From Thermodesulfobacteriota bacterium (GTDB lineage: Bacteria; Desulfobacterota; Syntrophorhabdia; Syntrophorhabdales; JANXAF01), in assembly GCA_025062045.1 (NCBI GenBank), contig JANXAF010000002.1, positions 6,765 to 70,764 of the forward strand: a stretch of DNA of 64,000 nucleotides. Direction: 5' to 3'. The translations under genes and the position numbers were made by a program. A model generated the notes under the pieces. The model ran no database searches. It was not told the DNA's origin and saw only the letters and a list, made by a program, of their open reading frames with translations. How positions within the stretch are numbered: the stretch's first letter is position 1; every line of letters starts with the position of its first letter. Shown in pieces: positions 1 through 64,000 of the stretch.

Positions 1-1
1 C

Positions 2-1684
2 CATATAGCACCCCATCTTACCGTCGCTTTTGGCTTTGGTGCCTCCATGGTTGCACTGTTTGCCCAGCTCGGTGGTGGAATTTACACAAAGGCAGCTGAT
101 ATGGGAGCAGATCTTGCAGGAAAGGTTGAGGCTGGAATTCCAGAGGATGACCCGAGAAACGCGGCTGTCATAGCCGACCAAGTTGGTGACAATGTCGGTG
201 ACTGCGCTGGACGTGGTGCGGATCTATTTGAATCCACCGCAGCGGAAAACATCGGAGCAATGATCATCGGTTCAAGTCTCTATGCCATATCTGTGAAGTC
301 TGGAATAAAACCCGACGTCGCCGTTGGATGGGTACTATTTCCCCTTGTCATCCGCGCCATAGGAATAATCGCAAGCATAATTGGTGTTCTCGTTGTAAGA
401 AGCAAAAAAGAGTTCGAACCTCCAATGGACATATTAAACAGGGGATATTATGTCGCATTAATCCTCTCAGGTATAGGGATGGTTTTGACGTGCTGGCTCA
501 TGTTTGCTCCCATGTGTGAAGGTTGGGCATACCTTATGGGAGCTGGGCTCGTAGGCATTATCACAAGCGTATTCGTCATATACATCACAGAGTACTACAC
601 AGAGAGCCGTTACGCGCCCACAAGAAAAATAGCAGAATCCGCAAAAACAGGACCTGCTACTGTGATGGTCACAGGGATTTCCGTCGGATTTGAAACTATC
701 ATGCCAACGGCCATACTTATAAGCGTGGCTCTTCTGATTACATACTACTTTGGAATCAAGGCAGGCCTTGACTTACCCTGGTGGATAAGTGGCGCCTACG
801 GCACCGCCATAGCGACTATGGGAATGCTCATGACCTGTCCCTATATCCTTGCTGAGGACACTTTTGGACCGATAACTGACAATGCGAACGGTATAAACGA
901 GTTTACAAAGGCAGGTGAGCATATAAGAAGGGTTACGGATCATCTAGATGCCGCAGGAAACACAACAAAGGCCTTAACAAAAGGTTATGCCATGGTATCT
1001 GCTGGTCTTGCAGGTTTCTTGCTCTTCCAGGCATACTTTGACAGGGTTTTACTCCTCACAGGAAAAGAAGGCGAGCTTTTCAATATCAACCTTGTCATCC
1101 CAGAGGTCCTAATCGGAGGAGTACTGGCTATCATGATGGTCTTCCTTTTTAGCGCTTGGGGATTGAGAAGTGTGGGAGATGCGGCATCGAAGATAATAGA
1201 GGAAGTACGTAGACAGATAAAGGAAGATCCGGGGATACTGGCAGGAACCTCACGGCCTAACTATGCCAGAGCAGTTGACATAACAACGAGGGCGGCCTTA
1301 AGGGGAATGGTAGCTCCGGGCCTTCTTCCTGTTCTACTTCCCGTTGCTATAGGACTATTTTTCGTCTATTTCCAAGTTACGGGAGTAAATGCACCTTACG
1401 CTGTTGGAGCATTTCTTATGGTTGGGACCTTTTCGGCAATCTTACTGGCTTCCTTTATGAATAACGGTGGTGGAGCTTGGGACAACGCGAAAAAGTACAT
1501 AGAGGACGGTAATTTGAAGGACGATCAAGGAAACGTTATCCCAAAACACTCTTTTGCCCATGCAGCGGCGGTTACAGGGGATACTGTTGGAGATCCCCTA
1601 AAAGACACAGTTGGTCCTTCTCTTCATATTGTAGCTAAGCTTATAGCTACTGTTACACTAGTTCTTTGTCCCCTCTGGTTATAA
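2..1684 (+). CDS. hppA: Membrane H+-translocating pyrophosphatase, K+-independent type (5' end outside window)
   Basis: The frame is open from the window edge (HIAPHLTVAFGFGASMVALFAQLGGGIYTKAADMGADLAGKVE). It is a polytopic protein with PPase motifs DNVGDCAGRGADLFES and GDTVGDPLKDT. GNTTKA carries Lys where K+-dependent enzymes have Ala. Confidence 0.93.
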   Translation, partial: HIAPHLTVAFGFGASMVALFAQLGGGIYTKAADMGADLAGKVEAGIPEDDPRNAAVIADQVGDNVGDCAGRGADLFESTAAENIGAMIIGSSLYAISVKSGIKPDVAVGWVLFPLVIRAIGIIASIIGVLVVRSKKEFEPPMDILNRGYYVALILSGIGMVLTCWLMFAPMCEGWAYLMGAGLVGIITSVFVIYITEYYTESRYAPTRKIAESAKTGPATVMVTGISVGFETIMPTAILISVALLITYYFGIKAGLDLPWWISGAYGTAIATMGMLMTCPYILAEDTFGPITDNANGINEFTKAGEHIRRVTDHLDAAGNTTKALTKGYAMVSAGLAGFLLFQAYFDRVLLLTGKEGELFNINLVIPEVLIGGVLAIMMVFLFSAWGLRSVGDAASKIIEEVRRQIKEDPGILAGTSRPNYARAVDITTRAALRGMVAPGLLPVLLPVAIGLFFVYFQVTGVNAPYAVGAFLMVGTFSAILLASFMNNGGGAWDNAKKYIEDGNLKDDQGNVIPKHSFAHAAAVTGDTVGDPLKDTVGPSLHIVAKLIATVTLVLCPLWL

Positions 1685-1685
1685 C

Positions 1686-1716
1686 AAAAAACCCCGGCCG
1701 AAGCCGGGGTTTTTTG
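1686..1716. terminator. Bidirectional intrinsic terminator between convergent hppA and atpC
   Basis: An A-run is followed by the stem CCCCGGC (1692-1698), loop CGAA, stem GCCGGGG (1703-1709) and a T-run at 1710-1715. It reads as a hairpin plus U-tract on both strands. Confidence 0.85.
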
Positions 1717-1731
1717 TTTGTTTATATTCCT

Positions 1732-1977
1732 CTATGCTTCGACAAGAATAGTGACTCTGTCACCAATTACTTCAGCAAAGCCAGCCCCTGCACTTATTAC
1801 GTTTACCTTGCCCCCCTTTATGTACCTTATTTCTCCCGGCTCCAAGGTCGTGAAAAATTGAATGTGGCCAGGTAGGATTCCAAATTCACCTAGTGTGCCA
1901 CATGCTTCAACCATATCTACTTCATCTCTGACTAAGACTTTGTCTTTCGCTATAATTTCAAGATAAAGTTTTGCCAT
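1732..1977 (-). CDS. atpC: F1 ATP synthase epsilon subunit, N-terminal beta-sandwich only (81 aa)
   Basis: It lies directly downstream of atpD and has an epsilon-like sequence (GEFGILPGHIQFFTTLEPGEIRY). It ends at VTILVEA, where the helical C-terminal domain would normally begin. Confidence 0.85.
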   Translation of the reverse strand: MAKLYLEIIAKDKVLVRDEVDMVEACGTLGEFGILPGHIQFFTTLEPGEIRYIKGGKVNVISAGAGFAEVIGDRVTILVEA

Positions 1978-1980
1978 TTT

Positions 1981-3396
<1,416 letters not shown>

Positions 3397-3409
3397 CTAC
3401 AACCCCTCC

Positions 3410-4276
3410 TTAGAAAGTCGTTCTCTTTACCGCCTCAGCACCACCAACTATGTCGAGCATTTCTTTGGTGATGCTCTCCTGCCTCTTCTTGTTGTAGAGA
3501 AGCGTCAAAAGATTTATCATCTCGCCGCAGTTGTTCGTCGCATTATCCATAGCGTTCATCCTGGATGCGTGTTCCGAGGTCTGAGAATTGAGAATCATGT
3601 GATACACCTTGGTCCTTAAATACTCCGGTATGAACCTTTCAACAACATATTCGGCTTTGGGTTCATACAAATAATCTATGGGTCCTTCATCCCTTTTTGT
3701 TTTAATTGGGATTAGCTCTTCGGTTCTAACTTCCTGTCTTATTGGGGATCTGAAAAATGTATAGATGGCGACGATCTTGTCAAATTCGGAGGTCAAATAG
3801 TAGGACATAAAGTCTTGAACCATGCTTTCAATATGCTCTTTCTCAATCCTTCTTAATTCGATCCATTCCTTAACTATTGGAACACCTTTTTTGGCAAAGT
3901 AGTCCCTTATCTTCTTTCCCAGAACGTAAAGCCCTATTTTTTCGTACTGATCCTTCATCTGAGAGATGAGATTGTCAATTGCCGCATTCACATTTGCGTT
4001 AAAACTTCCGCATAAACCTCTGTCGGACGCACAGGCAAAGATAAGAAGGTTTTTCTGCTCTTCTCTCTCCATAACAATAGGGTGTATGTTTTTACGTACG
4101 CTAGAAAGAAGCCTTTCTTTTAACTCTTCAATCTTTGACGCGTATGGGCGGGTCCTTTCAAGTTCTTCGTGACACCTCCTCAACCTAGATGAAGCGATCA
4201 TCTTCATGGTCCTTGTTATCTTTTGAGTGCTTCTGATACTCGCTATCTTTCTCCTGATATCCCTCAATGTCGGCAT
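3410..4276 (-). CDS. atpG: F1 ATP synthase gamma subunit
   Basis: The N-terminus reads MPTLRDIRRKIASIRSTQKITRTMKMIA, the C-terminal helix reads ITKEMLDIVGGAEA, and the gene lies between atpA and atpD. Confidence 0.95.
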   Translation of the reverse strand: MPTLRDIRRKIASIRSTQKITRTMKMIASSRLRRCHEELERTRPYASKIEELKERLLSSVRKNIHPIVMEREEQKNLLIFACASDRGLCGSFNANVNAAIDNLISQMKDQYEKIGLYVLGKKIRDYFAKKGVPIVKEWIELRRIEKEHIESMVQDFMSYYLTSEFDKIVAIYTFFRSPIRQEVRTEELIPIKTKRDEGPIDYLYEPKAEYVVERFIPEYLRTKVYHMILNSQTSEHASRMNAMDNATNNCGEMINLLTLLYNKKRQESITKEMLDIVGGAEAVKRTTF

Positions 4277-4287
4277 AGTTTCAGTCC

Positions 4288-5796
4288 TTAGTATTTGAAC
4301 TTATCTCTCAAATCTGAAAGTGCCTTATTTAACCTCTCTTCTATGTCAACGTCTATTTCTTTTTTCTCCCTTATGTCCCTTAAAATATCGGGGTAGTTAC
4401 TATCGAAGAACTGGTATAGCTCTTTCTCGTACCGTTTGAGAACTGATTCGGGATACATGTCGATATAGCCATTCATGGCTGAGTAGAGAAGAACAACCTG
4501 TTTCTCCATCGGGATAGGTTCATAAAGATCCTGCTTTAGTATTTCTGTGAGCCTCGAGCCTCTCGCAAGCAGAGCCTGGGTTGCCCGGTCTAGATCGCTA
4601 CCGAATTTTGCAAATGCCGCAAGCTCCCTATACTGGGCAAGTTCAAGTCTCAGTCTTCCGGCAACCTGTTTCATCGCCTTAGTCTGAGCGTTGCCTCCGA
4701 CCCTTGACACAGATATTCCGACATTTATGGCTGGTCTGATCCCGGCGTAAAATAGCTCCGGTTCAAGGTAGATCTGACCATCCGTAATCGATATAACATT
4801 GGTAGGTATGTACGCCGAAACATCTCCTGCCTGCGTCTCAATTATGGGCAGAGCTGTAAGTGACCCGCCTCCATGGGCATCATCCCACTTTGCAGCCCGT
4901 TCAAGAAGCCTAGAATGTAGATAGAAGATATCGCCAGGATAAGCCTCTCGTCCGGGTGGTCTCCTAAGGAGGAGGGAAAGTTGCCTATAAGCAACTGCGT
5001 GCTTCGACAGATCGTCATAGACGATAAGTGCATGCCTTCCCGTATCCCTGAAGTATTCGCCCATTGCACATCCTGCATAAGGAGCCAAAAACTGCATAGG
5101 AGCTGGGTCTGAAGCTGTCGCCGCGACAACAATTGTGTACTCCATAGCCCCGTAAGTCCTAAGGATGTCTATTATCCTTGCCACCGAGGACCTTTTCTGC
5201 CCTATGGCTACATAAATACAGTAAACATCTGAATCCCTCTGGTTTATTATCGTATCTATCGCAATGGCCGTTTTTCCCGTTCCCCTATCACCTATGATGA
5301 GTTCCCTCTGCCCCCTGCCGATTGGGATCATGGCATCTATCGCTTTAATTCCCGTCTGGAGTGGCTCTTTTACAGGCTGCCTAACGACGACTCCTGGGGC
5401 TATCCTTTCCACATTCCTGAACTCTGTAGCCAAAACGGGTCCTTTTCCGTCCAATGGATTTCCGAGACTGTCCACAACCCGTCCAATCAAAGCCTCACCT
5501 ACAGGTACCTGGGCTATTCTATTCGTCCTTTTTACGATATCCCCCTCTTTTATCTTGAAGTCCTCACCGAAAATCACAGCCCCTACGTTATCTTCCTCCA
5601 GATTCCACACCATTCCCGTAATTCCGTGGGGGAACTCCAAAAGCTCCCCAGCCATTGCGTTTTCGAGACCGTATATCCTTGCGATCCCGTCACCTACAGA
5701 GATAACGATACCTGTCTCCTCAAGGTCTATTTTTCTTTCCGCGCTCGCTATCTTTTGTTCTATTATTCTACTTATTTCCTCTGCTTTTAACTCCAT
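4288..5796 (-). CDS. atpA: F1 ATP synthase alpha subunit
   Basis: It has [18 protein letters not shown] (P-loop) and typical alpha-subunit sequence throughout its 502 aa. Confidence 0.97.
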
Positions 5797-5799
5797 GGT

Positions 5800-6342
5800 T
5801 CACTCCTTTAAAAGCGTTTCTTTCATTGAGTCTAGCTGTTTTCTTATCGTACCGTCCAAAACCCATCCGTTTAGAACCAGTTTTATCCCTGCAATCAGTG
5901 ATTTATCTTCGATCACAGTAAGAACGATCTCTTTCTTTATCTTTTCCTTCAGTATATCGATTATCTCCGTAAAAATCCCATCCTCTAAAGGAAAAGCAGT
6001 GTAAAGTTTTCCCCTTACGATTCCATCCTTTTCGTCCACAATTTTTGTATACTCTTCCAGAATCGCCGAAAGATACCTGATCCTATTGTTTTCCAGTAAA
6101 AGAAGCAAAAGATTTGAAACCGCAGAAGACAGGTTCAACCCCCTTGCAACATCAGAGACGATCTCTTTCCTAAAATTCAAATCGAAAAGCGGATACATAA
6201 TTGCTTTGTAAATCCTCTCGTTTCCAAAGACCAATTTTGTGAAAGACTCGAGCTCTTCCCTATAGCGCTTGTAATTTCCGTCCTTTTGTCCTACTCCAAA
6301 GAGACCAAAAGCGTATCTTCTCGCAACATTTCTGTGGATCAA
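5800..6342 (-). CDS. atpH: F1 ATP synthase delta (OSCP) subunit
   Basis: It sits between atpF and atpA, is 180 aa, starts with an OSCP-like ARRYAFGLF and overlaps atpF by 4 bp. Confidence 0.85.
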   Translation of the reverse strand: MIHRNVARRYAFGLFGVGQKDGNYKRYREELESFTKLVFGNERIYKAIMYPLFDLNFRKEIVSDVARGLNLSSAVSNLLLLLLENNRIRYLSAILEEYTKIVDEKDGIVRGKLYTAFPLEDGIFTEIIDILKEKIKKEIVLTVIEDKSLIAGIKLVLNGWVLDGTIRKQLDSMKETLLKE

Positions 6343-6830
6343 CTGACGCTCCTCAGCCTTTCTATAAAATCTCGGACCAATCTGTCATGGTCCTCTTTTT
6401 TCAAATTCTCTCTTATGATCCTTTCTGCCTCATCGACACATTTTTCTGCTATTTTTTCTCTGATCATGAGCCTCGTCTCTTTAAGTTCCTGTTCTTTAGT
6501 AAGAATTGCCTGTTCCCTAAGTCTTTCCGCAAAGGCTTTCGCTTCCGAAATTATCATATCCCTTTGAGCATAAGCCTCCTCCATCACTTTTTTCTTTATC
6601 TCCTCCACCTCCGTATCTAAGGCTTCGAGTTTTCTCTGCAACTCGGCCTTTAAAGTCTCTATCTGGGCGTATGTAGTCTTTCCCGTTTCTATCTCATTCT
6701 TTACTCTTTCATGTCTTTCTAAAAAAAATTTTTTTAAAGGTTTTCCCGCAAACTTGACGAGAATGGCGACAAGGATTCCGAAATTAATGAATTTGAAAAG
6801 AATCGAAAGTCCGGACTCCTCACCGTGCAT
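6339..6830 (-). CDS. atpF: Fo ATP synthase subunit b
   Basis: It has one N-terminal TM helix followed by a long charged helix, and sits upstream of atpH. Confidence 0.8.
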   Translation of the reverse strand: MHGEESGLSILFKFINFGILVAILVKFAGKPLKKFFLERHERVKNEIETGKTTYAQIETLKAELQRKLEALDTEVEEIKKKVMEEAYAQRDMIISEAKAFAERLREQAILTKEQELKETRLMIREKIAEKCVDEAERIIRENLKKEDHDRLVRDFIERLRSVS

Positions 6831-7258
6831 CAGTCTACACTCCTAAGAAGGATTTTTCTTGCAATCTCCTTTGCTAGTCTTTCAGTTTCTAAAGAAAGCT
6901 TTTCAAGCACCACCTTCGTTTCTTTTTCTATTTCTTCCTTCGCTCTTTTTACGTCCGTAGCTACTTCCCTTTTTGCGCTCTCGAGAATCTCTGTGAACTC
7001 TTTTTGTGTTGCAAGGAGAATCTTCTCTCTTTCATCATATATGGGTTTCTTTCTCTCCTTTAAGAGCTCCTCGTATCTTTTCTCCATCTCCCGGAGATTC
7101 TCCCTTTCTTTTTCAATCTTAAAGATGAGGTCCTTGATGGTCGATTCCCTCTTATTTAAGGCTTTAAGGACTGGCTTGAATAAAAGAAAATTAAGAAGGA
7201 TCAAAACGACAAGAAGGTTCACAAACTGAATCAAAAGCGTATAGTTAAACTCTATCAT
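6830..7258 (-). CDS. Fo ATP synthase subunit b' (second b-type stator subunit)
   Basis: It has the same architecture as subunit b (TM helix plus Lys/Glu-rich helix), is 142 aa, and overlaps the atpF start by 1 bp. Confidence 0.7.
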   Translation of the reverse strand: MIEFNYTLLIQFVNLLVVLILLNFLLFKPVLKALNKRESTIKDLIFKIEKERENLREMEKRYEELLKERKKPIYDEREKILLATQKEFTEILESAKREVATDVKRAKEEIEKETKVVLEKLSLETERLAKEIARKILLRSVD

Positions 7259-7352
7259 GTGCCGGGCTTGGAAGTTTTAGAAAAGATTCACGATCTCTTA
7301 AATAACACAAATAACTTCTTCATTTCAAATCTTTTTCTAACCCATAACCGAT

Positions 7353-7382
7353 TTGACAAGATAAATCTTTCTTGGGTAATAT
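7353..7382 (+). promoter_or_regulatory. Sigma70-like promoter of purB (TTGACA-N18-TAATAT), probably giving a leaderless mRNA
   Basis: TTGACA lies at 7353-7358 and TAATAT at 7377-7382. Only 6 nt separate the -10 box from the purB ATG (7389), and there is no Shine-Dalgarno sequence. Confidence 0.5.
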
Positions 7383-7388
7383 AACCCC

Positions 7389-8681
7389 ATGATTGAAAGA
7401 TACACGCTGCCAAGAATGGCAAATATATGGAACGAGGAAAACAAATTCAAAAGATGGCTAGAGATAGAGTTACTCATATGTGAAGCATACGCCAAACTCG
7501 GTGTAATTCCGGAAGACGTTTTGAAAGAGATAAAAGAAAAGGCAAAAGTAGACGTAGAAAGGATAAAGGAACTGGAAAAAAGAACAAAGCACGATGTTGT
7601 AGCTTTTATAGAGTGCGTATCTGAGTACATTGGACCATTATCCAGATATTTTCACATGGGGATTACGTCTTCTGACATTCTCGATACCTGTTTTTCCTGC
7701 CAGTTAAAAGAAGCGTGTGAGATCATAATCAAAGATGTAGAAGAACTCATGGAGGTCTTAAAGAGGAGGGCCTTCGAATTCAAAGACGTTCCGATGATCG
7801 GCAGAACACACGGAGTCCATGCTGAGCCTATCACTTTTGGACTGAAGCTTGCCAATTTTTACGATGAGATGAAAAGGAACCTAGAAAGACTCAAAAACGC
7901 AAAAGAAAGGGTAAGCTATGGCAAAATATCTGGTGCTGTCGGAACTTACGCGCATGTTCCTCCTTTCGTAGAAGAATACGTAATGGAAAAGCTTGGTTTA
8001 AAAGTTGCTCCTATATCATCCCAGATCATATCTAGGGATTATTACGCAGAGTTCTTTACAACACTTGCCATTTTGGCATCCACAATCGAACGCATGGCGC
8101 AAGAAGTACGGCATCTCCAAAGGACAGAAGTGAGTGAGGCTGAGGAATTTTTCGATGTTGGACAGACTGGATCATCTGCTATGCCCCACAAAAGGAATCC
8201 CATAGCATCTGAGAATCTCTCAGGTCTTGCAAGGCTAATTAGAGCTTATGCACAGGCGGCGTTGGAAAACATTCCTCTCTGGCATGAGAGGGATATAAGT
8301 CATTCATCGGTAGAGAGGGTTATAGGACCGGATGCCACAATACTAGTCGACTATATGCTGGAAAGGTTAAAGAACCTTTACGATAGGCTTCTTGTCTATC
8401 CTGAAAAGATGAGGATGAATTTAGAAAAAACAAGGGGCCTTTATCACTCGGAGAGCGTTCTTGTCTCCCTAATGAAGAAAGGGGTTCCGAGGAGTACCGC
8501 GTATAGAATCACCCAACAAATCGCCATGAGATGTTATGAGAATGGCCTTGATTTTAAAAATGAAATAAAAAAAGATGAGGAAATACGAAAATATCTCAGC
8601 CTCGAGGAAATAGAAGAGGCTATAGACGATAAAAAGTACCTAAGACACGTCGATACAATATTTAGAAGAGTCTTCGGTTAA
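7389..8681 (+). CDS. purB: Adenylosuccinate lyase
   Basis: It has the fumarate-lyase signature GSSAMPHKRNP and PurB-like sequence over 430 aa. Confidence 0.95.
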   Translation: MIERYTLPRMANIWNEENKFKRWLEIELLICEAYAKLGVIPEDVLKEIKEKAKVDVERIKELEKRTKHDVVAFIECVSEYIGPLSRYFHMGITSSDILDTCFSCQLKEACEIIIKDVEELMEVLKRRAFEFKDVPMIGRTHGVHAEPITFGLKLANFYDEMKRNLERLKNAKERVSYGKISGAVGTYAHVPPFVEEYVMEKLGLKVAPISSQIISRDYYAEFFTTLAILASTIERMAQEVRHLQRTEVSEAEEFFDVGQTGSSAMPHKRNPIASENLSGLARLIRAYAQAALENIPLWHERDISHSSVERVIGPDATILVDYMLERLKNLYDRLLVYPEKMRMNLEKTRGLYHSESVLVSLMKKGVPRSTAYRITQQIAMRCYENGLDFKNEIKKDEEIRKYLSLEEIEEAIDDKKYLRHVDTIFRRVFG

Positions 8682-8692
8682 GACCGCAAGGG

Positions 8693-9643
8693 ATGCCGGC
8701 TAACCTTCCCCCTCAGTATTACGAGGAAGAAAAAAAACTAAAGGAAGCCAAAACTCCGGATGAGAAGATAAAGATCATCGAAAGGATGCTCGCAATAATA
8801 CCTCACCATAAAGGAACGGATAAACTCATAGGTTCGCTTAGGGCAAAAATCGCAAAGTTAAAGGAAGAGAAGGAAAAAAAACCCCAAACAAGAAAGGGTA
8901 TAGAAGCCCTCTACAACGTAAAAAAAGAAGGGGCTGCCCAAGTTTTATTTCTAGGTTTTCCTAACGCCGGAAAGTCCTCCTGTGTTGCCGCGTTATCCGG
9001 AGAATATGTGGAGATTGCCGACTATCCTTACACAACAAAGATGCTTCAGCCAAGGATGATGAGGTACGAGGACATCTGGATTCAGCTTGTAGATACCCCC
9101 GCAATTGGTGATGACAGTACAAACATGTGGTTCGGCAATATGGTGAGGAAGGCTGATCTTATTTTAATTGTGATTTCGGTTGAAGAGGATCTCTTTACAG
9201 AATACGAGCTTATTATGGAAGAGCTTTCTTTACACACTAAAGAGGTCAGTAAACCGTACATAGTAGTCGTCAACAAGATGGACCTTGCGGAACATTCTCA
9301 AAAGTACGAAGAATTTGAAAAGGCTTTAAAAGCAAAGGGTGTACTCTCCATTCCATTTTCTGCAACCCACTTTATGAACCTACACGAGTTAAAAGAGCAG
9401 ATTTTTATAAGGTCAGATATCATAAGGGTCTATTCCAAACTTCCTGGTAAAAAACCTGACATGGAAGTTCCATTTACATTGAAGAGAGGAAGCACTATTT
9501 TAGATTTTGCCGAAGGGATACATAAAGATTTTGTAAAAAGGCTTAAATATGCAAGACTCTGGAGAAGTAACGTTTTAGCAGGAATGATGGTGAGTAAAGA
9601 CTTCCTTCTTGAGGACAAAGACATAGTTGAACTTCACGTATAG
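8693..9643 (+). CDS. OBG-class GTPase of the DRG/Rbg type with C-terminal TGS domain
   Basis: It has an N-terminal helical region (KGTDKLIGSLRAKIAKLKEE), G1 GFPNAGKSS, G3 DTPAI, G4 NKMD and a C-terminal TGS-like beta-grasp. Confidence 0.75.
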   Translation: MPANLPPQYYEEEKKLKEAKTPDEKIKIIERMLAIIPHHKGTDKLIGSLRAKIAKLKEEKEKKPQTRKGIEALYNVKKEGAAQVLFLGFPNAGKSSCVAALSGEYVEIADYPYTTKMLQPRMMRYEDIWIQLVDTPAIGDDSTNMWFGNMVRKADLILIVISVEEDLFTEYELIMEELSLHTKEVSKPYIVVVNKMDLAEHSQKYEEFEKALKAKGVLSIPFSATHFMNLHELKEQIFIRSDIIRVYSKLPGKKPDMEVPFTLKRGSTILDFAEGIHKDFVKRLKYARLWRSNVLAGMMVSKDFLLEDKDIVELHV

Positions 9644-10445
9644 ACCGCTTACCGAAGACCAAATCAAAGAGATCCTACAAAAAAGCTTAACATTGACGGA
9701 GATGGATCTCAAAGAGAGGGTAAAAAAGGATCCTGTCTATTTTCCTCATCTTTTCAGTGAACCTAAAGATATAGAAATAGCTGCTTTCATAGCGGCCCAG
9801 TTCTCTTATGGAAATATCGTCCAGATAATGGCATTTTTGAAGGAACTCTTCTCCCGGATAGGCACAAGACCTAAAGAATTCATAATCTCAGGTGAATTCA
9901 GTAAACTAAAGGGTCTTTATTACAGATTCCACAAAGAACGGGAGATAGAACTCTTTTTTTTCACACTCAGAAACATACTTTCGATTTACGGAAGTATCGA
10001 AGAACTTTTTTCGCACGTCTATAAGGGGGACACGACAAAAGCAATCTTTTCATTAAGGGAGAGAATTGGCATCCCGGCTGGAGAACTCAAATTTTTTTTT
10101 CCTTTGGAATCCAAGACCAATCCACTCAAAAGATGGAACCTTTTTTTAAGATGGATGGTGAGAAAGGATGGAATCGACTTTGGAATATGGAACCTTCTGA
10201 GACCCAGAGATCTTCTCGTACCTTTGGACACCCATATCTTCAAAGTTGCGAAGTGTCTCGGTTGGATCCAAAAAAATAAAAAGGATCTTGAGGCTGCAAA
10301 AGAAATCACAGCCAAACTAAGACTCATCTCTCCTGAGGACCCTTTGAAGTACGACTTTTTTATATGCCATTTTATAGGAATCGAGAATAAGTGTCCCGGT
10401 ATAAAGAGAGATTTGTGCAAAGGGAGATGTATCTTTTATGGCTGA
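9627..10445 (+). CDS. Conserved hypothetical protein, possibly DUF2400/TIGR02757-like
   Basis: It is a 272-aa ORF with a TTG start overlapping the upstream stop and a Cys-rich C-terminus (CHFIGIENKCPGIKRDLCKGRC). The family name comes from memory only. Confidence 0.55.
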   Translation: MNFTYRPLTEDQIKEILQKSLTLTEMDLKERVKKDPVYFPHLFSEPKDIEIAAFIAAQFSYGNIVQIMAFLKELFSRIGTRPKEFIISGEFSKLKGLYYRFHKEREIELFFFTLRNILSIYGSIEELFSHVYKGDTTKAIFSLRERIGIPAGELKFFFPLESKTNPLKRWNLFLRWMVRKDGIDFGIWNLLRPRDLLVPLDTHIFKVAKCLGWIQKNKKDLEAAKEITAKLRLISPEDPLKYDFFICHFIGIENKCPGIKRDLCKGRCIFYG

Positions 10446-11712
10446 CTTTTCAATCATAAGCCTTGGGTGCCCAAAAAACTTGGTAGATTCTGAGTATATA
10501 GTGGCAAGGCTCAAGACAAATGGGTTCGAGTTTGTCAATGAGGGTAGATACATTATAGTCAACACCTGTGCATTTATCGAAGATGCCGTAAGGGAATCAC
10601 TCGACACAATCATCGAGCTTGGAGAGAGAAAGGCAAAAACTAACCAAAGATTGATAGTGATAGGGTGTCTCGTTGAAAGATACAGAAATGATGTCTTAGA
10701 GCTTCTTCCCGAGGTTGACGTCTTTATCGGAAGGTCTCACTATCGCTTTATCGAAAAACTTATTGATAAGACCGGCATTTTCGTAAGCGATGAACCTTTT
10801 TTCGAGACCTATCCGCGACAAGTTTTAACAAAGCCCCCCCTCGCCTATTTAAAGATCCAGGAAGGTTGTGATAACTTTTGTAGCTATTGCACCATACCAA
10901 AAATCCGTGGTAGCCTCCAATGTAGATCCCCCAAAGACATATTAAATGAGTTTTTATGGCTTTTGGATGCCGGATTTAAAGAGATAAACATAATAGGGCA
11001 GGATATAACTAAATATGGAAAGGGGGTGGATCTGGATCTTACGGGCCTTTTGTCTGAAATGCTAAAAATATCGGGCAACTACTACATACGACTCCTTTAT
11101 ATGCATCCCAAAGGGATAACCGATGATCTTGTGGATCTTATCGCCGGTGAAGAAAGGATAATTAAATACTTGGATATCCCGATTCAACACTCCGAGGACA
11201 GGATACTTGCCTTGATGAACAGGGGTTACAATAAAAGGTATCTTATAGAGCTTATCGAAAAGATAAGGGGGAAAATCCCTTCTGTCACATTGAGGACGAG
11301 TGTAATAGTTGGCTTCCCTTCCGAAACCGAAGACGAATTCGAAGCTCTCTTACGGTTTATAGAGGACTGGAGTTTCGACATGCTCGGTGCGTTCATGTAC
11401 TCCCGAGAAGAAAAGACACAGGCTGCAAAGATGAAAGGACAGTTGACGAAAAAAGTAAAAATTGAAAGGTTCAATAGACTTATGGAAAAACAGAAAGCCA
11501 TCTCTAGAAATAGGCTTAAGAGGCTCCTCAATAAGAGGACGAAGGTTATAGTTGAGGAAGAAGGACACCCTTACATGCTAGGAAGGATTTTGAATCAGGC
11601 TCCTTCTGTAGATGGGATCGCGTTCATAAAAGGGGACGCAAAAAAAGGAGAGATCCTTGATTGTGTAGTTACAAAAACTCTCGATTATGATGTAGTCGTT
11701 CAAGTTATCTAA
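10438..11712 (+). CDS. rimO: Ribosomal protein S12 methylthiotransferase
   Basis: It has the N-terminal UPF0004 motif LGCPKNLVDSE, the radical-SAM motif CDNFCSYCTIP and a C-terminal TRAM domain. Confidence 0.85.
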   Translation: MADFSIISLGCPKNLVDSEYIVARLKTNGFEFVNEGRYIIVNTCAFIEDAVRESLDTIIELGERKAKTNQRLIVIGCLVERYRNDVLELLPEVDVFIGRSHYRFIEKLIDKTGIFVSDEPFFETYPRQVLTKPPLAYLKIQEGCDNFCSYCTIPKIRGSLQCRSPKDILNEFLWLLDAGFKEINIIGQDITKYGKGVDLDLTGLLSEMLKISGNYYIRLLYMHPKGITDDLVDLIAGEERIIKYLDIPIQHSEDRILALMNRGYNKRYLIELIEKIRGKIPSVTLRTSVIVGFPSETEDEFEALLRFIEDWSFDMLGAFMYSREEKTQAAKMKGQLTKKVKIERFNRLMEKQKAISRNRLKRLLNKRTKVIVEEEGHPYMLGRILNQAPSVDGIAFIKGDAKKGEILDCVVTKTLDYDVVVQVI

Positions 11713-11726
11713 AGAGGGGAAAGAGG

Positions 11727-13190
11727 ATGGAACCAATATCCGAACTTATAGAAGTCAGAAAAAGGAAGATGGAAGAACTAAAGGCTCTAGGGATAAAACC
11801 TTATCCCCAGACAAGATTTCTCTCATCTACATCGGAGGAGGTGAAAAGGCTTTACGGGGAAAAAAATGAAGAAGAACTTGAAAAAGAGATGCCAATTGTC
11901 AGATTGGCTGGAAGGATAATCTCTTTCAGGGACTTTGGTAAAAGCGTCTTTTTCCACATCCAAGATAGGAAGGGTAAGATCCAGGTGTATGTGAGAAAAG
12001 ACGTGCTTCAATTTCCATCATACGAAGCTTTTAAAAAGCTCGACATTGGTGATATAGTTGGAGTTGAGGGATCCGTCTTTAAAACGAAGACTAAAGAACT
12101 TACCGTGCTTGCAAAGACTGTCACACTCCTTGCGAAGTCCCTTAGGCCTCTCCCTGAAAAATGGCATGGATTGAAAGATGTGGAGGAGAGATACAGAAAG
12201 AGATACCTTGACCTTATAGTGAACGAAAAAGTAAGGGAGATTTTCGTAAAAAGGTCAAAAATTACAAATTTTATACGAACATACCTGACTGAGAGAGACT
12301 TTCTAGAAGTTGAGACCCCTATGATGCACTTAATACCTGGAGGAGCTGAAGCGAAACCCTTCGTAACTCATCACAATGCTTTAAATCTCGATCTTTACTT
12401 GAGAATAGCCCCGGAACTTCATCTAAAAAGGCTGGTAGTCGGTGGCTTTGAAAGAGTATTTGAGATCAACCGTAATTTCAGAAACGAGGGGATTTCTGTC
12501 AAACACAATCCCGAATTCACAATGCTTGAATTTTATCAGGCCTATGCCACATACGAAGATCTCATGGTTCTCCTGGAAGAGCTGATTTTTAATCTGGTGA
12601 CTGAGCTTACCGGTACTACAACCCTTAGCTTCAAGGGCCATACAATAGACTTTAGGCCTCCGTGGAAAAAATACACCATAAATGAGGCTTTGAAACTTTT
12701 GGGTGGGATAGATGTTGAAAACTTAAACACTTATGAAGCACTACAGGCAATCGCCAAAGATTTAGGTATACATGACTTAAAAGACGCTTCCAGGGGAAAG
12801 ATCCTCACGAAACTCTTTGAAGTGGTCTGCGAAGATAAGCTTATAGATCCTACTTTTATAACCCACTATCCCGTGGATGTTTCTCCGCTCGCCAAAAGGA
12901 GTGAGGAGAACCCCGATGTTGTTGAAAGGTTTGAGCTGTACATTGGGGGAATGGAAATAGCGAACGGTTTTAATGAGCTAAACGACCCTTTCGACCAGAG
13001 AGATAGATTCTTAAAGCAGGCACAGAAAAAAGGTGAGGAATATCCCATAGATGAGGACTATATTGTTGCCTTGGAACACGGTATGCCACCTACCGCTGGA
13101 TGTGGAGTAGGCATAGATAGACTCGTTATGATCCTTACCGATAGTCCCTCCATTAGGGAAGTCATTTTATTTCCCTTACTTAAGCCATGA
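11727..13190 (+). CDS. lysS: Lysyl-tRNA synthetase, class II
   Basis: It has an OB anticodon-binding N-domain, class II motifs (FRNEG, GMPPTAGCGVGIDRLVM) and an AGGGGA SD-like sequence upstream. Confidence 0.95.
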   Translation: MEPISELIEVRKRKMEELKALGIKPYPQTRFLSSTSEEVKRLYGEKNEEELEKEMPIVRLAGRIISFRDFGKSVFFHIQDRKGKIQVYVRKDVLQFPSYEAFKKLDIGDIVGVEGSVFKTKTKELTVLAKTVTLLAKSLRPLPEKWHGLKDVEERYRKRYLDLIVNEKVREIFVKRSKITNFIRTYLTERDFLEVETPMMHLIPGGAEAKPFVTHHNALNLDLYLRIAPELHLKRLVVGGFERVFEINRNFRNEGISVKHNPEFTMLEFYQAYATYEDLMVLLEELIFNLVTELTGTTTLSFKGHTIDFRPPWKKYTINEALKLLGGIDVENLNTYEALQAIAKDLGIHDLKDASRGKILTKLFEVVCEDKLIDPTFITHYPVDVSPLAKRSEENPDVVERFELYIGGMEIANGFNELNDPFDQRDRFLKQAQKKGEEYPIDEDYIVALEHGMPPTAGCGVGIDRLVMILTDSPSIREVILFPLLKP

Positions 13191-14386
13191 GTATCGAGAC
13201 GCAAATAGGTTTAAGATACTTAAGGTCGAAAAGGAAAGAGGCTTTTATCGCATTTACGACCCTAATAGCCATAATTGGAATCGCCATAGGGGTTATGGCC
13301 CTTGTTGTGGTAATAGCCGTAATGACTGGATTTCAAGAGGAAATAAAAAACCGGATACTTGGTATCAGTCCCCACGTTTTAGTTCTAAGCCTAGATGGCG
13401 AAATCAGAGATCCAAATAAAGTAATTGAGACCATAAAAAAAGAGAAAGGCATAACCTATGCCTTTCCTTTCCTCCAATTCCAAGCTCTTATCCTTTCGAG
13501 AAACCAACAGACGGGTGTGATCGTAAAGGGGGTGAACCCTGAGGACGTACCATTTTTGGCTAGAATAGTAAGGGCGGGAAGTATAGGCTCTCTCAAAACT
13601 GATGGGAATGTCCTTGTGGGAAAGGAGTTATTGCGCCAGCTAAATCTTATGCCAGAGGATGATTTTCATCTTATGATACCTTCTTCCGGTATCTCCCCTT
13701 TTGGGCTTATTCCCGAAATTTATAGGTTCAAGGTTGGCGGCGTTATAGAAACGGGGATATTCGATATAGATAGTGTTATTATCCTTATGTCCCTAGATGC
13801 TGCGCTTAAGCTTACAGGAATGCGCATAAACGGAATTGAAGTTCGACTGGAAGATGCCTACGAGGCGGAAAGAATCAAACAGACAATCGTAAAAAAACTA
13901 GGTTTGCCATTTTTCGCTAGAACATGGATCGAGATGAACAAGAATCTATTTTCCGCTTTGAGGCTTGAAAAGATCGCCATGTTTATCATCCTTGCTCTCA
14001 TAATCTTTGTGGCAAGCTTCAACATAATCAGTTCTCTCGTTATGACGGTGATGGAGAAAAAAAAGGACATTGCCATCCTTAAGTCATTCGGAGCAAAAAA
14101 GAGGATGATAATGAAGATATTTGTAATCGAGGGAATGGCGATCGGTATTTCCGGTGCGATAATTGGGTCGGTTTTTGGTTACATTCTCTGTGAACTCATA
14201 AAAAGATACAAAATAGTGACCTTACCTCAGGATATTTATTACATAACCCATCTGCCTGTGAAGATAGATCTTACAGACATCTTACTTGTCGGCTCTGTGA
14301 CACTCATCATATGTGCCCTATCCACCATATATCCTTCTTACAAGGCAGCAAAGGTTGACCCAGTCGAAGCACTCCGCTATGAGTGA
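13187..14386 (+). CDS. lolC: Lipoprotein-releasing system permease (LolC/LolE family)
   Basis: It has MacB/FtsX-type topology with a large periplasmic loop, ends in KAAKVDPVEALRYE, and is followed by lolD. Confidence 0.85.
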   Translation: MSIETQIGLRYLRSKRKEAFIAFTTLIAIIGIAIGVMALVVVIAVMTGFQEEIKNRILGISPHVLVLSLDGEIRDPNKVIETIKKEKGITYAFPFLQFQALILSRNQQTGVIVKGVNPEDVPFLARIVRAGSIGSLKTDGNVLVGKELLRQLNLMPEDDFHLMIPSSGISPFGLIPEIYRFKVGGVIETGIFDIDSVIILMSLDAALKLTGMRINGIEVRLEDAYEAERIKQTIVKKLGLPFFARTWIEMNKNLFSALRLEKIAMFIILALIIFVASFNIISSLVMTVMEKKKDIAILKSFGAKKRMIMKIFVIEGMAIGISGAIIGSVFGYILCELIKRYKIVTLPQDIYYITHLPVKIDLTDILLVGSVTLIICALSTIYPSYKAAKVDPVEALRYE

Positions 14387-15065
14387 TATCATCATAGAGG
14401 CATTCGGCATAAGAAAGTCATTTCCGAAAAAGAACGGCTCTATAGAGGTTCTAAAAGGCATAGACTTAAAAATAGAGAGGGGAGACTTTTTGACCATCAT
14501 GGGGCCTTCCGGTGCGGGAAAGAGTACCCTTCTACACATACTTGGAACTTTAGATAGACCAACAGAAGGGGAGATAAGATTTGAAAATAGAAGAATAACC
14601 GATCTAAGCGAAGATGAACTATCTATTATAAGAAACGAAAAGATAGGGTTCGTATTCCAATTTTACCATCTCCTAGAAGACTTCTCGGTCTTAGAAAATA
14701 TCGCCATGCCACTCCTCATCAGAGGAATCAAAATGAAGGATGCACGAGAAAAACTCGAAAGGATCCTTGCTTTTTTTGGCCTTACTGAAAAAAAGGAGCA
14801 CAGACCTTTCGAACTTTCAGGGGGGGAACAACAAAAGGTAGCTATAGCAAGGGCACTCATCTGTGACCCAAAGGTTATATTCGCCGATGAGCCGACAGGA
14901 AACCTAGATAGGAAAACCGGTTGGGAAATTGTAAAACATTTCGTGGAGGTAAACGAGAGGTTTGGAACGACCATCGTACTAGTAACCCATGACCCGGAGA
15001 TAGGAAGGATTGGAAAAAAAAGATTTAGGATGTTGGATGGGGAGATCTTTCCAACCTCGGAGTAA
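14379..15065 (+). CDS. lolD: Lipoprotein-releasing system ATP-binding protein
   Basis: It has Walker A GPSGAGKST, signature LSGGEQQ and Walker B IFADEP. I place the start at ATG 14379 (ATGAGTGA overlap with the lolC stop) rather than at the ORF-track start 14313. Confidence 0.85.
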   Translation: MSDIIIEAFGIRKSFPKKNGSIEVLKGIDLKIERGDFLTIMGPSGAGKSTLLHILGTLDRPTEGEIRFENRRITDLSEDELSIIRNEKIGFVFQFYHLLEDFSVLENIAMPLLIRGIKMKDAREKLERILAFFGLTEKKEHRPFELSGGEQQKVAIARALICDPKVIFADEPTGNLDRKTGWEIVKHFVEVNERFGTTIVLVTHDPEIGRIGKKRFRMLDGEIFPTSE

Positions 15066-15066
15066 A

Positions 15067-15660
15067 CTAGATTGACACGTATTTCAAAAACTTCCCGATT
15101 ATGGATAGAGGGCCTGACTTGAAAAGACTGTCGGATAACGATTTTTTCTTCACGTTCGACCAGTTCTCATAATGGACGATTTTTTCGATCTCGAGTCTTT
15201 TTGGTGCATCTGGTCTCTCTTTAGGATATCCCACTGTAATGAGAGCTATCACTTTCACATTTTCCGGAATACCCAAAATTTCTTTTACCTTTTCTTCGTC
15301 AAACGCTCCTATCCAGCAGGTGCCAAGCCCCAGACTTTCTGCAACAAGAAGTATGTTCCCGCCCGCAAGAGTAGCGTCGTAAATCCCGAATTTACTTTTG
15401 TCCTTCTCATAACAGAGAACTATTATGCACGGAGCCTTTGCGACATGTGAAGACTTAAAGAAAAAAAATTTCGCGTACTCTCCTATCTCTTTTCTCGTCT
15501 TCTCATCACGGACTACAATGAAATGCCAGGGTTGAATATTTGCACCGGTTGGAGCCCACCGGGCAGCTTCCAAAAGTTTTATTAAATGTTCTTCCGGAAT
15601 AGGCCTGTCCTCATAAATTCTTATCGATCTTCGTCTTTTGATAAGATCTAGTATCTCCAC
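15067..15660 (-). CDS. Nitroreductase-family flavoprotein
   Basis: It has RRSIRIYEDRPIP and APTGANIQPWHFIVV, which are nitroreductase fold motifs. The start codon is GTG. Confidence 0.8.
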   Translation of the reverse strand: MEILDLIKRRRSIRIYEDRPIPEEHLIKLLEAARWAPTGANIQPWHFIVVRDEKTRKEIGEYAKFFFFKSSHVAKAPCIIVLCYEKDKSKFGIYDATLAGGNILLVAESLGLGTCWIGAFDEEKVKEILGIPENVKVIALITVGYPKERPDAPKRLEIEKIVHYENWSNVKKKSLSDSLFKSGPLSIIGKFLKYVSI

Positions 15661-15756
15661 ATTAAAAATTATATCCTATGCTTCGTGAGTTTTGAAAAAT
15701 CTCTTGACACAACTTTTTTCCTTCTGCTAAAAACTCATCTAAAAAAGGGGTTGGTA

Positions 15757-16560
15757 ATGCAAAACCTGGCTACTTTTCTCTTTATTTTTATCTTTGTCTT
15801 TCTCAACCTTACAGATGCTTACGCCCAAAGATCAATTCCTCAAAACCGCAAATTGGCAAAAAAAGTTGCAAGCACTCAAACCGTCTTGGAACAGACCGAG
15901 ATCGCTAATCCTGATGTGGAATTCATAAGGCATAGGGTAAAAAGGGGTGAGACACTAGCAGAAATCGCTAGGATGTATGGGGTAAGTGTTCACGAGATAA
16001 GGTCTTTAAACGGACTTCGCTCGAAGAGAATCTCTGCCGGAAAGATACTTGTTATTCCGAAGAGGTTAAATGAGGAAAAGGAAGAAGAGATACCGGAGTT
16101 CACATATGGAAGGTGGAAAGATCCCAATGAAAGATATATGCTCGTTAAGGTGGCAAAGAGTTTTGTAGGCGCTCCGTACAAACTTGGAGGAAGTAGCGTA
16201 AGAGGAATCGATTGCTCCGCGTATGTTAAGAAGATCTTTGAAATATTCGATGTGAATTTACCTAGAACTGCAAAAGACCAGTTTAAGGTGGGCAGACGAA
16301 TAGAAAAAGATGAACTTGCAATCGGTGATCTTGTTTTCTTTAAAACGAGACCGGGAAAGGATTATCCTACTCATGTGGGAATATACATCGGTAATGGAAA
16401 ATTTATTCATGCCTCATCTCACAATAAAAGGGGAGTGAGGATAGATAGTCTTGATTCGGATTTTTATAGAAGAACTTACGTTGGTGCAGTAAGGGTGAAG
16501 GAACTCCCAGAAGATTTAAAAGAAGAAAGGAAGGATTTTCGCTCGGATCTGAGTTCGTAG
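15757..16560 (+). CDS. Secreted LysM + NlpC/P60 peptidoglycan endopeptidase
   Basis: Starting at Met25, it has a signal peptide (MQNLATFLFIFIFVFLNLTDAYA), LysM (HRVKRGETLAEIARMYGVSVHEIRSLN) and a P60 catalytic core (GIDCSAYV ... HVGIYIG). Confidence 0.85.
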   Translation: MQNLATFLFIFIFVFLNLTDAYAQRSIPQNRKLAKKVASTQTVLEQTEIANPDVEFIRHRVKRGETLAEIARMYGVSVHEIRSLNGLRSKRISAGKILVIPKRLNEEKEEEIPEFTYGRWKDPNERYMLVKVAKSFVGAPYKLGGSSVRGIDCSAYVKKIFEIFDVNLPRTAKDQFKVGRRIEKDELAIGDLVFFKTRPGKDYPTHVGIYIGNGKFIHASSHNKRGVRIDSLDSDFYRRTYVGAVRVKELPEDLKEERKDFRSDLSS

Positions 16561-16564
16561 GCTT

Positions 16565-17785
16565 TTGAGAACAAGAAAACTCATATTAGCCTTCTTTCTT
16601 ACTTCCCTTCTCTTTCACATTTTCGGATATTCCGTTTTGGCCTTACGACTTGAACCTTTTATCCATGTTTTTTACCTTATCATCTGGTGGTCATTCATCA
16701 TAGGGCTTGATTCGATCATAGCCCTTACGAGAGGTAGATCTTTACTCATCTCTAAAGGTATCTTCACTACCATTGCTATCTCCAGCGCATATTGGTCGAT
16801 ATTCGAGCTCATAAACGTGAGAATCCAAAATTGGTTTTACATAAATTTGCCAAGTGAAATTGCCCTCCGGTATTTTGGGTATTTTTTTGCTTTTGGAACC
16901 GTCATCCCTGCTATAGTGACTGTGAGGGAGGCTTTAAGATTCTTTGTGTTTCGAGGAATGAGGCTAAAGAAGAAGGTTTTTATTAAAAACTATCCCGCAC
17001 TTTCAATATCTCTTGGCTCTTTCACATTCCTTCTTATGCTCTTTTATCCGGATTATCTCTTTCCCTTTGTGTGGGTTGCACCACTTCTTGTCATTGACGG
17101 TATAAACTACAAAAGAGGGCACGAATCGTTTGCCAACAAGATAGAAAATGGAAGCTATGAAGAAGTGTTATCCACAGCTCTTTCCGGACTTACATGCGGT
17201 CTTCTTTGGGAATTCTGGAACTACTTTGCTTTGGCAAAATGGGTATACTCCGTGCCCTTCTTCGAGGAAATGAAGCTTTTCGAAATGCCAATTTTGGGTT
17301 ATTTTGGCTTTGTTTTCTTCGCTTTAGAGACTTCTGCTTTTCTGAACTTTTTAAATGGCGAGGGCCTTTCCAAAAAGAGGCTCACCACTTTTGCCGCTCT
17401 TTTAGTCTGTATATTCATATTCCCGTTAATAGATAGGCATACCGTCTTTTCCTTCAGGCCAAAACTTGAAGAACTCTACTTTATCGAAAAGGAAAAGATA
17501 GAATACTTCAAATCGCTGGGCATAAAAAGCAGCTACGGGCTCAAGGCTCAACTTTTATCTCCCTTTGAGCAAGAAAAACTTAAGCTACTCCACCTTTACG
17601 GTTTGGGACTTCCCAATCTCAAAAAATTGGAAAAAGCTGGGGTGAATTCCGTTGAGGAACTAGCCAAACTCGAAGAACGTGAGCTTTCTCAGATCATAGG
17701 AGAGAAAAATTTAAGGCGAGTAAGGTTGTACCTGAAGGAGGCAGAAAAGCTTACAAAAAGGTCAAAAGGGCCTCAACGATCTTAA
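16565..17785 (+). CDS. Polytopic membrane protein with C-terminal helix-hairpin-helix region, function unknown
   Basis: It has about 8 hydrophobic segments followed by LYGLGLPNLKKLEKAGVNSVEELAKLEERELSQIIG (HhH-like). The start codon is TTG. Confidence 0.55.
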   Translation: MRTRKLILAFFLTSLLFHIFGYSVLALRLEPFIHVFYLIIWWSFIIGLDSIIALTRGRSLLISKGIFTTIAISSAYWSIFELINVRIQNWFYINLPSEIALRYFGYFFAFGTVIPAIVTVREALRFFVFRGMRLKKKVFIKNYPALSISLGSFTFLLMLFYPDYLFPFVWVAPLLVIDGINYKRGHESFANKIENGSYEEVLSTALSGLTCGLLWEFWNYFALAKWVYSVPFFEEMKLFEMPILGYFGFVFFALETSAFLNFLNGEGLSKKRLTTFAALLVCIFIFPLIDRHTVFSFRPKLEELYFIEKEKIEYFKSLGIKSSYGLKAQLLSPFEQEKLKLLHLYGLGLPNLKKLEKAGVNSVEELAKLEERELSQIIGEKNLRRVRLYLKEAEKLTKRSKGPQRS

Positions 17786-18143
17786 GATCGGGTTCAAAAA
17801 AATCGAAGTCGGCCAATTCTTCTTTTGTGACCCATCTTACTTCTTCGTGTTCGATAGGTGTAGGCTCACCTGATACATACTTCGCCCTATAGGCGTAAAG
17901 AACGATATCTTTGCCGGAATCGGTTTTATAGTTTACATGTGATATACAGTCTAAAACGGTTATATCCAGATTGAGCTCCTCTTTTATCTCTCTTTTAAGG
18001 CAGTCTTTAAGATCCTCCCCTCTTTCTACCTTTCCTCCTGGAAACTCCCACTTATCTCCCTCTTTGTCTTTCCTTTTTGCTATAAGGATCTTTCCGTCTT
18101 TTTCGATTATTCCACAGGTAACCAGTATCGTTTCTTTGCCCAT
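17751..18143 (-). CDS. NUDIX hydrolase (MutT-like)
   Basis: It has the Nudix box GGKVERGEDLKDCLKREIKEELNL and is 130 aa. Confidence 0.85.
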   Translation of the reverse strand: MGKETILVTCGIIEKDGKILIAKRKDKEGDKWEFPGGKVERGEDLKDCLKREIKEELNLDITVLDCISHVNYKTDSGKDIVLYAYRAKYVSGEPTPIEHEEVRWVTKEELADFDFFEPDLKIVEALLTFL

Positions 18144-18144
18144 C

Positions 18145-18927
18145 TTAGACTATCTCTATTTTCACCTTTTCCCCCTTCGTAATCCCAAATGTATCTTTAA
18201 TACTCCCTTTGAAACGGGCAAATTCAAGGTATCCTGAGCTTCCAACAAGGCACGTAAGTTCATCATCCATATAGGTCCTGCTGAGCTTTGTAAATACGAG
18301 ATCCTTAATGATAATCCTAAAGTTCTGTTTTCCAGTAAATTCAAAGAAGAGCTCGTAATGGATGTTAGTTATGGCATTCCCAAACCTGTCGAACCTTACG
18401 ATCTCACCGTAAAGTACATCGTTTATTATGTCCGGAAAATAGGACGAGTCTATTACGGGATTCTGCACCTTCTCTCCAAAACTCGACGGATGGAACCCTT
18501 TAGCAAGATACACAGCTACAGGAGCAAATATGTCTCTGCCGTGAAAGGTGTTACTTATTTTTTTTAGCATAAAATCTCTGTTCGATATTTCATAAACCTC
18601 GAATTCTTCATCGAGGATGAGTGTGTATATGCCGTTATCGGGCCCTACAAAGAGGTGATTATCCTTTGACACTATAATTGGTCTTCTTTTTGTTCCCACT
18701 CCAGGGTCAACAACTGTCACATGTATAGTTCCGGATGGGAAAAACGTGTAATATTCCTTTATCACAAATGCTGCTTCCCTTATGTCCTGTGGCTCTATTT
18801 CGTGCGTGATATCTATGGTTTGGACATCCACTTTTAAATCTGAGGCGAGGTTTAAGATCACTCCCTTCATTATTCCTACGTATGGGTCTTTTGTTCCGAA
18901 ATCTGTAAGAAGGGTTATAAGTTTCAT
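18145..18927 (-). CDS. SAM hydroxide adenosyltransferase (DUF62, chlorinase/fluorinase-like)
   Basis: Its N-terminus LLTDFGTKDPYVGIMKGV, its 260-aa length and its two-domain layout are typical of DUF62. Confidence 0.85.
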   Translation of the reverse strand: MKLITLLTDFGTKDPYVGIMKGVILNLASDLKVDVQTIDITHEIEPQDIREAAFVIKEYYTFFPSGTIHVTVVDPGVGTKRRPIIVSKDNHLFVGPDNGIYTLILDEEFEVYEISNRDFMLKKISNTFHGRDIFAPVAVYLAKGFHPSSFGEKVQNPVIDSSYFPDIINDVLYGEIVRFDRFGNAITNIHYELFFEFTGKQNFRIIIKDLVFTKLSRTYMDDELTCLVGSSGYLEFARFKGSIKDTFGITKGEKVKIEIV

Positions 18928-19953
18928 CTAACCGAAAATAGTAGCTATTTTGTCGAAGGGTCTCTCGATTATGCCCTTTTCTGTTATAAACCCAGTAATC
19001 AGTGAGTTTGGAGTAATATCGAATGAGTAGTATCTCGCTTTAAAAGATGGCATTGTGATGTATCCTCTTTTAAATTTTATCACCTCTTTTCCTTTCCTTT
19101 CCTCGATCGGAATCGATGATCCGGAAGGTATATTCCTATCGAATGTCGATCCGCAGCACGCAACGTAAAAAGGTACGTTATGGTTCTTAGCACACAGCGC
19201 TATCATGTAAGTCCCTATCTTATTTGCCGTATCCCCGTTTGCCGCAACGCGGTCAGCACCCACTATCACTTTCTCTATCATCCCTTTTGACATAAGAAGA
19301 CCTACGTGGTTGTCCGGAACGATTTCAAATTCAATCCCAAATTTATTAAGTTCATAGGCGCTCAACCGTGCACCCTGAAAATATGGCCGTGTCTCTGTAA
19401 GGAACACCTTTATATTCTTACCCTGTTCCTTTGCCCTTCTTAAAACTCCTAAAGCGGTTCCATACCCGCCTGTTGCCAGTTCTCCAGCATTGCAGTGGGA
19501 GAGGATCGTATCACCATCCTCGATAAGAGCTGCCCCGTGTTCCGCAAGTGAGATGTTATTCTTTATATCCTCTTCATGTATTAGGCGGGCAAGATCAAAG
19601 AGCCCAGAAAGTAGACTTTCGGTTTCTGCATGTCTTTCGCATTCTCTTTTCATCCTATCTAAAGCCCAGAAAAGGTTATAGGCCGTAGGTCTCGTTTTTG
19701 CAAGAACTGTATATATTCTCTCTATATCTTTCTTCGTCACCTTTTTCTTCCTCCTAGCCACCTCCCGTACTCCAAAGGCAAAACCGTAGGCTCCAACGAT
19801 TCCTATGAGGGGCGCACCTCTAACAACCATATTCTTTATGGCTTTTACAAAGTCCTTAAGGCTTTTTAGCGGAACCAGGACTTCCTCAAAAGGAAGTCTT
19901 CTCTGGTCAAGCACAAATAGCTTTTCATCTTTAAGAAAGATGTGATCACTCAA
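18928..19953 (-). CDS. mtnA: Methylthioribose-1-phosphate isomerase (eIF-2B alpha/beta/delta family)
   Basis: It has [19 protein letters not shown] and [17 protein letters not shown] motifs. Its TTG start overlaps the gatB TGA. Confidence 0.8.
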
Positions 19954-21434
19954 CGTTTATTTAACCTTTCTTTTAGAAGCTCATTTACAAGCTTAGGATT
20001 TGCCCTTCCTTTTGTCTCCTTCATAACTTGGCCTACAAAAAAACCGAAAAGCTTCTCCTTGCCCTTTCTATACTCTTCCACTTCCTTTGGATGATTGGCA
20101 ATGACCTTTTCGACTACCTCTATGAGCAACTGAGGATCAGAAATCTGCACGAGTCGTGCCTTTTCTACGTATTCCTTGGGAGAGATCCCTTTTCTAAAAA
20201 GTTCAGGGAAGAGTTCTTTCCCCATTTTTATGCTTATCTTCCCCTCTTTTATCAAATCGAGAAGTTCTGCGAGATACGAGGGGGGAAATACGATTTTATC
20301 TATCGGAGTTTCAGCTTGTTTAAGTTCCCTTAAAATTTCGGTCATTATCCAATTGCTTACGGTTTTGGGTTCGGGATAGAGTTTCACCGTCTCTTCGAAG
20401 TAGTCCGCGAGTTTTTTTTCAGAACAGAGGATTTGAACATCATATAGTGGCAGACCATACTCTTTTATAAACCTCTCTTCCTTCTCGTGGGGAAGCTCGG
20501 GGATAGTCTTTCTTACGGATTCTATCCATTCCTCATTTACGATGAGAGGAAGAAGATCTGGGTCGGGAAAGTATCTGTAATCATGAGCTTCTTCCTTTCC
20601 TCTCATGGAGTATGTTACCCCTAAGTCAGGGTTAAAAAGCCTAGTTTCCTGGATTATCTCTTTTCCTTCTCTGAGCAACTCTATCTGTCTTCTTATCTCG
20701 TAATCGAGTGCCCTTTCGATGTATTTAAACGAATTCAAGTTCTTTATCTCAGTCCTAGTACCGAACCTCGTGTCCCCTTTTTTTCTCACCGAGACGTTAG
20801 CATCGCACCTCAAACTCCCTTCTTCCATGTTTCCGTCACATATGTCTAAGTACATGACTATACTCCGCAAGAGCTTTAAATACTCAACAGCCTCCCGCGG
20901 ACTCGATATATCAGGCTCTGTAACGATCTCCAAAAGCGGGATGCTCGCCCTGTTAAAGTCAACGAGGGTGTAAGAGCTTGCCTCTACCGTTCCCTCGTGG
21001 ATTAACTTTCCTGCATCCTCTTCTAAGTGTATTCTTTTTATCCTTACCTTTTTTCTTCCTTGGTCTCCATTTATGAAAATAAAGCCGTCTGAGCAAATAG
21101 GCTCCTCGTACTGGGATATCTGGTAACCCTTGGGGAGGTCCGGATAATAGTAATTCTTTCTTGCAAAAACACTTCTTTTATTTATCTTGCAATTAAGAGA
21201 AAGTCCAAGTTTTATGGCATACTCTACCGCCTTTTTATTGAGTACCGGTAGAGCACCTGGCATACCGGTACAGACTGGGCAAGTATGGATGTTTGGCTCT
21301 GCCCCGAACTTCGTTGAGCAAGAACAGAAGAGCTTACTCTCTGTCAGAAGCTGAGCATGGACTTCAAGTCCTATTACCCCTTCAAAATCCCCGTAGTCCA
21401 AGGCGATCTCCAGCGATTCATCAGTATACATCAC
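19950..21434 (-). CDS. gatB: Asp/Glu-tRNA(Asn/Gln) amidotransferase subunit B
   Basis: It has [20 protein letters not shown] and a C-terminal YqeY-like tail. Its length is 494 aa. Confidence 0.95.
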
Positions 21435-21488
21435 GCTGTTTTGATTTTCAAAGCTCTCTTCTCTTCTTGAAAAACGGATAAGACCTAT

Positions 21489-22427
21489 GTGAACATTAAT
21501 TTGGATATGGAGATAAGAAGGATAGATGCATTATCCGTTACTGTCGCTATCGACAACTTTTACGATGCTTTTTTTGATGACCCTCCTTGCGGAAAAAGGT
21601 ATAGAACCCTTCCTTCAAGATCTATATATGCTGAACACGGTCTCTCCTTTTTTGTGAATGCCTTTTTAGATCGTAAGAAATACTCCTTTATTTTCGATTT
21701 CGGCGTAGACGGAGAGCTCCTTCTCCACAACTTTGAGGTTTTAAAAATTGAACCAAAGGGAGCTTCGGCCTTGATTCTAAGCCACGGCCATTTTGACCAC
21801 TACGGAGGTCTTTTACGTCTTGTGAGGCATCTCGGTTCTTCTGGAATAAAGGGTCTTCCTCTCTATTTGGGCTCAGGAACTTTCGCAAGAAGGTTCGCCA
21901 AGAAAAAAGACGATGAAGGGCTTATCGATCTAGGAATGTTAAGGAGGGAGGAGCTCGAAGGCGTAACCAGGGTGTACGAGATAGAAGAGCCTTTGGAATT
22001 TTTACCAGGGTGTTATATCTCTGGAAGGATCGAGATGAAAAACGACTACGAGGATATATCTAGCGGCTTCTTTGTGGAAAGAGAAGGGATTCTCGCAAAT
22101 GACGATTTCAGAGAAGAACTAGCTCTCTTTTTCCTTTTAAGAAGAGGACTTGTTATAATCTCTGGGTGTGCCCATAGGGGTATAGTAAATACAGTAACCC
22201 AAATCGTGGACCAGACAGGCATAAGAAAAATCTACGCTCTTTTTGGCGGATTCCATCTTCTTGAAGATGAGACAAGGATAAGAAAGACTATAGAGGGCCT
22301 TGAAGCTTTCTCTCCGGACTACGTGATTCTCTGTCATTGTTCGAGCTTATCCGCTAAGCTTCTGTTTATGAAACTTGTGGGGAAAAGATGCATAATAAAT
22401 ACGGTTGGAACAACATACAATCTCTAA
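21489..22427 (+). CDS. Metallo-beta-lactamase-fold protein (COG1237-like)
   Basis: It has the HGHFDHYGG metal-binding motif. The ORF track gives a GTG start, and an internal ATG at 21507 is an alternative. Confidence 0.7.
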
Positions 22428-22442
22428 CCTACCATTTTTCGG

Positions 22443-23225
22443 TTAAAAAGATCGGTCGGGGCTCAATTTTTCGTTCTTTAATACTTTCCTTTCCAGCATA
22501 AGAAAGATCCTTTCAAACAAAACAGACATGAGAGAAAGGATAAAAAGGCAACTTACGATGATATCTACCCTTATTAGGCTTTCGGCCCTCATAAGAAGTG
22601 CTCCTATTCCTTTTGGCATCGCCACCATCTCCGCTGCGATAACGACACGGAAAGCGCCCCCGGATGAGAGCCTAAGCCCGGAAAATATGGATGGTAAAGC
22701 CAATGGGATGATGACCTTTGTGGCTAACGTAAGACCTTTAGCACCCATACTCCTTGCGACTTTTACCATCCTTTGGTCGATATTTTTTATTCCTGATCTC
22801 GTGTTGTAACATGTCGGAAAGAACGAGTGGATGGCTATAACTGATATGGGAAGGGCTTCCCCTATGCCAAGCCATACCATAAGAAGGGGAACCCACCCAA
22901 GTGCAGGGATAGGATATAGAAAAGCTATTATCGGGTGGAGCGATCTGTCAATCAGATCTTTATAACCCATCATAAAACCTGTTGAAATCCCAAAGACGAT
23001 CCCTATCAAAAAGCCGCATATTACTCTCATAAGACTCCACAGTATATGATCTCCCATAATACCAGACAAAATGAGCCTTCCCGTCTCCACTAAGACTTTC
23101 GTGAAGGGTGGAAAGAGATTTCCCATCTCTCTTGGAAGACTACGGCATACAATTTCCCATGAGGCAAAAAATAAAAGGACCGGAAGGACCAAGTATAGGT
23201 TTTTTCTCCCTGCTAGAGATCCCAT
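22443..23225 (-). CDS. ABC transporter permease (NitT/TauT-type BPD permease)
   Basis: It has six TM segments and an EAA-like loop (VKVARSMGAKGLTLATKVIIPLALP). Confidence 0.8.
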   Translation of the reverse strand: MGSLAGRKNLYLVLPVLLFFASWEIVCRSLPREMGNLFPPFTKVLVETGRLILSGIMGDHILWSLMRVICGFLIGIVFGISTGFMMGYKDLIDRSLHPIIAFLYPIPALGWVPLLMVWLGIGEALPISVIAIHSFFPTCYNTRSGIKNIDQRMVKVARSMGAKGLTLATKVIIPLALPSIFSGLRLSSGGAFRVVIAAEMVAMPKGIGALLMRAESLIRVDIIVSCLFILSLMSVLFERIFLMLERKVLKNEKLSPDRSF

Positions 23226-24196
23226 GCGATTATACTTTCCGCATTAAAAGATTCCCTTATATATCCCTTCTTTGCCATATAATCTATCGTCTCCTGGATC
23301 ACTTTTCTGTTTAGCTGATTTGTGAATTCGAGTCTGGACATAGATATGAGTGCTTCTTGTTCCTTTATCGAGAGTTCGGCTTTTGGATCAAGCCTTTCGC
23401 TAAATCCAACTTTAGAGCCTTCTAAAGATAGATATCTCGCGAGTATTCTCGATGAATCTTCTCTTTGTGTATTTATCCAATGAGTAGCCTTTTTTGTTGC
23501 GCGTACGAGTTTTTTTACAGCTTCTCTTTTATTTTTTAACACCTCTTCTTTAACCACGATTACGCTTCCCTGAAAGTTTGGCCAGATGTCTTTTGCGGTA
23601 AGCAAAACTTTAAGACCATCCCTTTCTGCGAGCGTGACGAAATGTTCAGGCATGAACGCCGCATCTATGGATCCTGATCTTAGCGCGATAAGCATGTTTT
23701 GGGGGTTCATCCGCACAACAGAGGACAGAACTTTCTCCTCTTTCAATCCAAGACCGTCGATCGTTCTTCTTAAGATGAGATCCGTTGCGCTTCCTTCGCT
23801 TATACATCCGATCCTTAGAGCTTTTATGCCCAAATCATTTACACTCTTTACCCTTTTTGGGTTCACGACAAGCCCAAAACCGTATAAATGGCTTCCAAGA
23901 ACTATTTTCAGTCTTATCCCGCCATTCGAATAGGCATTGATCGCTGGAACGAGGCACATAAAGGCAGCTTCTATGTTTCCCTTCTTCAATGATGAGGCAA
24001 GGGCAACACCTGTCATATAAGCCTCGTGCGATTTTATCTTTAGATTTTCCTTTTCAAAGATCCCTTTTCCTTGAGCCACATAAAAGGCTGCGGAATGGCT
24101 ATTGAATTCCAAAGCCACCGAGATCTCATCCTCAGCGAAAACCAAGCTTCTACAAAGTAAAAGGATTGCAAATAGAAAGGAAAACTTTATTTTCAT
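23213..24196 (-). CDS. ABC transporter periplasmic substrate-binding protein (NMT1/SsuA-like)
   Basis: It has a signal peptide (MKIKFSFLFAILLLCRSLVFA) and lies between the ATPase and permease genes. The fold assignment rests on overall resemblance only. Confidence 0.7.
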   Translation of the reverse strand: MKIKFSFLFAILLLCRSLVFAEDEISVALEFNSHSAAFYVAQGKGIFEKENLKIKSHEAYMTGVALASSLKKGNIEAAFMCLVPAINAYSNGGIRLKIVLGSHLYGFGLVVNPKRVKSVNDLGIKALRIGCISEGSATDLILRRTIDGLGLKEEKVLSSVVRMNPQNMLIALRSGSIDAAFMPEHFVTLAERDGLKVLLTAKDIWPNFQGSVIVVKEEVLKNKREAVKKLVRATKKATHWINTQREDSSRILARYLSLEGSKVGFSERLDPKAELSIKEQEALISMSRLEFTNQLNRKVIQETIDYMAKKGYIRESFNAESIIAWDL

Positions 24197-25254
24197 TCCT
24201 CGTAGACCCTTATCCTCCTTAACTTGAATATTAGGAATACCTCCTTTTTTGTGGCAAGGCCGAGTTTATGAAAAGTCTCTCTAGGAAGCTCAATTGTTAG
24301 ATGGTTTTTGCCAACTTCAACATTCATCTGAACGAGATGGGAAAACTCTTCCACCTTTTTGACAATGCCCTTGAATCTATTAACGGGAGGACCCGGTGGA
24401 ATTTCCGGAGAAACGTATATGTCCCTTGAGGATAACGCAATTTTTCTTATCATTCCGTCTTTTTCATAGGGTATAACGAGCGGCAAATCACCGCATGTTG
24501 CTTCATACAGCCCATAACCTAAGGGTCTTACGTTTTCTACATCAAGAATGTTCATTGTCCCCATAAATCTCGAAACGCTTTCGTTTTTCGGAAAGAAGAA
24601 GATCTCCCTTGGTGTTCCTATTTGTTCGATTCTGCCTTTACTCATAATTGCCATTCTGTCCGCCAGCTCTTCCGCTTCCACGAGGTTGTGGGTCACATGA
24701 ATCGTTGTTACGTTAAATCTCTCTTTCATTCTTTTCAGTTCCAACCTTAAAAATTTTGATGTGGAGAGATCTATGTTGGCCAGGGGCTCATCTAAAAGCA
24801 AAAGCTTTGGAAAAGGAGCAAGTGCTCGAGCAAGGGCAACTTTCTGTCTTTCTCCACCACTTAAAGTTCTGACATCTCTTTTTAAGAGATGGCTTATCTC
24901 TAAAGAATGCGCTAAAAACTCAACCCTTTCTTTTATCTTTTCCTTAGGGTACTTCATGATTTTAAGCCCAAACTCAAGATTTTCTTTCACGTTGAGAAAT
25001 GGAAACAGCACGCAGTCTTGAGGTACATAACCTACTTTTCTTTCTTCTGGAGGGACATGGGTGAGGTCTTTTCCATCAATGAAAATACTCCCCTTTTTCA
25101 ACTTGTGGAAACCAACTATAGATTCGACAAGAACGGTCTTTCCCGCACCGTTTGGTCCAAGGATTACAAAATACTCCTTTTCTTTGATTTCAAGGTCTAT
25201 ATCCTTCAGGTGGAAGTTCCCAACTTCGACGCACACACCTTTTAGCTCAACCAA
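24193..25254 (-). CDS. ABC transporter ATPase with extra C-terminal (TOBE-like) domain
   Basis: It has Walker A GPNGAGKT, LSGGERQK and LLLDEP, plus about 110 additional C-terminal residues as in CysA/ModC-type ATPases. Confidence 0.85.
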   Translation of the reverse strand: MVELKGVCVEVGNFHLKDIDLEIKEKEYFVILGPNGAGKTVLVESIVGFHKLKKGSIFIDGKDLTHVPPEERKVGYVPQDCVLFPFLNVKENLEFGLKIMKYPKEKIKERVEFLAHSLEISHLLKRDVRTLSGGERQKVALARALAPFPKLLLLDEPLANIDLSTSKFLRLELKRMKERFNVTTIHVTHNLVEAEELADRMAIMSKGRIEQIGTPREIFFFPKNESVSRFMGTMNILDVENVRPLGYGLYEATCGDLPLVIPYEKDGMIRKIALSSRDIYVSPEIPPGPPVNRFKGIVKKVEEFSHLVQMNVEVGKNHLTIELPRETFHKLGLATKKEVFLIFKLRRIRVYEE

Positions 25255-25391
25255 CTCTATCTATACCTCCCATTTTTTGAGCGTTATAGTCTAGTGTATA
25301 TAACGAATGCATGTCAAGCTTGCTCTAACCTTTTTGGGAAATCGATTGCTTAACTTTATTCAATCTGCTATAAAAAATAGCCACTGCTAAA

Positions 25392-26399
25392 ATGGAGCTT
25401 GACGAATTCGATTACCAATTACCAAAGTCTCTCATAGCGCAGTATCCGAGAGAGGACAGAGCTTCATCACGCCTTCTTATTTTCATTAGGAAGGAGGGGA
25501 GGATTATACATGATCGCTTCAGGAACATCCCCAATTACTTTCGGCCAGGAGACGTACTTGTTCTAAACAACACCAAAGTTATTCCAGCGAAGTTTGAGGC
25601 AAAAAAGGTAACAGGTGGTCGCCTGGATATACTTCTTACAGGAAGGGTAGATGAACGGACATTCACATGCCTTGTGAGGAATGCTGGGAAAAAGACTGAA
25701 CTTTCCGCAAAAATAGGCGAAACCGAAGTAATTCTAAAAAGAGAAGGCCAGGAATGGTATTTATACCTTCCCGGGGGAGAAGCAGATTTTCAAAAAATTC
25801 TTGGACAAGGAAAGATGCCTCTGCCCCCCTATATAAAAAGACCCGTTACAGACGTGGACTTCGAGAGATACCAAACAGTTTACGCAAAAGTTGAAGGTTC
25901 AGTTGCCGCACCAACAGCCGGTTTTCATTTTACCCAAGAAATCCTCGAGGAATTGGAAAAGAAAGGTGTTCTTATACTTTACATCACCCTCCACATAGGT
26001 ATGGGAACGTTCCTACCTGTAAAGACCAGAAGAGTTGAAGACCACAGGATGCACAGAGAATACTTTTCCATGGATGAAAGTGTCTATGAAAGTGTACTTA
26101 GGGCAAAAGAAGAAAAAAGAAGGATAATCGCGTGTGGGACGAGTACCGTCAGGACACTGGAGACTGTCTTTACCGCAAAAGAAAGAGTACTCGCAGGATA
26201 CACTGAGCTCTTCATATACCCCGGATACCGATTCACCGTTTGCGATGCTCTCATAACGAACTTCCATTTGCCTAAATCGACACCTTTGATTCTCGTCTGC
26301 GCTTTTGCTGGGAAAGAAAATGTGCTTAGGTGCTACCGACAGGCTATAGAGGAGGGATACAGATTTTATAGCTACGGAGATTCCATGCTGATACTATGA
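25392..26399 (+). CDS. queA: S-adenosylmethionine:tRNA ribosyltransferase-isomerase
   Basis: It has FDYQLPKSLIAQYP, PPYI and AAPTAGFHFT motifs, and is adjacent to tgt. Confidence 0.95.
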   Translation: MELDEFDYQLPKSLIAQYPREDRASSRLLIFIRKEGRIIHDRFRNIPNYFRPGDVLVLNNTKVIPAKFEAKKVTGGRLDILLTGRVDERTFTCLVRNAGKKTELSAKIGETEVILKREGQEWYLYLPGGEADFQKILGQGKMPLPPYIKRPVTDVDFERYQTVYAKVEGSVAAPTAGFHFTQEILEELEKKGVLILYITLHIGMGTFLPVKTRRVEDHRMHREYFSMDESVYESVLRAKEEKRRIIACGTSTVRTLETVFTAKERVLAGYTELFIYPGYRFTVCDALITNFHLPKSTPLILVCAFAGKENVLRCYRQAIEEGYRFYSYGDSMLIL

Positions 26400-27532
26400 G
26401 CATCATAGAAGTAATAAAGGTCGATGGGTCTGCACGCTTAGGGTTGCTAAAAACTTCTCACGGCACAGTTAAAACTCCAGTATTTATGCCCGTTGGGACA
26501 CACGGAGTCGTTAAAGCTATCATGCACCGGGACCTAAGGGATATCGGAATAGAAATGATTCTGGCGAATGCTTATCACCTTTACCTTAAACCAGGGGATG
26601 AACTCATAAAAGAGCTCGGAGGCATTCACCGATTCTCTGGATGGAACGGTCCTATCTTAACGGACAGCGGCGGTTACCAGATTTTTAGCCTTGCCCGCTT
26701 AACAACCGTAACTGAAGACGGTGTCATATTCCAGTCCCATATAGATGGTTCACGGCATTTCCTTTCACCCGAGAAAGTCATAGAGATCCAAGACAACATA
26801 GGAGCAGATATCATCATGTGCCTCGACGAGTGCATACCCTACCCAGCTTCCTACGAGTATACGGAGAGAGCAACAGAACTCACAACTAAATGGGCGAGAA
26901 GATGCAAAAATGTGGAAAGGAAGAATAAAAGTCTCCTCTTTGGCATAATTCAGGGGGGCTTTTACCGGGTATTGCGTTTGAAGTCTGCCCATGATTTAAT
27001 AAATATCGGCTTTGATGGGTACGCAATAGGAGGGTTATCGGTTGGAGAACCCAAATCCCTCATGTGGGAGATGGTCGACACCGTCATTGGACTTCTTCCG
27101 GAAGACAGGCCAAGGTACCTTATGGGCCTTGGATTCCCCGAGGACATAGTAGAGGGGGTTAAAAGGGGTATAGATATGTTCGATTGTGTCATTCCCACAA
27201 GGCTTGCAAGAAACGGAAATCTTTTTACTTGGCAGGGAAGGATAAATATAAAAAACGCGAAATTTAAAAAAGATGAAAGGCCAATAGATGAAAACTGTGA
27301 GTGCATAACGTGTAGAACCCATTCACGCGCATACTTAAGGCACCTACTTCTTTCCCATGAACTTACGAGTTTTTATCTCAACACCATCCATAATCTCTAC
27401 TTTTACTCTAAGCTTATGGAGAGAGTGAGGTCGGCCATCGCACATGGTGCGTACGAAGAGTTTTATGAGGATTTTATGAAATCATGGAAAGGAGGAGAAA
27501 GAAATGATGGAGATAGCATATGCGATGGGTAG
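26396..27532 (+). CDS. tgt: Queuine tRNA-ribosyltransferase
   Basis: It has TPVFMPVGT, LTDSGGYQ and the zinc site CECITCRTHSRAYLRH. Confidence 0.95.
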   Translation: MSIIEVIKVDGSARLGLLKTSHGTVKTPVFMPVGTHGVVKAIMHRDLRDIGIEMILANAYHLYLKPGDELIKELGGIHRFSGWNGPILTDSGGYQIFSLARLTTVTEDGVIFQSHIDGSRHFLSPEKVIEIQDNIGADIIMCLDECIPYPASYEYTERATELTTKWARRCKNVERKNKSLLFGIIQGGFYRVLRLKSAHDLINIGFDGYAIGGLSVGEPKSLMWEMVDTVIGLLPEDRPRYLMGLGFPEDIVEGVKRGIDMFDCVIPTRLARNGNLFTWQGRINIKNAKFKKDERPIDENCECITCRTHSRAYLRHLLLSHELTSFYLNTIHNLYFYSKLMERVRSAIAHGAYEEFYEDFMKSWKGGERNDGDSICDG

Positions 27533-27821
27533 TCAGGCTCAGGAACAGCAAGGCGGAACCGAGCCGTGGGTGAGTCTGATACCCCTTGTTCTGCTAGGTC
27601 TCATATTCTACTTTCTTCTTATAAGACCCCAGCAAAAGAGGCAAAAGCAACATAAAATGTTCCTCGAAAGTTTAAAAAAGGGGGATGAGGTTGTCACAGC
27701 AGGTGGACTCTGCGGAAAGATATCCGGAATAACGGATAACTACGTTACTTTAGAGATATCCGATAAGGTAAGAGTTAAGGTGTTAAAGAGCACCATAATC
27801 GATAGGATGAAAGGAGAGTAA
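27504..27821 (+). CDS. yajC: Preprotein translocase subunit YajC
   Basis: It has a single TM helix, the IRPQQKRQK motif and GDEVVTAGGLCGKI. A GGAGG sequence lies upstream, and the queA-tgt-yajC synteny is conserved. Confidence 0.85.
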   Translation: MMEIAYAMGSQAQEQQGGTEPWVSLIPLVLLGLIFYFLLIRPQQKRQKQHKMFLESLKKGDEVVTAGGLCGKISGITDNYVTLEISDKVRVKVLKSTIIDRMKGE

Positions 27822-27823
27822 AA

Positions 27824-28177
27824 GTGCCAAGATACGAGAATATCATAATTCTAAATCCCGAGACTCCCAAAGAGGAAAAGGAGGAATTGCTAAAGAGGGT
27901 GAGAACGAATATCGAGAAAACTGGGGCCAAAATCATAAGGTTCGATGACTGGGAAGTGAGGAAGCTCGCCTATTCAATCAAAAAGATGGACAGGGGTCAC
28001 TATTTCTACATTCTATTTGACGCCCAAAAAGAGGCAATTCCTCAACTCGATAGGTTCTACAAAACACAGGACAACTTACTCCGTCACCTCTTCGTTAGAG
28101 TCGACGATACAGAAGAGGGTCCCAAAACAGTCCCAGAGCAGGTTATTTTTGATGAGCTTGAGGGTGAGTACAGTTGA
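27824..28177 (+). CDS. rpsF: 30S ribosomal protein S6
   Basis: It starts MPRYENIIILNP (GTG start with an AGGAG SD) and lies in the rpsF-rpsR-rplI context. Confidence 0.9.
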   Translation: MPRYENIIILNPETPKEEKEELLKRVRTNIEKTGAKIIRFDDWEVRKLAYSIKKMDRGHYFYILFDAQKEAIPQLDRFYKTQDNLLRHLFVRVDDTEEGPKTVPEQVIFDELEGEYS

Positions 28178-28434
28178 ACCGCATCTTTTTGACCGGGAAA
28201 GCCGGAGAGGTGAGGATCTTTTTTACACCCAGAGGGGAAAGGATCGCTCTCTTTCTTTTAAGAGTTGATGATCTTGACATAATAGAGGTCATGTATCTTG
28301 ACAGTGAGGGGAAACTAAAAGAAGAGGACATTTCTGGGAAAACATTAATGGTTGCGGGCACTCTTGCAAGGCCCGAAAAAGAATGGAAGTTTTTACGCGT
28401 AAAGGCAAAAAACATTGCGCTTATGGAGGACTAG
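28174..28434 (+). CDS. Miniature OB-fold SSB/PriB-like protein (86 aa, no acidic tail)
   Basis: It occupies the ssb/priB slot between rpsF and rpsR. Its N-terminus MNRIFLTGKAGEVRIFFTPRGERIALFLLRV resembles SSB strands beta1-beta3. Its TTG start overlaps the rpsF TGA (TTGA). Confidence 0.55.
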   Translation: MNRIFLTGKAGEVRIFFTPRGERIALFLLRVDDLDIIEVMYLDSEGKLKEEDISGKTLMVAGTLARPEKEWKFLRVKAKNIALMED

Positions 28435-28695
28435 ATGGCTAATAAACCTAAAAGTCAGGATTTGCAGAAGAAAAGGATTTATGTGAGAAAGAAAGTCTGT
28501 AAGTTCTGTGAGGATCCGGCTTTGAAGATCGATTACAAAGATCCTAAACTCTTAAAGCAGTTCATAACAGAAAGGGGGAAAATAATGCCCCGAAGGATGA
28601 CAGGTACCTGTTCATACCATCAAAGAAAACTGAGGAACGCAATTAAGGTTGCTAGAATTATCGCTCTTTTGCCTTTCACCACTCTATCGCGCTAG
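28435..28695 (+). CDS. rpsR: 30S ribosomal protein S18
   Basis: It has [35 protein letters not shown], which is the typical S18 core. Confidence 0.93.
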
Positions 28696-28704
28696 GGGGA
28701 AAAG

Positions 28705-29154
28705 ATGAGAGTGATCCTTACGGAAAATGTGGAAGGTGTTGGAAAAAAAGGTGAAGTTATAACCGTTAGGGACGGCTACGGGAGGAACTATCTCATACCT
28801 AAAGGACTGGCGGTACCAGCAACGGAAGGGAATCTAAAAAGGTTAGATCATTTGTTGCGGGAAATGGAAAAAAAAAGGCAGAGGATTGAGAGGCACTCTC
28901 AGGAACTGAAAAGACTCTTGGAAGAGAAGGTTGTTAATATTTACAAAAAGATAGGAAAAGACGGAAAGCTATTTGGTTCAGTCACCCAGAAGGATATCTC
29001 AGACGCCATCCAAAAGACTTTCAAAATCTCGATTGATAAGAGAAATATAACGATCGAAGAACCAATAAGAAGCGAAGGCATCCATACGGTTGAAGTGGAT
29101 CTGGGTCAGGGGATCAAAGCTTCGTTAAAGATTTCGGTGGAAAGAAAAGAGTAG
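28705..29154 (+). CDS. rplI: 50S ribosomal protein L9
   Basis: It starts MRVILTENVEGVGKKGEVITVRDGYGRNYLIPKGLA, the canonical L9 N-domain. Confidence 0.93.
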   Translation: MRVILTENVEGVGKKGEVITVRDGYGRNYLIPKGLAVPATEGNLKRLDHLLREMEKKRQRIERHSQELKRLLEEKVVNIYKKIGKDGKLFGSVTQKDISDAIQKTFKISIDKRNITIEEPIRSEGIHTVEVDLGQGIKASLKISVERKE

Positions 29155-30522
29155 ATGGAGCTAGCCAGAGCAAAGAAATTCAAAAGAACGAGATTAGAAG
29201 CTAAGGTACCTCCACAGAATCTAGAGGCCGAGCAGTCGGTCTTAGGAGGCATTCTTTCGGATCCCGAGGCAATAAACAAGGTTGTAGATCTCATATCTCC
29301 GGAGGATTTTTACAGGGAAGCTCATAGAAAGATATACGAACTGATGGTCGAACTTTACGAGAAAAATGAGCCTATAGACATCATTACGTTGAGTTCGCTC
29401 GCAAAAGATAAAGACCTCCTCGATGAGATAGGAGGCGTGACATATCTGAGTTCTCTGGTGGATATAATGCCTACTGCCGCAAACATAATGCAGTACGCAA
29501 AGATAGTCAGGGAGAAGGCCATACTGAGGGAAATGATAAATGTGGCTAACGAGATCATTGAAAGGAGTTACGATGTCGATCTCGATGTGGAAGATTACGT
29601 GGACTATGCAGAAAGGATGATATTTAGGATTTCGGAAAAAAAGTTCAGACCATCATTTTATCCAATAAAAGACATTGTAAAAGAGAACGTTAAAACTATT
29701 TGGAAGCTCTATGAAAAAAAACAGGCTGTAACAGGAATACCAACCGGTTTTATAGAGCTCGACAGGCTGACAAGCGGTTTACAACCATGCGACTTTATAG
29801 TTGTGGCAGGAAGACCTAGCATGGGTAAGACCGCATTTTGTATGAACATTGCCCAGTACGTATCTCAGCTCAAAGACCCCCAGATAGCTGTAGGTATCTT
29901 TTCGATGGAGATGTCAAAAGAACAGCTTGTAACAAGGATGTTAAGCTCAGAGGCTGAGGTTGATCATGCGCGCTTAAGGACAGGGACCTTTTCAGGAAGC
30001 GAGCTGCAAAGGATATTCCAAGCGGCCGGAAGGTTATCGGAGGCCAAAATATTTATAGACGATTCGCCTTCCATGACCATTTTGGAGCTAAGGGCTAGAG
30101 CAAGAAGATTAAGTAAAGAGCATAATGTAGGCTTGATAATAATCGATTATCTCCAGCTTATTAAGGGTAGAGGGAATGCAGAGACAAGAGAGCAGGAGAT
30201 ATCTGAAATCTCGAGGTTCCTTAAAGCGCTCGCCAAGGAACTGAAAATACCGATAATCGCCATATCTCAGTTAAACAGGATGGTCGAACAGAGGGAGGAT
30301 AAAAGGCCCCGTCTCGCAGACTTAAGGGAGTCGGGTGCCATAGAACAGGATGCCGATCTTATACTTTTTATATACAGGGACGAAGTTTACCATAAGGACA
30401 AGGAATCGAACAAGGGGATCGCAGAAATAATAATAGGTAAGCAAAGGAACGGCCCAACCGATACAATAAAACTCGCATTCATAGACAAATACGCTACGTT
30501 CAAGAACCTTTTCAGGGAATGA
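29155..30522 (+). CDS. dnaB: Replicative DNA helicase
   Basis: It has PPQNLEAEQSVLGGIL, Walker A GRPSMGKTAF, and IIDYLQL and SQLNR motifs. At 455 aa it has no intein. Confidence 0.96.
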   Translation: MELARAKKFKRTRLEAKVPPQNLEAEQSVLGGILSDPEAINKVVDLISPEDFYREAHRKIYELMVELYEKNEPIDIITLSSLAKDKDLLDEIGGVTYLSSLVDIMPTAANIMQYAKIVREKAILREMINVANEIIERSYDVDLDVEDYVDYAERMIFRISEKKFRPSFYPIKDIVKENVKTIWKLYEKKQAVTGIPTGFIELDRLTSGLQPCDFIVVAGRPSMGKTAFCMNIAQYVSQLKDPQIAVGIFSMEMSKEQLVTRMLSSEAEVDHARLRTGTFSGSELQRIFQAAGRLSEAKIFIDDSPSMTILELRARARRLSKEHNVGLIIIDYLQLIKGRGNAETREQEISEISRFLKALAKELKIPIIAISQLNRMVEQREDKRPRLADLRESGAIEQDADLILFIYRDEVYHKDKESNKGIAEIIIGKQRNGPTDTIKLAFIDKYATFKNLFRE

Positions 30523-31052
30523 CAATACCAAATGCGCTTTCTCTCTTTAGGCTCGTAGCCACTTTTTTCTTTATCTTTTTCGTAACTAAAGAAATGTTCG
30601 GTTTTGCCTTCACAATCTTTTTGCTACAGGCACTCAGCGACCTTGCGGATGGTCTTATAGCAAGGAGGTTTGGATTTAAAACCCTTATGGGTACTTATCT
30701 AGATCCGATAGCTGATAAGTTCATGCTCCTTTCAACCTATTTGATCCTGACTTACAAAAGTATGGTCCCAAAATGGCTAACTTTCATCGTCCTTTTCAAG
30801 GATTTTCTCATTCTTTTGGGATTCTTCACTCTATATAATTTTTCTGTGCGAATAGTTCCAAACCCAAGACCTTTAGGTAAGATATGTACTGCTTCCCAGA
30901 TGGTGGCTATCGCATATCTTCTCTGGGCAGGAACCGAAGGTTATGTTGACTACTTTTTTTACGCAACCGCCATTTGCACAGTTCTTTCTACGTTTGATTA
31001 TTTCTTCTCTGGCCTTTTTCTTTATGCGAAATATAGACTCAATAAAGGGTGA
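30519..31052 (+). CDS. CDP-alcohol phosphatidyltransferase family protein
   Basis: It has the D-G-x2-A-R-x8-G-x3-D-x3-D motif (DLADGLIARRFGFKTLMGTYLDPIADK) and is a 177-aa membrane protein. Confidence 0.8.
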   Translation: MTIPNALSLFRLVATFFFIFFVTKEMFGFAFTIFLLQALSDLADGLIARRFGFKTLMGTYLDPIADKFMLLSTYLILTYKSMVPKWLTFIVLFKDFLILLGFFTLYNFSVRIVPNPRPLGKICTASQMVAIAYLLWAGTEGYVDYFFYATAICTVLSTFDYFFSGLFLYAKYRLNKG

Positions 31053-31058
31053 ACGGGT

Positions 31059-32222
31059 TTATAATTTTAGGACGAAGAAGCTTGCAAGGGTCACAATTAT
31101 TCCAAGGAGCTTTATTCCCAAAGCAAAAGTGAAGTGATCTCCAAAAAATCCTAAAATATAGGGAATAATCCCTATCCCAAAAGCAGAGGCTATCGAGACA
31201 ACAAATCCCATTGCGAATGCTCTCTTCTCCAAAGGAAAGATCCGAGAACTCAAAACGAAACATAAAGGAAACATCCCAGAGATCAGGGTGGCCTGCAGGA
31301 AAAGAACGTACTGCATGACATCCCAAGAAAAAAACGGGCACGAAAAAGTAAGAATCCCTGAGCTAAAGAGGATAAAAAAGAGTAGTCTTTTTATGTCGAA
31401 AAATTCTAAAAGAAAACCCACCGTAAAAGAAAAGACAAAGGCACCTATCCTTGTGTAACCTAGTATTTTCTGTGCAAGGGAGATTTCGAGCGTAAGTTCC
31501 TTTGAAAGATAAAGGGGCAGTATATAGTAGAGCCCCATGTTCCCGCCGGCTGCGACAACGAGAATGAGACTTATTATCCATAAAGTTCTGTTTCTAACTA
31601 TTTCCGAGAAGATTCTTTTCGTATCCTTCTTTTCAACTTTTATCTCCTCGACCTCCTTTGTGATTAGGTAGAATAAAATACTTGCCAAGGCGAAAACCAC
31701 AGCCAAAATGATGAAAACGCCTCTCCAAGAGGTGTGTTTCAAAAGGTAGTAAGCTATAAAAGGGGCAAGTAAAATACTTGCGGAGGCTGCCGAATCGTGG
31801 ATGGGAATCACCTTTTCCCAAAGGCGTTCATCATAAATCTTGGTGATAAGCGAGATTGAAGATGGTAGATAGATACCAGCTGTGAATCCAAGCCCAAATA
31901 GCAAAGGATATAAAAGAAAGAAGAAGCTATTGAAAGAAAGGAGAGTAAGGAAAAACGCATTGAATATGAAAGAGATAAGTATCGATTTCTTATGGCCTAT
32001 CGCACCTGAGTAAATACCCATTAGAAAAAGGGCAATCCCATTTCCTATCGATATGGAAGCGAAAAGGCCTCCCGCCAAGGTATGCGAGATTTTGAACTCG
32101 TCTTCCAAGATAGGAGCTAGAGGGGCTAAAACTGTTCTACAGGTGAAGATGAGAAACCAAAAAAGCCAAAAAAGTATAAGGTATGCTATTGAGGTGAGAT
32201 CGAATTTCCAAAAGCTTTTCAT
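31059..32222 (-). CDS. MFS transporter
   Basis: It has about 12 TM segments over 387 aa and is divergent from the iorA operon. Confidence 0.8.
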   Translation of the reverse strand: MKSFWKFDLTSIAYLILFWLFWFLIFTCRTVLAPLAPILEDEFKISHTLAGGLFASISIGNGIALFLMGIYSGAIGHKKSILISFIFNAFFLTLLSFNSFFFLLYPLLFGLGFTAGIYLPSSISLITKIYDERLWEKVIPIHDSAASASILLAPFIAYYLLKHTSWRGVFIILAVVFALASILFYLITKEVEEIKVEKKDTKRIFSEIVRNRTLWIISLILVVAAGGNMGLYYILPLYLSKELTLEISLAQKILGYTRIGAFVFSFTVGFLLEFFDIKRLLFFILFSSGILTFSCPFFSWDVMQYVLFLQATLISGMFPLCFVLSSRIFPLEKRAFAMGFVVSIASAFGIGIIPYILGFFGDHFTFALGIKLLGIIVTLASFFVLKL

Positions 32223-32281
32223 TCCTGTTTTAAGACCATGTTCAGACTAACATATGTAAACTTTGCAATTCCAGTTTTTTA

Positions 32282-32337
32282 TTGACAAAAGAGCCCAAGT
32301 TACGTAGAAAGATAATGGGGCTTAGAACAAAGTTCTA
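32282..32337 (+). promoter_or_regulatory. Candidate iorA-operon promoter (TTGACA-N17-TAGAAA) with a perfect 6-3-6 palindrome just downstream
   Basis: TTGACA lies at 32282-32287 and TAGAAA at 32305-32310. The palindrome TAGAAC-AAA-GTTCTA lies at 32323-32337, and a GGGAGG SD precedes the ATG at 32358. Confidence 0.4.
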
Positions 32338-32357
32338 TACACAAAACGGGAGGAAAG

Positions 32358-34178
32358 ATGCGTAGAATCATGCAGGGAAACGAAGCCATAGCAAGGGGCG
32401 CCTACGAGGCAGGGGTTATCGTTGGCTGCGCCTATCCTGGAACCCCAAGTAGCGAGATTTTAGATGCTTTATCTAAGTACGATGGAGTTTATGCGGAATG
32501 GTCGCCCAATGAGAAAGTAGCAATTGAGGTTTGCCACGGAGCTTCGATTGCGGGCGGCCGGGCCATAGCATGCATGAAACACGTTGGACTTAACGTAGCA
32601 TCTGATCCATTCATGACCATCTCCTACACAGGGGTTAAAGGAGGGTTTGTGGTTGTAGTTGCCGACGATCCTGGCCAGCACAGTTCTCAAAACGAGCAGG
32701 ACAGTAGAAACTGGGCTAGGTTTGCAAAAGTGCCAATGCTCGAACCATCCGATGCACAGGAGTGCAAGGATTTCACAAAGCTGGCATTCGATATAAGCGA
32801 GGAGTTCGACACCGTTGTGCTTATAAGGAGTGAGACGAGGGTATCCCATAGTTATTCTTTAGTCGAACTGGGTGAAAGGAATGTTGTAAGACAAGAGTTC
32901 AATTTAAAGAAGGAGGATACGCCGAAGTACACCATGATACCCGCTTTCGCAAGAAAGCGAAGGATAGAGGTCAAAAACCGGATGGAGAGACTGAAAGTTT
33001 ATGCGGATACAACTTTCCCTTTCAACGTTGTCGAGATAAACGATCCCGAAATTGGATTTATAACATCTGGAGTTTCGTATCTCTACACAAAGGAGGTCTT
33101 TCCGGAATATTCTTTTCTTAAGCTTGGTATGGTTTGGCCGCTCCCTTTAAGGCTCATTGAAAATTTTATAAAAAAGGTGAAAAAGGTCATAGTTGTTGAA
33201 GAACTCGATCCTTTCTTGGAGACTGAAATAAAAGCCATGGGATTTAAGGTCTCCCACGGAAAGGATCTACTACCGGAAATAGGGGAGTTCACGCCTGATA
33301 TCATAGAGGAAAGTCTAAGAAGAGTTATAAAAAAGAAAGCCTTAAAAAAACCGAAAGAAAGGCTCGACGTTTCAGATCTGCCGCCTAGACCGCCCAACAT
33401 GTGCGCCGGATGTCCCCACCGTCCTATGTTCTACATTCTCAAAAAACTCGATCTTTTCGTTTTCGGCGATATCGGTTGTTACGGTCTTGGCGCATCTAAA
33501 CCCCTCTCCGCTATGCACATGTCAACATGCATGGGCGCGGGTGTTGGTGGTGCCTATGGCGCAGGAAAGGTACTAAAGGAAGGATGGCTTGGGAAGATAT
33601 GTGCGGTGATTGGCGATTCCACGTTTTTACACTCTGGGATTCCCCCTCTTATGGATGCGGTTTATAACAAGGGTTATTCCACAACGATTATACTTGACAA
33701 TAGAATTACGGCTATGACAGGCCAACAGGAACATCCCGGGACAGGGTACACTATCAGGGGAGAACCTACACATGCCGTTGACTATGAGGCTTTAGTCCGA
33801 GCTCTGGGCGTGAAGCATGTAAGGAAGGTCGATCCGTATAAAATTAAGGAGACGATGGAGACAATAAAGGAAGAGGTTGAAAGAAACGAAGCCTCAGTGA
33901 TAATAACAGTTAACAGTCCGTGCATGCTTTTGAGAAGGGAAAGACCGAAGGAAAGGTTTCTCTATAAATTTTACACCGTTGATGAAAATTTTTGCAGAGG
34001 CTGTAAAGCCTGTCTCGAGCTTGGCTGTCCGGCGTTAAGCTGGAAACCGAATCTCGACAAGAAAAAGGGGGTCGCCTTTATAGTTGAGGATCAATGTGTG
34101 GGATGTAGTGTCTGTGCCCAGGTGTGTAGATTTGAAGCGATAAAACCGGGAATTATAAACACACCGAAAGATGCCTAA
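32358..34178 (+). CDS. iorA: Indolepyruvate/arylpyruvate:ferredoxin oxidoreductase alpha subunit (no adjacent beta subunit)
   Basis: It has the N-terminus QGNEAIARGAYEAGVIVGCAYPGTPSSEI, a TPP-binding region GDIGCY...GDSTFLHSG, and two C-terminal CxxCxxCxxxC motifs. Its length is 606 aa. Confidence 0.85.
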   Translation: MRRIMQGNEAIARGAYEAGVIVGCAYPGTPSSEILDALSKYDGVYAEWSPNEKVAIEVCHGASIAGGRAIACMKHVGLNVASDPFMTISYTGVKGGFVVVVADDPGQHSSQNEQDSRNWARFAKVPMLEPSDAQECKDFTKLAFDISEEFDTVVLIRSETRVSHSYSLVELGERNVVRQEFNLKKEDTPKYTMIPAFARKRRIEVKNRMERLKVYADTTFPFNVVEINDPEIGFITSGVSYLYTKEVFPEYSFLKLGMVWPLPLRLIENFIKKVKKVIVVEELDPFLETEIKAMGFKVSHGKDLLPEIGEFTPDIIEESLRRVIKKKALKKPKERLDVSDLPPRPPNMCAGCPHRPMFYILKKLDLFVFGDIGCYGLGASKPLSAMHMSTCMGAGVGGAYGAGKVLKEGWLGKICAVIGDSTFLHSGIPPLMDAVYNKGYSTTIILDNRITAMTGQQEHPGTGYTIRGEPTHAVDYEALVRALGVKHVRKVDPYKIKETMETIKEEVERNEASVIITVNSPCMLLRRERPKERFLYKFYTVDENFCRGCKACLELGCPALSWKPNLDKKKGVAFIVEDQCVGCSVCAQVCRFEAIKPGIINTPKDA

Positions 34179-34986
34179 AAAAGGATCGTCTCCAGAGTAT
34201 ACACAAACTGTGCCAGCTGTCGACCAAGCACTTAGAATACTATTTTTTATGGCAAAAAGCCCCCATCCAAAGCTCTCTTTAACAGAGATATGTAAGGGTG
34301 TGGGGATCCATAAGAGCAAGGGCTACTCTATTTTGAATACCCTCATAAAATATGGGCTTGTCTCTAAGGATACGGAGGATAAACAGTACACATTAGGTCT
34401 TGGGCTTCTTTCTCTCTCTAGAAAGGTCATTGAGGATTTAGATTTGAGAAAACTTTCTCTTCCATACCTGGAAAAAATAGCAGCTATCACAAAAAAGACA
34501 GCCATTTTTGGAATCATTTTCGGGGAGAACCTCGTTGTTGTTGCAAAAAAAGAAACGGAAAACCCAATAAACGTCACTATAAGGCTTGGCTCCAACTTCC
34601 ATGTGACTTACGGTGCCCACGGAAGGGCAATAGCGGCTTTCCTTGGCGAAAAGGAGCTAAACTCGCTACTTAAAAGAAAGAAAATTTACTTTTTCGGGAG
34701 TCCTTCGAATTTTGACAAAAAAAGGTTCGAAGACGAGTTGCAAAAGTGTAGGCTTAAGGGGTATGCTTGCGATATAGGAGAACTATACCCCGGTATCTCT
34801 GCCATTGCCGTGCCTGTTTTCAGTTCCAAAATGAGCGTGATTGGAGTCTTCATTGTCCTCGGGGCGTACGGCGAAGACAAAGTAGAAGAGTATGGAAAGG
34901 TACTCCTTGAATGTGCAAAAGAGTTCTCATTAAGTCTAGGAGCTGATCCAAAACTCACATACGATAAATACAAAAAAGGAGATTGA
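34171..34986 (+). CDS. IclR-family transcriptional regulator
   Basis: It has an N-terminal wHTH (LSLTEICKGVGIHKSKGYSILNTL) and a C-terminal IclR effector domain. It overlaps the iorA stop by 8 bp. Confidence 0.85.
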   Translation: MPKKGSSPEYTQTVPAVDQALRILFFMAKSPHPKLSLTEICKGVGIHKSKGYSILNTLIKYGLVSKDTEDKQYTLGLGLLSLSRKVIEDLDLRKLSLPYLEKIAAITKKTAIFGIIFGENLVVVAKKETENPINVTIRLGSNFHVTYGAHGRAIAAFLGEKELNSLLKRKKIYFFGSPSNFDKKRFEDELQKCRLKGYACDIGELYPGISAIAVPVFSSKMSVIGVFIVLGAYGEDKVEEYGKVLLECAKEFSLSLGADPKLTYDKYKKGD

Positions 34987-34989
34987 CGC

Positions 34990-37416
34990 ATGGATGAGAA
35001 GGAAATTCAAGCTATTAGAACAACAACTTGGTCGGCCGGACCAGGTTGTCACGGCGGTTGTGGCGTAATCGCGTATGTCAAGGATGGTAGGCTTTTAAAG
35101 ATTGAGGGTGACCCAAGCCACCCCTGGAATCAGGGAAGATTATGTGCGCGTGCTTTGGCTATGAAGCAGTACATCGAGCATCCAAAAAGACTGAGAAAAC
35201 CTCTTCTACGGAAAGGAAAAAGAGGGGAGGGAGTCTGGGAGGAGATATCTTGGGATTTTGCGTTCGACTTCATAGAGGAAAGGATGAAAAAAATTAGAGA
35301 GGAGTCCGGGCCTGAAAGTTTCATATTTGCTATGGGAACGGGCAGGGATATAGGCCCTTGGATCTCAATGCTTGCATATGCATACGGAAGTCCGAATGTC
35401 ATGTTTGCTTTGAGCGGAAACGCTTGTTACAGCCCTAGGATTGCTGCTCTTGATACTTTTCAGGGCGATTACTGTGTTTTTGACGCGGGTCAATGGTTTG
35501 AAAAGAGGTATGACGATCCAAGATTCGTTCTTCCTCAATGCATGATAATTTGGGGTTACAACATTCATGCCACATGTCCCGACAATCTGTTTGGCCATTG
35601 GATAGTAGACATGATGAAGCGAGGCACAAAGATAATAGTTATAGATCCGAGGTTCACCTGGTTTTCATCTAGGGCTGAGATCTGGCTACCTGTAAGACCT
35701 GGTACTGATTCGGCACTGGCTATGGGACTACTCTACGTTATATTAGATGAGGGACTGTTAGATTATGAATTCCTTAAAGAATGGACAAACGCCTCTTTGC
35801 TTTTGAAAAAAGACAAAGATCAGCTCCTTCGTGAAAGCGATATCTATCCGGATGGAAAAAGAGAAAACTTTCTAGTCTGGGATGAAGAGGCTAAAAGGGT
35901 TTCGGTCTGGGATACGGAAGAGCTCTGTTATAGGCCTCAAGCATCAAAAGTGGCAATCTCCTGCGAAATTTCTCTTTTGGATTTAAACGGCAAGGAGATA
36001 AAGTGCCATACCGTATGGGATGCTTTCCAAAAAAGGGTAAAAGAGTACGATCCAAAGACCGTTGAAGGTATAACTGGCGTGCCGGCAAGCGACACAGTGA
36101 GAGCGGCTAGACTCTATGCCAAAAGCAAACCCGCCTCCATCCACTGGGGTGTACCGATAGACATGACTCCAAACGTAACACCCCTTTGTCACGCAATCGC
36201 GTGTCTTTGGGCTTTGACGGGCAATCTTGATGTTCCGGGAGGTAATGTTATTGCAAGATTCGCGTTTGACTGTGTCGCCTATGCTCTGCCCGGTTCGGAA
36301 GGGGTAATAAAACTTAAAACCAAAAAGCAGGATCTATTAAGGATCGGGAGTAATAGGTTCGGCCCTTTTCAGAAATTCATATGGAGATGTCAAACTGATA
36401 GTGCCTTCGAGCAGATATTTACCGGGAAGCCTTATCCAATAAGGGGAATGTGGATCCAGGCTTGTAACCCTCTTGCAGGGATCGGAATGGATCCTAAAAG
36501 GTGGCTTGAAGCATTTTTACGGCTCGATTTTATTGTAGGTGTGGATCTTTTTATGACTCCGACTTTAATGTACGCTGACATAGTTTTGCCTTCCGCAACA
36601 TTTTTAGAAAAAAATGGAATAAGATCATGGTGGGTTCCGCTCCAAAGCATAAATAAAGCGCTAACGATCGATGATTGCAAACCCGACATCGAGATAAACT
36701 TTGAACTGGCGAAAAGATTCGACCCAGAGTTCAAATGGAAGACGGTGGAGGAGCTTTTCGACGATATACTTAAGCCATCGGGACTTACCTATAAAGAACT
36801 TCAAAATAAAGTATGGGTATTTCCCCCCGAGGGTCATCCAAGCCATCCGTATTTTCGTTATAAGAGGGGGCTTTTACGAAAGGACGGAAAGAAAGGATTT
36901 CAAACACCTACTGGCAGATTTGAACTTTACTCTGTCCTCCGTGAAGATTGGGGATACGAGCCATTGCCGCTTCACGAAGAACCCCCTTTTAGCCCTTCAT
37001 CCCAACCGGACCTTGCGAAAGAATATCCTTTGGTCCTTTCTACGGGGAGGAGATCTCCCGTTTATTTCCACAGCGAACATAGAATGATTCCACATCTTCG
37101 CATTTTAGAGCCCGATCCAATTGTGGAGATTCATCCTGAGACCGCAAAAAAGTACGGTATCTCTGATGGAGAATGGGTCTACGTCGAAAACTGGATGGGA
37201 AAAGCGAAATTCAGGGCGAAGGTCACACCAATAGTCCCAAAATGGATGGTTATGGCGACCCATGGCTGGTGGTTCCCTGAAAGAAAGGCTGAAGAGCCTG
37301 AGCTTTTTGGAGTTTGGGAGTCGAATATAAATCTTCTCATCCCAATGGGCTATAACGGAAAGGACGGTCTTGGAGCTCCAATAAAGCATCTACTTTGTAA
37401 AATTTACAGGGCCTAA
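34990..37416 (+). CDS. Cytoplasmic molybdo/tungstopterin oxidoreductase, acetylene-hydratase/transhydroxylase-like branch of the DMSO-reductase family
   Basis: It has no Tat or signal peptide. Its N-terminus is TTTWSAGPGCHGGCGVIAYVKDGRLLKIEGDP, it has MGD-binding segments, and its C-terminal beta-barrel reads EYPLVLSTGRR...DPIVEIHPETAKKYGISDGEWVYVEN. Its length is 808 aa. Confidence 0.85.
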   Translation: MDEKEIQAIRTTTWSAGPGCHGGCGVIAYVKDGRLLKIEGDPSHPWNQGRLCARALAMKQYIEHPKRLRKPLLRKGKRGEGVWEEISWDFAFDFIEERMKKIREESGPESFIFAMGTGRDIGPWISMLAYAYGSPNVMFALSGNACYSPRIAALDTFQGDYCVFDAGQWFEKRYDDPRFVLPQCMIIWGYNIHATCPDNLFGHWIVDMMKRGTKIIVIDPRFTWFSSRAEIWLPVRPGTDSALAMGLLYVILDEGLLDYEFLKEWTNASLLLKKDKDQLLRESDIYPDGKRENFLVWDEEAKRVSVWDTEELCYRPQASKVAISCEISLLDLNGKEIKCHTVWDAFQKRVKEYDPKTVEGITGVPASDTVRAARLYAKSKPASIHWGVPIDMTPNVTPLCHAIACLWALTGNLDVPGGNVIARFAFDCVAYALPGSEGVIKLKTKKQDLLRIGSNRFGPFQKFIWRCQTDSAFEQIFTGKPYPIRGMWIQACNPLAGIGMDPKRWLEAFLRLDFIVGVDLFMTPTLMYADIVLPSATFLEKNGIRSWWVPLQSINKALTIDDCKPDIEINFELAKRFDPEFKWKTVEELFDDILKPSGLTYKELQNKVWVFPPEGHPSHPYFRYKRGLLRKDGKKGFQTPTGRFELYSVLREDWGYEPLPLHEEPPFSPSSQPDLAKEYPLVLSTGRRSPVYFHSEHRMIPHLRILEPDPIVEIHPETAKKYGISDGEWVYVENWMGKAKFRAKVTPIVPKWMVMATHGWWFPERKAEEPELFGVWESNINLLIPMGYNGKDGLGAPIKHLLCKIYRA

Positions 37417-37429
37417 AAAGGAGAGTCCT

Positions 37430-37771
37430 ATGGAAGACAAGGATATATACGGAATCCTTATAGATTACGAGTACTGTACCGGTTGCTACACCTGCGTTGT
37501 GGCCTGCGCTCAGGAATACGGATACGAGCCTGGAGTTTCCGGCATGAGGGTTATGGAAATCGTAGAAAAGCTTCCCAATGAGAAGTATTATCTGGTCTAT
37601 CTTCCCTTTCCCACAGAAGTCTGTACGCTATGTATAGGGAGGGTAAGGAGGGGGCTCGAACCACAGTGTGTGAAGCACTGTATGTCCAGATGTCTGGATT
37701 TTGGACCTTTAGAGAGTCTTATAAAAAAAATGAAGGAGAAGAAAAGGACTGTTCTTTTTAGACCCAGGTAG
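37430..37771 (+). CDS. Mini ferredoxin-type subunit (two predicted [4Fe-4S] clusters) of the molybdopterin enzyme
   Basis: It has CTGCYTCVVAC plus CTLC...CVKHC, which is a DmsB/NrfC-like layout cut down to 113 aa. It has an AGGAG SD and sits 13 bp after the large subunit. Confidence 0.7.
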   Translation: MEDKDIYGILIDYEYCTGCYTCVVACAQEYGYEPGVSGMRVMEIVEKLPNEKYYLVYLPFPTEVCTLCIGRVRRGLEPQCVKHCMSRCLDFGPLESLIKKMKEKKRTVLFRPR

Positions 37772-37783
37772 CGAATTCGTTTC

Positions 37784-39346
37784 CTAGTTTCGAAGTTTAT
37801 ACCTTACGAGCTTGCCTGTTACCGTTCTAGGAAGCTCTTCCACAAAGGCTATAGATTTGGGAACTTTAAAATGGGCTATTTTTGCCTTTACGTGTTCAAT
37901 AATCTCTCTTTCTAAGTCATCGCTAGGTCTATATCCTTCATTTAAAACGACAAAAGCCTTAATTTTTATGAGACCTTCCTCAGATGGCACCCCTCCTACA
38001 CCACACTCTTTCACCGCTGGATGTTCCATCAGCGCATTTTCTACTTCCAGAGGGGATACCCATTGCCCACTTACTTTTAACATATCGTCTGCTCTTCCCT
38101 GATAGTAGAAGTATCCATCTTCGTCCATGAGAAAGAGGTCCCCGGTATTAAACCATTCACCTTTTATCACCTCTTTATTCTTATCGTGCCTCCTCCAATA
38201 ACCGGGGGTGACCCCATCGTTCTTTATCCATAACGTACCTACACTTCCCTGTTTTACCGGTAAGCCATCATCGCCCCTTAGTTCTCCTTCAAATCCCTGG
38301 ATAATCTTTCCACTCGATCCCGGTTTTCTTTTTCCTTCTTTATTTGCCATGTAGATTCCGCCAACATCGGTACTACCAACTCCGTCTATTATCTCGAGAG
38401 AAAATCTTCTCTCCCATTTTTCGAATATCTCTTTGGGGAGTGGCTCCCCCGCTGAAACACACGCTCTTATCGAAGAGAAGTCACAAAAACCTCTTTTTTC
38501 GACTTGCTTCAAAATAGCATTGTAAAATGTAGGCACACTAAAAAAGATGGAGGGCCTTTTAGTCTCGATAAGCTCTATTATATCTTCTGGTCTCGGCCAT
38601 TTTGGCCAAAGTATGACTGACGCTCCATACAAAAGAGGTATCTCCAAGGAAGCATTTCTCCCGTAAGAGAAGAACATTTTGGATGTGGCAAATATGACGT
38701 CTTTTTCAGTTATGCCCAGTATAAGCTCCGCAAATGGCGGTATATAGTAACATATGTCGTGGTGGAGATGGATAACACCTTTCGGCACCCCTGTAGTTCC
38801 AGAAGTATACATCCAGAATGCCATGTCGTCTTTGGATGTGGTTTCAACTTGAAGCTCGGATGAGCCTTTTGATATAAGCTCAGAATAGTTTATGGTTCCT
38901 TTTTCGGATCCTCCGACTATTATTACGTGTTTTAGGGAGGGCACCTCTTTTTTTATTTCACGGATTTTTTCGTAATGTTCAAAATTAACAAAAAGGGCTT
39001 TTGATCTCGAATCGGAGGCGAAGAAAACGTAATCTTTCGGCTGGGCGAGCGTGTTCACAGGACAAGGGACGGCTCCTATCTTCATCGATGCAAGATAGGC
39101 AGTTATGAATTCGGGGGAATCGTTAAGAATGATGAGGATCCTATCTTCGGGTTCTATCCCTAAATTTTTTAGGCTGTTTCCGAGTCTATTAACGGACAGA
39201 TAAAGATCAGCGTAGGTTATTCCTTGATCTCCATAGTAGATAGCGACATTTCCTCCCCTTTCTTCCCTTATATGCCTTTCGAGGAGTAGATCAACCTGGT
39301 TAAAAAAATCTGGAACTTTGTAGTCCAGAAGGGAGATGCGCCCCAT
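37784..39346 (-). CDS. Aromatic acid-CoA ligase of the benzoate/4-hydroxybenzoate-CoA ligase family
   Basis: It has the AMP-binding motif YTSGTTGVPKG and the terminal PRTVTGKL. The N-terminal block ILNDSPEFITAYLASMKIGAVPCPVNTLAQPKDYVFFASDSRSKALFV resembles benzoate-CoA ligases. Confidence 0.8.
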   Translation of the reverse strand: MGRISLLDYKVPDFFNQVDLLLERHIREERGGNVAIYYGDQGITYADLYLSVNRLGNSLKNLGIEPEDRILIILNDSPEFITAYLASMKIGAVPCPVNTLAQPKDYVFFASDSRSKALFVNFEHYEKIREIKKEVPSLKHVIIVGGSEKGTINYSELISKGSSELQVETTSKDDMAFWMYTSGTTGVPKGVIHLHHDICYYIPPFAELILGITEKDVIFATSKMFFSYGRNASLEIPLLYGASVILWPKWPRPEDIIELIETKRPSIFFSVPTFYNAILKQVEKRGFCDFSSIRACVSAGEPLPKEIFEKWERRFSLEIIDGVGSTDVGGIYMANKEGKRKPGSSGKIIQGFEGELRGDDGLPVKQGSVGTLWIKNDGVTPGYWRRHDKNKEVIKGEWFNTGDLFLMDEDGYFYYQGRADDMLKVSGQWVSPLEVENALMEHPAVKECGVGGVPSEEGLIKIKAFVVLNEGYRPSDDLEREIIEHVKAKIAHFKVPKSIAFVEELPRTVTGKLVRYKLRN

Positions 39347-39350
39347 CTTT

Positions 39351-40652
39351 TCACTTCACAAACGACGGAAGGAAAGTTGCAATTGGTGGGTAAAAAAGGA
39401 GTATTATAGAAGCAACAATCATGGCTATAAGGAACGGGAATATGCCTTTGAATATCTGCTCTAGTGGAACATCCTTGGCAATTCCCTTTATCACATAGAC
39501 ATTAACCCCGACGGGCGGGGTAACGACACCCATGCATGTGACAAGCACGATTATAACCCCAAACCATATGGGATCATATCCTAAATTAAGAACAATAGGA
39601 TAAAGGATAGGGATCGTAAGAATGATAAGCGGAATAGCGTCTATGAAACATCCACCCACAAGGTATATGGCGATTATGACAAGCATAATGACAAAGGGCG
39701 GGACCTCAAGGGATGAAACCCAGTTAGATATAAGGAGAGGCAACTTAGAAATAGTTACAAATTTTCCAAAAACAGTGGCACAGGCAATTATCGTAAGGAT
39801 CATACAAGAGGTCCTTAGGGCTTCCCTCGTATTTTGCACAAAGGAATCCCATGTAACCTCTCTTCTTAGAAGACCAAGTACTAAAGCACCAGCTGCTCCT
39901 ATTCCTCCTGCCTGAGTGGGTGTAAAAAAACCAAAAAGGAGTCCACCAACGACAAGAATAAAAAGGCCCACAGCATCCATGATCCTAAGACAGGCTATGA
40001 CCTTTTCTTTTAGCGTTGATCTTTCTCCCTTCGGCCCGTATGTAGGGTTTTTGTAGCATATTATTATTACAGCTACGCTCATAAGGATTGCGAGGAGAAT
40101 ACCTGGCAATATACCAGAGATAAAAAGCTTGCCGATGGACTGTTCCGTCATGAATCCGTAAATCAAAAATATTACGCTTGGCGGTATTAGTATTCCCAAA
40201 CTTCCCGCAGCTGCAATGCAGCCCGTTGCAAGCGTATCGTTATATCCATACTTTTTCATAGCGGGAAGTGCAAGCTTTCCCATAGTAGCAGCTGTGGCAG
40301 TAGAAGACCCACAAATAGCCCCAAAGGCAGCACACGCAAATATTGAGGCGATAGCTAACCCACCCCTTATGTGGCCAAATACTTTGTAGGCCGCATCGTA
40401 AAGCCTCGAACCAAGTCCTGCAGAAAAAGCATAGTAACCCATGAGGATGAACATCGGAATGGCACTAATAGAGTAAGATGTGAGCTGCTCAAAGATGTTT
40501 CTGGGGAGAATGGCAAGACCTGTTTTTAATGATGTTACATAGGAAAAACCCAGAAATCCTACAAACGCCATTGAGAAAGCAATAGGCATCCTTATTACAA
40601 AAAATAAAACAAGGACCCCTATTCCGATTATACCTACCGTTTCTGGGCTCAT
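39351..40652 (-). CDS. dctM: TRAP transporter large permease
   Basis: It is a 433-aa polytopic DctM-like protein and overlaps dctQ by 4 bp. Confidence 0.9.
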   Translation of the reverse strand: MSPETVGIIGIGVLVLFFVIRMPIAFSMAFVGFLGFSYVTSLKTGLAILPRNIFEQLTSYSISAIPMFILMGYYAFSAGLGSRLYDAAYKVFGHIRGGLAIASIFACAAFGAICGSSTATAATMGKLALPAMKKYGYNDTLATGCIAAAGSLGILIPPSVIFLIYGFMTEQSIGKLFISGILPGILLAILMSVAVIIICYKNPTYGPKGERSTLKEKVIACLRIMDAVGLFILVVGGLLFGFFTPTQAGGIGAAGALVLGLLRREVTWDSFVQNTREALRTSCMILTIIACATVFGKFVTISKLPLLISNWVSSLEVPPFVIMLVIIAIYLVGGCFIDAIPLIILTIPILYPIVLNLGYDPIWFGVIIVLVTCMGVVTPPVGVNVYVIKGIAKDVPLEQIFKGIFPFLIAMIVASIILLFYPPIATFLPSFVK

Positions 40653-41131
40653 CTCTTCATCCTCACATTTTTTACAACTTCTAAAAGGTAGAAGAGAATG
40701 ACCGGGATTGTACTTAAAGCAAAGGCGTAAGCAAATGGGTATAATGGCAATTTAGATACTGATCCAATCTCACCGGAAAGCTGAAGAGATCTCGCATACT
40801 TAAGACCGTAGACTAGGAGGACCAAAAAGAGGATAAGACAGCAAAAAGAGACAAAGATATCCAAAATTTTCTTTACATAAAAAGGCAACTTTTCAGAGAT
40901 AAATTCGATCTTTAAGTGGGTTCCTATGAAAAGGCCAAAGGCGATCGCAAAAGCTATCGCCACTACCTGGGCAAAGCTTATTATCTCTAATGCCCCTGGC
41001 AGGGGCCATCTAAAGAATTTAGCGCCCACAACGTCGACTAAATTTGCAAAAAACATGATAAGGAAGAAGATGGCCCCTATGCCCTCCATGTATCTGCTTA
41101 CCCGTCTCGTTAGCTTCTCTAACGTTCCCAT
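40649..41131 (-). CDS. dctQ: TRAP transporter small permease
   Basis: It is 160 aa with four TM segments and lies between dctP and dctM. Confidence 0.8.
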   Translation of the reverse strand: MGTLEKLTRRVSRYMEGIGAIFFLIMFFANLVDVVGAKFFRWPLPGALEIISFAQVVAIAFAIAFGLFIGTHLKIEFISEKLPFYVKKILDIFVSFCCLILFLVLLVYGLKYARSLQLSGEIGSVSKLPLYPFAYAFALSTIPVILFYLLEVVKNVRMKR

Positions 41132-41138
41132 CAGTGCA

Positions 41139-42212
41139 CTACTTTATCCTTACGTCGTCTGGACCAGTCGTTGACTTTATCTTAAGCTCCCTTTGCTTTT
41201 TCAACCAGTAGTCAATCCTTTCCTTCACAAAGGAGATCCATCCCCTCACATCCCTCTCGGAATAACCAGCGGCCACCATTGATTTTATGTACTTGTCAAT
41301 CACCGTTTCGGCAGCCTTTATCCATCTTTTTTCCTCTTCAGGGGAGAGAGTGATAAACTGGATCCCTTTCTCCATACCTAGCTGTTTTCCATCGATGTCT
41401 ATTTCATTCCACATTGTAGCCAGCTTTTCCTGGAATGGATATTCGTTAAAGACTTTCTTTACGTCGTCAGGAAGTTTTCTCCACGTATCCTTATTCATGA
41501 CGATATAGAAGTTATACTGCTGTCCGATGCCCCAACACTCCGTCGTGTATTTTATGACCTCTGCAAATCTGAAGGCTCTGAATGTCTCCATAGGGATATA
41601 AACTCCATCTACTACCCTTTTTAGTATCGCATCGTACGTCTCCGGAGCGGCAACGCCCCTCGGTGTTGCACCTAAAGCAGAAACGACATCGGCTATGTAA
41701 CCCATCGCCCTGATATTAAGCCCCTTCAAATCCTCGAGCTTATAGACTGGTTTTGTCGCAACCATCATTACGTTTATAGGAGAACTGTGGAGAGTGAGAA
41801 CATGTACATCATCCCATTCCTTAGGTCTAAATCTTTTGAAGAAATCGTTGACCACGTGGTTCGACACCCAAGCATTTGGAAAACCGAGTGGCATATCGAG
41901 GACTTCTGTGACCTTAAATCTGCCAGGTGTGTAAGCGATGTGAGAGAATCCTATATCCGCTATACCCTGGACAACCCCATCATACATCTTGGCTGGGCTA
42001 AGAAGCGTACCTGCGGGGAAATAGCTGAATTTCACCTTCCCCCCTGTTCTTGCCTCGATGTCCTTTATGAACTCTTCACAAATCTTCGACTGCCTCGCAA
42101 CCACAGGGAAGTAGTTGGCCCATTTGAGCTCGATTGCCGGTGCACAGAGAACAGAATCCGCAAGGAAAAGAAACATTAAACCAACGAGCAGAGCATAAGA
42201 AAGTTTCCTCAT
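41139..42212 (-). CDS. dctP: TRAP transporter periplasmic solute-binding protein (DctP family)
   Basis: It has a signal peptide and DctP-like sequence, an AGGAGG SD, and is the first gene of the dctPQM-ligase operon. Confidence 0.85.
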   Translation of the reverse strand: MRKLSYALLVGLMFLFLADSVLCAPAIELKWANYFPVVARQSKICEEFIKDIEARTGGKVKFSYFPAGTLLSPAKMYDGVVQGIADIGFSHIAYTPGRFKVTEVLDMPLGFPNAWVSNHVVNDFFKRFRPKEWDDVHVLTLHSSPINVMMVATKPVYKLEDLKGLNIRAMGYIADVVSALGATPRGVAAPETYDAILKRVVDGVYIPMETFRAFRFAEVIKYTTECWGIGQQYNFYIVMNKDTWRKLPDDVKKVFNEYPFQEKLATMWNEIDIDGKQLGMEKGIQFITLSPEEEKRWIKAAETVIDKYIKSMVAAGYSERDVRGWISFVKERIDYWLKKQRELKIKSTTGPDDVRIK

Positions 42213-42304
42213 GATCCCCTCCTTTAAACATTGTTTGATCTATCTTTATTACTTTTTCTTCAAAGATGTCAAGTGAAAAGAGAATACGACTGTTCTAACA
42301 TTTT

Positions 42305-42333
42305 TTGACTCGCCGTTTAAAAACGGAGTATAT
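42305..42333 (+). promoter_or_regulatory. Sigma70-like promoter of tsaC/sua5 (TTGACT-N17-GTATAT), probably leaderless
   Basis: TTGACT lies at 42305-42310 and GTATAT at 42328-42333. There are 6 nt to the ATG at 42340 and no SD. The spacer contains the inverted repeat CCGTTT-AA-AAACGG. Confidence 0.45.
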
Positions 42334-42339
42334 TTTTCC

Positions 42340-43308
42340 ATGCAAATTTTAAAGGGAGACGATTACTCCGCTTTTCAAATAGCTTGCGATCTCTTAAAAA
42401 AGGGCGAGATCGTCGCTTTTCCAACAGAAACGGTCTATGGACTCGGTGCTGATGCCTTAAACCCACACGCTGTCCTTAAGATTTTCGAAGTAAAAAGGAG
42501 GCCGCGTTTTGACCCGATAATCGTTCATGTTTCCGATTACGAATGGGTGCGGCAAATAGTGAAAGGATTTCCGGAAGAGGCAAAAAGGATAGCGGAAAGG
42601 TTCTGGCCAGGACCCTTAACTATCATTCTAGAAAAGAATGAAAAAATTCCAGACATAGTAACAGCGGGTCTTTCCACCGTCGCTGTACGTATGCCCTCCC
42701 ATCCTATTGCTAAAAGGCTTATAGAATCCTTCGGGAGACCGATCGCCGCACCTAGCGCAAATCCATTTGGATACATAAGTCCAACAAAGGCCTCCCATGT
42801 GGCAAAGCTTCTAGGGAACAGAATTCCTCTCATAATCGATGGAGGAGATACGGTATTCGGGATCGAATCGACCGTTATATCCGTGGAGGGACAAAGGATA
42901 ACAGTTTACAGGTTGGGTGCAATAGCGATTGAGGAACTTTCAGAGTTCGGAGAGATTGTGTTCGCCCATTCGGGAACAGAAAAATACCGTTCACCCGGAC
43001 AGCTTCCCTACCACTACGCACCACATAAACCCTTAAAAATAGTTGATGGCCCAGAGATGGTAGAAAATCCTCTGTCCTCCTATCTCGCCTTTAAAGAACC
43101 AGAAAAAAAGGTTAATGCCAAATACATAAGAGTACTCAGTAAGACTGGGGACTTAAAAGAGGCAGCTTTTAACTTCTTTTCCTATCTTTTGGAGCTCGAC
43201 AGAGATGACGTAGAGATAATTTACGCTGAAAAGATTCCAGAAGTTGGTCTCGGTCGTGCAATGATGGAAAGACTGAAAAAAGCGGAAAAAAAACATCTTC
43301 TTACTTGA
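42340..43308 (+). CDS. tsaC: L-threonylcarbamoyladenylate synthase (Sua5/YwlC type, with C-terminal Sua5 domain)
   Basis: It has FPTETVYGLGADA, KRRPRFDPIIVHV and PSANPFG motifs and is 322 aa. Confidence 0.9.
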   Translation: MQILKGDDYSAFQIACDLLKKGEIVAFPTETVYGLGADALNPHAVLKIFEVKRRPRFDPIIVHVSDYEWVRQIVKGFPEEAKRIAERFWPGPLTIILEKNEKIPDIVTAGLSTVAVRMPSHPIAKRLIESFGRPIAAPSANPFGYISPTKASHVAKLLGNRIPLIIDGGDTVFGIESTVISVEGQRITVYRLGAIAIEELSEFGEIVFAHSGTEKYRSPGQLPYHYAPHKPLKIVDGPEMVENPLSSYLAFKEPEKKVNAKYIRVLSKTGDLKEAAFNFFSYLLELDRDDVEIIYAEKIPEVGLGRAMMERLKKAEKKHLLT

Positions 43309-43434
43309 GAAAGTGAGTTTTAGATGTTATTTTAGAGGCCGGTCTTTGGCAGGGGCAGGAAGTTGAAATACTCTTGTAAAATTGAGCACTTAAAAATGAA
43401 TCAGTACATTTTATCAACAAGATTTCAACAAAAA

Positions 43435-43710
43435 ATGTTGAAAACTTGGCTTGTAATTTTTTTTCTCTTTTTCATCTTTGGTTGCTCTGGTCCCCAAATA
43501 AGACCCGAAAGGTCTATAGCAATAACAGTGGGTATGACTCAAGAGGAGGTAAGGAGTTCGCTTGGCGAACCCACTTCAATAAGCATGACTTCTTATGGTA
43601 CAATCCTTTGGACGTACAGGCCCTCCTGGAAAATTTTACCTGACAGAGGGGGCACCCTAATTGTCGAATTTAAAAATAACAAGGTAATAAAAGTAGTCAG
43701 GATGAGGTGA
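43435..43710 (+). CDS. SmpA/OmlA-type outer-membrane lipoprotein (beta-barrel assembly BamE-like, unrelated to the benzoyl-CoA reductase bam genes)
   Basis: From the internal Met it has a lipoprotein signal MLKTWLVIFFLFFIFGC followed by GMTQEEVRSSLGEPT, the SmpA_OmlA motif. Confidence 0.7.
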   Translation: MLKTWLVIFFLFFIFGCSGPQIRPERSIAITVGMTQEEVRSSLGEPTSISMTSYGTILWTYRPSWKILPDRGGTLIVEFKNNKVIKVVRMR

Positions 43711-43713
43711 AAG

Positions 43714-43935
43714 ATGCTCTGTGCGGATTGCCAAGAGAGAATAACAAAGATTGAATGTCCGAACTGTGGAAAGAATGTCTACGTCCTTGGCCAATACTGT
43801 TACGAATGTGGTAATGAGCTTCCATCGGAAAGTGAAGACTTTGAAAGTCGGATTCTTTGCAGCGACGAAACTTGTATTGGAACAATAAATGAGAACGGTA
43901 TCTGTAATGTCTGCGGAAAACCTTATAGTCCATAA
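43714..43935 (+). CDS. Small double zinc-ribbon protein
   Basis: It is 73 aa with CxxC pairs (CADC, CPNC, CYEC, CNVC) and is tightly packed between the lipoprotein gene and ftsY. Confidence 0.55.
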   Translation: MLCADCQERITKIECPNCGKNVYVLGQYCYECGNELPSESEDFESRILCSDETCIGTINENGICNVCGKPYSP

Positions 43936-43938
43936 GCT

Positions 43939-44847
43939 ATGTCACTTTTTGAAAAGCTAAAAGAGGGACTAAAGAAGACAAGGGATCAGATTAAGACGAG
44001 AATCGAATGGGCCATAAGGGGCACATTCGATGAAAGTGTTTTTAATGAGATAGAGGAAGCCCTCATCCTTTCCGACTGTGGTGTCGATACATCTTCAAGG
44101 CTTGTAGAGCAGTTAAAGGAGAGATGGAAGAGGGGATACATAAAGGATGAAAAACAGTTAAAAGTTGCTCTTCGAGACTTAGTCGAAGAGATCCTTAAGA
44201 AGGTTGAAGAACCACTCTATGTGGACAATTTTAAACCTTTTGTGATTCTGACACTTGGTGTAAACGGTGTTGGAAAAACGACAACCATAGCCAAATTGGC
44301 AAAAAGATTAAAAGACGAAAAAAAGAGTGTGCTTCTGGGTGCTTGCGATACCTTCAGAGCAGCAGCAATTGATCAGATCTCCATATGGGCCCAGAGGGTT
44401 GGGGTAGATATCGTCAAAAGTAGAGAAGGTTCTGACCCTGCAAGTGTGGCATACGATACATTGAAGGCTGCAAAGGCTAGAGAAATGGACGTTGTTATTC
44501 TTGATACGGCAGGAAGGTTACATACAAAGCATAACCTTGTGGAAGAGATTAAAAAGATAAAAAGGGTGATTGCCAAGGAGATAAGTGAAGGACCCCACGA
44601 GACCATGCTCGTTTTGGATGCAACAAACGGGCAGAATGCGATCCAGCAGGTAAAATCTTTCCACGATGCTCTGCACGTGACAGGATTGACAGTGGCAAAG
44701 CTCGACGGTACTGCAAAGGGGGGATTTATCTTGCCGATTGCAGAGCGTTTTAAGATTCCTATAAGATACGTAGCCACGGGAGAAAAGCTTGAGGACCTCT
44801 CCCCTTTTTCTGCAAAAGAATTCGCTAGGGCTCTCTTTGAGGACTAA
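43939..44847 (+). CDS. ftsY: Signal recognition particle receptor (NG domain only)
   Basis: It has GVNGVGKTTT, DTAGR and TKLDG-type (AKLDGTAKGG) motifs and is 302 aa. Confidence 0.93.
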   Translation: MSLFEKLKEGLKKTRDQIKTRIEWAIRGTFDESVFNEIEEALILSDCGVDTSSRLVEQLKERWKRGYIKDEKQLKVALRDLVEEILKKVEEPLYVDNFKPFVILTLGVNGVGKTTTIAKLAKRLKDEKKSVLLGACDTFRAAAIDQISIWAQRVGVDIVKSREGSDPASVAYDTLKAAKAREMDVVILDTAGRLHTKHNLVEEIKKIKRVIAKEISEGPHETMLVLDATNGQNAIQQVKSFHDALHVTGLTVAKLDGTAKGGFILPIAERFKIPIRYVATGEKLEDLSPFSAKEFARALFED

Positions 44848-44849
44848 AT

Positions 44850-45629
44850 TCAGGTTGCCCTTTCCAGAGCGATTAAGGCGGCGCCTAAGGCCCCAACTAT
44901 CTGAGGTTCAAAGTAGACTTTAATTTCCACGCCTAGGGCAGATTCAAGGGCCTTAACAACACCGATGTTTTTTGCAACCCCTCCTGTCATTACCACCTCT
45001 TTTTCAATGCCACCTAGCCTATTTATTAGACCCAGCGTTCTATCGGCGATGGCCTTGTGTATCCCGTAAAGGATATCTTCCAGCTCCTCTCCTTCGCTTA
45101 AGAGGGAGATCACCTCTGATTCCGCAAAGACTGTACATATGCTACTTATGCTTATCTCTTTTTTGTGCTTAAGCGATATACCACCAATTTTGTCTATGTC
45201 CACATTCAGAGCATGGGCCATGACTTCGAGAAACCTTCCCGTACCTGCCGCACATTTATCGTTCATTTCGAATTCAACAACCCTTCCCTTATTATCTATC
45301 CTTATTACCTTTGTGTCCTGACCACCTATGTCTATCACTGTTTTGGCGTCGGGGAAAAGGTAGTTGGCGCCCCTCGCGATACAGGTTATCTCTGTCACTG
45401 TATCATTGGCAAAAGTTGCTCTTTTCCTTCCGCAACCTGTTGCAATTATGTAGGATAAGTCCTCCATGCTCTTTTTAGGGTACGCCAACACCTTTTCGAG
45501 TGCTTCTTCCGCCGTCTTTTTTGAGTCTGCACCGGTTTGCATTATCGTGTAGTTCACTATGCCTTTTTCCTTTTCAAAAAGGAGTGCTTCGGTCGTAATC
45601 GAACCTATATCTAGACCAGCAACCAGCAT
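44850..45629 (-). CDS. BadF/BadG/BcrA/BcrD-type ATPase: 2-hydroxyacyl-CoA dehydratase-type activase (HgdC-like)
   Basis: It has the acetate/sugar-kinase fold start GLDIGSITTE, the cluster-bridging Cys motifs NDKCAAGTG and ICTVFAESE, and is 259 aa. Confidence 0.88.
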   Translation of the reverse strand: MLVAGLDIGSITTEALLFEKEKGIVNYTIMQTGADSKKTAEEALEKVLAYPKKSMEDLSYIIATGCGRKRATFANDTVTEITCIARGANYLFPDAKTVIDIGGQDTKVIRIDNKGRVVEFEMNDKCAAGTGRFLEVMAHALNVDIDKIGGISLKHKKEISISSICTVFAESEVISLLSEGEELEDILYGIHKAIADRTLGLINRLGGIEKEVVMTGGVAKNIGVVKALESALGVEIKVYFEPQIVGALGAALIALERAT

Positions 45630-45644
45630 GCCATTGCCTCTTCT

Positions 45645-45860
45645 TCACTCGATGACAGCAAGAACCGAATCCGCTTCCACATCGTCGCCGGGTTTTACCC
45701 TGATCTCCTTTATCGTGCCAGAGCAGGGTGCGACAATAGGCATTTCCATCTTCATCGCTTCTAAGACAGCGATTTCGTCGTTCTCATTTACCTTGTCCCC
45801 AACATTTACTAGAACTTTAACAATCTTTCCAACCATTGGTACGGTAACCTCTGTCGCCAT
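45645..45860 (-). CDS. Stand-alone biotinyl (biotin carboxyl carrier) domain protein, 71 aa
   Basis: It has the biotinylation motif EAMKME in a minimal biotinyl/lipoyl beta-barrel. I place the start at Met20 of the ORF-track protein because an AAGGAGG SD precedes it. Confidence 0.8.
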   Translation of the reverse strand: MATEVTVPMVGKIVKVLVNVGDKVNENDEIAVLEAMKMEMPIVAPCSGTIKEIRVKPGDDVEADSVLAVIE

Positions 45861-45882
45861 AACTACCTCCTTGACACTTAAC

Positions 45883-47040
45883 TTAGGCCTTTCTATAACC
45901 CAAGACGTACTGGGCAATGATCATTTTTTGTATATTCGAAGTACCTTCTACGATTTGATAGGACTTTGCGTCCCTAAAGAATCTTTCCACAGGATACTCC
46001 GTAGAGTATCCGTAAGAGCCAAAAATCTTTATAGCTTCGGAGGCGCAGAAATTCGCTGATTCAGCCGCGTAGTACTTGGCAACCGATGTCTCCAAGGTGT
46101 TGTTGATGCCCTGATCCTTCTGCCATGCCGCTCTTAGGACGAGAAGCTTTGCTGCCTCGTGTTCTACGTACATTCTGGCTATCTGCTCCTGAATCATCTG
46201 GAATTTACCTATCTGCTGACCGAACTGCTCCCTTTCGTTTGCGTATTTGACAGCCTCTTCAATACAAGTCTGGGCAACGCCTACTGCTCTTGCTGCTGAA
46301 CTAAGCCGCGTAAAGTTCAACATGTACATACAGATTTCGAACCCTTGTCCTTTCTGGCCAATCAAAGCACTTTTAGGGATCTTTACGTCTTCGAAGAATA
46401 TTTCTCCCGTTGGAGCGCAGAAAAGCCCAAGTTTAGTCTCTATGGCTCTCTGGGTTATACCAGGAGTGTTAAAATCAACGATGAATGCGGACATCCCTTT
46501 ATGCTTTGCGGACCTGTCAGTCATCGCATAGACTATACCCACATCAACGTACGGAACACCGGATATCCATGTTTTCGTTCCATTGAGAATGAAGCCATCA
46601 TCTACTTCGGTAGCAGTTGTTCTCATGCTCGCTACGTCAGATCCCGAGTTAGGTTCAGTTATTGCGAAGCAGCCTTTTAGAGTTCCAGCAATTAGTCCGG
46701 GCAAATACTTTTCCCTCTGCTCTTCCGTACCGTATTTTAGAAGGACCGTCTGGGGCCCATTCATCTGCAGATTGAACGGCAATCCGTATGAAGGGCTCAC
46801 TCTTGCAACTTCGATAGTCATGAGAGTTGCAGCCAGGTGCCCCTCGGGAAGTGCGAGTCCTCCGTATTTTTCAGGAGCTATACACGCAAACATTCCTTGC
46901 TCGCCCATCTTTTTCACAATTTCAGGACGGAATCTGTGTTCCTTCTCATCCTCTTCCATTGTAGGTTTTATGTGTTTGAGTGCGAACTCGTAAGCCATCT
47001 TTCTCATTTGCTCGAGTTCTTCAGAAATTCTAAAGTCCAT
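45883..47040 (-). CDS. Acyl-CoA dehydrogenase (possibly glutaryl-CoA dehydrogenase-like)
   Basis: It has the ACAD fold (CFAITEPNSGSD, catalytic region YQIVEGTSNIQ). I place the start at MDFRISEE (47040), which has an AGGAG SD. The ORF-track start at 47082 lacks one. Confidence 0.9.
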   Translation of the reverse strand: MDFRISEELEQMRKMAYEFALKHIKPTMEEDEKEHRFRPEIVKKMGEQGMFACIAPEKYGGLALPEGHLAATLMTIEVARVSPSYGLPFNLQMNGPQTVLLKYGTEEQREKYLPGLIAGTLKGCFAITEPNSGSDVASMRTTATEVDDGFILNGTKTWISGVPYVDVGIVYAMTDRSAKHKGMSAFIVDFNTPGITQRAIETKLGLFCAPTGEIFFEDVKIPKSALIGQKGQGFEICMYMLNFTRLSSAARAVGVAQTCIEEAVKYANEREQFGQQIGKFQMIQEQIARMYVEHEAAKLLVLRAAWQKDQGINNTLETSVAKYYAAESANFCASEAIKIFGSYGYSTEYPVERFFRDAKSYQIVEGTSNIQKMIIAQYVLGYRKA

Positions 47041-47085
47041 CTCATTCACTCCTTTCTTTCTGGTTTGTGAAACTGTTAACAACCT

Positions 47086-47114
47086 ATCATATCAGAGGGT
47101 ATCTTGAGTGTCAA
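47086..47114 (-). promoter_or_regulatory. Sigma70-like promoter of the acd operon (TTGACA-N17-TATGAT)
   Basis: The minus strand reads TTGACActcaagataccctctgaTATGAT. The palindrome TGTTAACA lies between the -10 box and the SD. Confidence 0.5.
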
Positions 47115-47426
47115 GACCATTTTTGAATGTGGAACTTGATCTTCAAAGATCAAGCATGCTTCCAGAGGCAAAATGAGACTCTCCCAATGTCCTTTTTGTC
47201 TAAAGCTAAGGGCTACAGCTATCCGTGCAGTCTTTAGTATTTCGTCTTTCTGGCTTGACCCAATTTTTTCTTTGAATTAAAAGCCCTCAAAGATGTGCCT
47301 TCGTCGACGGTTAGAACGCCTAAGGACGTGCTAAATTGAGTCTCGAGAAAAGAATTTTTTGACCTAATCCTTACTCCATCTAGTTGGGCAATAAGATCGT
47401 TAAACTATTCTATCACGTCGTTCGAT

Positions 47427-47454
47427 TTACAAGATCGGTCCCGAATGCTAACAT
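47427..47454 (+). promoter_or_regulatory. Sigma70-like promoter of the CPA2 antiporter gene (TTACAA-N16-TAACAT), probably leaderless
   Basis: The -10 box ends 6 nt before the ATG at 47461 and there is no SD. Confidence 0.45.
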
Positions 47455-47460
47455 TCTTTT

Positions 47461-49443
47461 ATGGCCTACGAATTTTTCGAGTCTGTCCTTGTCGTTTTTG
47501 GAATATCCGCATCGATAATATACCTCCTTGGAAAAGTAAAGCTTCCATCCATTGTTGGTTTCCTTTTAGCTGGCACTATTATAGGGCCCTATGGGCTTGC
47601 TCTCATCAAAGACATAAAGGATGTGGAAATGACGGCTGAGATCGGGATTATCCTTCTTATGTTTACTATTGGAATTGAGTTTTCTTTAAGCAAACTTTCG
47701 GCTTTAAAAAAGGAAGTCTTTTTATTCGGTTCTCTCCAAATACTTTCCACAACGGCAATATGTACGTTTTTCGGCTACTTCATTCTTGACACAAAACTTA
47801 CAAGTTCCATCTTTTACGGGTTCGTCATAAGTTTGAGTAGCACAGCCATTGTAATGAAGCTACTTGCCGAAAAAGGCGAGTTGAATACGAGACACGGAAG
47901 GATATGTGTCGGGATTCTTCTATTCCAGGATCTGTGCGTTATTCCCTTTATGCTCCTCACAAGGCTTTTTTCCGAGGCAGAAATCCAACTTGCAGGAGGC
48001 TACATTTTCACTCTTTTTAAATCGATTCTCATACTCTTTTTCGTTTTTACTTTTTCAAGAACTGCTGTTCCCTACCTCCTCCACGAAATAGGAAAGACGC
48101 GCATGAGAGAACTTTTCATCCTTGTCACCGTCCTTATATGCATGAGTACTGCTTACTTTACATCGAAACTCGGTCTTTCCTTAGCCCTGGGGGCATTTCT
48201 TGCAGGAGTTTTGATCTCAGAGTCAGAATATTCTTCGCAGGTTCTTTCTGATATGCTTCCGTTCAAAGAGATATTTTCGGGGATATTTTTCATTTCCGTG
48301 GGGATGCTCCTCGATCTCGACTTTTTGAAACTAAGGTTTTTTGAGGGGCTTCTACTCGTTGGCACCGTCATTTTTATTAAAGCCTCTGCAATCTTTTTTA
48401 CAATCTACCCATATTTGAGGTCATTGAAGATCACCCTTAGGGCAGGTTTTTTTCTCGCCCAGATAGGAGAGTTCTCCTTTATTCTCGCCTTTGCCGGAAA
48501 GATGGCGGGTTTGATCGATGATTTTGAATATCAGACTTTTATAACGATAACCGTAGTGTCAATGCTACTTACTCCTGTAACTATGAAGTATACACCTGGT
48601 TTCGTGGATTTTCTTACCAAGAGAAGACCATTTTACTTTCTCGAAAAGACAAGTAGATTGAAGGATGGGGAGATACCGGTAAGAAAGACAAACCACGTAA
48701 TCATAATAGGTTTTGGCTTAAACGGAAGAAATTTGGCACGAGTTCTTAAAGAGTCCCAGATACCCTACGTAATTCTTGAGCTTAATCCCGAAACTGTCAG
48801 GAAATCGCGTAAAAGAGGCGAACCCATATACTACGGTGATGGAACAAGTCCCGAGATTTTAAGAAAATTGGGTATACGGTTCGCGAAAGTCCTTGTCGTT
48901 GCGATTTCAGATCCGATAGCTACCAAAAGGATAGTAGAAATCGCAAGGATGGAAAACCGAAAACTACACATAATTGTAAGAACACGCTACGTATCAGAGA
49001 TGGAAGAACTTCTGGCGCTTGGGGCAGATGAGGTGATTCCTGAGGAGTTTGAAACATCTCTCGAAATCTTCGGGCGCGTACTACACCACTTTGGCGTTCC
49101 AAGAAACAAGATTTTAGAAAAGATAGAAACTATAAGAAGCGACGGGTACAAAACCCTAAGGGCTGACACACTTGCCAAAACGAGGGTTGGTTTGGAGTGC
49201 TTCGTGGTGGAGGGGCTTGAAATGGATAGTTACTTTGTCGAAAAGGACTCTTGGATTTGCGGTAAATCGATAAGGGATATCGATCTCAGGGCAAAAACGG
49301 GCGCTACGATTATAGCGGTAAGGCGAAACGAAACTAATATACTTAATCCAGACCCTGACCTTCCAATAAGAGAGGGCGATATCCTAATCTACATTGGAAC
49401 AAAGGATCAGCTTCTATCAGCCTTTCACTACCTGAGTAAGTGA
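47461..49443 (+). CDS. Monovalent cation:proton antiporter-2 (KefB/KefC-like) with TrkA-N and TrkA-C (RCK) domains
   Basis: It has about 12 TM segments, then a Rossmann motif IIIGFGLNGRNLA and a C-terminal RCK_C (GKSIRDIDLRAKTGATIIAVRR). Its length is 660 aa. Confidence 0.88.
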   Translation: MAYEFFESVLVVFGISASIIYLLGKVKLPSIVGFLLAGTIIGPYGLALIKDIKDVEMTAEIGIILLMFTIGIEFSLSKLSALKKEVFLFGSLQILSTTAICTFFGYFILDTKLTSSIFYGFVISLSSTAIVMKLLAEKGELNTRHGRICVGILLFQDLCVIPFMLLTRLFSEAEIQLAGGYIFTLFKSILILFFVFTFSRTAVPYLLHEIGKTRMRELFILVTVLICMSTAYFTSKLGLSLALGAFLAGVLISESEYSSQVLSDMLPFKEIFSGIFFISVGMLLDLDFLKLRFFEGLLLVGTVIFIKASAIFFTIYPYLRSLKITLRAGFFLAQIGEFSFILAFAGKMAGLIDDFEYQTFITITVVSMLLTPVTMKYTPGFVDFLTKRRPFYFLEKTSRLKDGEIPVRKTNHVIIIGFGLNGRNLARVLKESQIPYVILELNPETVRKSRKRGEPIYYGDGTSPEILRKLGIRFAKVLVVAISDPIATKRIVEIARMENRKLHIIVRTRYVSEMEELLALGADEVIPEEFETSLEIFGRVLHHFGVPRNKILEKIETIRSDGYKTLRADTLAKTRVGLECFVVEGLEMDSYFVEKDSWICGKSIRDIDLRAKTGATIIAVRRNETNILNPDPDLPIREGDILIYIGTKDQLLSAFHYLSK

Positions 49444-50028
49444 TTCTGAGGAAAATATCGATGTAAGAAGATAAAGCGCTTGGAGATAAGAAGTTGGACA
49501 GAGGGGAAAACATTCTTTGCACCTGGCACACTCTTTAGATGCCACTTCTGGTATAAAACGGACTTCTCTTTTTAGCCCGCTTTCCATAAAAGTAATAGCG
49601 TACTTTTTCTTGATCTCCGCACAGTATCTAACACATAAACCACAAAGTATGCAGAATACAGGTTCTTTTGGAAATTTACCGTCTTCGGCCTGATACTCCT
49701 CTTTGAGCTTTTTGAGTTCGGGGGCTTCAGGAGCTCGGGCGAGTAAAAGTTCCACGATGATTTTTCTTATCTTTTCGACTTGAGGTGTCCTTGTCCTCAC
49801 AATAAGTCCCTCTTCAACTGGATAAAGACATGATACAACATAAGTTATTCTTCCTTTCGTCTCTATCTCCACGGTGCAGAGCCTGCAACCACCGTAAGGT
49901 TCTAGATCTTTCCTGTAACATAGAGTCGGAATCTCTATCCCTTCTTTAAAAGCTACATCTAGAATCGTCGTACCCTTTTCTGCCTTAACTTCCCTTCCGT
50001 CTATGACTATTTTTACGTCTGACATCAT
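49417..50028 (-). CDS. bamI: Class II benzoyl-CoA reductase BamI-like subunit (NuoG N-terminal-like [2Fe-2S]/[4Fe-4S] protein)
   Basis: It has IDGREVKAEKGTTILDVA...CYRKDLEPYGGCRLC (plant-type 2Fe-2S) and CILCGLCVRYC. It is the last gene of the bam-like operon. Confidence 0.8.
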   Translation of the reverse strand: MMSDVKIVIDGREVKAEKGTTILDVAFKEGIEIPTLCYRKDLEPYGGCRLCTVEIETKGRITYVVSCLYPVEEGLIVRTRTPQVEKIRKIIVELLLARAPEAPELKKLKEEYQAEDGKFPKEPVFCILCGLCVRYCAEIKKKYAITFMESGLKREVRFIPEVASKECARCKECFPLCPTSYLQALYLLTSIFSSESLTQVVKG

Positions 50029-51695
50029 TAACCCTCTCTTTTTAATCTCGATTCAAACTCGTGCCAAAAGTATTTGAGAGCGTTCTCAAGGGGATACGAT
50101 GCAGTTCTTCCAAGCGCGCAAAGGGATGCCTTTCTTTGAGCGTCGCATATTTCTTTTATGGTCTCTATGTCTTTTTTCGTGCCTTTACCCTCTCTTATCC
50201 TGTTTAGCAAGTTTTTTATCTGCCTTATCCCTTCCCTACATGGAACGCATTTCCCACACGATTCACCAGACAAGAAGTCTAAAAAGTAGAGAACTACTTC
50301 CAGCATATCGTCTGTCTCATCAAGAACAAGAAGCCCTCCCGCTCCTATTGGAGCTCCATACTCAGCCAAAGTATCGAAGTCCAACGGCAGATCGATCAAA
50401 TCTTTGGGGATCGATCCGCCCATCGCCGATCCTAGATGGACAGCCTTTAGAGCCCTTCCGTTTGTTGTTCCCCCACCAATCTCGTAGACTATCTCTCTGA
50501 GTGTAATTCCGAAGGGAACTTCAATAACACCAGCGTTCTTTATTTTTCCAGAAAGCGATATGAGTTTCGTTCCTTTACTTTTTTCTGTCCCTATAGCCGA
50601 ATACCATTCGGATCCTTTTGCCACAATTAGAGGAACATTTGCCCACGTTTCAACGTTATTGAGATTGCTCGGTCTCTCGTATATCCCACTTACGGAAGTC
50701 CTTATGTATTTTGGCCTCGGTTCCGGGACCCTCCCTTCTATCGATCTCATAAGCGCACTCGATTCGCCTGAAACGAATATCCCTATATCCAAATGGATCT
50801 CTACATCAAAATCGAAACCACTTCCCATTATGTTTTTCCCGACAAACCCATACTCTTTTGCTCTCTTTAATGCCACTTCCACGTTCCTTTTTAAGCTCGG
50901 CGAGTCATGTCTCAAGTATATAAAGCCCTCTTTCGCACCTATGGCATACGCACCTATTATCAAACCTTCAAGGACTAGGTGTGGATTCCCTTCTAGGATC
51001 GCCCTGTCCATGTAGGCACCGGGTTCGCCCTCGTGGGCGTTTACGATGACATATTTTATTTCTCCTTTTGCGTTTTTAGTTGTCTCCCACTTCTGACCAG
51101 CCGGAAATCCACCTCCTCCCCTACCTCGGAGATTTGCCTTTTTTATCTCTTCGAGAATTCCATCCGGCGACATCTCAAAGAGTGCTTTAGCCAAAGCAGA
51201 ATATCCACCTATTGCTATGTAATCCTCAATGCTTGTGGGATCGATTCTGGAATTATATTCGAGAATGTATCTCGTCTGCTTTTTGTAAAATGGGATCTCC
51301 TTTAGTTTTTGGATCCTACCTAAAGCTGGGTCTTCGTAGGTGAGTCTTTCCACTATCCTTCCAGAAAGTAATGTCTCTTCTATTATTTCCTCCACATCTT
51401 CCACTTTAACTTGGAGATAGCATATCTCTTCGGGATAAATTATGATGCTCGGCCCAGAAGAACAGAATCCATGACAACCCGTAAGCTTGACTTCTACCTT
51501 ACCTTTGAGCCCTTTTTTTTCTATTCCTTCCCTTAGGAGATGAGCAATCTTCGGACCCGATAACGCTCGACACGCCGCACCTCCACAAACGGAGATCGTC
51601 TTTTCCATAAGGGTTAGACGAGACTCAAGTATCTTTTTGAGCTCGAGAAACTCTTGGTAAGAATTTATCCGTTGCATAGTCCTTCCTTTTTTCAA
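50028..51695 (-). CDS. bamH: BamH-like subunit (NuoF-like NAD(P)H/FMN-binding iron-sulfur flavoprotein)
   Basis: It has the FMN/NADH site GRGGGGFPAGQKWE and the [4Fe-4S] motif SCGKCVPCREG. The TTG start at 51695 overlaps the bamG TGA, and the ATG at 51677 (MQRINSY) is an alternative start. Confidence 0.85.
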   Translation of the reverse strand: MKKGRTMQRINSYQEFLELKKILESRLTLMEKTISVCGGAACRALSGPKIAHLLREGIEKKGLKGKVEVKLTGCHGFCSSGPSIIIYPEEICYLQVKVEDVEEIIEETLLSGRIVERLTYEDPALGRIQKLKEIPFYKKQTRYILEYNSRIDPTSIEDYIAIGGYSALAKALFEMSPDGILEEIKKANLRGRGGGGFPAGQKWETTKNAKGEIKYVIVNAHEGEPGAYMDRAILEGNPHLVLEGLIIGAYAIGAKEGFIYLRHDSPSLKRNVEVALKRAKEYGFVGKNIMGSGFDFDVEIHLDIGIFVSGESSALMRSIEGRVPEPRPKYIRTSVSGIYERPSNLNNVETWANVPLIVAKGSEWYSAIGTEKSKGTKLISLSGKIKNAGVIEVPFGITLREIVYEIGGGTTNGRALKAVHLGSAMGGSIPKDLIDLPLDFDTLAEYGAPIGAGGLLVLDETDDMLEVVLYFLDFLSGESCGKCVPCREGIRQIKNLLNRIREGKGTKKDIETIKEICDAQRKASLCALGRTASYPLENALKYFWHEFESRLKREG

Positions 51696-52138
51696 AGGAT
51701 CTTTTCGATTACATTCTTTAAGTCCTCGGCCTTTATCCCCACGTAAACTTCACCATCCACTTCTATTTCTGGCCCAAGAGCGCATCTCCCAGAGCAAGAC
51801 GATGTTTCAAGCTTAAATTTCATATCGAGAGTCGTCTCCCCTTCCTCAATTCCTAGCAAGTTTTTTAGTTCCTCCAGTATCTTTTTGCCTCCCCGGAAGC
51901 AGCAAGAAGAACCCATGCATACCTTAACGGTGTGGTCAGCACGCGGTATTAAACTAAAGGCTTTATAGAAACTCGCCATTCGGAATATCTCGCCCGGTGG
52001 CAAAGATAGTTTTTCGCCAAGATAGAAGACGGACTCCCTAGGAATGTAACCTTTCTCATGCTGGATGTCTATTAGCATCTCTACGAGGTAATTTCGTTTA
52101 CCGTTATACTTGGCAATTATTCTATCTAGCCACTCCAT
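51692..52138 (-). CDS. bamG: BamG-like subunit (NuoE-like thioredoxin-fold [2Fe-2S] protein)
   Basis: It has CMGSSCC...CSGRCALGP spacing typical of NuoE/HoxE and is 148 aa. Confidence 0.85.
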   Translation of the reverse strand: MEWLDRIIAKYNGKRNYLVEMLIDIQHEKGYIPRESVFYLGEKLSLPPGEIFRMASFYKAFSLIPRADHTVKVCMGSSCCFRGGKKILEELKNLLGIEEGETTLDMKFKLETSSCSGRCALGPEIEVDGEVYVGIKAEDLKNVIEKIL

Positions 52139-52890
52139 CTTGGGCTCCTTCTGGTCTCTGATATTAAAAATCCTTCCCTTTCTAACTCTCCCAAAAGCTT
52201 AATGGCCTTACGCATTTCCAATTCACGAGATTCTTCTAGCCAAGCTTTGGGGTCTATTCCTTTCTTTCTTGATCTTAGGATAAGGACCATCCTTATCTTG
52301 TCGAGTATAAGCTTCTCGATCATCCTCTCTACATCCCTATCATTGAAAAGTTCATCTATGGCCTTTACGCTATTTTCAGGGAACCTCAGTCTTTCCCTCT
52401 CAACCAGCTTTATATATGGTAAGAGACTGAGTACCGCATCTAGCCTTTCGGTAAGGACTTCTTGTGCCAAATTTTCTTTCTTTCCTATTGGGCCTAAATC
52501 CTTCATCTCTTTGATGAAACTATTCATGACCTCCGCAAATCTCACCCCTTCTGCCGACGAGAGGAACTCCATCCTTAGCCTTTTGGGATCTAACCCTATA
52601 AAGCCGAAGATTCTTTTTAAAAGCAGTGTCATGGCGTAAGCGTGCAGATTCCCGTCCGTTGCATAATGGCATTCCCCAGGAAGACAGCCTACTATTATGA
52701 TCCCGTCTGCCCCTTCCTTTAGGGATGTTATCACGAAGGAAGGGTCAACCCTTCCTGTGCACATTACACGGATTAACCTGATATCTGGGGGGTATTGCAG
52801 CCTGGAAACTCCAGCCAGATCGGCTGCCCCGTACCCTCACCAAAAACAAACAAAGCCTATTAGTTTTGGTGCGTATTCGAAGGTGTTCAT
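52126..52890 (-). CDS. bamF: BamF-like subunit (MvhD-like), predicted selenoprotein with an in-frame UGA (codon 18, 52837-52839)
   Basis: An AGGAGG SD precedes the ATG at 52890. Translation gives MNTFEYAPKLIGFVCFW-TGA-GYGAADLAGVSRLQYPPDIRLIRVMCTGRVD..., in frame with the ORF-track fragment 52126-52764. The TGA aligns with the second Cys of the MvhD motif CxWCxY. Confidence 0.8.
52790..52836 (-). promoter_or_regulatory. Candidate bacterial SECIS hairpin immediately 3' of the bamF UGA
   Basis: On the mRNA, positions +4 to +50 can form GGGUA/UACCC, GCAGC/GCUGC and CUGG(A)/(U)CCAG stacked stems. The apical loop lies about 26-34 nt after the UGA. Confidence 0.5.
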
Positions 52891-52898
52891 CTTCCCTC

Positions 52899-55800
52899 CT
52901 AGTCCTTTTCCTTATAAGCCTTAAGCCCCTCTCTTATCTGTGTCAAAAGTTGATTATCTGTGAAATGCTTAAGCTGGATAGCGTTCGTCGGACATTTAGC
53001 ACAGCAAAGTCCATCGCCTTTGCATAAAACTGGATTGACTTTAGCCTTCTTTCCTTTTTCCGTCTCGTAAAAGTCTACTGCGCCGTAAGCACACACAGAT
53101 ATGCAAGCACCACAAGACACACACGCGTCTTCGTCCACTTCGCACACGGATCCAGAAGCATAAACATATTCACTCGAAAGAACTGTTATCGCCCTTCCTG
53201 CCGCACCATATGCTTGATTTACAGTCTCGTTTATGTGTTTTGGATAATGGGCCATTCCGCACAAAAATACTCCTTCCGCGGAGAAATCGACAGGCCTTAG
53301 CTTCACATGGGCCTCTTGGAAGAATCCGTCCGGGTTCAAGGGAACTTTAAAAAACTTTGAAATCTCACGGTTCTTCTTGGAAGGAACTACAGCCGAAGCA
53401 AGAACGAGTATATCAGCTTCCAGCTCGAGCTCTTTCTTCATGATTCGATCCAGAACAACTATTTTCATCAATTCCTTTCCATTAAATGTTTGGACTTTAA
53501 GTTCTGGCGGTCTTTCGACATCATACCGTATGAAGCGAACGTTCTTACCCTGGGCTTCCCTATAATACTCCTCAAAGAACCCATATGTCCTCATATCCCT
53601 AAAGAGGATGTATATGTCTTTGTCGGGATATCTCTCTTTCACCTTCAATGCATTTTTAATCGAATGGCTACAGCAGATTCTGCTACAGTAATTCCTCTCC
53701 CTATTCCTTGAACCGACACACTGGATCATAACTATTGAATTTGCTTCTTTTAAAATCACGTCATCCTTTGCCACCACTTCCTCAAATTCCAGGTTTGTTA
53801 ACACAGATTTGAGCGTGCCGTATCCGTACTCATTAGGCTTTAGCTCTTCCGCCCCGACAGCTATTATCGCAACCCCATGTTTTATGACAGAGATTTGGTC
53901 CTTTGTCCTTATCCGTGTCTCAAAATTCCCGATGTATCCTGACACATCCACGATCTCCGAATTCGTCCTCACATGGATCCTGGGATCAGAATGAACCTGT
54001 CTTATAAGCTCCTCGGTGTAAGATCGAATGTCGAACCCATCTAAGGTAAAGTAGAGCTTTTTTGCGTATCCCCCAAGCTCTTTCTCCTTCTCAATAAGAT
54101 AAACCTCATAGCCCTGTCTCGCTATGCTTAGCGAGCAGACCATTCCGGCGATACCGCCGCCAACGACCAGAGCCCTTTTGTCAATGGGCAGTTTCAGCTC
54201 CTCAAGAGGTGCAAGATGCACAGCCCTCGCAACTGCCATTCTTACTATGTCTTTGGCTTTTTTTGTGGCAAGTCTTTTCTCTTTGGGATGGACCCATGAA
54301 CAGTGCTCTCTTATGTTAGCCATCTCGAAGAAATACTGATTGATTCCCCCTTCCCTTAGCGTATCACGAAATAGGGGTTCGTGGGTTCTCGGTGTACATG
54401 CAGCGACAACCACTCTGTTTAATTTTTTTTCCTTTATGACTTCCGCTATTTCCTTTGCGGTATCAGTGGAGCACGCAAATATGGACTCTTGGGCATGTAC
54501 GACGTATTTTAATTTTGACGCAAATTCAACCACTTCCGGCACATTGACAACCCTACCTATATTGGCGCCGCAGTGGCACACAAACACCCCGACTCGGATC
54601 TCCTCACCTTTGGTATCCCTTTCTTCTGGGTAAACCCTCTCCTTCGTTAGAAGGTTTCTCCTTATTGTCAGTAACTCTCCGCACTGGCTTGCGGCACCAC
54701 TTCCTGAAACTACCGATTCTGGAATGTCCATGGGGCCAAGAAATGCGCCGCTTACAAATATGCCGGGCCTTGAACTTTTGATCGGGTTCGAAAGTGAGGA
54801 TTTGGAGAATCCGTATCCGTTAAGCTCGATTCCAAACTTTTTTGCAAGTTCGTCATGTCCTTGAGGAGGCCTGAGCCCGACCGAGAGTACCACCATATCG
54901 AACTCTTCTTCCTTTACTCCTTCTTCTGTGGCATATTTGATTCTTAGGTTTTTCGTCTCCTCGACTTCACGTTCCAAAGAGACATAGCTCCTTATGAACC
55001 GAACACCACTAAGGTTCGACGCTCTCTCATAAAACCTTTCGAAGTCTTTTCCAAAGGCCCTTATATCATTATGAAAGACCACGCATTCACACTCCGGTTC
55101 GTGCTCCTTTGTAAGGATCACCTGTTTCTGCGTATAGGCACAGCATACTGATGAACAATAAGGAGATCCGGGTTCCCTTACAGTTCTTGATCCAACACAC
55201 TGTATCCAGGCAACCTTTTTCGGATGAGTCTTATCCGATCTCCTTAATATCTCCCCCTCATAGGGACCGGTTGAACAGAGTAGTCTTTCGTATTCGAGGC
55301 TCGTTATTACGTTTTCGTAAAGTCCGTATCCAAACTCGGCTGTAAGAAAGGGATCAAAGACTTCAAATCCCGGTGCGAGTATTATCGCTCCTACTTCTAT
55401 CTCCTCCCTTTTCGGCTTTTGAAAAAGGTCTATCGCTCTATTCTTACATACTCCCGCACATATTGAACATTTTTCACCACCAAGGTAAAGACAGTTGTCC
55501 CTCTCTATGTATGCAACAAGGGGAACCGCCTGAGAGAAATAAACGTGGATCGCCTTGTTTTTGGAGAGCCTCTCGTTGTATTCGTCATCCACTTTTATCG
55601 GACAGAACTCGGTGCAAAGCCCACATCCCGTGCATTTACTCTCATCTATGTACCTAGGCTTTTTTATTAGTGTCACAGTAAATTCAGGATATTCTCCTTC
55701 GACTTTTTCGATCTCAGTGTAAGTTAGAATCTCTATGTTTGGATGTCTGCTACACTCCACAAGTTTAGGAGACTCTATGCACATTGAGCAATCGTTCGTA

Positions 55801-56009
55801 GGAAACGTTTTGTCCAGCTTCGCCATGTGTCCGCCTATTCCAGGAGCCCTTTCAACGAGATAGACCCTAAAACCTGACGAAGCAAGATCTAAAGAAGCCT
55901 GAATTCCACTTATGCCACCTCCCACAACCATTACATCCGCAATCTTTTTCCTCTCAAAGTCTTTAATGAGTTCTAGTATCCTTTCCTTCGTTATTATTTC
56001 CCCTCTCAC
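52899..56009 (-). CDS. bamE: BamE-like subunit: tandem HdrA-like FAD/iron-sulfur protein (1036 aa)
   Basis: It has two FAD-binding starts (VVGGGISGIQASLDLA, VVGGGIAGMVCSLSIA) and two CVGSR...YCS..CC blocks. It also has an inserted and a C-terminal 2x[4Fe-4S] ferredoxin domain. Confidence 0.88.
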   Translation of the reverse strand: MRGEIITKERILELIKDFERKKIADVMVVGGGISGIQASLDLASSGFRVYLVERAPGIGGHMAKLDKTFPTNDCSMCIESPKLVECSRHPNIEILTYTEIEKVEGEYPEFTVTLIKKPRYIDESKCTGCGLCTEFCPIKVDDEYNERLSKNKAIHVYFSQAVPLVAYIERDNCLYLGGEKCSICAGVCKNRAIDLFQKPKREEIEVGAIILAPGFEVFDPFLTAEFGYGLYENVITSLEYERLLCSTGPYEGEILRRSDKTHPKKVAWIQCVGSRTVREPGSPYCSSVCCAYTQKQVILTKEHEPECECVVFHNDIRAFGKDFERFYERASNLSGVRFIRSYVSLEREVEETKNLRIKYATEEGVKEEEFDMVVLSVGLRPPQGHDELAKKFGIELNGYGFSKSSLSNPIKSSRPGIFVSGAFLGPMDIPESVVSGSGAASQCGELLTIRRNLLTKERVYPEERDTKGEEIRVGVFVCHCGANIGRVVNVPEVVEFASKLKYVVHAQESIFACSTDTAKEIAEVIKEKKLNRVVVAACTPRTHEPLFRDTLREGGINQYFFEMANIREHCSWVHPKEKRLATKKAKDIVRMAVARAVHLAPLEELKLPIDKRALVVGGGIAGMVCSLSIARQGYEVYLIEKEKELGGYAKKLYFTLDGFDIRSYTEELIRQVHSDPRIHVRTNSEIVDVSGYIGNFETRIRTKDQISVIKHGVAIIAVGAEELKPNEYGYGTLKSVLTNLEFEEVVAKDDVILKEANSIVMIQCVGSRNRERNYCSRICCSHSIKNALKVKERYPDKDIYILFRDMRTYGFFEEYYREAQGKNVRFIRYDVERPPELKVQTFNGKELMKIVVLDRIMKKELELEADILVLASAVVPSKKNREISKFFKVPLNPDGFFQEAHVKLRPVDFSAEGVFLCGMAHYPKHINETVNQAYGAAGRAITVLSSEYVYASGSVCEVDEDACVSCGACISVCAYGAVDFYETEKGKKAKVNPVLCKGDGLCCAKCPTNAIQLKHFTDNQLLTQIREGLKAYKEKD

Positions 56010-56025
56010 CTTTCTTCCCCTTCTT

Positions 56026-57177
56026 TCAAGTTACCTCATTTATAATCTCTGTCAGATCCTTAATCTGCAAGCCTTCTTCATATCCTAGAACCAATCTACT
56101 GTCTTCTAACGCAGTAATACAGTAAGGACATGCACTCACAATGTAGTTCACGCCTAGTCTTACCCCCTCTTTTACCCTTATATTCGAGAATCTCTCAGTT
56201 TTTTCAGTCTCCGCCCATATCCTTCCACCACCCATTCCGCAACAGAGACTCGAAGCTCTATTCTCCCGAAATTCCAAGACTTTAAGAGAGTCAACCGACG
56301 CTAACACCTTCCTCGGTTCCTCGAAAATGCCACTGTGTCGCCCTAGATAGCATGGATCGTGATAGACAGCACATCCATTCATCTTTTTATCTATGGAGAG
56401 TCTTTTTGACTCTATGAGCTTATATATGTACTCAGATATGTGGACGATTTCGAAACTCGCCCCAAAGATGGGATACTCGTATTTGAAAGTGTAGTAGCAG
56501 TGGGGAGAGGAGGTAACTATTCTTCTTACACCAAAGTCGACGAATCTTTTTATGTTTTCTTTGGCAAGCCTTTTAAATACATCTTCGTTTCCAGTCTTTC
56601 TTATACTTTCTCCGCAGCACATCTCAAAATCCCCTAAAATACCGAAATCCACTTTCGCCTTCTTAAGCAATTGAACCTGGGCTTTAGCTACATTTTTAAG
56701 CCTCGGATCGTAACACATATAGCAGCAGACGAATAAAAGAATTTCCATCCCTTCTTCGTAAGTCGGCACATGGAGCTCTTCTGCCCATCTTGAACGTTCT
56801 TTCGGATCTTCATTGAATGGGTTTCCCGAAGATGTAAGGTACGTGGCAACCTGTCTATAAGTTTTTACTGAAGCTGGAAAAACTCCGTAAGATGTTGCCA
56901 TTCTCCTTAAGGCAACCATATCCTCTATTTGCCTTACATCCCTAGGACACAGAAGAACACACTTTCCACACGTTGTGCAGATCCAGATGTCCTCTTTTTC
57001 TATCTCCGAAAGTCCAAATGTGGCATCTCTTATTATCTTCCTTACACTTAAAGTTCTTACCCGATTCCACGGGCATACGGCATCGCACTTACCACACTGG
57101 TAACAGTACTTTATTCTCTCGCCACCGTACCTATATATCTCTTCTATAACCTCTTTTTCGGGGACGAACCTTTCCAT
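56026..57177 (-). CDS. bamD: BamD-like subunit (HdrD-like: 2x[4Fe-4S] plus two CCG domains)
   Basis: It has CYQCGKCDAVCP and CTTCGKCVLLCP, followed by the CCG motifs MCCGES and LCCGMGGG. Its length is 383 aa. Confidence 0.85.
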   Translation of the reverse strand: MERFVPEKEVIEEIYRYGGERIKYCYQCGKCDAVCPWNRVRTLSVRKIIRDATFGLSEIEKEDIWICTTCGKCVLLCPRDVRQIEDMVALRRMATSYGVFPASVKTYRQVATYLTSSGNPFNEDPKERSRWAEELHVPTYEEGMEILLFVCCYMCYDPRLKNVAKAQVQLLKKAKVDFGILGDFEMCCGESIRKTGNEDVFKRLAKENIKRFVDFGVRRIVTSSPHCYYTFKYEYPIFGASFEIVHISEYIYKLIESKRLSIDKKMNGCAVYHDPCYLGRHSGIFEEPRKVLASVDSLKVLEFRENRASSLCCGMGGGRIWAETEKTERFSNIRVKEGVRLGVNYIVSACPYCITALEDSRLVLGYEEGLQIKDLTEIINEVT

Positions 57178-57180
57178 TGG

Positions 57181-57726
57181 CTACCTCTGGATTTCTTTGG
57201 CTACTTTCGCTATCGTGTCAATAACCTTCTCAAGTCCATGTCGTCTAAGAAGTGTCATTACCGAAACCGTAAGCTCATCTGTCTTTCGAGGTTCTATCTC
57301 GACTTCTCTTTCAACGTAAGTTAGGGCACCGGGATGGCATTCCTTTACACAAAATGGGATGTCTGTGTCTTCACCTTCACACCCGTCACATTTCAAAGGA
57401 AGGCCCGATTCCGGATCCTTAAATGAGTCCCTTGAAGGACAGGATGCAGGACAGAACTCACACGTTTTGAATTCCCTGCCCTTTATTGTGAAGGCGTTTC
57501 TGGCGTTACATTCGGCTTCCGTGTACTGTCCGGCCCTGATCGCTATGTAGTTATCTGAAAATTCGTCTATTAGCACACGTATTCTCGCCCTTGCAGGGTT
57601 TACGCTCGCGTATTTTGGCGTTGCGTGAATCTGTGAGCAGACTATCTCACAGGATCTACAGCCTGTGCACTTGTCCATATTGAACCTTATCTCTTTAATC
57701 TTCTTTTTTATCCTCTGTCCTTCCAT
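57181..57726 (-). CDS. bamC: BamC-like subunit (multi-[4Fe-4S] ferredoxin partner of the AOR-family subunit)
   Basis: It has CTGCRSCEIVC plus further Cys clusters. I place the start at MEGQRIKK (57726), which follows an AAGGAG SD lying just after the bamB stop. The ORF-track start at 57759 would overlap bamB. Confidence 0.8.
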   Translation of the reverse strand: MEGQRIKKKIKEIRFNMDKCTGCRSCEIVCSQIHATPKYASVNPARARIRVLIDEFSDNYIAIRAGQYTEAECNARNAFTIKGREFKTCEFCPASCPSRDSFKDPESGLPLKCDGCEGEDTDIPFCVKECHPGALTYVEREVEIEPRKTDELTVSVMTLLRRHGLEKVIDTIAKVAKEIQR

Positions 57727-57746
57727 CTTTTTGCGCTCCTTTGGCC

Positions 57747-59711
57747 TTATATCCCCCAAGGATACATGTCTTTGTACTTTTCGTAGACGTTTGGAACCTC
57801 ATCATTTCCTGTGAGAATTCCTCTTTTTAGGAAATCCTCAGCCACAAAATCCAGATTCAGTTTTCTTAAAGTCTCAACCGTAGGAATCCCTTCTTTTGTC
57901 CATCCCTGATACTCATAGTAGCAGTCAAGTAATATCTGTTCGTACTCCGGATTCCTAACCGCCCAGTGGTCTTCAGGCGGCTTTTCGTCAGCCCTTCTCA
58001 TACCCCTCCTCACGTTAAGCGCCCGGACGAGATTTCTATTTCTTTTGTAAACTGTCCAAACCTTGTCCTCATCAAACTCAACGCCCGTAGTAAGTTCAAG
58101 AATCTGGGGAATGTTATGGATATGATAGACGGTTCTCCCACCGAACTGACCCCTAAAGGAAGACACAAATCCGCAAAGGCCCGTTGCGTCGTCTATATAG
58201 TGCATGGCCTCGTTCCATTCAGTTATGGCGCAGGCCATCTCTATCGTCACTCTCTCCCTCTTTTCCCATTCGAGAAACCATCTTTTGAACCTCTCATCCT
58301 TTGCCGCAACCCAACCCTCTACAAATTTTTCCCTCTCTTCGCGGGTAGGGAGAGGATCCTGCGGAAATGAGCCTTCTATTTGAGTTATGTTCATCTTTTC
58401 ACCGGTTGCGATCATTAAGAAGTATGGTGGGTTCAGTTTTCCGAGTTTTATTGGAACCTGTTCGAACTTCTTGGTGGTATTGTGATCGTAAGCTTCTGCT
58501 CCTTTGCCTATCTTCCTTGCAGCCCAATAAACCCCATCGGCAAGGATGTCTCCTATCCCCTCCCTTTTTACGATTTTATCGAGAAAGTAGAAGAAGCGAC
58601 CCTTTATATCCTTTGGCATCCCCGGAAGGTCGTTATCTGTCAGTATCCCCGCCTCATAGAGCTCAAGGGCAAATGCGATGACTTGCGGGGTTGTGTAGGA
58701 GTCTAGTCCTAGATTCTGAGCGACACCCAGTATATCGTAACTAAAGTCCAATTCCTGGAATGCTGCCATATGGTACGTGTCTTTTCCGAAACATTTGTAG
58801 GAGAATCTCTTTCTGCCAGGCCAGGATATAACGTTATGGCATTTTTTTGGACAGTTAAAACATCCGGTCTGTCTGTCCAAATGATCGTATTTTAATTTTG
58901 TGAATCTCTCCTGAATCTCTGGCGTCCAATATCCTTTCCTCCTTACCCTTGCGTTTCCCCATGCGAAGTTGTCATGGTGGAAGCTATCGTCTTCATCTAC
59001 CGCCATCCAGTCACCCACAAAGGGATTTTCAGCTATCTCCTTTCTCAATCTGTTTCCAAGCTCAAAAACTTTTTCTGGATTTGCAACGTAAACATCTTTC
59101 GTTCCCCTTATTGCTATCGCCTTGAGCCTTTTGTCGCCCATTACCGCTCCAGCACCCCTTGCTGCGCTGGCATGGCTGTGATCGATCGATGCGTAGTAGA
59201 CCCTATTTTCACCGGCAGGTCCTATAGCTGCTATTTGGAAGCTATAGCCCAGTTCTTTTTTTAGAACTTCCTGAGTATCGTACGTCCCAAGCCCTTTTAA
59301 GTGGCTTGCATCTCTTATTTCGACTTTGTCGTTGTATATGAGTATGTATACGAGTTTGTCGGCCTTTCCTTTAATGATTATCTTGTCGTATCCCGCAAAT
59401 TTCATCTCCGGCCCGAAATAGCTTCCCATCATTGTATGCGCGTGAAGATTGGTCTGGGGAGAAAAGGTGTTGACGATTGTTCTATTTGCGCCTGGGATCG
59501 GGGTGCCACAAAGTAGCCCGGAACTAAAAATCAAAAGGTTGTCCGGAGAAAAAGGTTCAACCTCCGGGGGTACCCTATCCCATAGGATCCTGTCTGCCGA
59601 TCCCTGGCCTCCGATGTAAAGCTCAAGCCAGCTTGGATCAGATTCAACTTTTTCTATGTTTCCTGTTGATAGGTCAATCTCCAAGAAGTAACCTGTTTCT
59701 GCGTACCTCAT
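57747..59711 (-). CDS. bamB: BamB-like catalytic subunit: tungsten bis-pyranopterin aldehyde:ferredoxin-oxidoreductase-family protein
   Basis: It has the AOR N-domain (MRYAETGY...ILWDRVPPEVEPFSPDNLLIF) and AOR catalytic domains, and is 654 aa. It is followed by the C-D-E-F-G-H-I-type genes in the canonical order. Confidence 0.9.
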   Translation of the reverse strand: MRYAETGYFLEIDLSTGNIEKVESDPSWLELYIGGQGSADRILWDRVPPEVEPFSPDNLLIFSSGLLCGTPIPGANRTIVNTFSPQTNLHAHTMMGSYFGPEMKFAGYDKIIIKGKADKLVYILIYNDKVEIRDASHLKGLGTYDTQEVLKKELGYSFQIAAIGPAGENRVYYASIDHSHASAARGAGAVMGDKRLKAIAIRGTKDVYVANPEKVFELGNRLRKEIAENPFVGDWMAVDEDDSFHHDNFAWGNARVRRKGYWTPEIQERFTKLKYDHLDRQTGCFNCPKKCHNVISWPGRKRFSYKCFGKDTYHMAAFQELDFSYDILGVAQNLGLDSYTTPQVIAFALELYEAGILTDNDLPGMPKDIKGRFFYFLDKIVKREGIGDILADGVYWAARKIGKGAEAYDHNTTKKFEQVPIKLGKLNPPYFLMIATGEKMNITQIEGSFPQDPLPTREEREKFVEGWVAAKDERFKRWFLEWEKRERVTIEMACAITEWNEAMHYIDDATGLCGFVSSFRGQFGGRTVYHIHNIPQILELTTGVEFDEDKVWTVYKRNRNLVRALNVRRGMRRADEKPPEDHWAVRNPEYEQILLDCYYEYQGWTKEGIPTVETLRKLNLDFVAEDFLKRGILTGNDEVPNVYEKYKDMYPWGI

Positions 59712-59715
59712 GCTT

Positions 59716-60492
59716 TCACTCCTTCTGAGCTTTTTGACTGTTTTGCTCGTCTATCTCTTTTGCAGTGGAAATAAGTAGGTTAACGACATCAGTTATTTTA
59801 CTTTCGGGAAGCTGGCTTTTAAGGCCCACAACCCATATGGCCGATTGCACAGTTCTACTGCCTGAGGCAACCGGAACTGCAAGGCCAACCATGCCTTCTA
59901 TATATTCTTCAAAGTCGTATGCTACTCCTTCCCTCTTTACCCTGCGGATCTCCTCTTTATACTTCTCTCTATCTACTATACTTTTTTCGGTATACCGTTT
60001 GAACTCTACCTTTGCCAAAACCTCGTCAATCTTCTCTTCAGGAAGTTGAGAAAGCATCGCTTTTATTCCGGCTCCTGCAAGGGGTGGCATGACCATTCCT
60101 ATTTCCGAGCTAAGCTTTATTCCGTAATCGGCTTCCACTTTATCTATAAGTACGGCTTGGGAGCCCGACCGTACTCCGAGAAATACGGATAGGCCTGTTT
60201 TTTCCTTAATAAGATCGAGGTACGGGTGTACCTTGTGGATCATATTTGACCCTCTCGCGCTCATGCTGGCCAAACTGTAAAAGAGAGTGCCTAAAGCGAA
60301 TTTCCCCGAGGGAAGCGATTCAAGAACGCGAAGCTCAGAGAGGGTGTAAGTTATGTTGTAAACGGTACTTTTGTTTAAGCCCAATCTCTTTGAAATCTCT
60401 GTTATTCCTAGGGGTGTTTGAGCTTTTGCCAAGGTCTCTATTATTTTAAAGCATTTCTCTACTGCCGGGACTTTTCGAAATTTGTTCTCCAT
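59716..60492 (-). CDS. IclR-family transcriptional regulator, 4 bp upstream of bamB
   Basis: It has a wHTH (LGITEISKRLGLNKSTVYNITYTL) and an IclR effector domain, and is 258 aa. Confidence 0.85.
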   Translation of the reverse strand: MENKFRKVPAVEKCFKIIETLAKAQTPLGITEISKRLGLNKSTVYNITYTLSELRVLESLPSGKFALGTLFYSLASMSARGSNMIHKVHPYLDLIKEKTGLSVFLGVRSGSQAVLIDKVEADYGIKLSSEIGMVMPPLAGAGIKAMLSQLPEEKIDEVLAKVEFKRYTEKSIVDREKYKEEIRRVKREGVAYDFEEYIEGMVGLAVPVASGSRTVQSAIWVVGLKSQLPESKITDVVNLLISTAKEIDEQNSQKAQKE

Positions 60493-60506
60493 GTTGAACG
60501 TTATGT

Positions 60507-60535
60507 TTTATATAATAAACGGCAAGCTATGTCAA
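60507..60535 (-). promoter_or_regulatory. Sigma70-like promoter of iclR-bamBCDEFGHI (TTGACA-N17-TATAAA)
   Basis: The minus strand reads TTGACAtagcttgccgtttattaTATAAA. There are 14 nt to the ATG at 60492 and no SD, so the leader is very short. Confidence 0.45.
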
Positions 60536-60548
60536 GGATTTTTTAGAT

Positions 60549-62294
60549 TCAGAGGCTTTCGAGAATTTGGGCCAACATTCTTTCAAGCTTTGCCTCTTCT
60601 GTATCATCCGCGTATTTTGGCGGAAGAACATCTGGGAAGAACTGGAATATGCCCTTTATGATGACCTCCGCATGGGGTGGACATCCGGGAAGATGGATAC
60701 CATTTTTCGCGTTGTGAAGCTGACAAGTGCCCATGAATAGATTTACTCCATTAAGATCTATTTCTCTTCCAGCGTATGGACCAACGTAGATTTTTACAGG
60801 CTTTTCTAACGGTCTGTCTATGAGGAGATTTCCTGGTTCTTTTGGGTCTGGCCTTCTGAGTTTATGGAGAACGAAATGCAAGTATCCTTTACATCCCGGA
60901 CAGGCTCCCTCCTCGTAAATCTTTAGGTCCCGACCTGAATTTAGATTTATTTTTGGCATCTTGAAGGGACTTCTAACCTCTTCTATCTTCGCCCCTATTA
61001 CCTTTATCCTTTCCTGCTCAACAGGACCAAAACCCTGAATGTACGCTAAAAGAACGGGTGGTGAATCGAATGGCTCAAGCCCCATTATTCTCATACAGGT
61101 TGCGTCTATGGCAACCGGGTTTTCTCCTCCGATCAAAAGATTCATGACCTTCGGACTTCCCGATACGGGACCGAAGTCTTCTTGACCGACAAGGCCATCA
61201 ACTATCGTTAGTTTTGTTCTCACAAGATAATGGATGTTTACAAGGTTCTGCCAAAGGCCGAAAAAGTGAGTCATGTACTTTTCTATAGGCGGCATTGTAC
61301 CTTGAAGATTCTTTATGGCAAGCGAAACACAGGCTGCAAAATGGAGTTTCATTACAGGAAGGTTTATGATGACATCCGCATCGAGGAGCGTTTTCGGTAC
61401 TTTCCTTGAGTTCATCCTCCTCCCGTAGGGAACAGGCATCTCCACAGTCTCATCAGTATTTAAGTCAACAAGGCTTACCTTTCCTGGAAAAGACTCTTCC
61501 AGTCTATCGTAACCGTAGATCTTAAACATCTTCGTTGTTGCACTTCTATTTATGGAAGAGCCCTCAGCAACGATGATCCGGGAAGCGTAAGGTAAAAGGT
61601 GCCTAATTAAAGCGTAGACGAGCCTTAAGTCTGTAACAACTCCCCCTTTGTATATGCCATTCACCATACCGTGGTCGGCAACGATATTGGGTTTCAAAAC
61701 TACTGTTTGGCCTTTTTTCACATATTTTCTCACGCCTCCTAGCTTTTCAAAGAGTTCTTTTACCGCCTCGTAGATGTCTTCTTCCGACTGGGCCGGATTA
61801 ACTCTTTGGATGACAACCCGTTCTACTTTTTTAGAAGGTTTTATCTGCTTTATCTCTTTTAGCCTATCGAAGTATACAACTGTACTTAGTTCGAGCTTCT
61901 CTCTGACATAGGACCCATCTTTTACGTATCGAAATGGCCTAAAGCCATAGTCGATAAGGAGCCTCCTCTTTTCTAGATCCATCTTATGGATAGTTGCGGA
62001 GACAAGACTGTGCTTAGCTAAAATGGAATCAAGCGCACAAAAAACTATCTCAGATTGGTTTGGACTTTCGTCTATGTATATCTCCTCTATGTTGCTTTTT
62101 TCCAGGTCAAATACCAAAAAGCCGGAAAATTTTTCTCTTTTCTCTATCCCGTATACTAGAGGCTTCCCTTTTTTCCAATTGCTCCATAGAAAATCCGCAT
62201 ACCCTTCCATTCCTCCAAGCTTCGCGTAATAAGCAGAGATTGCCTTCCTTATCTTCTCAGATAATCTTATCCTTTTAAGGACCACTCCTTCCAT
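60549..62294 (-). CDS. Fusion protein: N-terminal GNAT-like domain plus DUF362 domain with a C-terminal Cys-rich region
   Basis: Residues from about 190 onward (GQTVVLKPNIV...VINLPVMKLH...AIDATCMRIMG) resemble DUF362. The N-terminal 140 or so aa resemble an acetyltransferase fold. The tail reads CPGC...C...GCPPH. Confidence 0.6.
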   Translation of the reverse strand: MEGVVLKRIRLSEKIRKAISAYYAKLGGMEGYADFLWSNWKKGKPLVYGIEKREKFSGFLVFDLEKSNIEEIYIDESPNQSEIVFCALDSILAKHSLVSATIHKMDLEKRRLLIDYGFRPFRYVKDGSYVREKLELSTVVYFDRLKEIKQIKPSKKVERVVIQRVNPAQSEEDIYEAVKELFEKLGGVRKYVKKGQTVVLKPNIVADHGMVNGIYKGGVVTDLRLVYALIRHLLPYASRIIVAEGSSINRSATTKMFKIYGYDRLEESFPGKVSLVDLNTDETVEMPVPYGRRMNSRKVPKTLLDADVIINLPVMKLHFAACVSLAIKNLQGTMPPIEKYMTHFFGLWQNLVNIHYLVRTKLTIVDGLVGQEDFGPVSGSPKVMNLLIGGENPVAIDATCMRIMGLEPFDSPPVLLAYIQGFGPVEQERIKVIGAKIEEVRSPFKMPKINLNSGRDLKIYEEGACPGCKGYLHFVLHKLRRPDPKEPGNLLIDRPLEKPVKIYVGPYAGREIDLNGVNLFMGTCQLHNAKNGIHLPGCPPHAEVIIKGIFQFFPDVLPPKYADDTEEAKLERMLAQILESL

Positions 62295-62334
62295 CTCTAT
62301 CTCTCCTTTCTTGGCTTTATAGAGGGAAAACCCA

Positions 62335-62895
62335 TCAGGGGACCATCTCGTACTCCAAAGCGATGAAAGGCATAGGATCGATAAGTTTCAAAATGTTGGT
62401 GTCCGTCATAACGGACCAATCTAATCTATATGGGAGATCTTTAAGTAAAATTCCAAAAGAAATGTGAATATGGGGGGTTATGTCTTTTTGCCTTTTTGCC
62501 GCAAGGGTACCTATAACTTCACCTCTTTCAAAGCACATACCCTTTTGCAAATTATTTTCCACATTTATGTGTCCCAAAGCCCATACTATGTTTGGATGCG
62601 AAAAGAAAAAAACTGATCTCCCAAGATAGTCATCGATGGAGGACAAAACCTCGCCAGAAAAGATACACGGGATGAGCGTCCCTTCCTCTAACTTTTCGAT
62701 TTTCCCGTTTTTCTTTCTATAAAAGCAGAGGTCTACTCCTTCATGAGGTCTCTTTCTCATTTCCGTGGGTCTCCACCACATCTTCCAGCTTTCAAACAAC
62801 ATCCCTGGACGGAATACCCAGTTTCTAAACCCGTCCAGTCTTTTTTTGTTCACCTTACAAAAGAGGGCGCTCCAGTCTTTTTTACATTTTATCAC
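62335..62895 (-). CDS. M23-peptidase-like protein without a signal peptide
   Basis: It has an HxxxD motif (HEGVD) and an HxH motif (HIHIS), is 186 aa, and has no N-terminal hydrophobic segment. Confidence 0.55.
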   Translation of the reverse strand: MIKCKKDWSALFCKVNKKRLDGFRNWVFRPGMLFESWKMWWRPTEMRKRPHEGVDLCFYRKKNGKIEKLEEGTLIPCIFSGEVLSSIDDYLGRSVFFFSHPNIVWALGHINVENNLQKGMCFERGEVIGTLAAKRQKDITPHIHISFGILLKDLPYRLDWSVMTDTNILKLIDPMPFIALEYEMVP

Positions 62896-63039
62896 GGACA
62901 GTATCTTAAACCGAAAGGTCGGAAAAATTCAAAAAGACCATGAGCTCGTAGTAAATCGAATTTTAGGTTCTTTTAGCTTCCCAGTCTTAATAGTTTAGCT
63001 CCTGTACAAGGATTGCAGAACAATGTAAATAAATAGAGG

Positions 63040-63723
63040 ATGGATGGAATCTTATACGTCGTTTCTACCCCCATCGGGAATCTAAAGGACATCTCTGAGA
63101 GGGCCGTTTCAACTTTAAAACTTGTCGATTTCGTTGTGGCCGAAGACAGAGAAAGGGCAAGAAAGCTTTTAAACTCGATAGGTGTGAAAAAGAGTATCGT
63201 AACCATAAACTCCTACACGGAGAAAAAGAAAGCCAAAGTTATAGTTAAAAAGATCAAAAACGGCGCTTCCTGTGCGCTTATTTCTGGCGCGGGGACTCCT
63301 TGCATTTCTGACCCAGGATTCTTCGTTGTCTCTTCTTGCCACGATGAAAGGATAGAGGTCAAAGTTGTGCCTGGCCCTTCTGCGCTGACGGCTGCAATTG
63401 CTGTAAGTGGGATTCCCATGGATCGCTTTCTTTTTTGGGGTTTTCTTCCCCAGAGGAAGAGCAAAAAAAGAAAAATTTTAAAAGAACTCGCCGGTTTTCC
63501 CTACCCTATCATATTTTTTGAGTCACCTAGAAGACTCCTTGAAACTTTACGGTTGATACACGAGATGTTAGGTTTAAGAAGGATCGCAATAATGAGGGAG
63601 ATGACAAAAATTCACGAAGAAGTCATAAGAACAAATACCGAAAAAGCACCCGAACTCTTTGAAACTAAAAACCTTCTTGGCGAGTTCACAATCATAGTTG
63701 ATAGGGCGGAAAGACGAGAATAA
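63040..63723 (+). CDS. rsmI: 16S rRNA (cytidine1402-2'-O)-methyltransferase
   Basis: It has LYVVSTPIGNLKDIS, AEDRERARKLL and SDPG motifs of the tetrapyrrole-methylase-fold RsmI. Confidence 0.9.
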   Translation: MDGILYVVSTPIGNLKDISERAVSTLKLVDFVVAEDRERARKLLNSIGVKKSIVTINSYTEKKKAKVIVKKIKNGASCALISGAGTPCISDPGFFVVSSCHDERIEVKVVPGPSALTAAIAVSGIPMDRFLFWGFLPQRKSKKRKILKELAGFPYPIIFFESPRRLLETLRLIHEMLGLRRIAIMREMTKIHEEVIRTNTEKAPELFETKNLLGEFTIIVDRAERRE

Positions 63724-64000
63724 AACGACTTCCTTTTCCTTTTTCACTCTCTACAAAGATTTCACCCTTTAGTGATTTAACTATCTCGTAGCTTACGTAA
63801 AGGCCAAGACCGACCCCCTGATGTTTTGTTGTGAAGAACGGCTTAAAAAGGTTCTTTTTTGTCTCCTCGTCCATTCCACATCCGTTATCCTCAATAACTA
63901 TCCTTAGACTTCCGTCCTCAGTGTTATCCGTCGCAATTTTTAAATACCCATTTTTCTCTCCTATTGCCTCTATCCCGTTTTTTATGAGATTTATGAGGAC
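63692..64000 (-). CDS. Sensor histidine kinase, C-terminal HATPase_c part only (N-terminus outside window)
   Basis: The frame is open to the window edge. It has the N box LINLIKNGIEA, G1 DNGCGM, F box FKPFFTTK and G2 GVGLGL. Confidence 0.8.
   Translation of the reverse strand, partial: VLINLIKNGIEAIGEKNGYLKIATDNTEDGSLRIVIEDNGCGMDEETKKNLFKPFFTTKHQGVGLGLYVSYEIVKSLKGEIFVESEKGKGSRFILVFPPYQL

What the first reader, a model, noticed from the sequence alone, without database searches (positions are those of the whole stretch)
32282..37771. Unassigned operon: orphan iorA, iclR, cytoplasmic acetylene-hydratase/transhydroxylase-like Mo/W enzyme and a 113-aa two-cluster ferredoxin
Four translationally coupled genes follow one promoter. 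IorA normally needs IorB, and no beta subunit is present nearby. The 808-aa pterin enzyme lacks a Tat signal. Its N-terminal cluster motif is degenerate (GPGCHGGC...C, with the first Cys of CxxCxxxC missing). Its partner is a DmsB/NrfC-type subunit reduced to about two [4Fe-4S] clusters. The combination of a 2-oxoacid:ferredoxin-oxidoreductase-like protein, a Mo enzyme and a neighbouring CoA ligase recalls anaerobic arylacetate alpha-oxidation. That known route uses phenylacetyl-CoA:acceptor oxidoreductase plus phenylglyoxylate oxidoreductase. The version here would be soluble and much smaller. It could feed benzoyl-CoA to the bam locus 12 kb away. This link is a hypothesis, and the substrate cannot be read from the sequence.
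Basis: inference. Interest (0 to 1): 0.65.

Follow-up and report, generated by a model that had tools for sequence, protein, structure and literature searches.

The report
Soluble aryl dehydroxylase cassette with orphan iorA
The four genes are real and recur together elsewhere; the molybdenum/tungsten enzyme and its small iron-sulfur partner belong to the same clade as the cytoplasmic catechol dehydroxylases of the gut bacterium Gordonibacter, here in a hot-spring bacterium's aromatic-acid uptake island and joined to an IorB-less 2-oxoacid oxidoreductase subunit.

Summary
iorA (no iorB), iclR, an 808-aa Tat-less Mo/W-bisPGD enzyme and a 113-aa two-cluster ferredoxin are packed head to tail behind one promoter-like site.

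The interpretation needs revising. The large subunit is closest to the two-subunit cytoplasmic "Gordonibacter-type" catechol dehydroxylases Cldh and Dodh (38-47% identity), not to a PadB-like or transhydroxylase-like enzyme. A 100%-bootstrap NJ clade excludes acetylene hydratase. The odd GPGCHxGC motif and the SGxxCYxPR ligand motif are signatures of that clade.

The large and small subunits form an invariant pair in every complete locus, across at least ten phyla including Bathyarchaeia (59-82% identity), mostly with no conserved neighbours.

The four-gene cassette recurs in three further contigs, two of them with different flanks. It carries a conserved 16-bp palindrome that is probably the IclR operator. 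Its IorAs form their own clade and never have iorB. Several close relatives have lost iorA.

A sister clade carries NuoEF-like genes after the pair, and Dehalococcoidales carry a flavodoxin beside it.

Best reading: a reductive dehydroxylase for a hydroxylated aromatic acid, with IorA as a dedicated electron-input or 2-oxoacid-processing module. Substrate, metal and the IorA link are all untested.

The parts
31059..32222 (-). MFS transporter (387 aa), transcribed divergently from the cassette
   Evidence: PF07690 MFS_1, E 2.7e-42. There are weak NCBIfam hits to aromatic acid/H+ symporters. The gene is conserved next to the Mo enzyme in L001, L002, L048, L053 and Desulfonema magnum L043. An adjacent MFS transporter is described as a trait of Gordonibacter-type dehydroxylase loci (PMC7028382).
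32282..32310 (+). Promoter-like site: TTGACA, 17-nt spacer, TAGAAA
   Evidence: Read directly from the sequence. The TTGACA is conserved at the same relative place in L001, L048, L049 and L050. The consensus scanner did not call it. Its function is inferred only.
32323..32347 (+). Probable IclR operator: overlapping GTTCT/AGAAC half-sites (TAGAACAAAGTTCTATACACAAAAC)
   Evidence: The 16-mer GTTCTRTATACARAAC matches the window with 1 mismatch. It matches exactly, once each, upstream of the cassette in L001, L045, L048, L049 and L050, and nowhere else in 52 loci. In L048 it is a perfect palindrome, GTTCTGTATACAGAAC. Binding by IclR is inferred.
32358..34178 (+). iorA: indolepyruvate/arylpyruvate:ferredoxin oxidoreductase alpha subunit (606 aa), with no iorB
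   Evidence: TIGR03336, 703.7 bits, above the cutoff. It has POR_N, TPP_enzyme_C and a 2x[4Fe-4S] ferredoxin domain. It keeps the GDS...N TPP-binding motif. The four cassette-linked IorAs all keep 303 of the 365 columns that are at least 90% conserved in 116 other IorAs. The four cassette-linked IorAs form a clade of exactly 4 among the 120 nearest homologues. The nearest canonical IorAs (about 72% identity) have IorB (PF01558) immediately downstream. Here iclR occupies that position.
34171..34986 (+). IclR-family transcriptional regulator (271 aa)
   Evidence: PF01614 and PF09339. It matches the PcaR/PcaU/PobR-type subfamily below cutoff. It is only 27% identical to the second IclR, at the bam locus. 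An IclR also lies directly upstream of the Mo enzyme in L001, L045, L048, L049 and L050; in Desulfonema magnum L043 an MFS gene lies between them.
34990..37416 (+). Catalytic subunit (808 aa): cytoplasmic Mo/W-bisPGD enzyme of the Gordonibacter-type dehydroxylase clade
   Evidence: Domain architecture. BLAST scores: Dodh 533 bits (38% over the full length); Cldh 264+333 bits (47% and 40%); acetylene hydratase 110+186 bits (about 31%); Dadh 115+199 bits. The NJ clade with Cldh and Dodh has 100% bootstrap. Cys146 aligns with the W-ligand Cys141 of acetylene hydratase, and His21 aligns with its Asp13. A clade-specific, beta-rich insertion spans roughly residues 267-342 and is modelled with high confidence.
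37430..37771 (+). Small electron-transfer subunit (113 aa), 2x[4Fe-4S]
   Evidence: Fer4_11. It corresponds to the first and last cluster motifs of DmsB/NrfC-type proteins. Eight Cys are invariant. A homologue lies right next to the large-subunit gene in every locus where the adjacent DNA is present.
37784..39346 (-). Benzoate-type aryl-carboxylate CoA ligase (520 aa), convergent with the cassette
   Evidence: TIGR02262, 492.8 bits against a cutoff of 375. The next best model is 3-hydroxybenzoate-CoA ligase HbdA, at 399 bits, far below its own cutoff. The best solved relatives are anthranilate-CoA ligase 4wv3 and benzoate-CoA ligase 2v7b. It is conserved next to the pair only in the window's close relatives L001, L002, L048 and L053.
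39351..42212 (-). TRAP transporter DctM (39351-40652), DctQ (40649-41131) and DctP (41139-42212), upstream of the ligase in the same transcriptional direction
   Evidence: Pfam DctM, DctQ and DctP. It is conserved with the island in L001, L002 and L053. The solute-binding protein is most similar to PDB entries 4n6d, 4pgn and 4nap.

Best explanation
The core is a two-subunit soluble redox enzyme. An 808-aa Mo- or W-bisPGD catalytic subunit has Cys146 as the likely metal ligand and a three-Cys FS0 site. A 113-aa 2x[4Fe-4S] subunit accompanies it. The enzyme belongs to the same clade as the Gordonibacter-type catechol dehydroxylases.

The most likely chemistry is reductive removal of a ring hydroxyl from a hydroxylated (probably catecholic) aromatic acid in the cytoplasm. 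Electrons would enter through the small subunit.

In this hot-spring deltaproteobacterium the pair sits in an aromatic-acid island. An MFS and a TRAP transporter would bring the acid in. A benzoate-type ligase would activate the dehydroxylated product, which could then go to the class II benzoyl-CoA reductase (bam) genes 12 kb away.

An IclR regulator would control the promoter through a conserved GTTCT/AGAAC palindrome.

The IorB-less IorA, co-inherited with the pair in one subclade, most likely serves as a dedicated low-potential electron-input module. It would oxidise a 2-oxoacid and pass electrons from its ferredoxin domain to the small subunit. Alternatively it processes an arylpyruvate precursor.

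Shown here: the gene anatomy, clade membership, the invariant pairing, the recurrence of the cassette and the motif conservation.

Inferred: the reaction, the substrate class, the metal, operator binding, the role of IorA and the link to bam.
For: **Clade membership**
- 100% bootstrap for a clade with Cldh and Dodh that excludes acetylene hydratase and Dadh.
- Identity of 38-47% to Cldh and Dodh, about the same as those two share with each other (45%). Identity to acetylene hydratase is about 31%.
- Shared RTxxW(S/T)x(G/A)PGCHxGC and SGxxCYxPR motifs.

**Anatomy**
- It matches the published description of the Gordonibacter type: no TAT signal, about 770-800 aa, a small 4Fe-4S partner, no membrane anchor, and an adjacent MFS transporter (PMC7028382; PMC11585353; bioRxiv 10.1101/2025.01.17.632430).
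- A Desulfobacula toluolica member of the 808-aa clade is already in that paper's family tree.

**A redox role**
- The two-cluster partner is invariant.
- Different electron-input genes lie beside the pair in different lineages. A sister clade of 9-10 loci has NuoE-like, NuoF-like and 2Fe-2S/4Fe-4S proteins. Dehalococcoidales have a flavodoxin. Here it is IorA.

**Linkage of IorA**
- iorA-iclR-Mo-FeS recurs in L048, L049 and L050; L049 and L050 have unrelated flanks.
- The IorA and Mo-enzyme trees agree: (window, L048) and (L049, L050).
- IorA keeps its catalytic motifs.

**Precedent and context**
- 2-oxoacid oxidation is reported to drive Gordonibacter dehydroxylation, via H2 (bioRxiv 10.64898/2026.04.18.719167).
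- Aromatic context: a benzoate-type ligase, TRAP and MFS transporters, an IclR and the bam genes.
Against: - No activity, substrate or expression data exist for any member of the 808-aa clade. No RNA runs were found.
- Outside the window's close relatives the pair has no conserved metabolic neighbours. The aromatic-acid context is therefore lineage-specific.
- The eLife authors themselves caution that uncharacterised clades of the family cannot be assigned activities.
- The clade carries a roughly 75-aa insertion that Cldh, Dodh and acetylene hydratase lack.
- iorA is absent from relatives at 75-81% identity: L001, L002, L053 and L045. It is therefore not essential.
- IorA lacks the IorB/domain-III subunit that canonical enzymes have. 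It retains nearly all conserved residues, so an IorB supplied in trans and an ordinary IOR role cannot be excluded.
- The trees are NJ only.
Confidence: 0.5

Rival explanations
1. IorA is not an electron donor but a pathway enzyme. The island would degrade a catecholic aromatic amino-acid derivative. An arylpyruvate such as 3,4-dihydroxyphenylpyruvate would be oxidatively decarboxylated by IorA, with IorB supplied in trans or without CoA. The resulting catecholic arylacetate would then be dehydroxylated by the Mo enzyme, as Dodh does with DOPAC.
For: - IorA is a full equivalog-level IOR alpha subunit with intact motifs.
- Dodh, a characterised relative, acts on an arylacetate, DOPAC.
- In L003 a class I/II aminotransferase lies directly after the Mo-FeS pair.
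- The TRAP binding protein resembles PDB 4pgn and 4nap. From memory, and unverified here, those were solved with indolepyruvate and tryptophan.
Against: - The adjacent ligase is benzoate-type, not phenylacetate-type.
- iorA is missing from close relatives that keep the rest of the island.
- The aminotransferase neighbour occurs in only one locus.
- No iorB lies in the window or on any cassette contig.
Confidence: 0.2
2. The operon is a compact soluble version of anaerobic arylacetate alpha-oxidation. The Mo enzyme would oxidise arylacetyl-CoA as PadBCD does, and IorA would oxidise the resulting arylglyoxylate to benzoyl-CoA.
For: - A 2-oxoacid oxidoreductase subunit, a Mo enzyme and a CoA ligase lie together near bam genes.
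Against: - The Mo enzyme nests within reductive dehydroxylases.
- The conserved pair occurs across many phyla with no IorA, no ligase and no aromatic-CoA genes.
- From established knowledge, PadBCD is a membrane-bound three-subunit enzyme. Here there is no anchor and only two clusters.
- The ligase is benzoate-type.
- IorA lacks the subunit that canonical IORs carry and that, from general knowledge of this enzyme family, takes part in CoA binding.
- Lineages with NuoEF-like or flavodoxin neighbours point to electron input, not output.
Confidence: 0.05
3. The Mo/W enzyme reduces or transforms a non-aromatic small molecule that is common in anoxic habitats. It could be an acetylene-hydratase-like hydration or the reduction of some oxidised small molecule. 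The aromatic neighbours in this genome would be coincidental.
For: - In most of the 34 loci holding an 808-aa-clade member the pair sits among housekeeping or unrelated genes.
- Very high conservation (59-82%) across bacteria and archaea suggests a single ubiquitous substrate.
- Acetylene hydratase is the closest solved structure.
Against: - The Asp13 of acetylene hydratase (its catalytic residue, from the literature) is His here, and the first FS0 Cys is missing.
- A dedicated electron-transfer subunit is invariant, which a hydratase would not need.
- All characterised members of the enclosing clade act on aromatic hydroxyls.
- Regulators and transporters typical of aromatic acids (IclR, MarR, AraC/GyrI-like, MFS) recur next to the pair.
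Confidence: 0.2
4. iorA is a passenger. It was inserted between the promoter and iclR, is co-transcribed by accident, and works with an IorB encoded elsewhere in ordinary aromatic amino-acid metabolism.
For: - Gene content at this junction varies among relatives that share the same synteny. Window and L048 have iorA plus iclR. L001 has iclR only, with the promoter and operator retained. L002 and L053 have neither.
- IorA is barely diverged from canonical IorAs. Only 7 conserved columns are changed in at least 3 of the 4 orphans.
Against: - The same gene order, with overlapping or abutting genes, persists at 71-82% protein identity in four contigs with three different sets of flanks.
- The orphan IorAs are monophyletic and their tree matches that of the Mo enzyme.
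- iorB is absent from every cassette contig.
Confidence: 0.2

Closest known systems
Gordonibacter-type catechol dehydroxylases (Cldh, Dodh, Gp Hcdh, Eadh1/2) of the DMSO reductase superfamily
   Same: - Same clade, with 100% bootstrap, and 38-47% identity.
- No TAT signal and a similar size.
- A small 4Fe-4S partner gene and no membrane anchor.
- An adjacent MFS transporter.
- A substrate-type regulator next door.
- The same GPGCHxGC three-Cys FS0 motif and the same SGxxCYxPR motif.
   Different: - It forms a separate, environmental 808-aa subclade with a roughly 75-residue beta-rich insertion.
- It is spread over Thermodesulfobacteriota, Chloroflexota, Actinomycetota, Acidobacteriota and Bathyarchaeia rather than gut Coriobacteriia.
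- No substrate is known.
- The regulator is an IclR.
- In one subclade it is coupled to an IorB-less iorA, and in this genome to a CoA ligase, a TRAP transporter and nearby bam genes.
Acetylene hydratase of Pelobacter acetylenicus (PDB 2e7z)
   Same: - Closest solved structure by sequence (E 1.2e-75).
- Best TM-score and rmsd among the Foldseek hits (0.72/0.80 and 4.7 A).
- Cytoplasmic.
- The metal-ligand Cys is conserved (Cys141 aligns with Cys146).
   Different: - Only about 31% identical.
- Acetylene hydratase has four FS0 cysteines and Asp13. Here Gly17 and His21 take the places of Cys9 and Asp13.
- Acetylene hydratase is a non-redox monomer (established knowledge). Here a two-cluster electron-transfer subunit is invariant.
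Eggerthella-type catechol dehydroxylases (Dadh, Cadh, Hcdh)
   Same: The same superfamily and the same presumed chemistry, reductive removal of an aromatic hydroxyl.
   Different: - These enzymes carry a TAT signal, are 1000-1200 aa long, and have a four-cluster subunit plus a membrane anchor.
- Identity is about 29%, and they fall outside the 100% clade.
Indolepyruvate:ferredoxin oxidoreductase IorAB
   Same: IorA is an equivalog-level alpha subunit with TPP-binding and ferredoxin domains. It is about 72% identical to canonical IorAs.
   Different: Canonical iorA is followed at once by iorB (PF01558). In the four cassettes iclR takes that place, and no iorB is found on any of the contigs.
4-Hydroxybenzoyl-CoA reductase (HcrABC/HbaBCD)
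   Same: A reductive aromatic dehydroxylase that feeds the benzoyl-CoA pathway and is driven by low-potential ferredoxin (established knowledge; cited).
   Different: [quoted passage not shown] It acts on a CoA thioester. Here the wider clade has no CoA ligase nearby.
Phenylacetyl-CoA:acceptor oxidoreductase PadBCD and pyrogallol-phloroglucinol transhydroxylase
   Same: Mo-bisPGD enzymes of anaerobic aromatic metabolism.
   Different: - The transhydroxylase is not detected by sequence at E<=1e-3 and is not in the top 50 structural matches.
- PadBCD is membrane-bound with three subunits (established knowledge).
- No PadB sequence was available, so it was not placed in a tree.

Membership tests
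Gordonibacter-type (two-subunit, cytoplasmic) catechol dehydroxylases | Catalytic subunit with the MopB architecture (Fe4S4 domain, molybdopterin domain, dinucleotide-binding domain) | tested here: met
   PF04879, PF00384 and PF01568 are all above their cutoffs.
Gordonibacter-type (two-subunit, cytoplasmic) catechol dehydroxylases | No twin-arginine signal; about 770-800 aa | tested here: met
   The N-terminus is MDEKEIQAIRTTTW..., with no RR motif and no upstream in-frame start. The protein is 808 aa.
Gordonibacter-type (two-subunit, cytoplasmic) catechol dehydroxylases | An adjacent gene for a small 4Fe-4S protein, and no membrane-anchor gene | tested here: met
   The 113-aa protein has 8 invariant Cys and lies 13 nt downstream. 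It is 39-48% identical to the partners of the Eggerthellaceae and Sporomusa homologues. The cassette contains no anchor gene.
Gordonibacter-type (two-subunit, cytoplasmic) catechol dehydroxylases | Phylogenetic placement with Cldh and Dodh, to the exclusion of acetylene hydratase and the Eggerthella type | tested here: met
   NJ tree of 42 sequences and 725 columns with 100 bootstraps. The clade of window, Cldh and Dodh has 100% support, and the window's own 808-aa subclade also has 100%. The method is NJ only, with no ML tree.
Gordonibacter-type (two-subunit, cytoplasmic) catechol dehydroxylases | Shared sequence signatures (three-Cys GPGCHxGC site; SGxxCYxPR around the presumed metal ligand) | tested here: met
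   Alignments with the published Cldh and Dodh sequences. I propose these signatures here; they are not a published definition.
Gordonibacter-type (two-subunit, cytoplasmic) catechol dehydroxylases | Catalyses Mo-dependent reductive removal of a catechol hydroxyl | not testable with these tools
   This needs enzyme assays. No member of the 808-aa subclade has been characterised.
Acetylene hydratase | Four-Cys [4Fe-4S] site (Cys9, 12, 16, 46) and catalytic Asp13 next to Cys12 | tested here: not met
   Gly17 aligns with Cys9 and His21 aligns with Asp13.
Acetylene hydratase | Stand-alone monomer with no electron-transfer partner | tested here: not met
   The small FeS gene is present in every locus where the adjacent DNA is held.
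Acetylene hydratase | Cys ligand to the metal (Cys141) | tested here: met
   Cys146 aligns with Cys141. It is conserved in 73 of 75 sequences, and the other two have gaps.
Indolepyruvate:ferredoxin oxidoreductase (IorAB) | Alpha subunit that matches the equivalog model | tested here: met
   TIGR03336, 703.7 bits against a cutoff of 650.9.
Indolepyruvate:ferredoxin oxidoreductase (IorAB) | Beta subunit (PF01558) encoded with it | tested here: not met
   None is found in the window or in L048-L050. Canonical neighbours have one. The rest of the genome could not be searched.
PadBCD phenylacetyl-CoA:acceptor oxidoreductase | Three subunits with a membrane anchor and a four-cluster FeS subunit | tested here: not met
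   There are only two clusters and no anchor gene. The definition of the family comes from established knowledge.
PadBCD phenylacetyl-CoA:acceptor oxidoreductase | Sequence relationship of the large subunit to PadB | not tested
Pyrogallol-phloroglucinol transhydroxylase | Sequence or fold closest to the transhydroxylase large subunit | tested here: not met
   It is absent from the PDB sequence hits at E<=1e-3 and from the 50 Foldseek matches listed.

The most novel reading that the evidence does not exclude
An IorB-less IorA docks onto the two-cluster subunit. It would turn the dehydroxylase into a self-contained, soluble '2-oxoacid:aryl-hydroxyl oxidoreductase'.

The 808-aa clade would then be the long-missing dehydroxylase that lets obligate anaerobes and Bathyarchaeia channel protocatechuate-like, lignin-derived acids into the benzoyl-CoA pathway. 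Its electron-input modules would be interchangeable between lineages: IorA, NuoEF-like proteins or flavodoxin.
Probability: 0.2. Interest if true: 0.75.

Novelty: new variant of a known kind. Interest (0 to 1): 0.55.

Why it matters
Catechol dehydroxylases have so far been studied as gut-microbiome enzymes. Their environmental relatives are noted in the literature but uncharacterised.

This locus places one such relative inside an uptake and activation island next to class II benzoyl-CoA reductase genes. That makes it a concrete candidate for the unidentified reductive dehydroxylation steps of anaerobic (di)hydroxybenzoate degradation in obligate anaerobes.

The clade is highly conserved across many phyla and reaches the archaea. 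A single assay could therefore annotate thousands of genes now labelled 'molybdopterin oxidoreductase' or 'dimethylsulfide dehydrogenase'.

The recurrent iorA-without-iorB cassette raises two testable questions. What feeds electrons to the soluble dehydroxylases? Can an IOR alpha subunit work without its beta subunit?

Tried and rejected
1. Expression data. No RNA runs hold the locus. Only hot-spring DNA metagenomes do.
2. Conserved neighbours. Pfam scanning of 116 neighbour ORFs from 25 loci of the 808-aa clade found no enriched family; the most frequent occurred 5 times in 116. Ten further neighbours were unrelated.
3. Literature. Searches for 3-hydroxybenzoyl-CoA or protocatechuyl-CoA dehydroxylases, for catechol dehydroxylases linked to benzoyl-CoA, and for Desulfobacula proteomics gave nothing on this clade.
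4. TRAP ligands. I tried to verify the ligands of PDB 4pgn, 4nap and 4n6d, but the paper is not held. That lead rests on memory only.
5. Structure prediction. The model is moderate (pLDDT 73) and no coordinates are returned. The fourth FS0 ligand could not be identified. The conserved Cys803 (71 of 75) could not be tested as a candidate.
6. iorA remnant. I looked for one in relatives that lack the gene and found none. L001 nevertheless keeps the promoter and operator, followed by about 830 bp with no recognisable gene.
7. iorB elsewhere in the genome.
8. The operator-like motif. Weak 3-mismatch matches inside the CoA ligase gene and near the bam locus are no better than chance.
9. Transhydroxylase and Psr/Phs/formate-type assignments were rejected on similarity and on the tree.

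Full report
**1. The observation**

- iorA, 32358-34178, is a full-length IOR alpha subunit. It scores 703.7 bits on TIGR03336 against a cutoff of 650.9, and has POR_N, TPP_enzyme_C and a dicluster ferredoxin domain.
- iclR, 34171-34986, overlaps iorA by 8 nt.
- The Mo/W enzyme, 34990-37416, starts 3 nt after iclR.
- The 113-aa ferredoxin, 37430-37771, starts 13 nt later. Both of the last two genes sit behind AAAGGAG ribosome-binding sites.

The coordinate 32282 is the first base of a TTGACA hexamer, followed after 17 nt by TAGAAA. The consensus scanner did not report it.

The large subunit has no Tat motif and no possible N-terminal extension. Only three of the four usual FS0 cysteines are present. 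The small subunit has eight invariant cysteines, enough for two [4Fe-4S] clusters.

No IorB domain occurs in any of the window ORFs of 150 aa or more that were scanned. tblastn with two genuine IorBs finds nothing in the window.

On the other strand the cassette meets a benzoate-type CoA ligase and a TRAP transporter. An MFS transporter is transcribed divergently from the promoter region. A bamB-I-like cluster with its own IclR lies at 49417-60492.

**2. What the Mo/W enzyme is**

By sequence, the best solved relative is acetylene hydratase (E 1.2e-75). A formate dehydrogenase and thiosulfate/polysulfide reductase come next. An AlphaFold model (pLDDT 73, pTM 0.76) also gives acetylene hydratase the best TM-score and rmsd. 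Perchlorate reductase has a similar E-value, and the transhydroxylase is not among the top 50.

The literature led further. Rekdal et al. (eLife 2020, PMC7028382) describe catechol dehydroxylases whose nearest characterised relative is acetylene hydratase. They distinguish a Gordonibacter type. It has no TAT signal, is smaller, has an adjacent small 4Fe-4S protein and an adjacent MFS transporter, and is presumably soluble. Later papers confirm the two-subunit composition.

The paper's alignment file gave me the Cldh and Dodh sequences, and those of acetylene hydratase and Dadh.

| Comparator | BLAST bits against the window protein | Identity |
|---|---|---|
| Dodh | 533 | 38% over the full length |
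| Cldh | 264 + 333 | 47% and 40% |
| Acetylene hydratase | 110 + 186 | about 31% |
| Dadh | 115 + 199 | about 29% |
| A Psr-like enzyme | 121 | 23% |

For scale, Cldh and Dodh are 45% identical to each other and 24-26% identical to acetylene hydratase.

A neighbour-joining tree with 100 bootstraps puts the window protein in a 32-member clade with Cldh and Dodh at 100% support. Acetylene hydratase and Dadh fall outside it.

The motif that looked degenerate, RTTTWSAGPGCHGGC, is shared with Cldh (RTTMWSGPGCHEGC) and Dodh (RTSVWTGPGCHNGC). The segment around Cys146, SGNACYSPR, is shared in the same way. In the alignment:
- Gly17 takes the place of acetylene hydratase Cys9.
- His21 takes the place of its Asp13, the catalytic residue according to the literature.
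- Cys146 aligns with its tungsten ligand, Cys141.

**3. Distribution**

The window protein belongs to a tight 808-aa subclade with 100% bootstrap support. It is marked by an insertion of about 75 residues that is modelled as a confident beta-rich domain.

Members share 59-82% identity. They occur in metagenome-assembled genomes labelled Deltaproteobacteria/Thermodesulfobacteriota, Dehalococcoidia, Anaerolineae, Chloroflexia, Actinomycetes, Thermoleophilia, Acidobacteriota, Ignavibacteria and Bathyarchaeia, and in Desulfonema magnum. A Desulfobacula toluolica member is already in the eLife tree, uncharacterised.

The small ferredoxin gene lies next to the large-subunit gene in every locus where the adjacent DNA is held.

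Beyond that, the neighbours vary:
- IclR and MFS in Desulfonema.
- An AraC/GyrI-like regulator and a flavodoxin in Dehalococcoidales.
- IclR alone, or a LysE exporter, among housekeeping genes.
- No enriched Pfam family among 116 neighbour ORFs.

A sister clade of about 731 aa occurs in Sporomusa, Desulfitobacterium, Syntrophomonas and Geopsychrobacteraceae. There the pair is followed by NuoE-like, NuoF-like and 2Fe-2S/4Fe-4S proteins and a sigma-54 activator.

**4. The iorA question**

None of the 42 loci from the species-representative genome collection had iorA next to the enzyme, including the closest two.

However, matching contig lengths between the two homologue lists exposed three metagenomic contigs with the same iorA-iclR-Mo-FeS order.
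- L048 has the same flanks as the window.
- L049 has an enoyl-CoA hydratase upstream.
- L050 has a GntR regulator upstream and FeoB downstream.

The four linked IorAs form a clade of exactly four among the 120 nearest IorAs. Their branching matches that of the Mo enzymes.

Canonical IorAs at about 72% identity have IorB directly downstream. In the cassette, iclR sits in that position, and no iorB is on any cassette contig. The orphan IorAs keep the TPP motif, the ferredoxin cysteines and 303 of 365 conserved columns.

Relatives in the identical chromosomal position have lost iorA. L001 keeps iclR, the promoter and the operator. L002 and L053 have lost both iorA and iclR. L045 has iclR and the operator but no iorA.

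The simplest history is one gain of iorA and at least three losses. iorA is therefore co-inherited but dispensable.

**5. Regulation**

A palindrome, GTTCTRTATACARAAC, lies just downstream of the promoter-like site.
- It matches the window with one mismatch.
- It matches exactly, once each, in L001, L045, L048, L049 and L050.
- It occurs nowhere else in the 52 loci.
- In L048 it is a perfect palindrome.

It travels with iclR whether or not iorA is present, so it is the likely IclR operator. This is an inference.

**6. Mechanism**

Shown here: clade membership, the invariant two-cluster partner, the lineage-specific electron-carrier genes beside the pair, and the aromatic-acid transport and activation genes around it in this lineage.

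Inferred: the enzyme reductively removes a hydroxyl from a hydroxylated aromatic acid. Electrons pass through the small subunit. IorA supplies them by oxidising a 2-oxoacid, or else makes the substrate from an arylpyruvate. The product is activated by the benzoate-type ligase and enters the bam pathway.

A 2026 preprint reports that pyruvate oxidation, acting through hydrogen, drives dehydroxylation in Gordonibacter. That is a precedent for 2-oxoacid-derived electrons.

Weak hints towards hydroxycinnamate- or amino-acid-derived substrates are feruloyl-esterase-like genes near two loci and an aminotransferase in one.

**7.

The arylacetate alpha-oxidation idea is not supported.
- The enzyme nests among reductive dehydroxylases.
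- The ligase is benzoate-type.
- The conserved unit occurs widely without IorA or CoA genes.

The Mo-FeS pair is a new, uncharacterised member of a known family. The IorB-less iorA cassette with its operator is a variant I found no description of.

The source is a hot-spring community, and no transcript data exist. Substrate, metal and the role of IorA all remain to be tested.

Noticed in passing
window 49417-60492 (- strand): A class II benzoyl-CoA reductase-like cluster.
- AFOR/BamB-like, 57747-59711.
- Fer4/BamC-like, 57181-57759.
- CCG/BamD-like, 56026-57177.
- A 1036-aa BamE-like flavo-FeS protein, 52899-56009.
- FlpD/BamF-like, 52126-52764.
- A fused NuoE/NuoF-like protein of 555 aa, 50028-51695.
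- A 2Fe-2S/4Fe-4S protein, 49417-50028.
- Its own IclR, 59716-60492, only 27% identical to the cassette IclR.
   Followed up: partly
window 32222-34990 compared with L001, L002, L048, L053: The junction between the MFS gene and the Mo enzyme gene is a hotspot of gene-content change among relatives that share the same synteny. Window and L048 have iorA plus iclR. L001 has iclR only; it keeps the promoter and operator, followed by about 830 bp with no recognisable gene. L002 and L053 have neither.
   Followed up: yes
L030-L038, L042 (e.g. L031 12229-18012): A sister clade of about 731 aa, 40-49% identical, occurs in Sporomusa, Desulfitobacterium, Syntrophomonas and Geopsychrobacteraceae. The Mo-FeS pair is followed by NuoE-like, NuoF-like and 2Fe-2S/4Fe-4S proteins and a PAS/sigma-54 activator. 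This looks like an NAD(P)H-linked version of the same enzyme.
   Followed up: partly
L003 12811-16418; L013 2847-5006: In two loci the 808-aa enzyme and its ferredoxin are followed by a second, roughly 40%-identical paralogue of the large subunit. In L003 a class I/II aminotransferase lies between them and a MarR regulator lies upstream.
   Followed up: no
L019 8504-9673; L046 15571-16442: Feruloyl-esterase-like (BD-FAE/COesterase) genes lie beside the pair in an Acidobacteriota locus and a Dehalococcoidales locus. This is a weak hint towards hydroxycinnamate-derived substrates.
   Followed up: no
window 44850-47082 (- strand): A BcrAD/BadFG-family ATPase (259 aa) lies next to an acyl-CoA dehydrogenase (399 aa), between the island and the bam genes. 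The ATPase is also present at the same place in L053.
   Followed up: no
window 60549-62895 (- strand): A 581-aa DUF362 protein and a 186-aa protein with no Pfam match lie directly upstream of the bam-associated iclR.
   Followed up: no
window 41139-42212: The TRAP solute-binding protein is most similar to PDB 4n6d, 4pgn and 4nap, which come from Desulfovibrio. From memory, 4pgn and 4nap were solved with indolepyruvate and tryptophan. That would fit an arylpyruvate theme, but I could not verify it.
   Followed up: partly
window 34990-37416, residue Cys803: A C-terminal cysteine in the motif LLCKIYRA is conserved in 71 of 75 family members, though it is Ala in Cldh and in acetylene hydratase. 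Whether it supplies the missing fourth ligand of the N-terminal cluster could not be tested.
   Followed up: partly
window 1-64000: Near-identical sequence is found only in hot-spring metagenomes. The rest of the window is housekeeping:
- An H+-pyrophosphatase, cut by the window start.
- An F-type ATP synthase operon, 1981-6830.
- Ribosomal proteins S6, S18 and L9, and DnaB, just upstream of the island.
- A 406-aa ORF at 16565-17785 with no Pfam match.
   Followed up: no

Follow-up and report, generated by a model that had tools for sequence, protein, structure and literature searches.

A class II benzoyl-CoA reductase-type gene cluster, iclR-bamBCDEFGHI, with a short BamH and a thermophile-like protein composition

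The window studied here (the whole 64 kb stretch of DNA that was analysed) contains, at 49417-60492 on the minus strand, nine co-directional and tightly packed genes coding for an IclR-family protein and for BamB, C, D, E, F, G, H and I, with gaps or overlaps of -13 to +16 nt between them. The eight Bam subunits are all encoded, in the canonical order and each with the cofactor-binding residues that it requires, and the same bamBCDEFGHI order was found again in some 25 loci, which belong to Desulfobacterota, Bacillota, Dethiobacteria, Gammaproteobacteria and other groups. The first-pass annotation had described nine packed genes, their domain set and a complete class II locus. The genes are indeed all there, the domain matches agree with that set, and several lines of sequence evidence (the matches of BamB and BamC, the cysteine ligand to tungsten, the BamB tree, the selenocysteine codon with its hairpin, and the gene order) support a complete class II, ATP-independent, tungsten benzoyl-CoA reductase-type cluster. 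Enzymes of this class, which depend on tungsten and selenium, serve strict anaerobes in breaking the benzoyl-CoA ring. Such a cluster is an ordinary find save for two points, namely the apparently heat-adapted host and a subtype that is common but unstudied, being devoid of the ferredoxin-docking domain known from the studied Geobacter enzyme. According to a preprint (bioRxiv 10.64898/2026.04.10.717634), the complex of Desulfosarcina cetonica is the second of this class to be characterised.

The iclR gene (59716..60492, minus strand, 258 aa, HTH_IclR and IclR_C domains) heads the series, and its stop lies 4 nt ahead of the bamB start. The 56-nt gap 5' of iclR contains a sigma-70-like site read from the sequence (60507..60535, minus strand), with TTGACA as the -35 box (60535-60530), a 17-nt spacer and TATAAA as the -10 box (60512-60507), leaving a leader of only about 8 nt to the iclR ATG. 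This pair is predicted to be a strong promoter candidate, although a generic promoter scan of the region returned no more sites than expected by chance; the scan missed TATAAA because it demands a T at position 6 of the -10 box. The earlier claim of one promoter for the nine genes thus keeps its sigma-70-like site, but that this promoter is the single one cannot be proven. The IclR protein is under the cut-off for every NCBIfam equivalog (108 bits for the PcaR/PcaU/PobR family). About 12 other loci have a homologue (43-68% identity) immediately 5' of bamB, and IclR is the commonest neighbour of the homologous loci (20 loci). The protein is probably a regulator of the bam operon that responds to an aromatic ligand.

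The bamB gene (57747..59711, minus strand, 654 aa, AFOR_N and AFOR_C domains) codes for the tungsten-pterin catalytic subunit. Its product matches the solved BamB of G. metallireducens (PDB 4z3w_A) over residues 1-634 with 777 bits and 55% identity, and the polyferredoxin encoded by bamC (57181..57726, minus strand) matches the BamC chain 4z3w_E with 185 bits and 50% identity. These scores are far above those obtained with other tungsten enzymes, the best aldehyde oxidoreductase (AOR) giving 220 bits against BamB and AORs being about 30% identical to it. The tungsten ligand Cys322 of Geobacter corresponds to Cys307, the [4Fe-4S] ligands (Cys284/287/291/513) are retained, and so is His260; the Geobacter protein likewise has a cysteine-ligated tungsten and a [4Fe-4S] cluster. 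BamC has 12 cysteines, sufficient for the three [4Fe-4S] clusters that it shares with its Geobacter counterpart; its start is most likely ATG 57726 (181 aa), as called on an identical Logan contig, the alternative being TTG 57759 (192 aa). In a neighbour-joining tree, the window BamB belongs to a clade (100%) whose sister, with 84% support, is the Geobacter-type clade (100%), and which is well separate from AOR, FOR and GAPOR. Beyond these two clades, the next representatives are at most 45% identical.

Public records label these proteins "aldehyde ferredoxin oxidoreductase", and BamH and BamI are close to chains B and A, respectively, of the bifurcating WOR complex 9mqx, as would be expected if the locus coded for an aldehyde-oxidising, electron-bifurcating tungsten oxidoreductase, class IV WOR1-like, coupled to Hdr- and NuoEFG-like modules. 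We find this highly improbable, since the bit score of BamB is three to four times higher against the solved BamB than against any AOR, the protein cysteine ligand to tungsten is absent in aldehyde-oxidising members (PMC12096430), and HdrA-, HdrD- and MvhD-like subunits are absent from bifurcating WORs (PMC13328260). The cysteine ligand also occurs in YdhV-type (class V) enzymes, which share the AFOR_N and AFOR_C fold family with AOR/WOR enzymes and BamB, but the YdhV model PRK09849 matches BamB residues 6-226 only (236 bits against a cut-off of 868). We assign the cluster to the class II benzoyl-CoA reductases because of the BamB scores, the tungsten-binding cysteine, the selenocysteine and hairpin of bamF and the recurrent B-to-I order, and we think it likely that the genes encode a tungsten- and selenium-dependent, ATP-independent benzoyl-CoA reductase complex, BamBCDEFGHI, with the gene of an IclR-type regulator at the head of the operon.

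Several features count against this explanation. Glu251, His255, Glu257 and His260 have been termed invariant in BamB (PMC12096430), and the window protein retains them only in part: in the loop GDWMAVDEDDSFHHDNF (residues 233-249), a deletion of 11 residues relative to Geobacter takes out Glu251, His255 is replaced by Glu and Glu257 by Asp. The match to Geobacter BamB that had been claimed from the sequence is therefore correct as to class, but the protein falls into a sister subclade in which the proton-relay loop is altered. No report of benzoyl-CoA reduction by any member of this subclade was found in the literature that we could locate; the BamB of D. anilini, confirmed by proteomics, shares 80% identity with its Geobacter counterpart (PMC6114531) and is thus of the Geobacter type. 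The two types of bamB adjoin in at least seven loci, which suggests that they have differing roles, and in some of these loci they apparently share one bamDEFG set. It could then be argued that the true benzoyl-CoA reductase is the Geobacter-type paralogue and that the window subclade dearomatises another aryl-CoA, for instance a benzoyl-CoA with a hydroxy, methyl or amino substituent or a heteroaromatic CoA ester. The identity of 55-57% to Geobacter BamB, the loop rebuilt at the substrate/proton-relay site and the multiple bamB paralogues of unknown role in many degraders (PMC4148979, PMC5109826, PMC1924859) would all fit such a scenario, as would the second-best match of the ligase encoded in the window, a 3-hydroxybenzoate-CoA ligase, far under its cut-off. 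We nevertheless regard it as unlikely. A window-type bamB alone heads complete B-to-I clusters in about 25 loci as well as here, a Geobacter-type copy was not found within the 64 kb, the ligase (37784-39346, minus strand) is above the cut-off of the benzoate-CoA ligase family (TIGR02262, 493 bits against 375), and the tungsten-ligating Cys and His260 are conserved.

The bamF gene (52126..52890, minus strand, 254 aa) codes for an MvhD-like adaptor with a FlpD domain (residues 11-133, E 4e-44); the match to MvhD (5odc_D, 143 bits) covers only residues 5-141, and about 120 C-terminal residues go beyond MvhD, the Geobacter adaptor being likewise of the long type. We corrected its start to ATG 52890, from 52764 in the ORF-finder output, with the frame reading through a UGA selenocysteine codon (52837..52839, minus strand; motif FVCFW-U-GYGAAD). 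This Sec18 corresponds to the Sec19 that G. metallireducens BamF carries according to the preprint (bioRxiv 10.64898/2026.04.10.717634). At this codon, 23 distinct homologues have TGA and 21 have TGC or TGT. Folding reveals a bacterial SECIS-like stem-loop downstream (52797..52827, minus strand), whose conserved core CUGG-AGUUU-CCAG (52814-52802) is located 25-37 nt 3' of the UGA, carries GU in its loop and is lengthened in the window by GCAGCC/GGCUGC. The core hairpin is present in 23/23 TGA-containing bamF genes and in 0/21 of those with Cys, the peptide AGVSR being encoded by both. One might still take the TGA as a true stop, leaving a pseudogene or a gene shortened to the 212-aa ORF that a plain ORF finder reports from 52764, and hence an incomplete complex, all the more as no selA, selB, selC or selD is visible in the window. 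We give this almost no credence: upstream, the frame continues and encodes the conserved N-terminus of MvhD with the first cluster Cys, the TGA occupies the identical codon in the 23 homologues and at the Geobacter Sec19, and the hairpin is restricted to TGA-containing genes. Judging from these alignments, we regard both the Sec codon and the hairpin as real.

The HdrD-like (HdrBC-fusion-like) subunit BamD (56026..57177, minus strand, 383 aa) has a Fer4 domain and two CCG domains, with cubane motifs at Cys25/28/31/35 and Cys67/70/73/77 and CCG ligands at Cys152/155/187/188, His226 and Cys227 for the first domain and Cys276/312/313/350/353 for the second; Geobacter BamD has the same two cubane and two CCG sites. 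When the cysteines were scored one by one in 41 + 32 homologues, most had Ser at the position of Cys155, and a Cys-to-Ser change is reported for Geobacter BamD, whereas the window protein retains Cys155, so that its distal non-cubane cluster may be complete. The flavoprotein BamE (52899..56009, minus strand, 1036 aa) is a fused HdrA dimer as in Geobacter: its two HdrA-like halves form an internal repeat (E 3e-26), it matches HdrA (5odc_A) with 640 bits in three stretches, and it ends with a 2x[4Fe-4S] domain. CSMC at 74-77 and Lys295, by the predicted bifurcating FAD, are the CxxC pair Cys59-Cys62 and Lys280 of Geobacter with an offset of +15; all 40 homologues compared have Cys74 and Lys295, and position 77 carries Cys in 30 of them and Sec in the other 10. 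Lys295 aligns with HdrA Lys409, which we take to be the residue by the flavin. BamE, BamF and BamD are thus homologous to HdrA, MvhD and HdrBC of the methanogen HdrABC-MvhAGD complex (5ODC), with which they share the core for flavin-based bifurcation. The window complex differs in its duplicated and fused HdrA, its longer BamF, the lack of a hydrogenase and an output that is a tungsten enzyme instead of ferredoxin.

The last three genes encode relatives of HydC, HydB and the HydA N-terminus, as in G. metallireducens, and match HydABC-type bifurcating hydrogenases and HydBC modules (8A6T, 7T2R, 7P5H, 9MQX). BamG (51692..52138, minus strand, 148 aa) is a NuoE/HydC-like [2Fe-2S] thioredoxin-like subunit (2Fe-2S_thioredx, E 2e-40) under the cut-off for HoxE/NuoE models, and BamI (49417..50028, minus strand, 203 aa), NuoG-N-terminal/HydA-N-terminal-like (Fer2_4 and Fer4_7; 8a6t_A, 9mqx_A), has 12 Cys, sufficient for one [2Fe-2S] and two [4Fe-4S] clusters. 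The 3' end of bamI overlaps a convergent kef-type gene by 27 nt. BamH (50028..51695, minus strand, 555 aa), the NuoF/HydB-like FMN/NAD(H) subunit, scores 500-600 bits with these chains and has an N-terminal [2Fe-2S] site (Cys37/42/74/78) and an N3-type [4Fe-4S] site (Cys480/483/486/526). Its last Pfam domain ends at residue 549, and both Pfam and the HydB-type PDB chains, which extend about 70 aa past its C-terminus, indicate that the 2x[4Fe-4S] ferredoxin domain common to all these chains is absent. The order, sizes and domain set of the cluster had been said to match Geobacter: this holds for the eight subunits and their order, but BamH, some 90 aa shorter, has no counterpart of the C-terminal two-cluster domain that accepts reduced ferredoxin in Geobacter. 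When short and long forms of BamH were surveyed among homologous loci, a Desulfosarcina MAG (locus L069) was found to have the short form, in a bamCDEFGHI series headed by a window-type bamB. The confurcation of ferredoxin and NADH proposed for Geobacter cannot occur at a domain that BamH lacks, and the complex would be fed by NAD(P)H alone, or ferredoxin would dock elsewhere.

From the homology to the enzyme of G. metallireducens, we infer that electrons from NAD(P)H would enter at the BamH FMN and pass via the iron-sulfur clusters of BamH, BamG and BamI and the [2Fe-2S]/Sec adaptor BamF to BamE, where the flavin of the first HdrA-like half would be the site of bifurcation. The low-potential electron would reach the tungsten-pterin of BamB by way of clusters in BamE and BamC, and BamB would reduce benzoyl-CoA to cyclohexa-1,5-diene-1-carbonyl-CoA. 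The high-potential electron would exit through BamD and be taken up by an acceptor, for example ETF.

The ligase gene had been placed next to the cluster, but 10 kb and eight genes separate it from bamI. It directly follows a TRAP transporter, dctPQM (42212-39351, minus strand; DctP, DctQ and DctM calls), with which it likely forms a partner operon (37784..42212, minus strand) separate from the bam operon; homologues of the ligase (47%) and of DctP (47-50%) adjoin bamB in other loci. Benzoate or a related aromatic acid is probably imported and activated by the products of this operon. Genes for dienoyl-CoA hydratase, hydroxyacyl-CoA dehydrogenase and ring hydrolase are absent from the window and from 10 kb beyond its start, and tungstate transporter and etf genes from the window; these absences, like that of the sel genes, also count against the main explanation. 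A possible lower-pathway gene is that of an acyl-CoA dehydrogenase (45883..47082, minus strand), closest to non-decarboxylating glutaryl-CoA dehydrogenase and just under the cut-off (NF045552 GlutCoADH_Des, 447 bits against 470).

The operon differs from that of G. metallireducens in being headed by an iclR gene and in its thermophile-like composition. The latter had been noticed at first pass and is confirmed by an IVYWREL fraction of 0.439 over 50 window proteins and 0.440 for the Bam proteins, the highest among 25 complete homologous clusters; such a composition suggests a growth temperature near 75 C. A comparison of GatB identifies the nearest named relatives of the host as Syntrophorhabdaceae, a family of syntrophic aromatic degraders.

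[quoted passage not shown] The minus-strand cluster iclR-bamBCDEFGHI (49417-60492) very probably encodes some form of dearomatising complex of the class II BCR type. As a gene-finding result this is ordinary; what we add is that the complex belongs to a common sister type, different from the Geobacter model in its BamB and BamH and possibly also in its BamD. Two features central to that model are absent from the window, namely the C-terminal two-[4Fe-4S] domain of BamH through which ferredoxin would enter, and the "invariant" residues Glu251, His255 and Glu257 of BamB. That so common a type does without them makes a question testable: is the confurcation of ferredoxin and NADH a general need for ring reduction, or a speciality of the Geobacter type?

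The first-pass annotation had described nine co-directional, packed genes behind one promoter, and the ORFs, together with Pfam and NCBIfam, confirm both the genes and every domain call. All nine lie head to tail on the minus strand, with neighbours that overlap by at most 13 nt or stand at most 16 nt apart: iclR (60492-59716; IclR family, at the head of the operon), bamB (59711-57747; AOR-family, 654 aa), bamC (start at 57759 or 57726, end at 57181; polyferredoxin), bamD (57177-56026; HdrD-like), bamE (56009-52899; double HdrA-like, 1036 aa), bamF (52890-52126; MvhD-like, with its ATG at 52890 and readthrough of a TGA at 52839-52837), bamG (52138-51692; NuoE-like), bamH (51695-50028; NuoF-like) and bamI (50028-49417; NuoG-N-terminal-like). 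The seven partner subunits BamC-BamI are thus all encoded with bamB, in the order B-C-D-E-F-G-H-I that is also kept in about 25 other loci, and the subunit set is complete, with the expected cofactor ligands. None of the subunits reaches an NCBIfam equivalog cut-off, so that automatic annotation would yield generic names only; homologues figure in public records as "aldehyde ferredoxin oxidoreductase".

As for the single promoter, the 56-nt gap upstream of iclR does contain TTGACA, a 17-nt spacer and TATAAA, and position 60535, where the locus had originally been made to end, is the first base of the -35 box. On the other side, a generic promoter and terminator scan gave sites no more numerous than in shuffled sequence, and for this reason we call the predicted promoter before iclR only plausible. 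At the opposite end of the cluster, bamI and a convergent gene for a Kef-type K+/H+ antiporter share 27 nt at their 3' ends (49417-49443), and the one hairpin after bamI that resembles a terminator (49317-49302, minus strand) falls within that antiporter gene. The stretch immediately before the bam promoter, also on the minus strand (60549-62895), holds a gene for a DUF362 protein of 581 aa that is extended by ~170 aa at its N-terminus; this gene is preceded by an ORF of 141-186 aa with HxxxD and HxH motifs, M23-peptidase-like, for which Pfam and NCBIfam gave no match. The two closest bam loci, L001 (MAG SKW240, BamB 93% identical) and L081 (Logan contig of run SRR23854657, BamB 94%), have the same DUF362-iclR-bam...-kef frame as the window, and the M23-like ORF is in the same place in L001 as well.

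The identification of the locus as a class II BCR was right, as can be seen from the BamB and BamC matches, the tungsten-ligand cysteine, the partner set and the selenocysteine (Sec). When compared with all PDB sequences, the window BamB finds G. metallireducens BamB (4z3w_A) as its best match (777 bits, 55% identity, residues 1-634), far ahead of the second, the AOR of P. furiosus (220 bits), and the window BamC matches 4z3w_E with 185 bits and 50% identity. The [4Fe-4S] cysteines 284, 287, 291 and 513 are present, and Cys307 aligns with Cys322, the tungsten ligand of Geobacter. Such a ligand occurs in BamB and YdhV and in no aldehyde-oxidising member of the family (PMC12096430); the YdhV model covers only the N-terminal domain of the window protein, far under its cut-off.

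A neighbour-joining tree (65 sequences, 100 bootstraps) places the protein with BamB and not with AOR, FOR, GAPOR or YdhV, as one would expect from the initial call, but in a sister subclade, outside the clade that holds the characterised enzyme. Supports are 100% for the window-type clade, 100% for the Geobacter-type clade, 84% for their sisterhood, and 100% for the group that the two form with an odd representative (P0003). The latter, 50% identical to the window BamB, carries Asn where the Cys ligand stands. It was one of only three close relatives among 1.84 billion cluster representatives, the others being a single fragment of the window's own type (71% identity) and one Geobacter-type sequence (55% to the window BamB, 65% to Geobacter); beyond these three, identity falls to 45% or less and scores to 494 bits or fewer.

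According to a review, Glu251, His255, Glu257 and His260 are invariant; they coordinate Zn2+ in the resting state and make up the route by which protons reach the ring (PMC12096430). Among these residues, the window BamB keeps His260 alone: Glu251 falls in an 11-residue deletion, relative to Geobacter BamB, in the region of the motif GDWMAV-DEDDSFHH, His255 is replaced by Glu and Glu257 by Asp. His255 is variable within the Geobacter-type clade too. An acidic/His patch is thus retained, in rebuilt form.

The GDWMAV-DEDDSFHH motif is common to all 80 closest loci. One could read this 80/80 as dominance of the window type, and we rejected this reading, because the genome scan worked by exact back-translated peptides and one of these, DWMAVDED, is the motif itself, which makes the hit list blind to Geobacter-type bamB. 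A second scan, seeded with the Geobacter-type representative, served as counterweight. More generally, claims of abundance or diversity drawn from peptide-seeded hit lists call for a check of the seed peptides. About 7,660 proteins match the window BamB at E <= 1e-100, and the best 120 of these ~7,660 are 70-94% identical; on such match counts, which are independent of the motif-seeded scan, we consider the window type to be common.

In at least seven loci (from Burkholderiales MAGs and one Desulfobacteraceae MAG) a Geobacter-type bamB, whose product is 65-74% identical to Geobacter BamB and bears the motif SPQEM..VDE.WHT, adjoins the window-type bamB. That both types are maintained side by side argues for distinct roles. 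The Geobacter-type gene stands beside window-type bamBC, usually divergent, in L039, L041, L047, L056, L060, L061 and L068 (partial in L038, L043 and L076). In L047, L056 and L060 it is the Geobacter-type copy alone that has bamD-E-F-G behind it, so that two catalytic modules may share one electron-transfer module. In a recent classification the BCR-type enzymes are split between clade 62, that of Geobacter, and clade 63 (PMC13328260), and the window type may be the latter. The proteomically confirmed BamB of D. anilini is 80% identical to that of Geobacter (PMC6114531) and is therefore Geobacter-type. Our literature search found no biochemical data on a window-type BCR, and no paper describing the window-type subclade or its short BamH, PMC13328260 only naming clades 62 and 63.

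BamH is the clearest departure from Geobacter. The Geobacter protein consists of an N-terminal [2Fe-2S] domain, an FMN/NAD(H) core, a helical bundle that holds a [4Fe-4S] cluster, and a C-terminal ferredoxin-like domain, the clusters of which, H1 and H2, are the described acceptor site for external reduced ferredoxin, i.e. the confurcation entry. The window BamH, in contrast, has 555 aa and ends six residues past the NADH_4Fe-4S domain, just behind the N3-type cluster; it has no cysteines for clusters other than 37/42/74/78 and 480/483/486/526, and every one of the bifurcating HydB-type chains in the PDB runs about 70 residues beyond it. The missing domain has not moved to BamI, as the 12 cysteines of the latter are the exact number for its own three clusters. 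Neither is this an assembly error, given that 18 window-type clusters have a short BamH (553-574 aa, with a tail lacking CxxCxxCxxxC). Another 13 have the long form (623-656 aa, two motifs), as do all seven Geobacter-type clusters in which BamH was captured (7/7). The association between BamH length and bamB type has a Fisher's exact p of 0.009, for loci that are not phylogenetically independent.

By analogy with the Geobacter structure, NAD(P)H would deliver its electrons to the FMN of BamH, and from there they would pass through the clusters of BamH, BamG and BamI to the [2Fe-2S] cluster and Sec of BamF, and then to the flavin in the first half of BamE. At this flavin the pair would bifurcate, one electron reaching the tungsten site of BamB by way of BamE and BamC, the second going via BamD to a high-potential acceptor, which in Geobacter is ETF. 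At the tungsten, benzoyl-CoA would be reduced by H-atom and proton transfer involving a water ligand and the equivalent of His260. With H1 and H2 absent, ferredoxin would be unable to join at BamH. The potential of NADH is -320 mV. The acceptors are at -622 mV (benzoyl-CoA) and about +16 mV (ETF) (bioRxiv 10.64898/2026.04.10.717634). With NADH as sole donor, the mean acceptor potential, about -303 mV, lies so near that of the donor that the reaction would be close to equilibrium and not forbidden. Alternatively, ferredoxin might dock at another cluster. We have some sympathy for the broader view that this is a separate, widespread lineage of aryl-CoA reductases with its own wiring (NAD(P)H alone, or ferredoxin elsewhere), a rebuilt BamB relay and maybe an intact BamD cluster, here in the most heat-adapted form sampled, and we can offer it only as a tentative possibility.

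BamE consists of two HdrA-like halves. The counterparts of the CSMC pair 74-77 (codons at 55779-55790) and of Lys295 in Geobacter are Cys59-Cys62 and Lys280 (offset +15), and in the PDB search alignment Lys295 falls on HdrA Lys409, which presumably sits by the flavin. All 40 homologues keep Cys74 and Lys295, and position 77 is Cys in 30/40 and Sec in 10/40; a proposed role of the pair is to relay electrons from the bifurcating flavin. A TGA occupies the second Cys codon of the CxxC in 11 loci (L007, L009, L025, L030, L036, L037, L044, L058, L059, L072, L075), the hosts being Bacillota and Dehalococcoidales, and Sec has been reported in D. multivorans BamE also (PMC5109826). In the second half, Lys785 might be a difference from Geobacter, which has Gln768.

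BamD has the eight cysteines for two cubane clusters and both CCG sites. The Geobacter cryo-EM paper describes a Cys-to-Ser change in BamD that turns the distal non-cubane cluster into [3Fe-4S], the cluster being disrupted in most homologues. Cys155 (56713-56715) is present in the window and in L001, and this position is Ser in 36/41 window-type-linked and 26/32 Geobacter-type-linked homologues; it may be the very site that decides between a [4Fe-4S] and a [3Fe-4S] distal cluster. If so, the window BamD would be in the minority with a complete distal cluster. The subunit itself is variable in its occurrence: L081 (7634-11357) reads DUF362-iclR-bamB-C-E-F-G-H-I-kef, with bamD absent between bamC and bamE, and bamD is not in place in several further window-type clusters (L008, L023, L028, L059). 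BamD, the high-potential output subunit, thus seems to be dispensable or encoded elsewhere. PDB searches with BamD, BamE, BamF, BamH and BamI found relatives from Hdr, Mvh and Hyd complexes only.

BamF (254 aa) has an FlpD domain at 11-133, and its MvhD match is confined to residues 5-141; BamF has been described as >100 aa longer than MvhD (bioRxiv 10.64898/2026.04.10.717634). Its UGA is residue 18 (Sec19 in Geobacter), and of 44 distinct homologues 23 have TGA and 21 a Cys codon at this position. A hairpin CUGG-N5-CCAG with GU in the loop lies 25-37 nt downstream of the UGA, and it is found in 23/23 of the TGA genes and 0/21 of the Cys genes, the peptide encoded at this site, AGVSR, being the same in both sets. 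This comparison strongly suggests a bacterial SECIS element and real Sec insertion in bamF. For the 76 nt that follow the UGA, the z-score of the whole fold is not significant, so that the case for a SECIS rests on the 44 homologues; Rfam and tRNA scans of the window had no hits at all, be it to a SECIS family or to a tRNA-Sec.

With regard to the substrate, we think that benzoyl-CoA is the likely one and that the alternative, another aryl-CoA, is rather improbable. A benzoate-CoA ligase family gene (493 bits for a cut-off of 375) ends a TRAP transporter operon; it had been placed next to the bam cluster and is in fact 10 kb from bamI. No enoyl-CoA hydratase-type, ring-hydrolase, etf or sel genes occur in the window (64 kb) or in the 10 kb that adjoin its start. 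This says little, because in other genomes such genes are usually not beside the bam cluster (PMC1924859, and our neighbourhood clustering). A clustering of 491 flanking ORFs, aimed at dch, had and oah beside window-type clusters, gave no recurring enoyl-CoA hydratase family, so that this context is of no help as to the substrate. An acyl-CoA dehydrogenase scores 447 bits, just under the cut-off of 470 for the non-decarboxylating glutaryl-CoA dehydrogenase. Behind this glutaryl-CoA-dehydrogenase-like gene (both at 44850-47082, minus strand) comes one lone ATPase gene of the BcrAD/BadFG type, which scores 267 bits with the acyl-CoA dehydratase activase model, and no dehydratase or class I reductase subunit genes are nearby.

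The composition of the window proteins had been said to look thermophilic, which proved correct. Their IVYWREL fraction is 0.439 over 19,130 residues, and with the Zeldovich relation (T = 937F - 335) this gives about 77 C, for a predicted growth optimum near 75 C. For the Bam subunits the value is 0.440, the highest of 25 complete homologous clusters (0.423 in L001, 0.387-0.414 in the others). By way of GatB the window was traced to NCBI assembly GCA_033581755.1, where it occupies about 572.7-636.7 kb of contig JAVQSP010000001.1 (1.12 Mb). The host GatB is 79% identical to that of a Deltaproteobacteria MAG and ~70% to those of many Syntrophorhabdaceae MAGs; an identical copy of the bam locus is on a Logan contig of run SRR15826899. 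Syntrophorhabdus degrades phenol and benzoate in syntrophy, and the locus adds a complete and probably thermostable version of the complex from one of its relatives, which would suit structural work. A thermophilic class II BCR is not new in itself, since thermophilic Desulfatiglandales with Bam genes are known from metagenomes of a 70 C benzene culture (PMC10570749).

Some further observations concern neighbouring genes and other loci. A 406-aa ORF at 16565-17785 (plus strand), downstream of an NlpC/P60-LysM gene, has no Pfam or NCBIfam match. The group at 32358-37416 (plus strand), convergent with the ligase operon, contains a lone indolepyruvate:ferredoxin oxidoreductase alpha gene (704 bits, above its cut-off, iorB not adjacent), a second IclR gene and an 808-aa molybdo/tungsto-enzyme of the DMSO-reductase family whose type is not assignable. 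In 12 other loci the neighbours of bamB include a 682-aa Fdh-alpha-like enzyme, 32% identical to the 808-aa protein and often accompanied by FdhD. Finally, in six loci from Dehalococcoidales MAGs (L007, L009, L030, L037, L044, L072) what comes after window-type bamB-bamC is an HdrA-like gene that is shorter and 50% identical, then bamF (Cys), and separate hdrC-like and hdrB-like genes and a PaaX-type regulator replace bamD and bamGHI; judged by gene content, this is a third architecture of the system.
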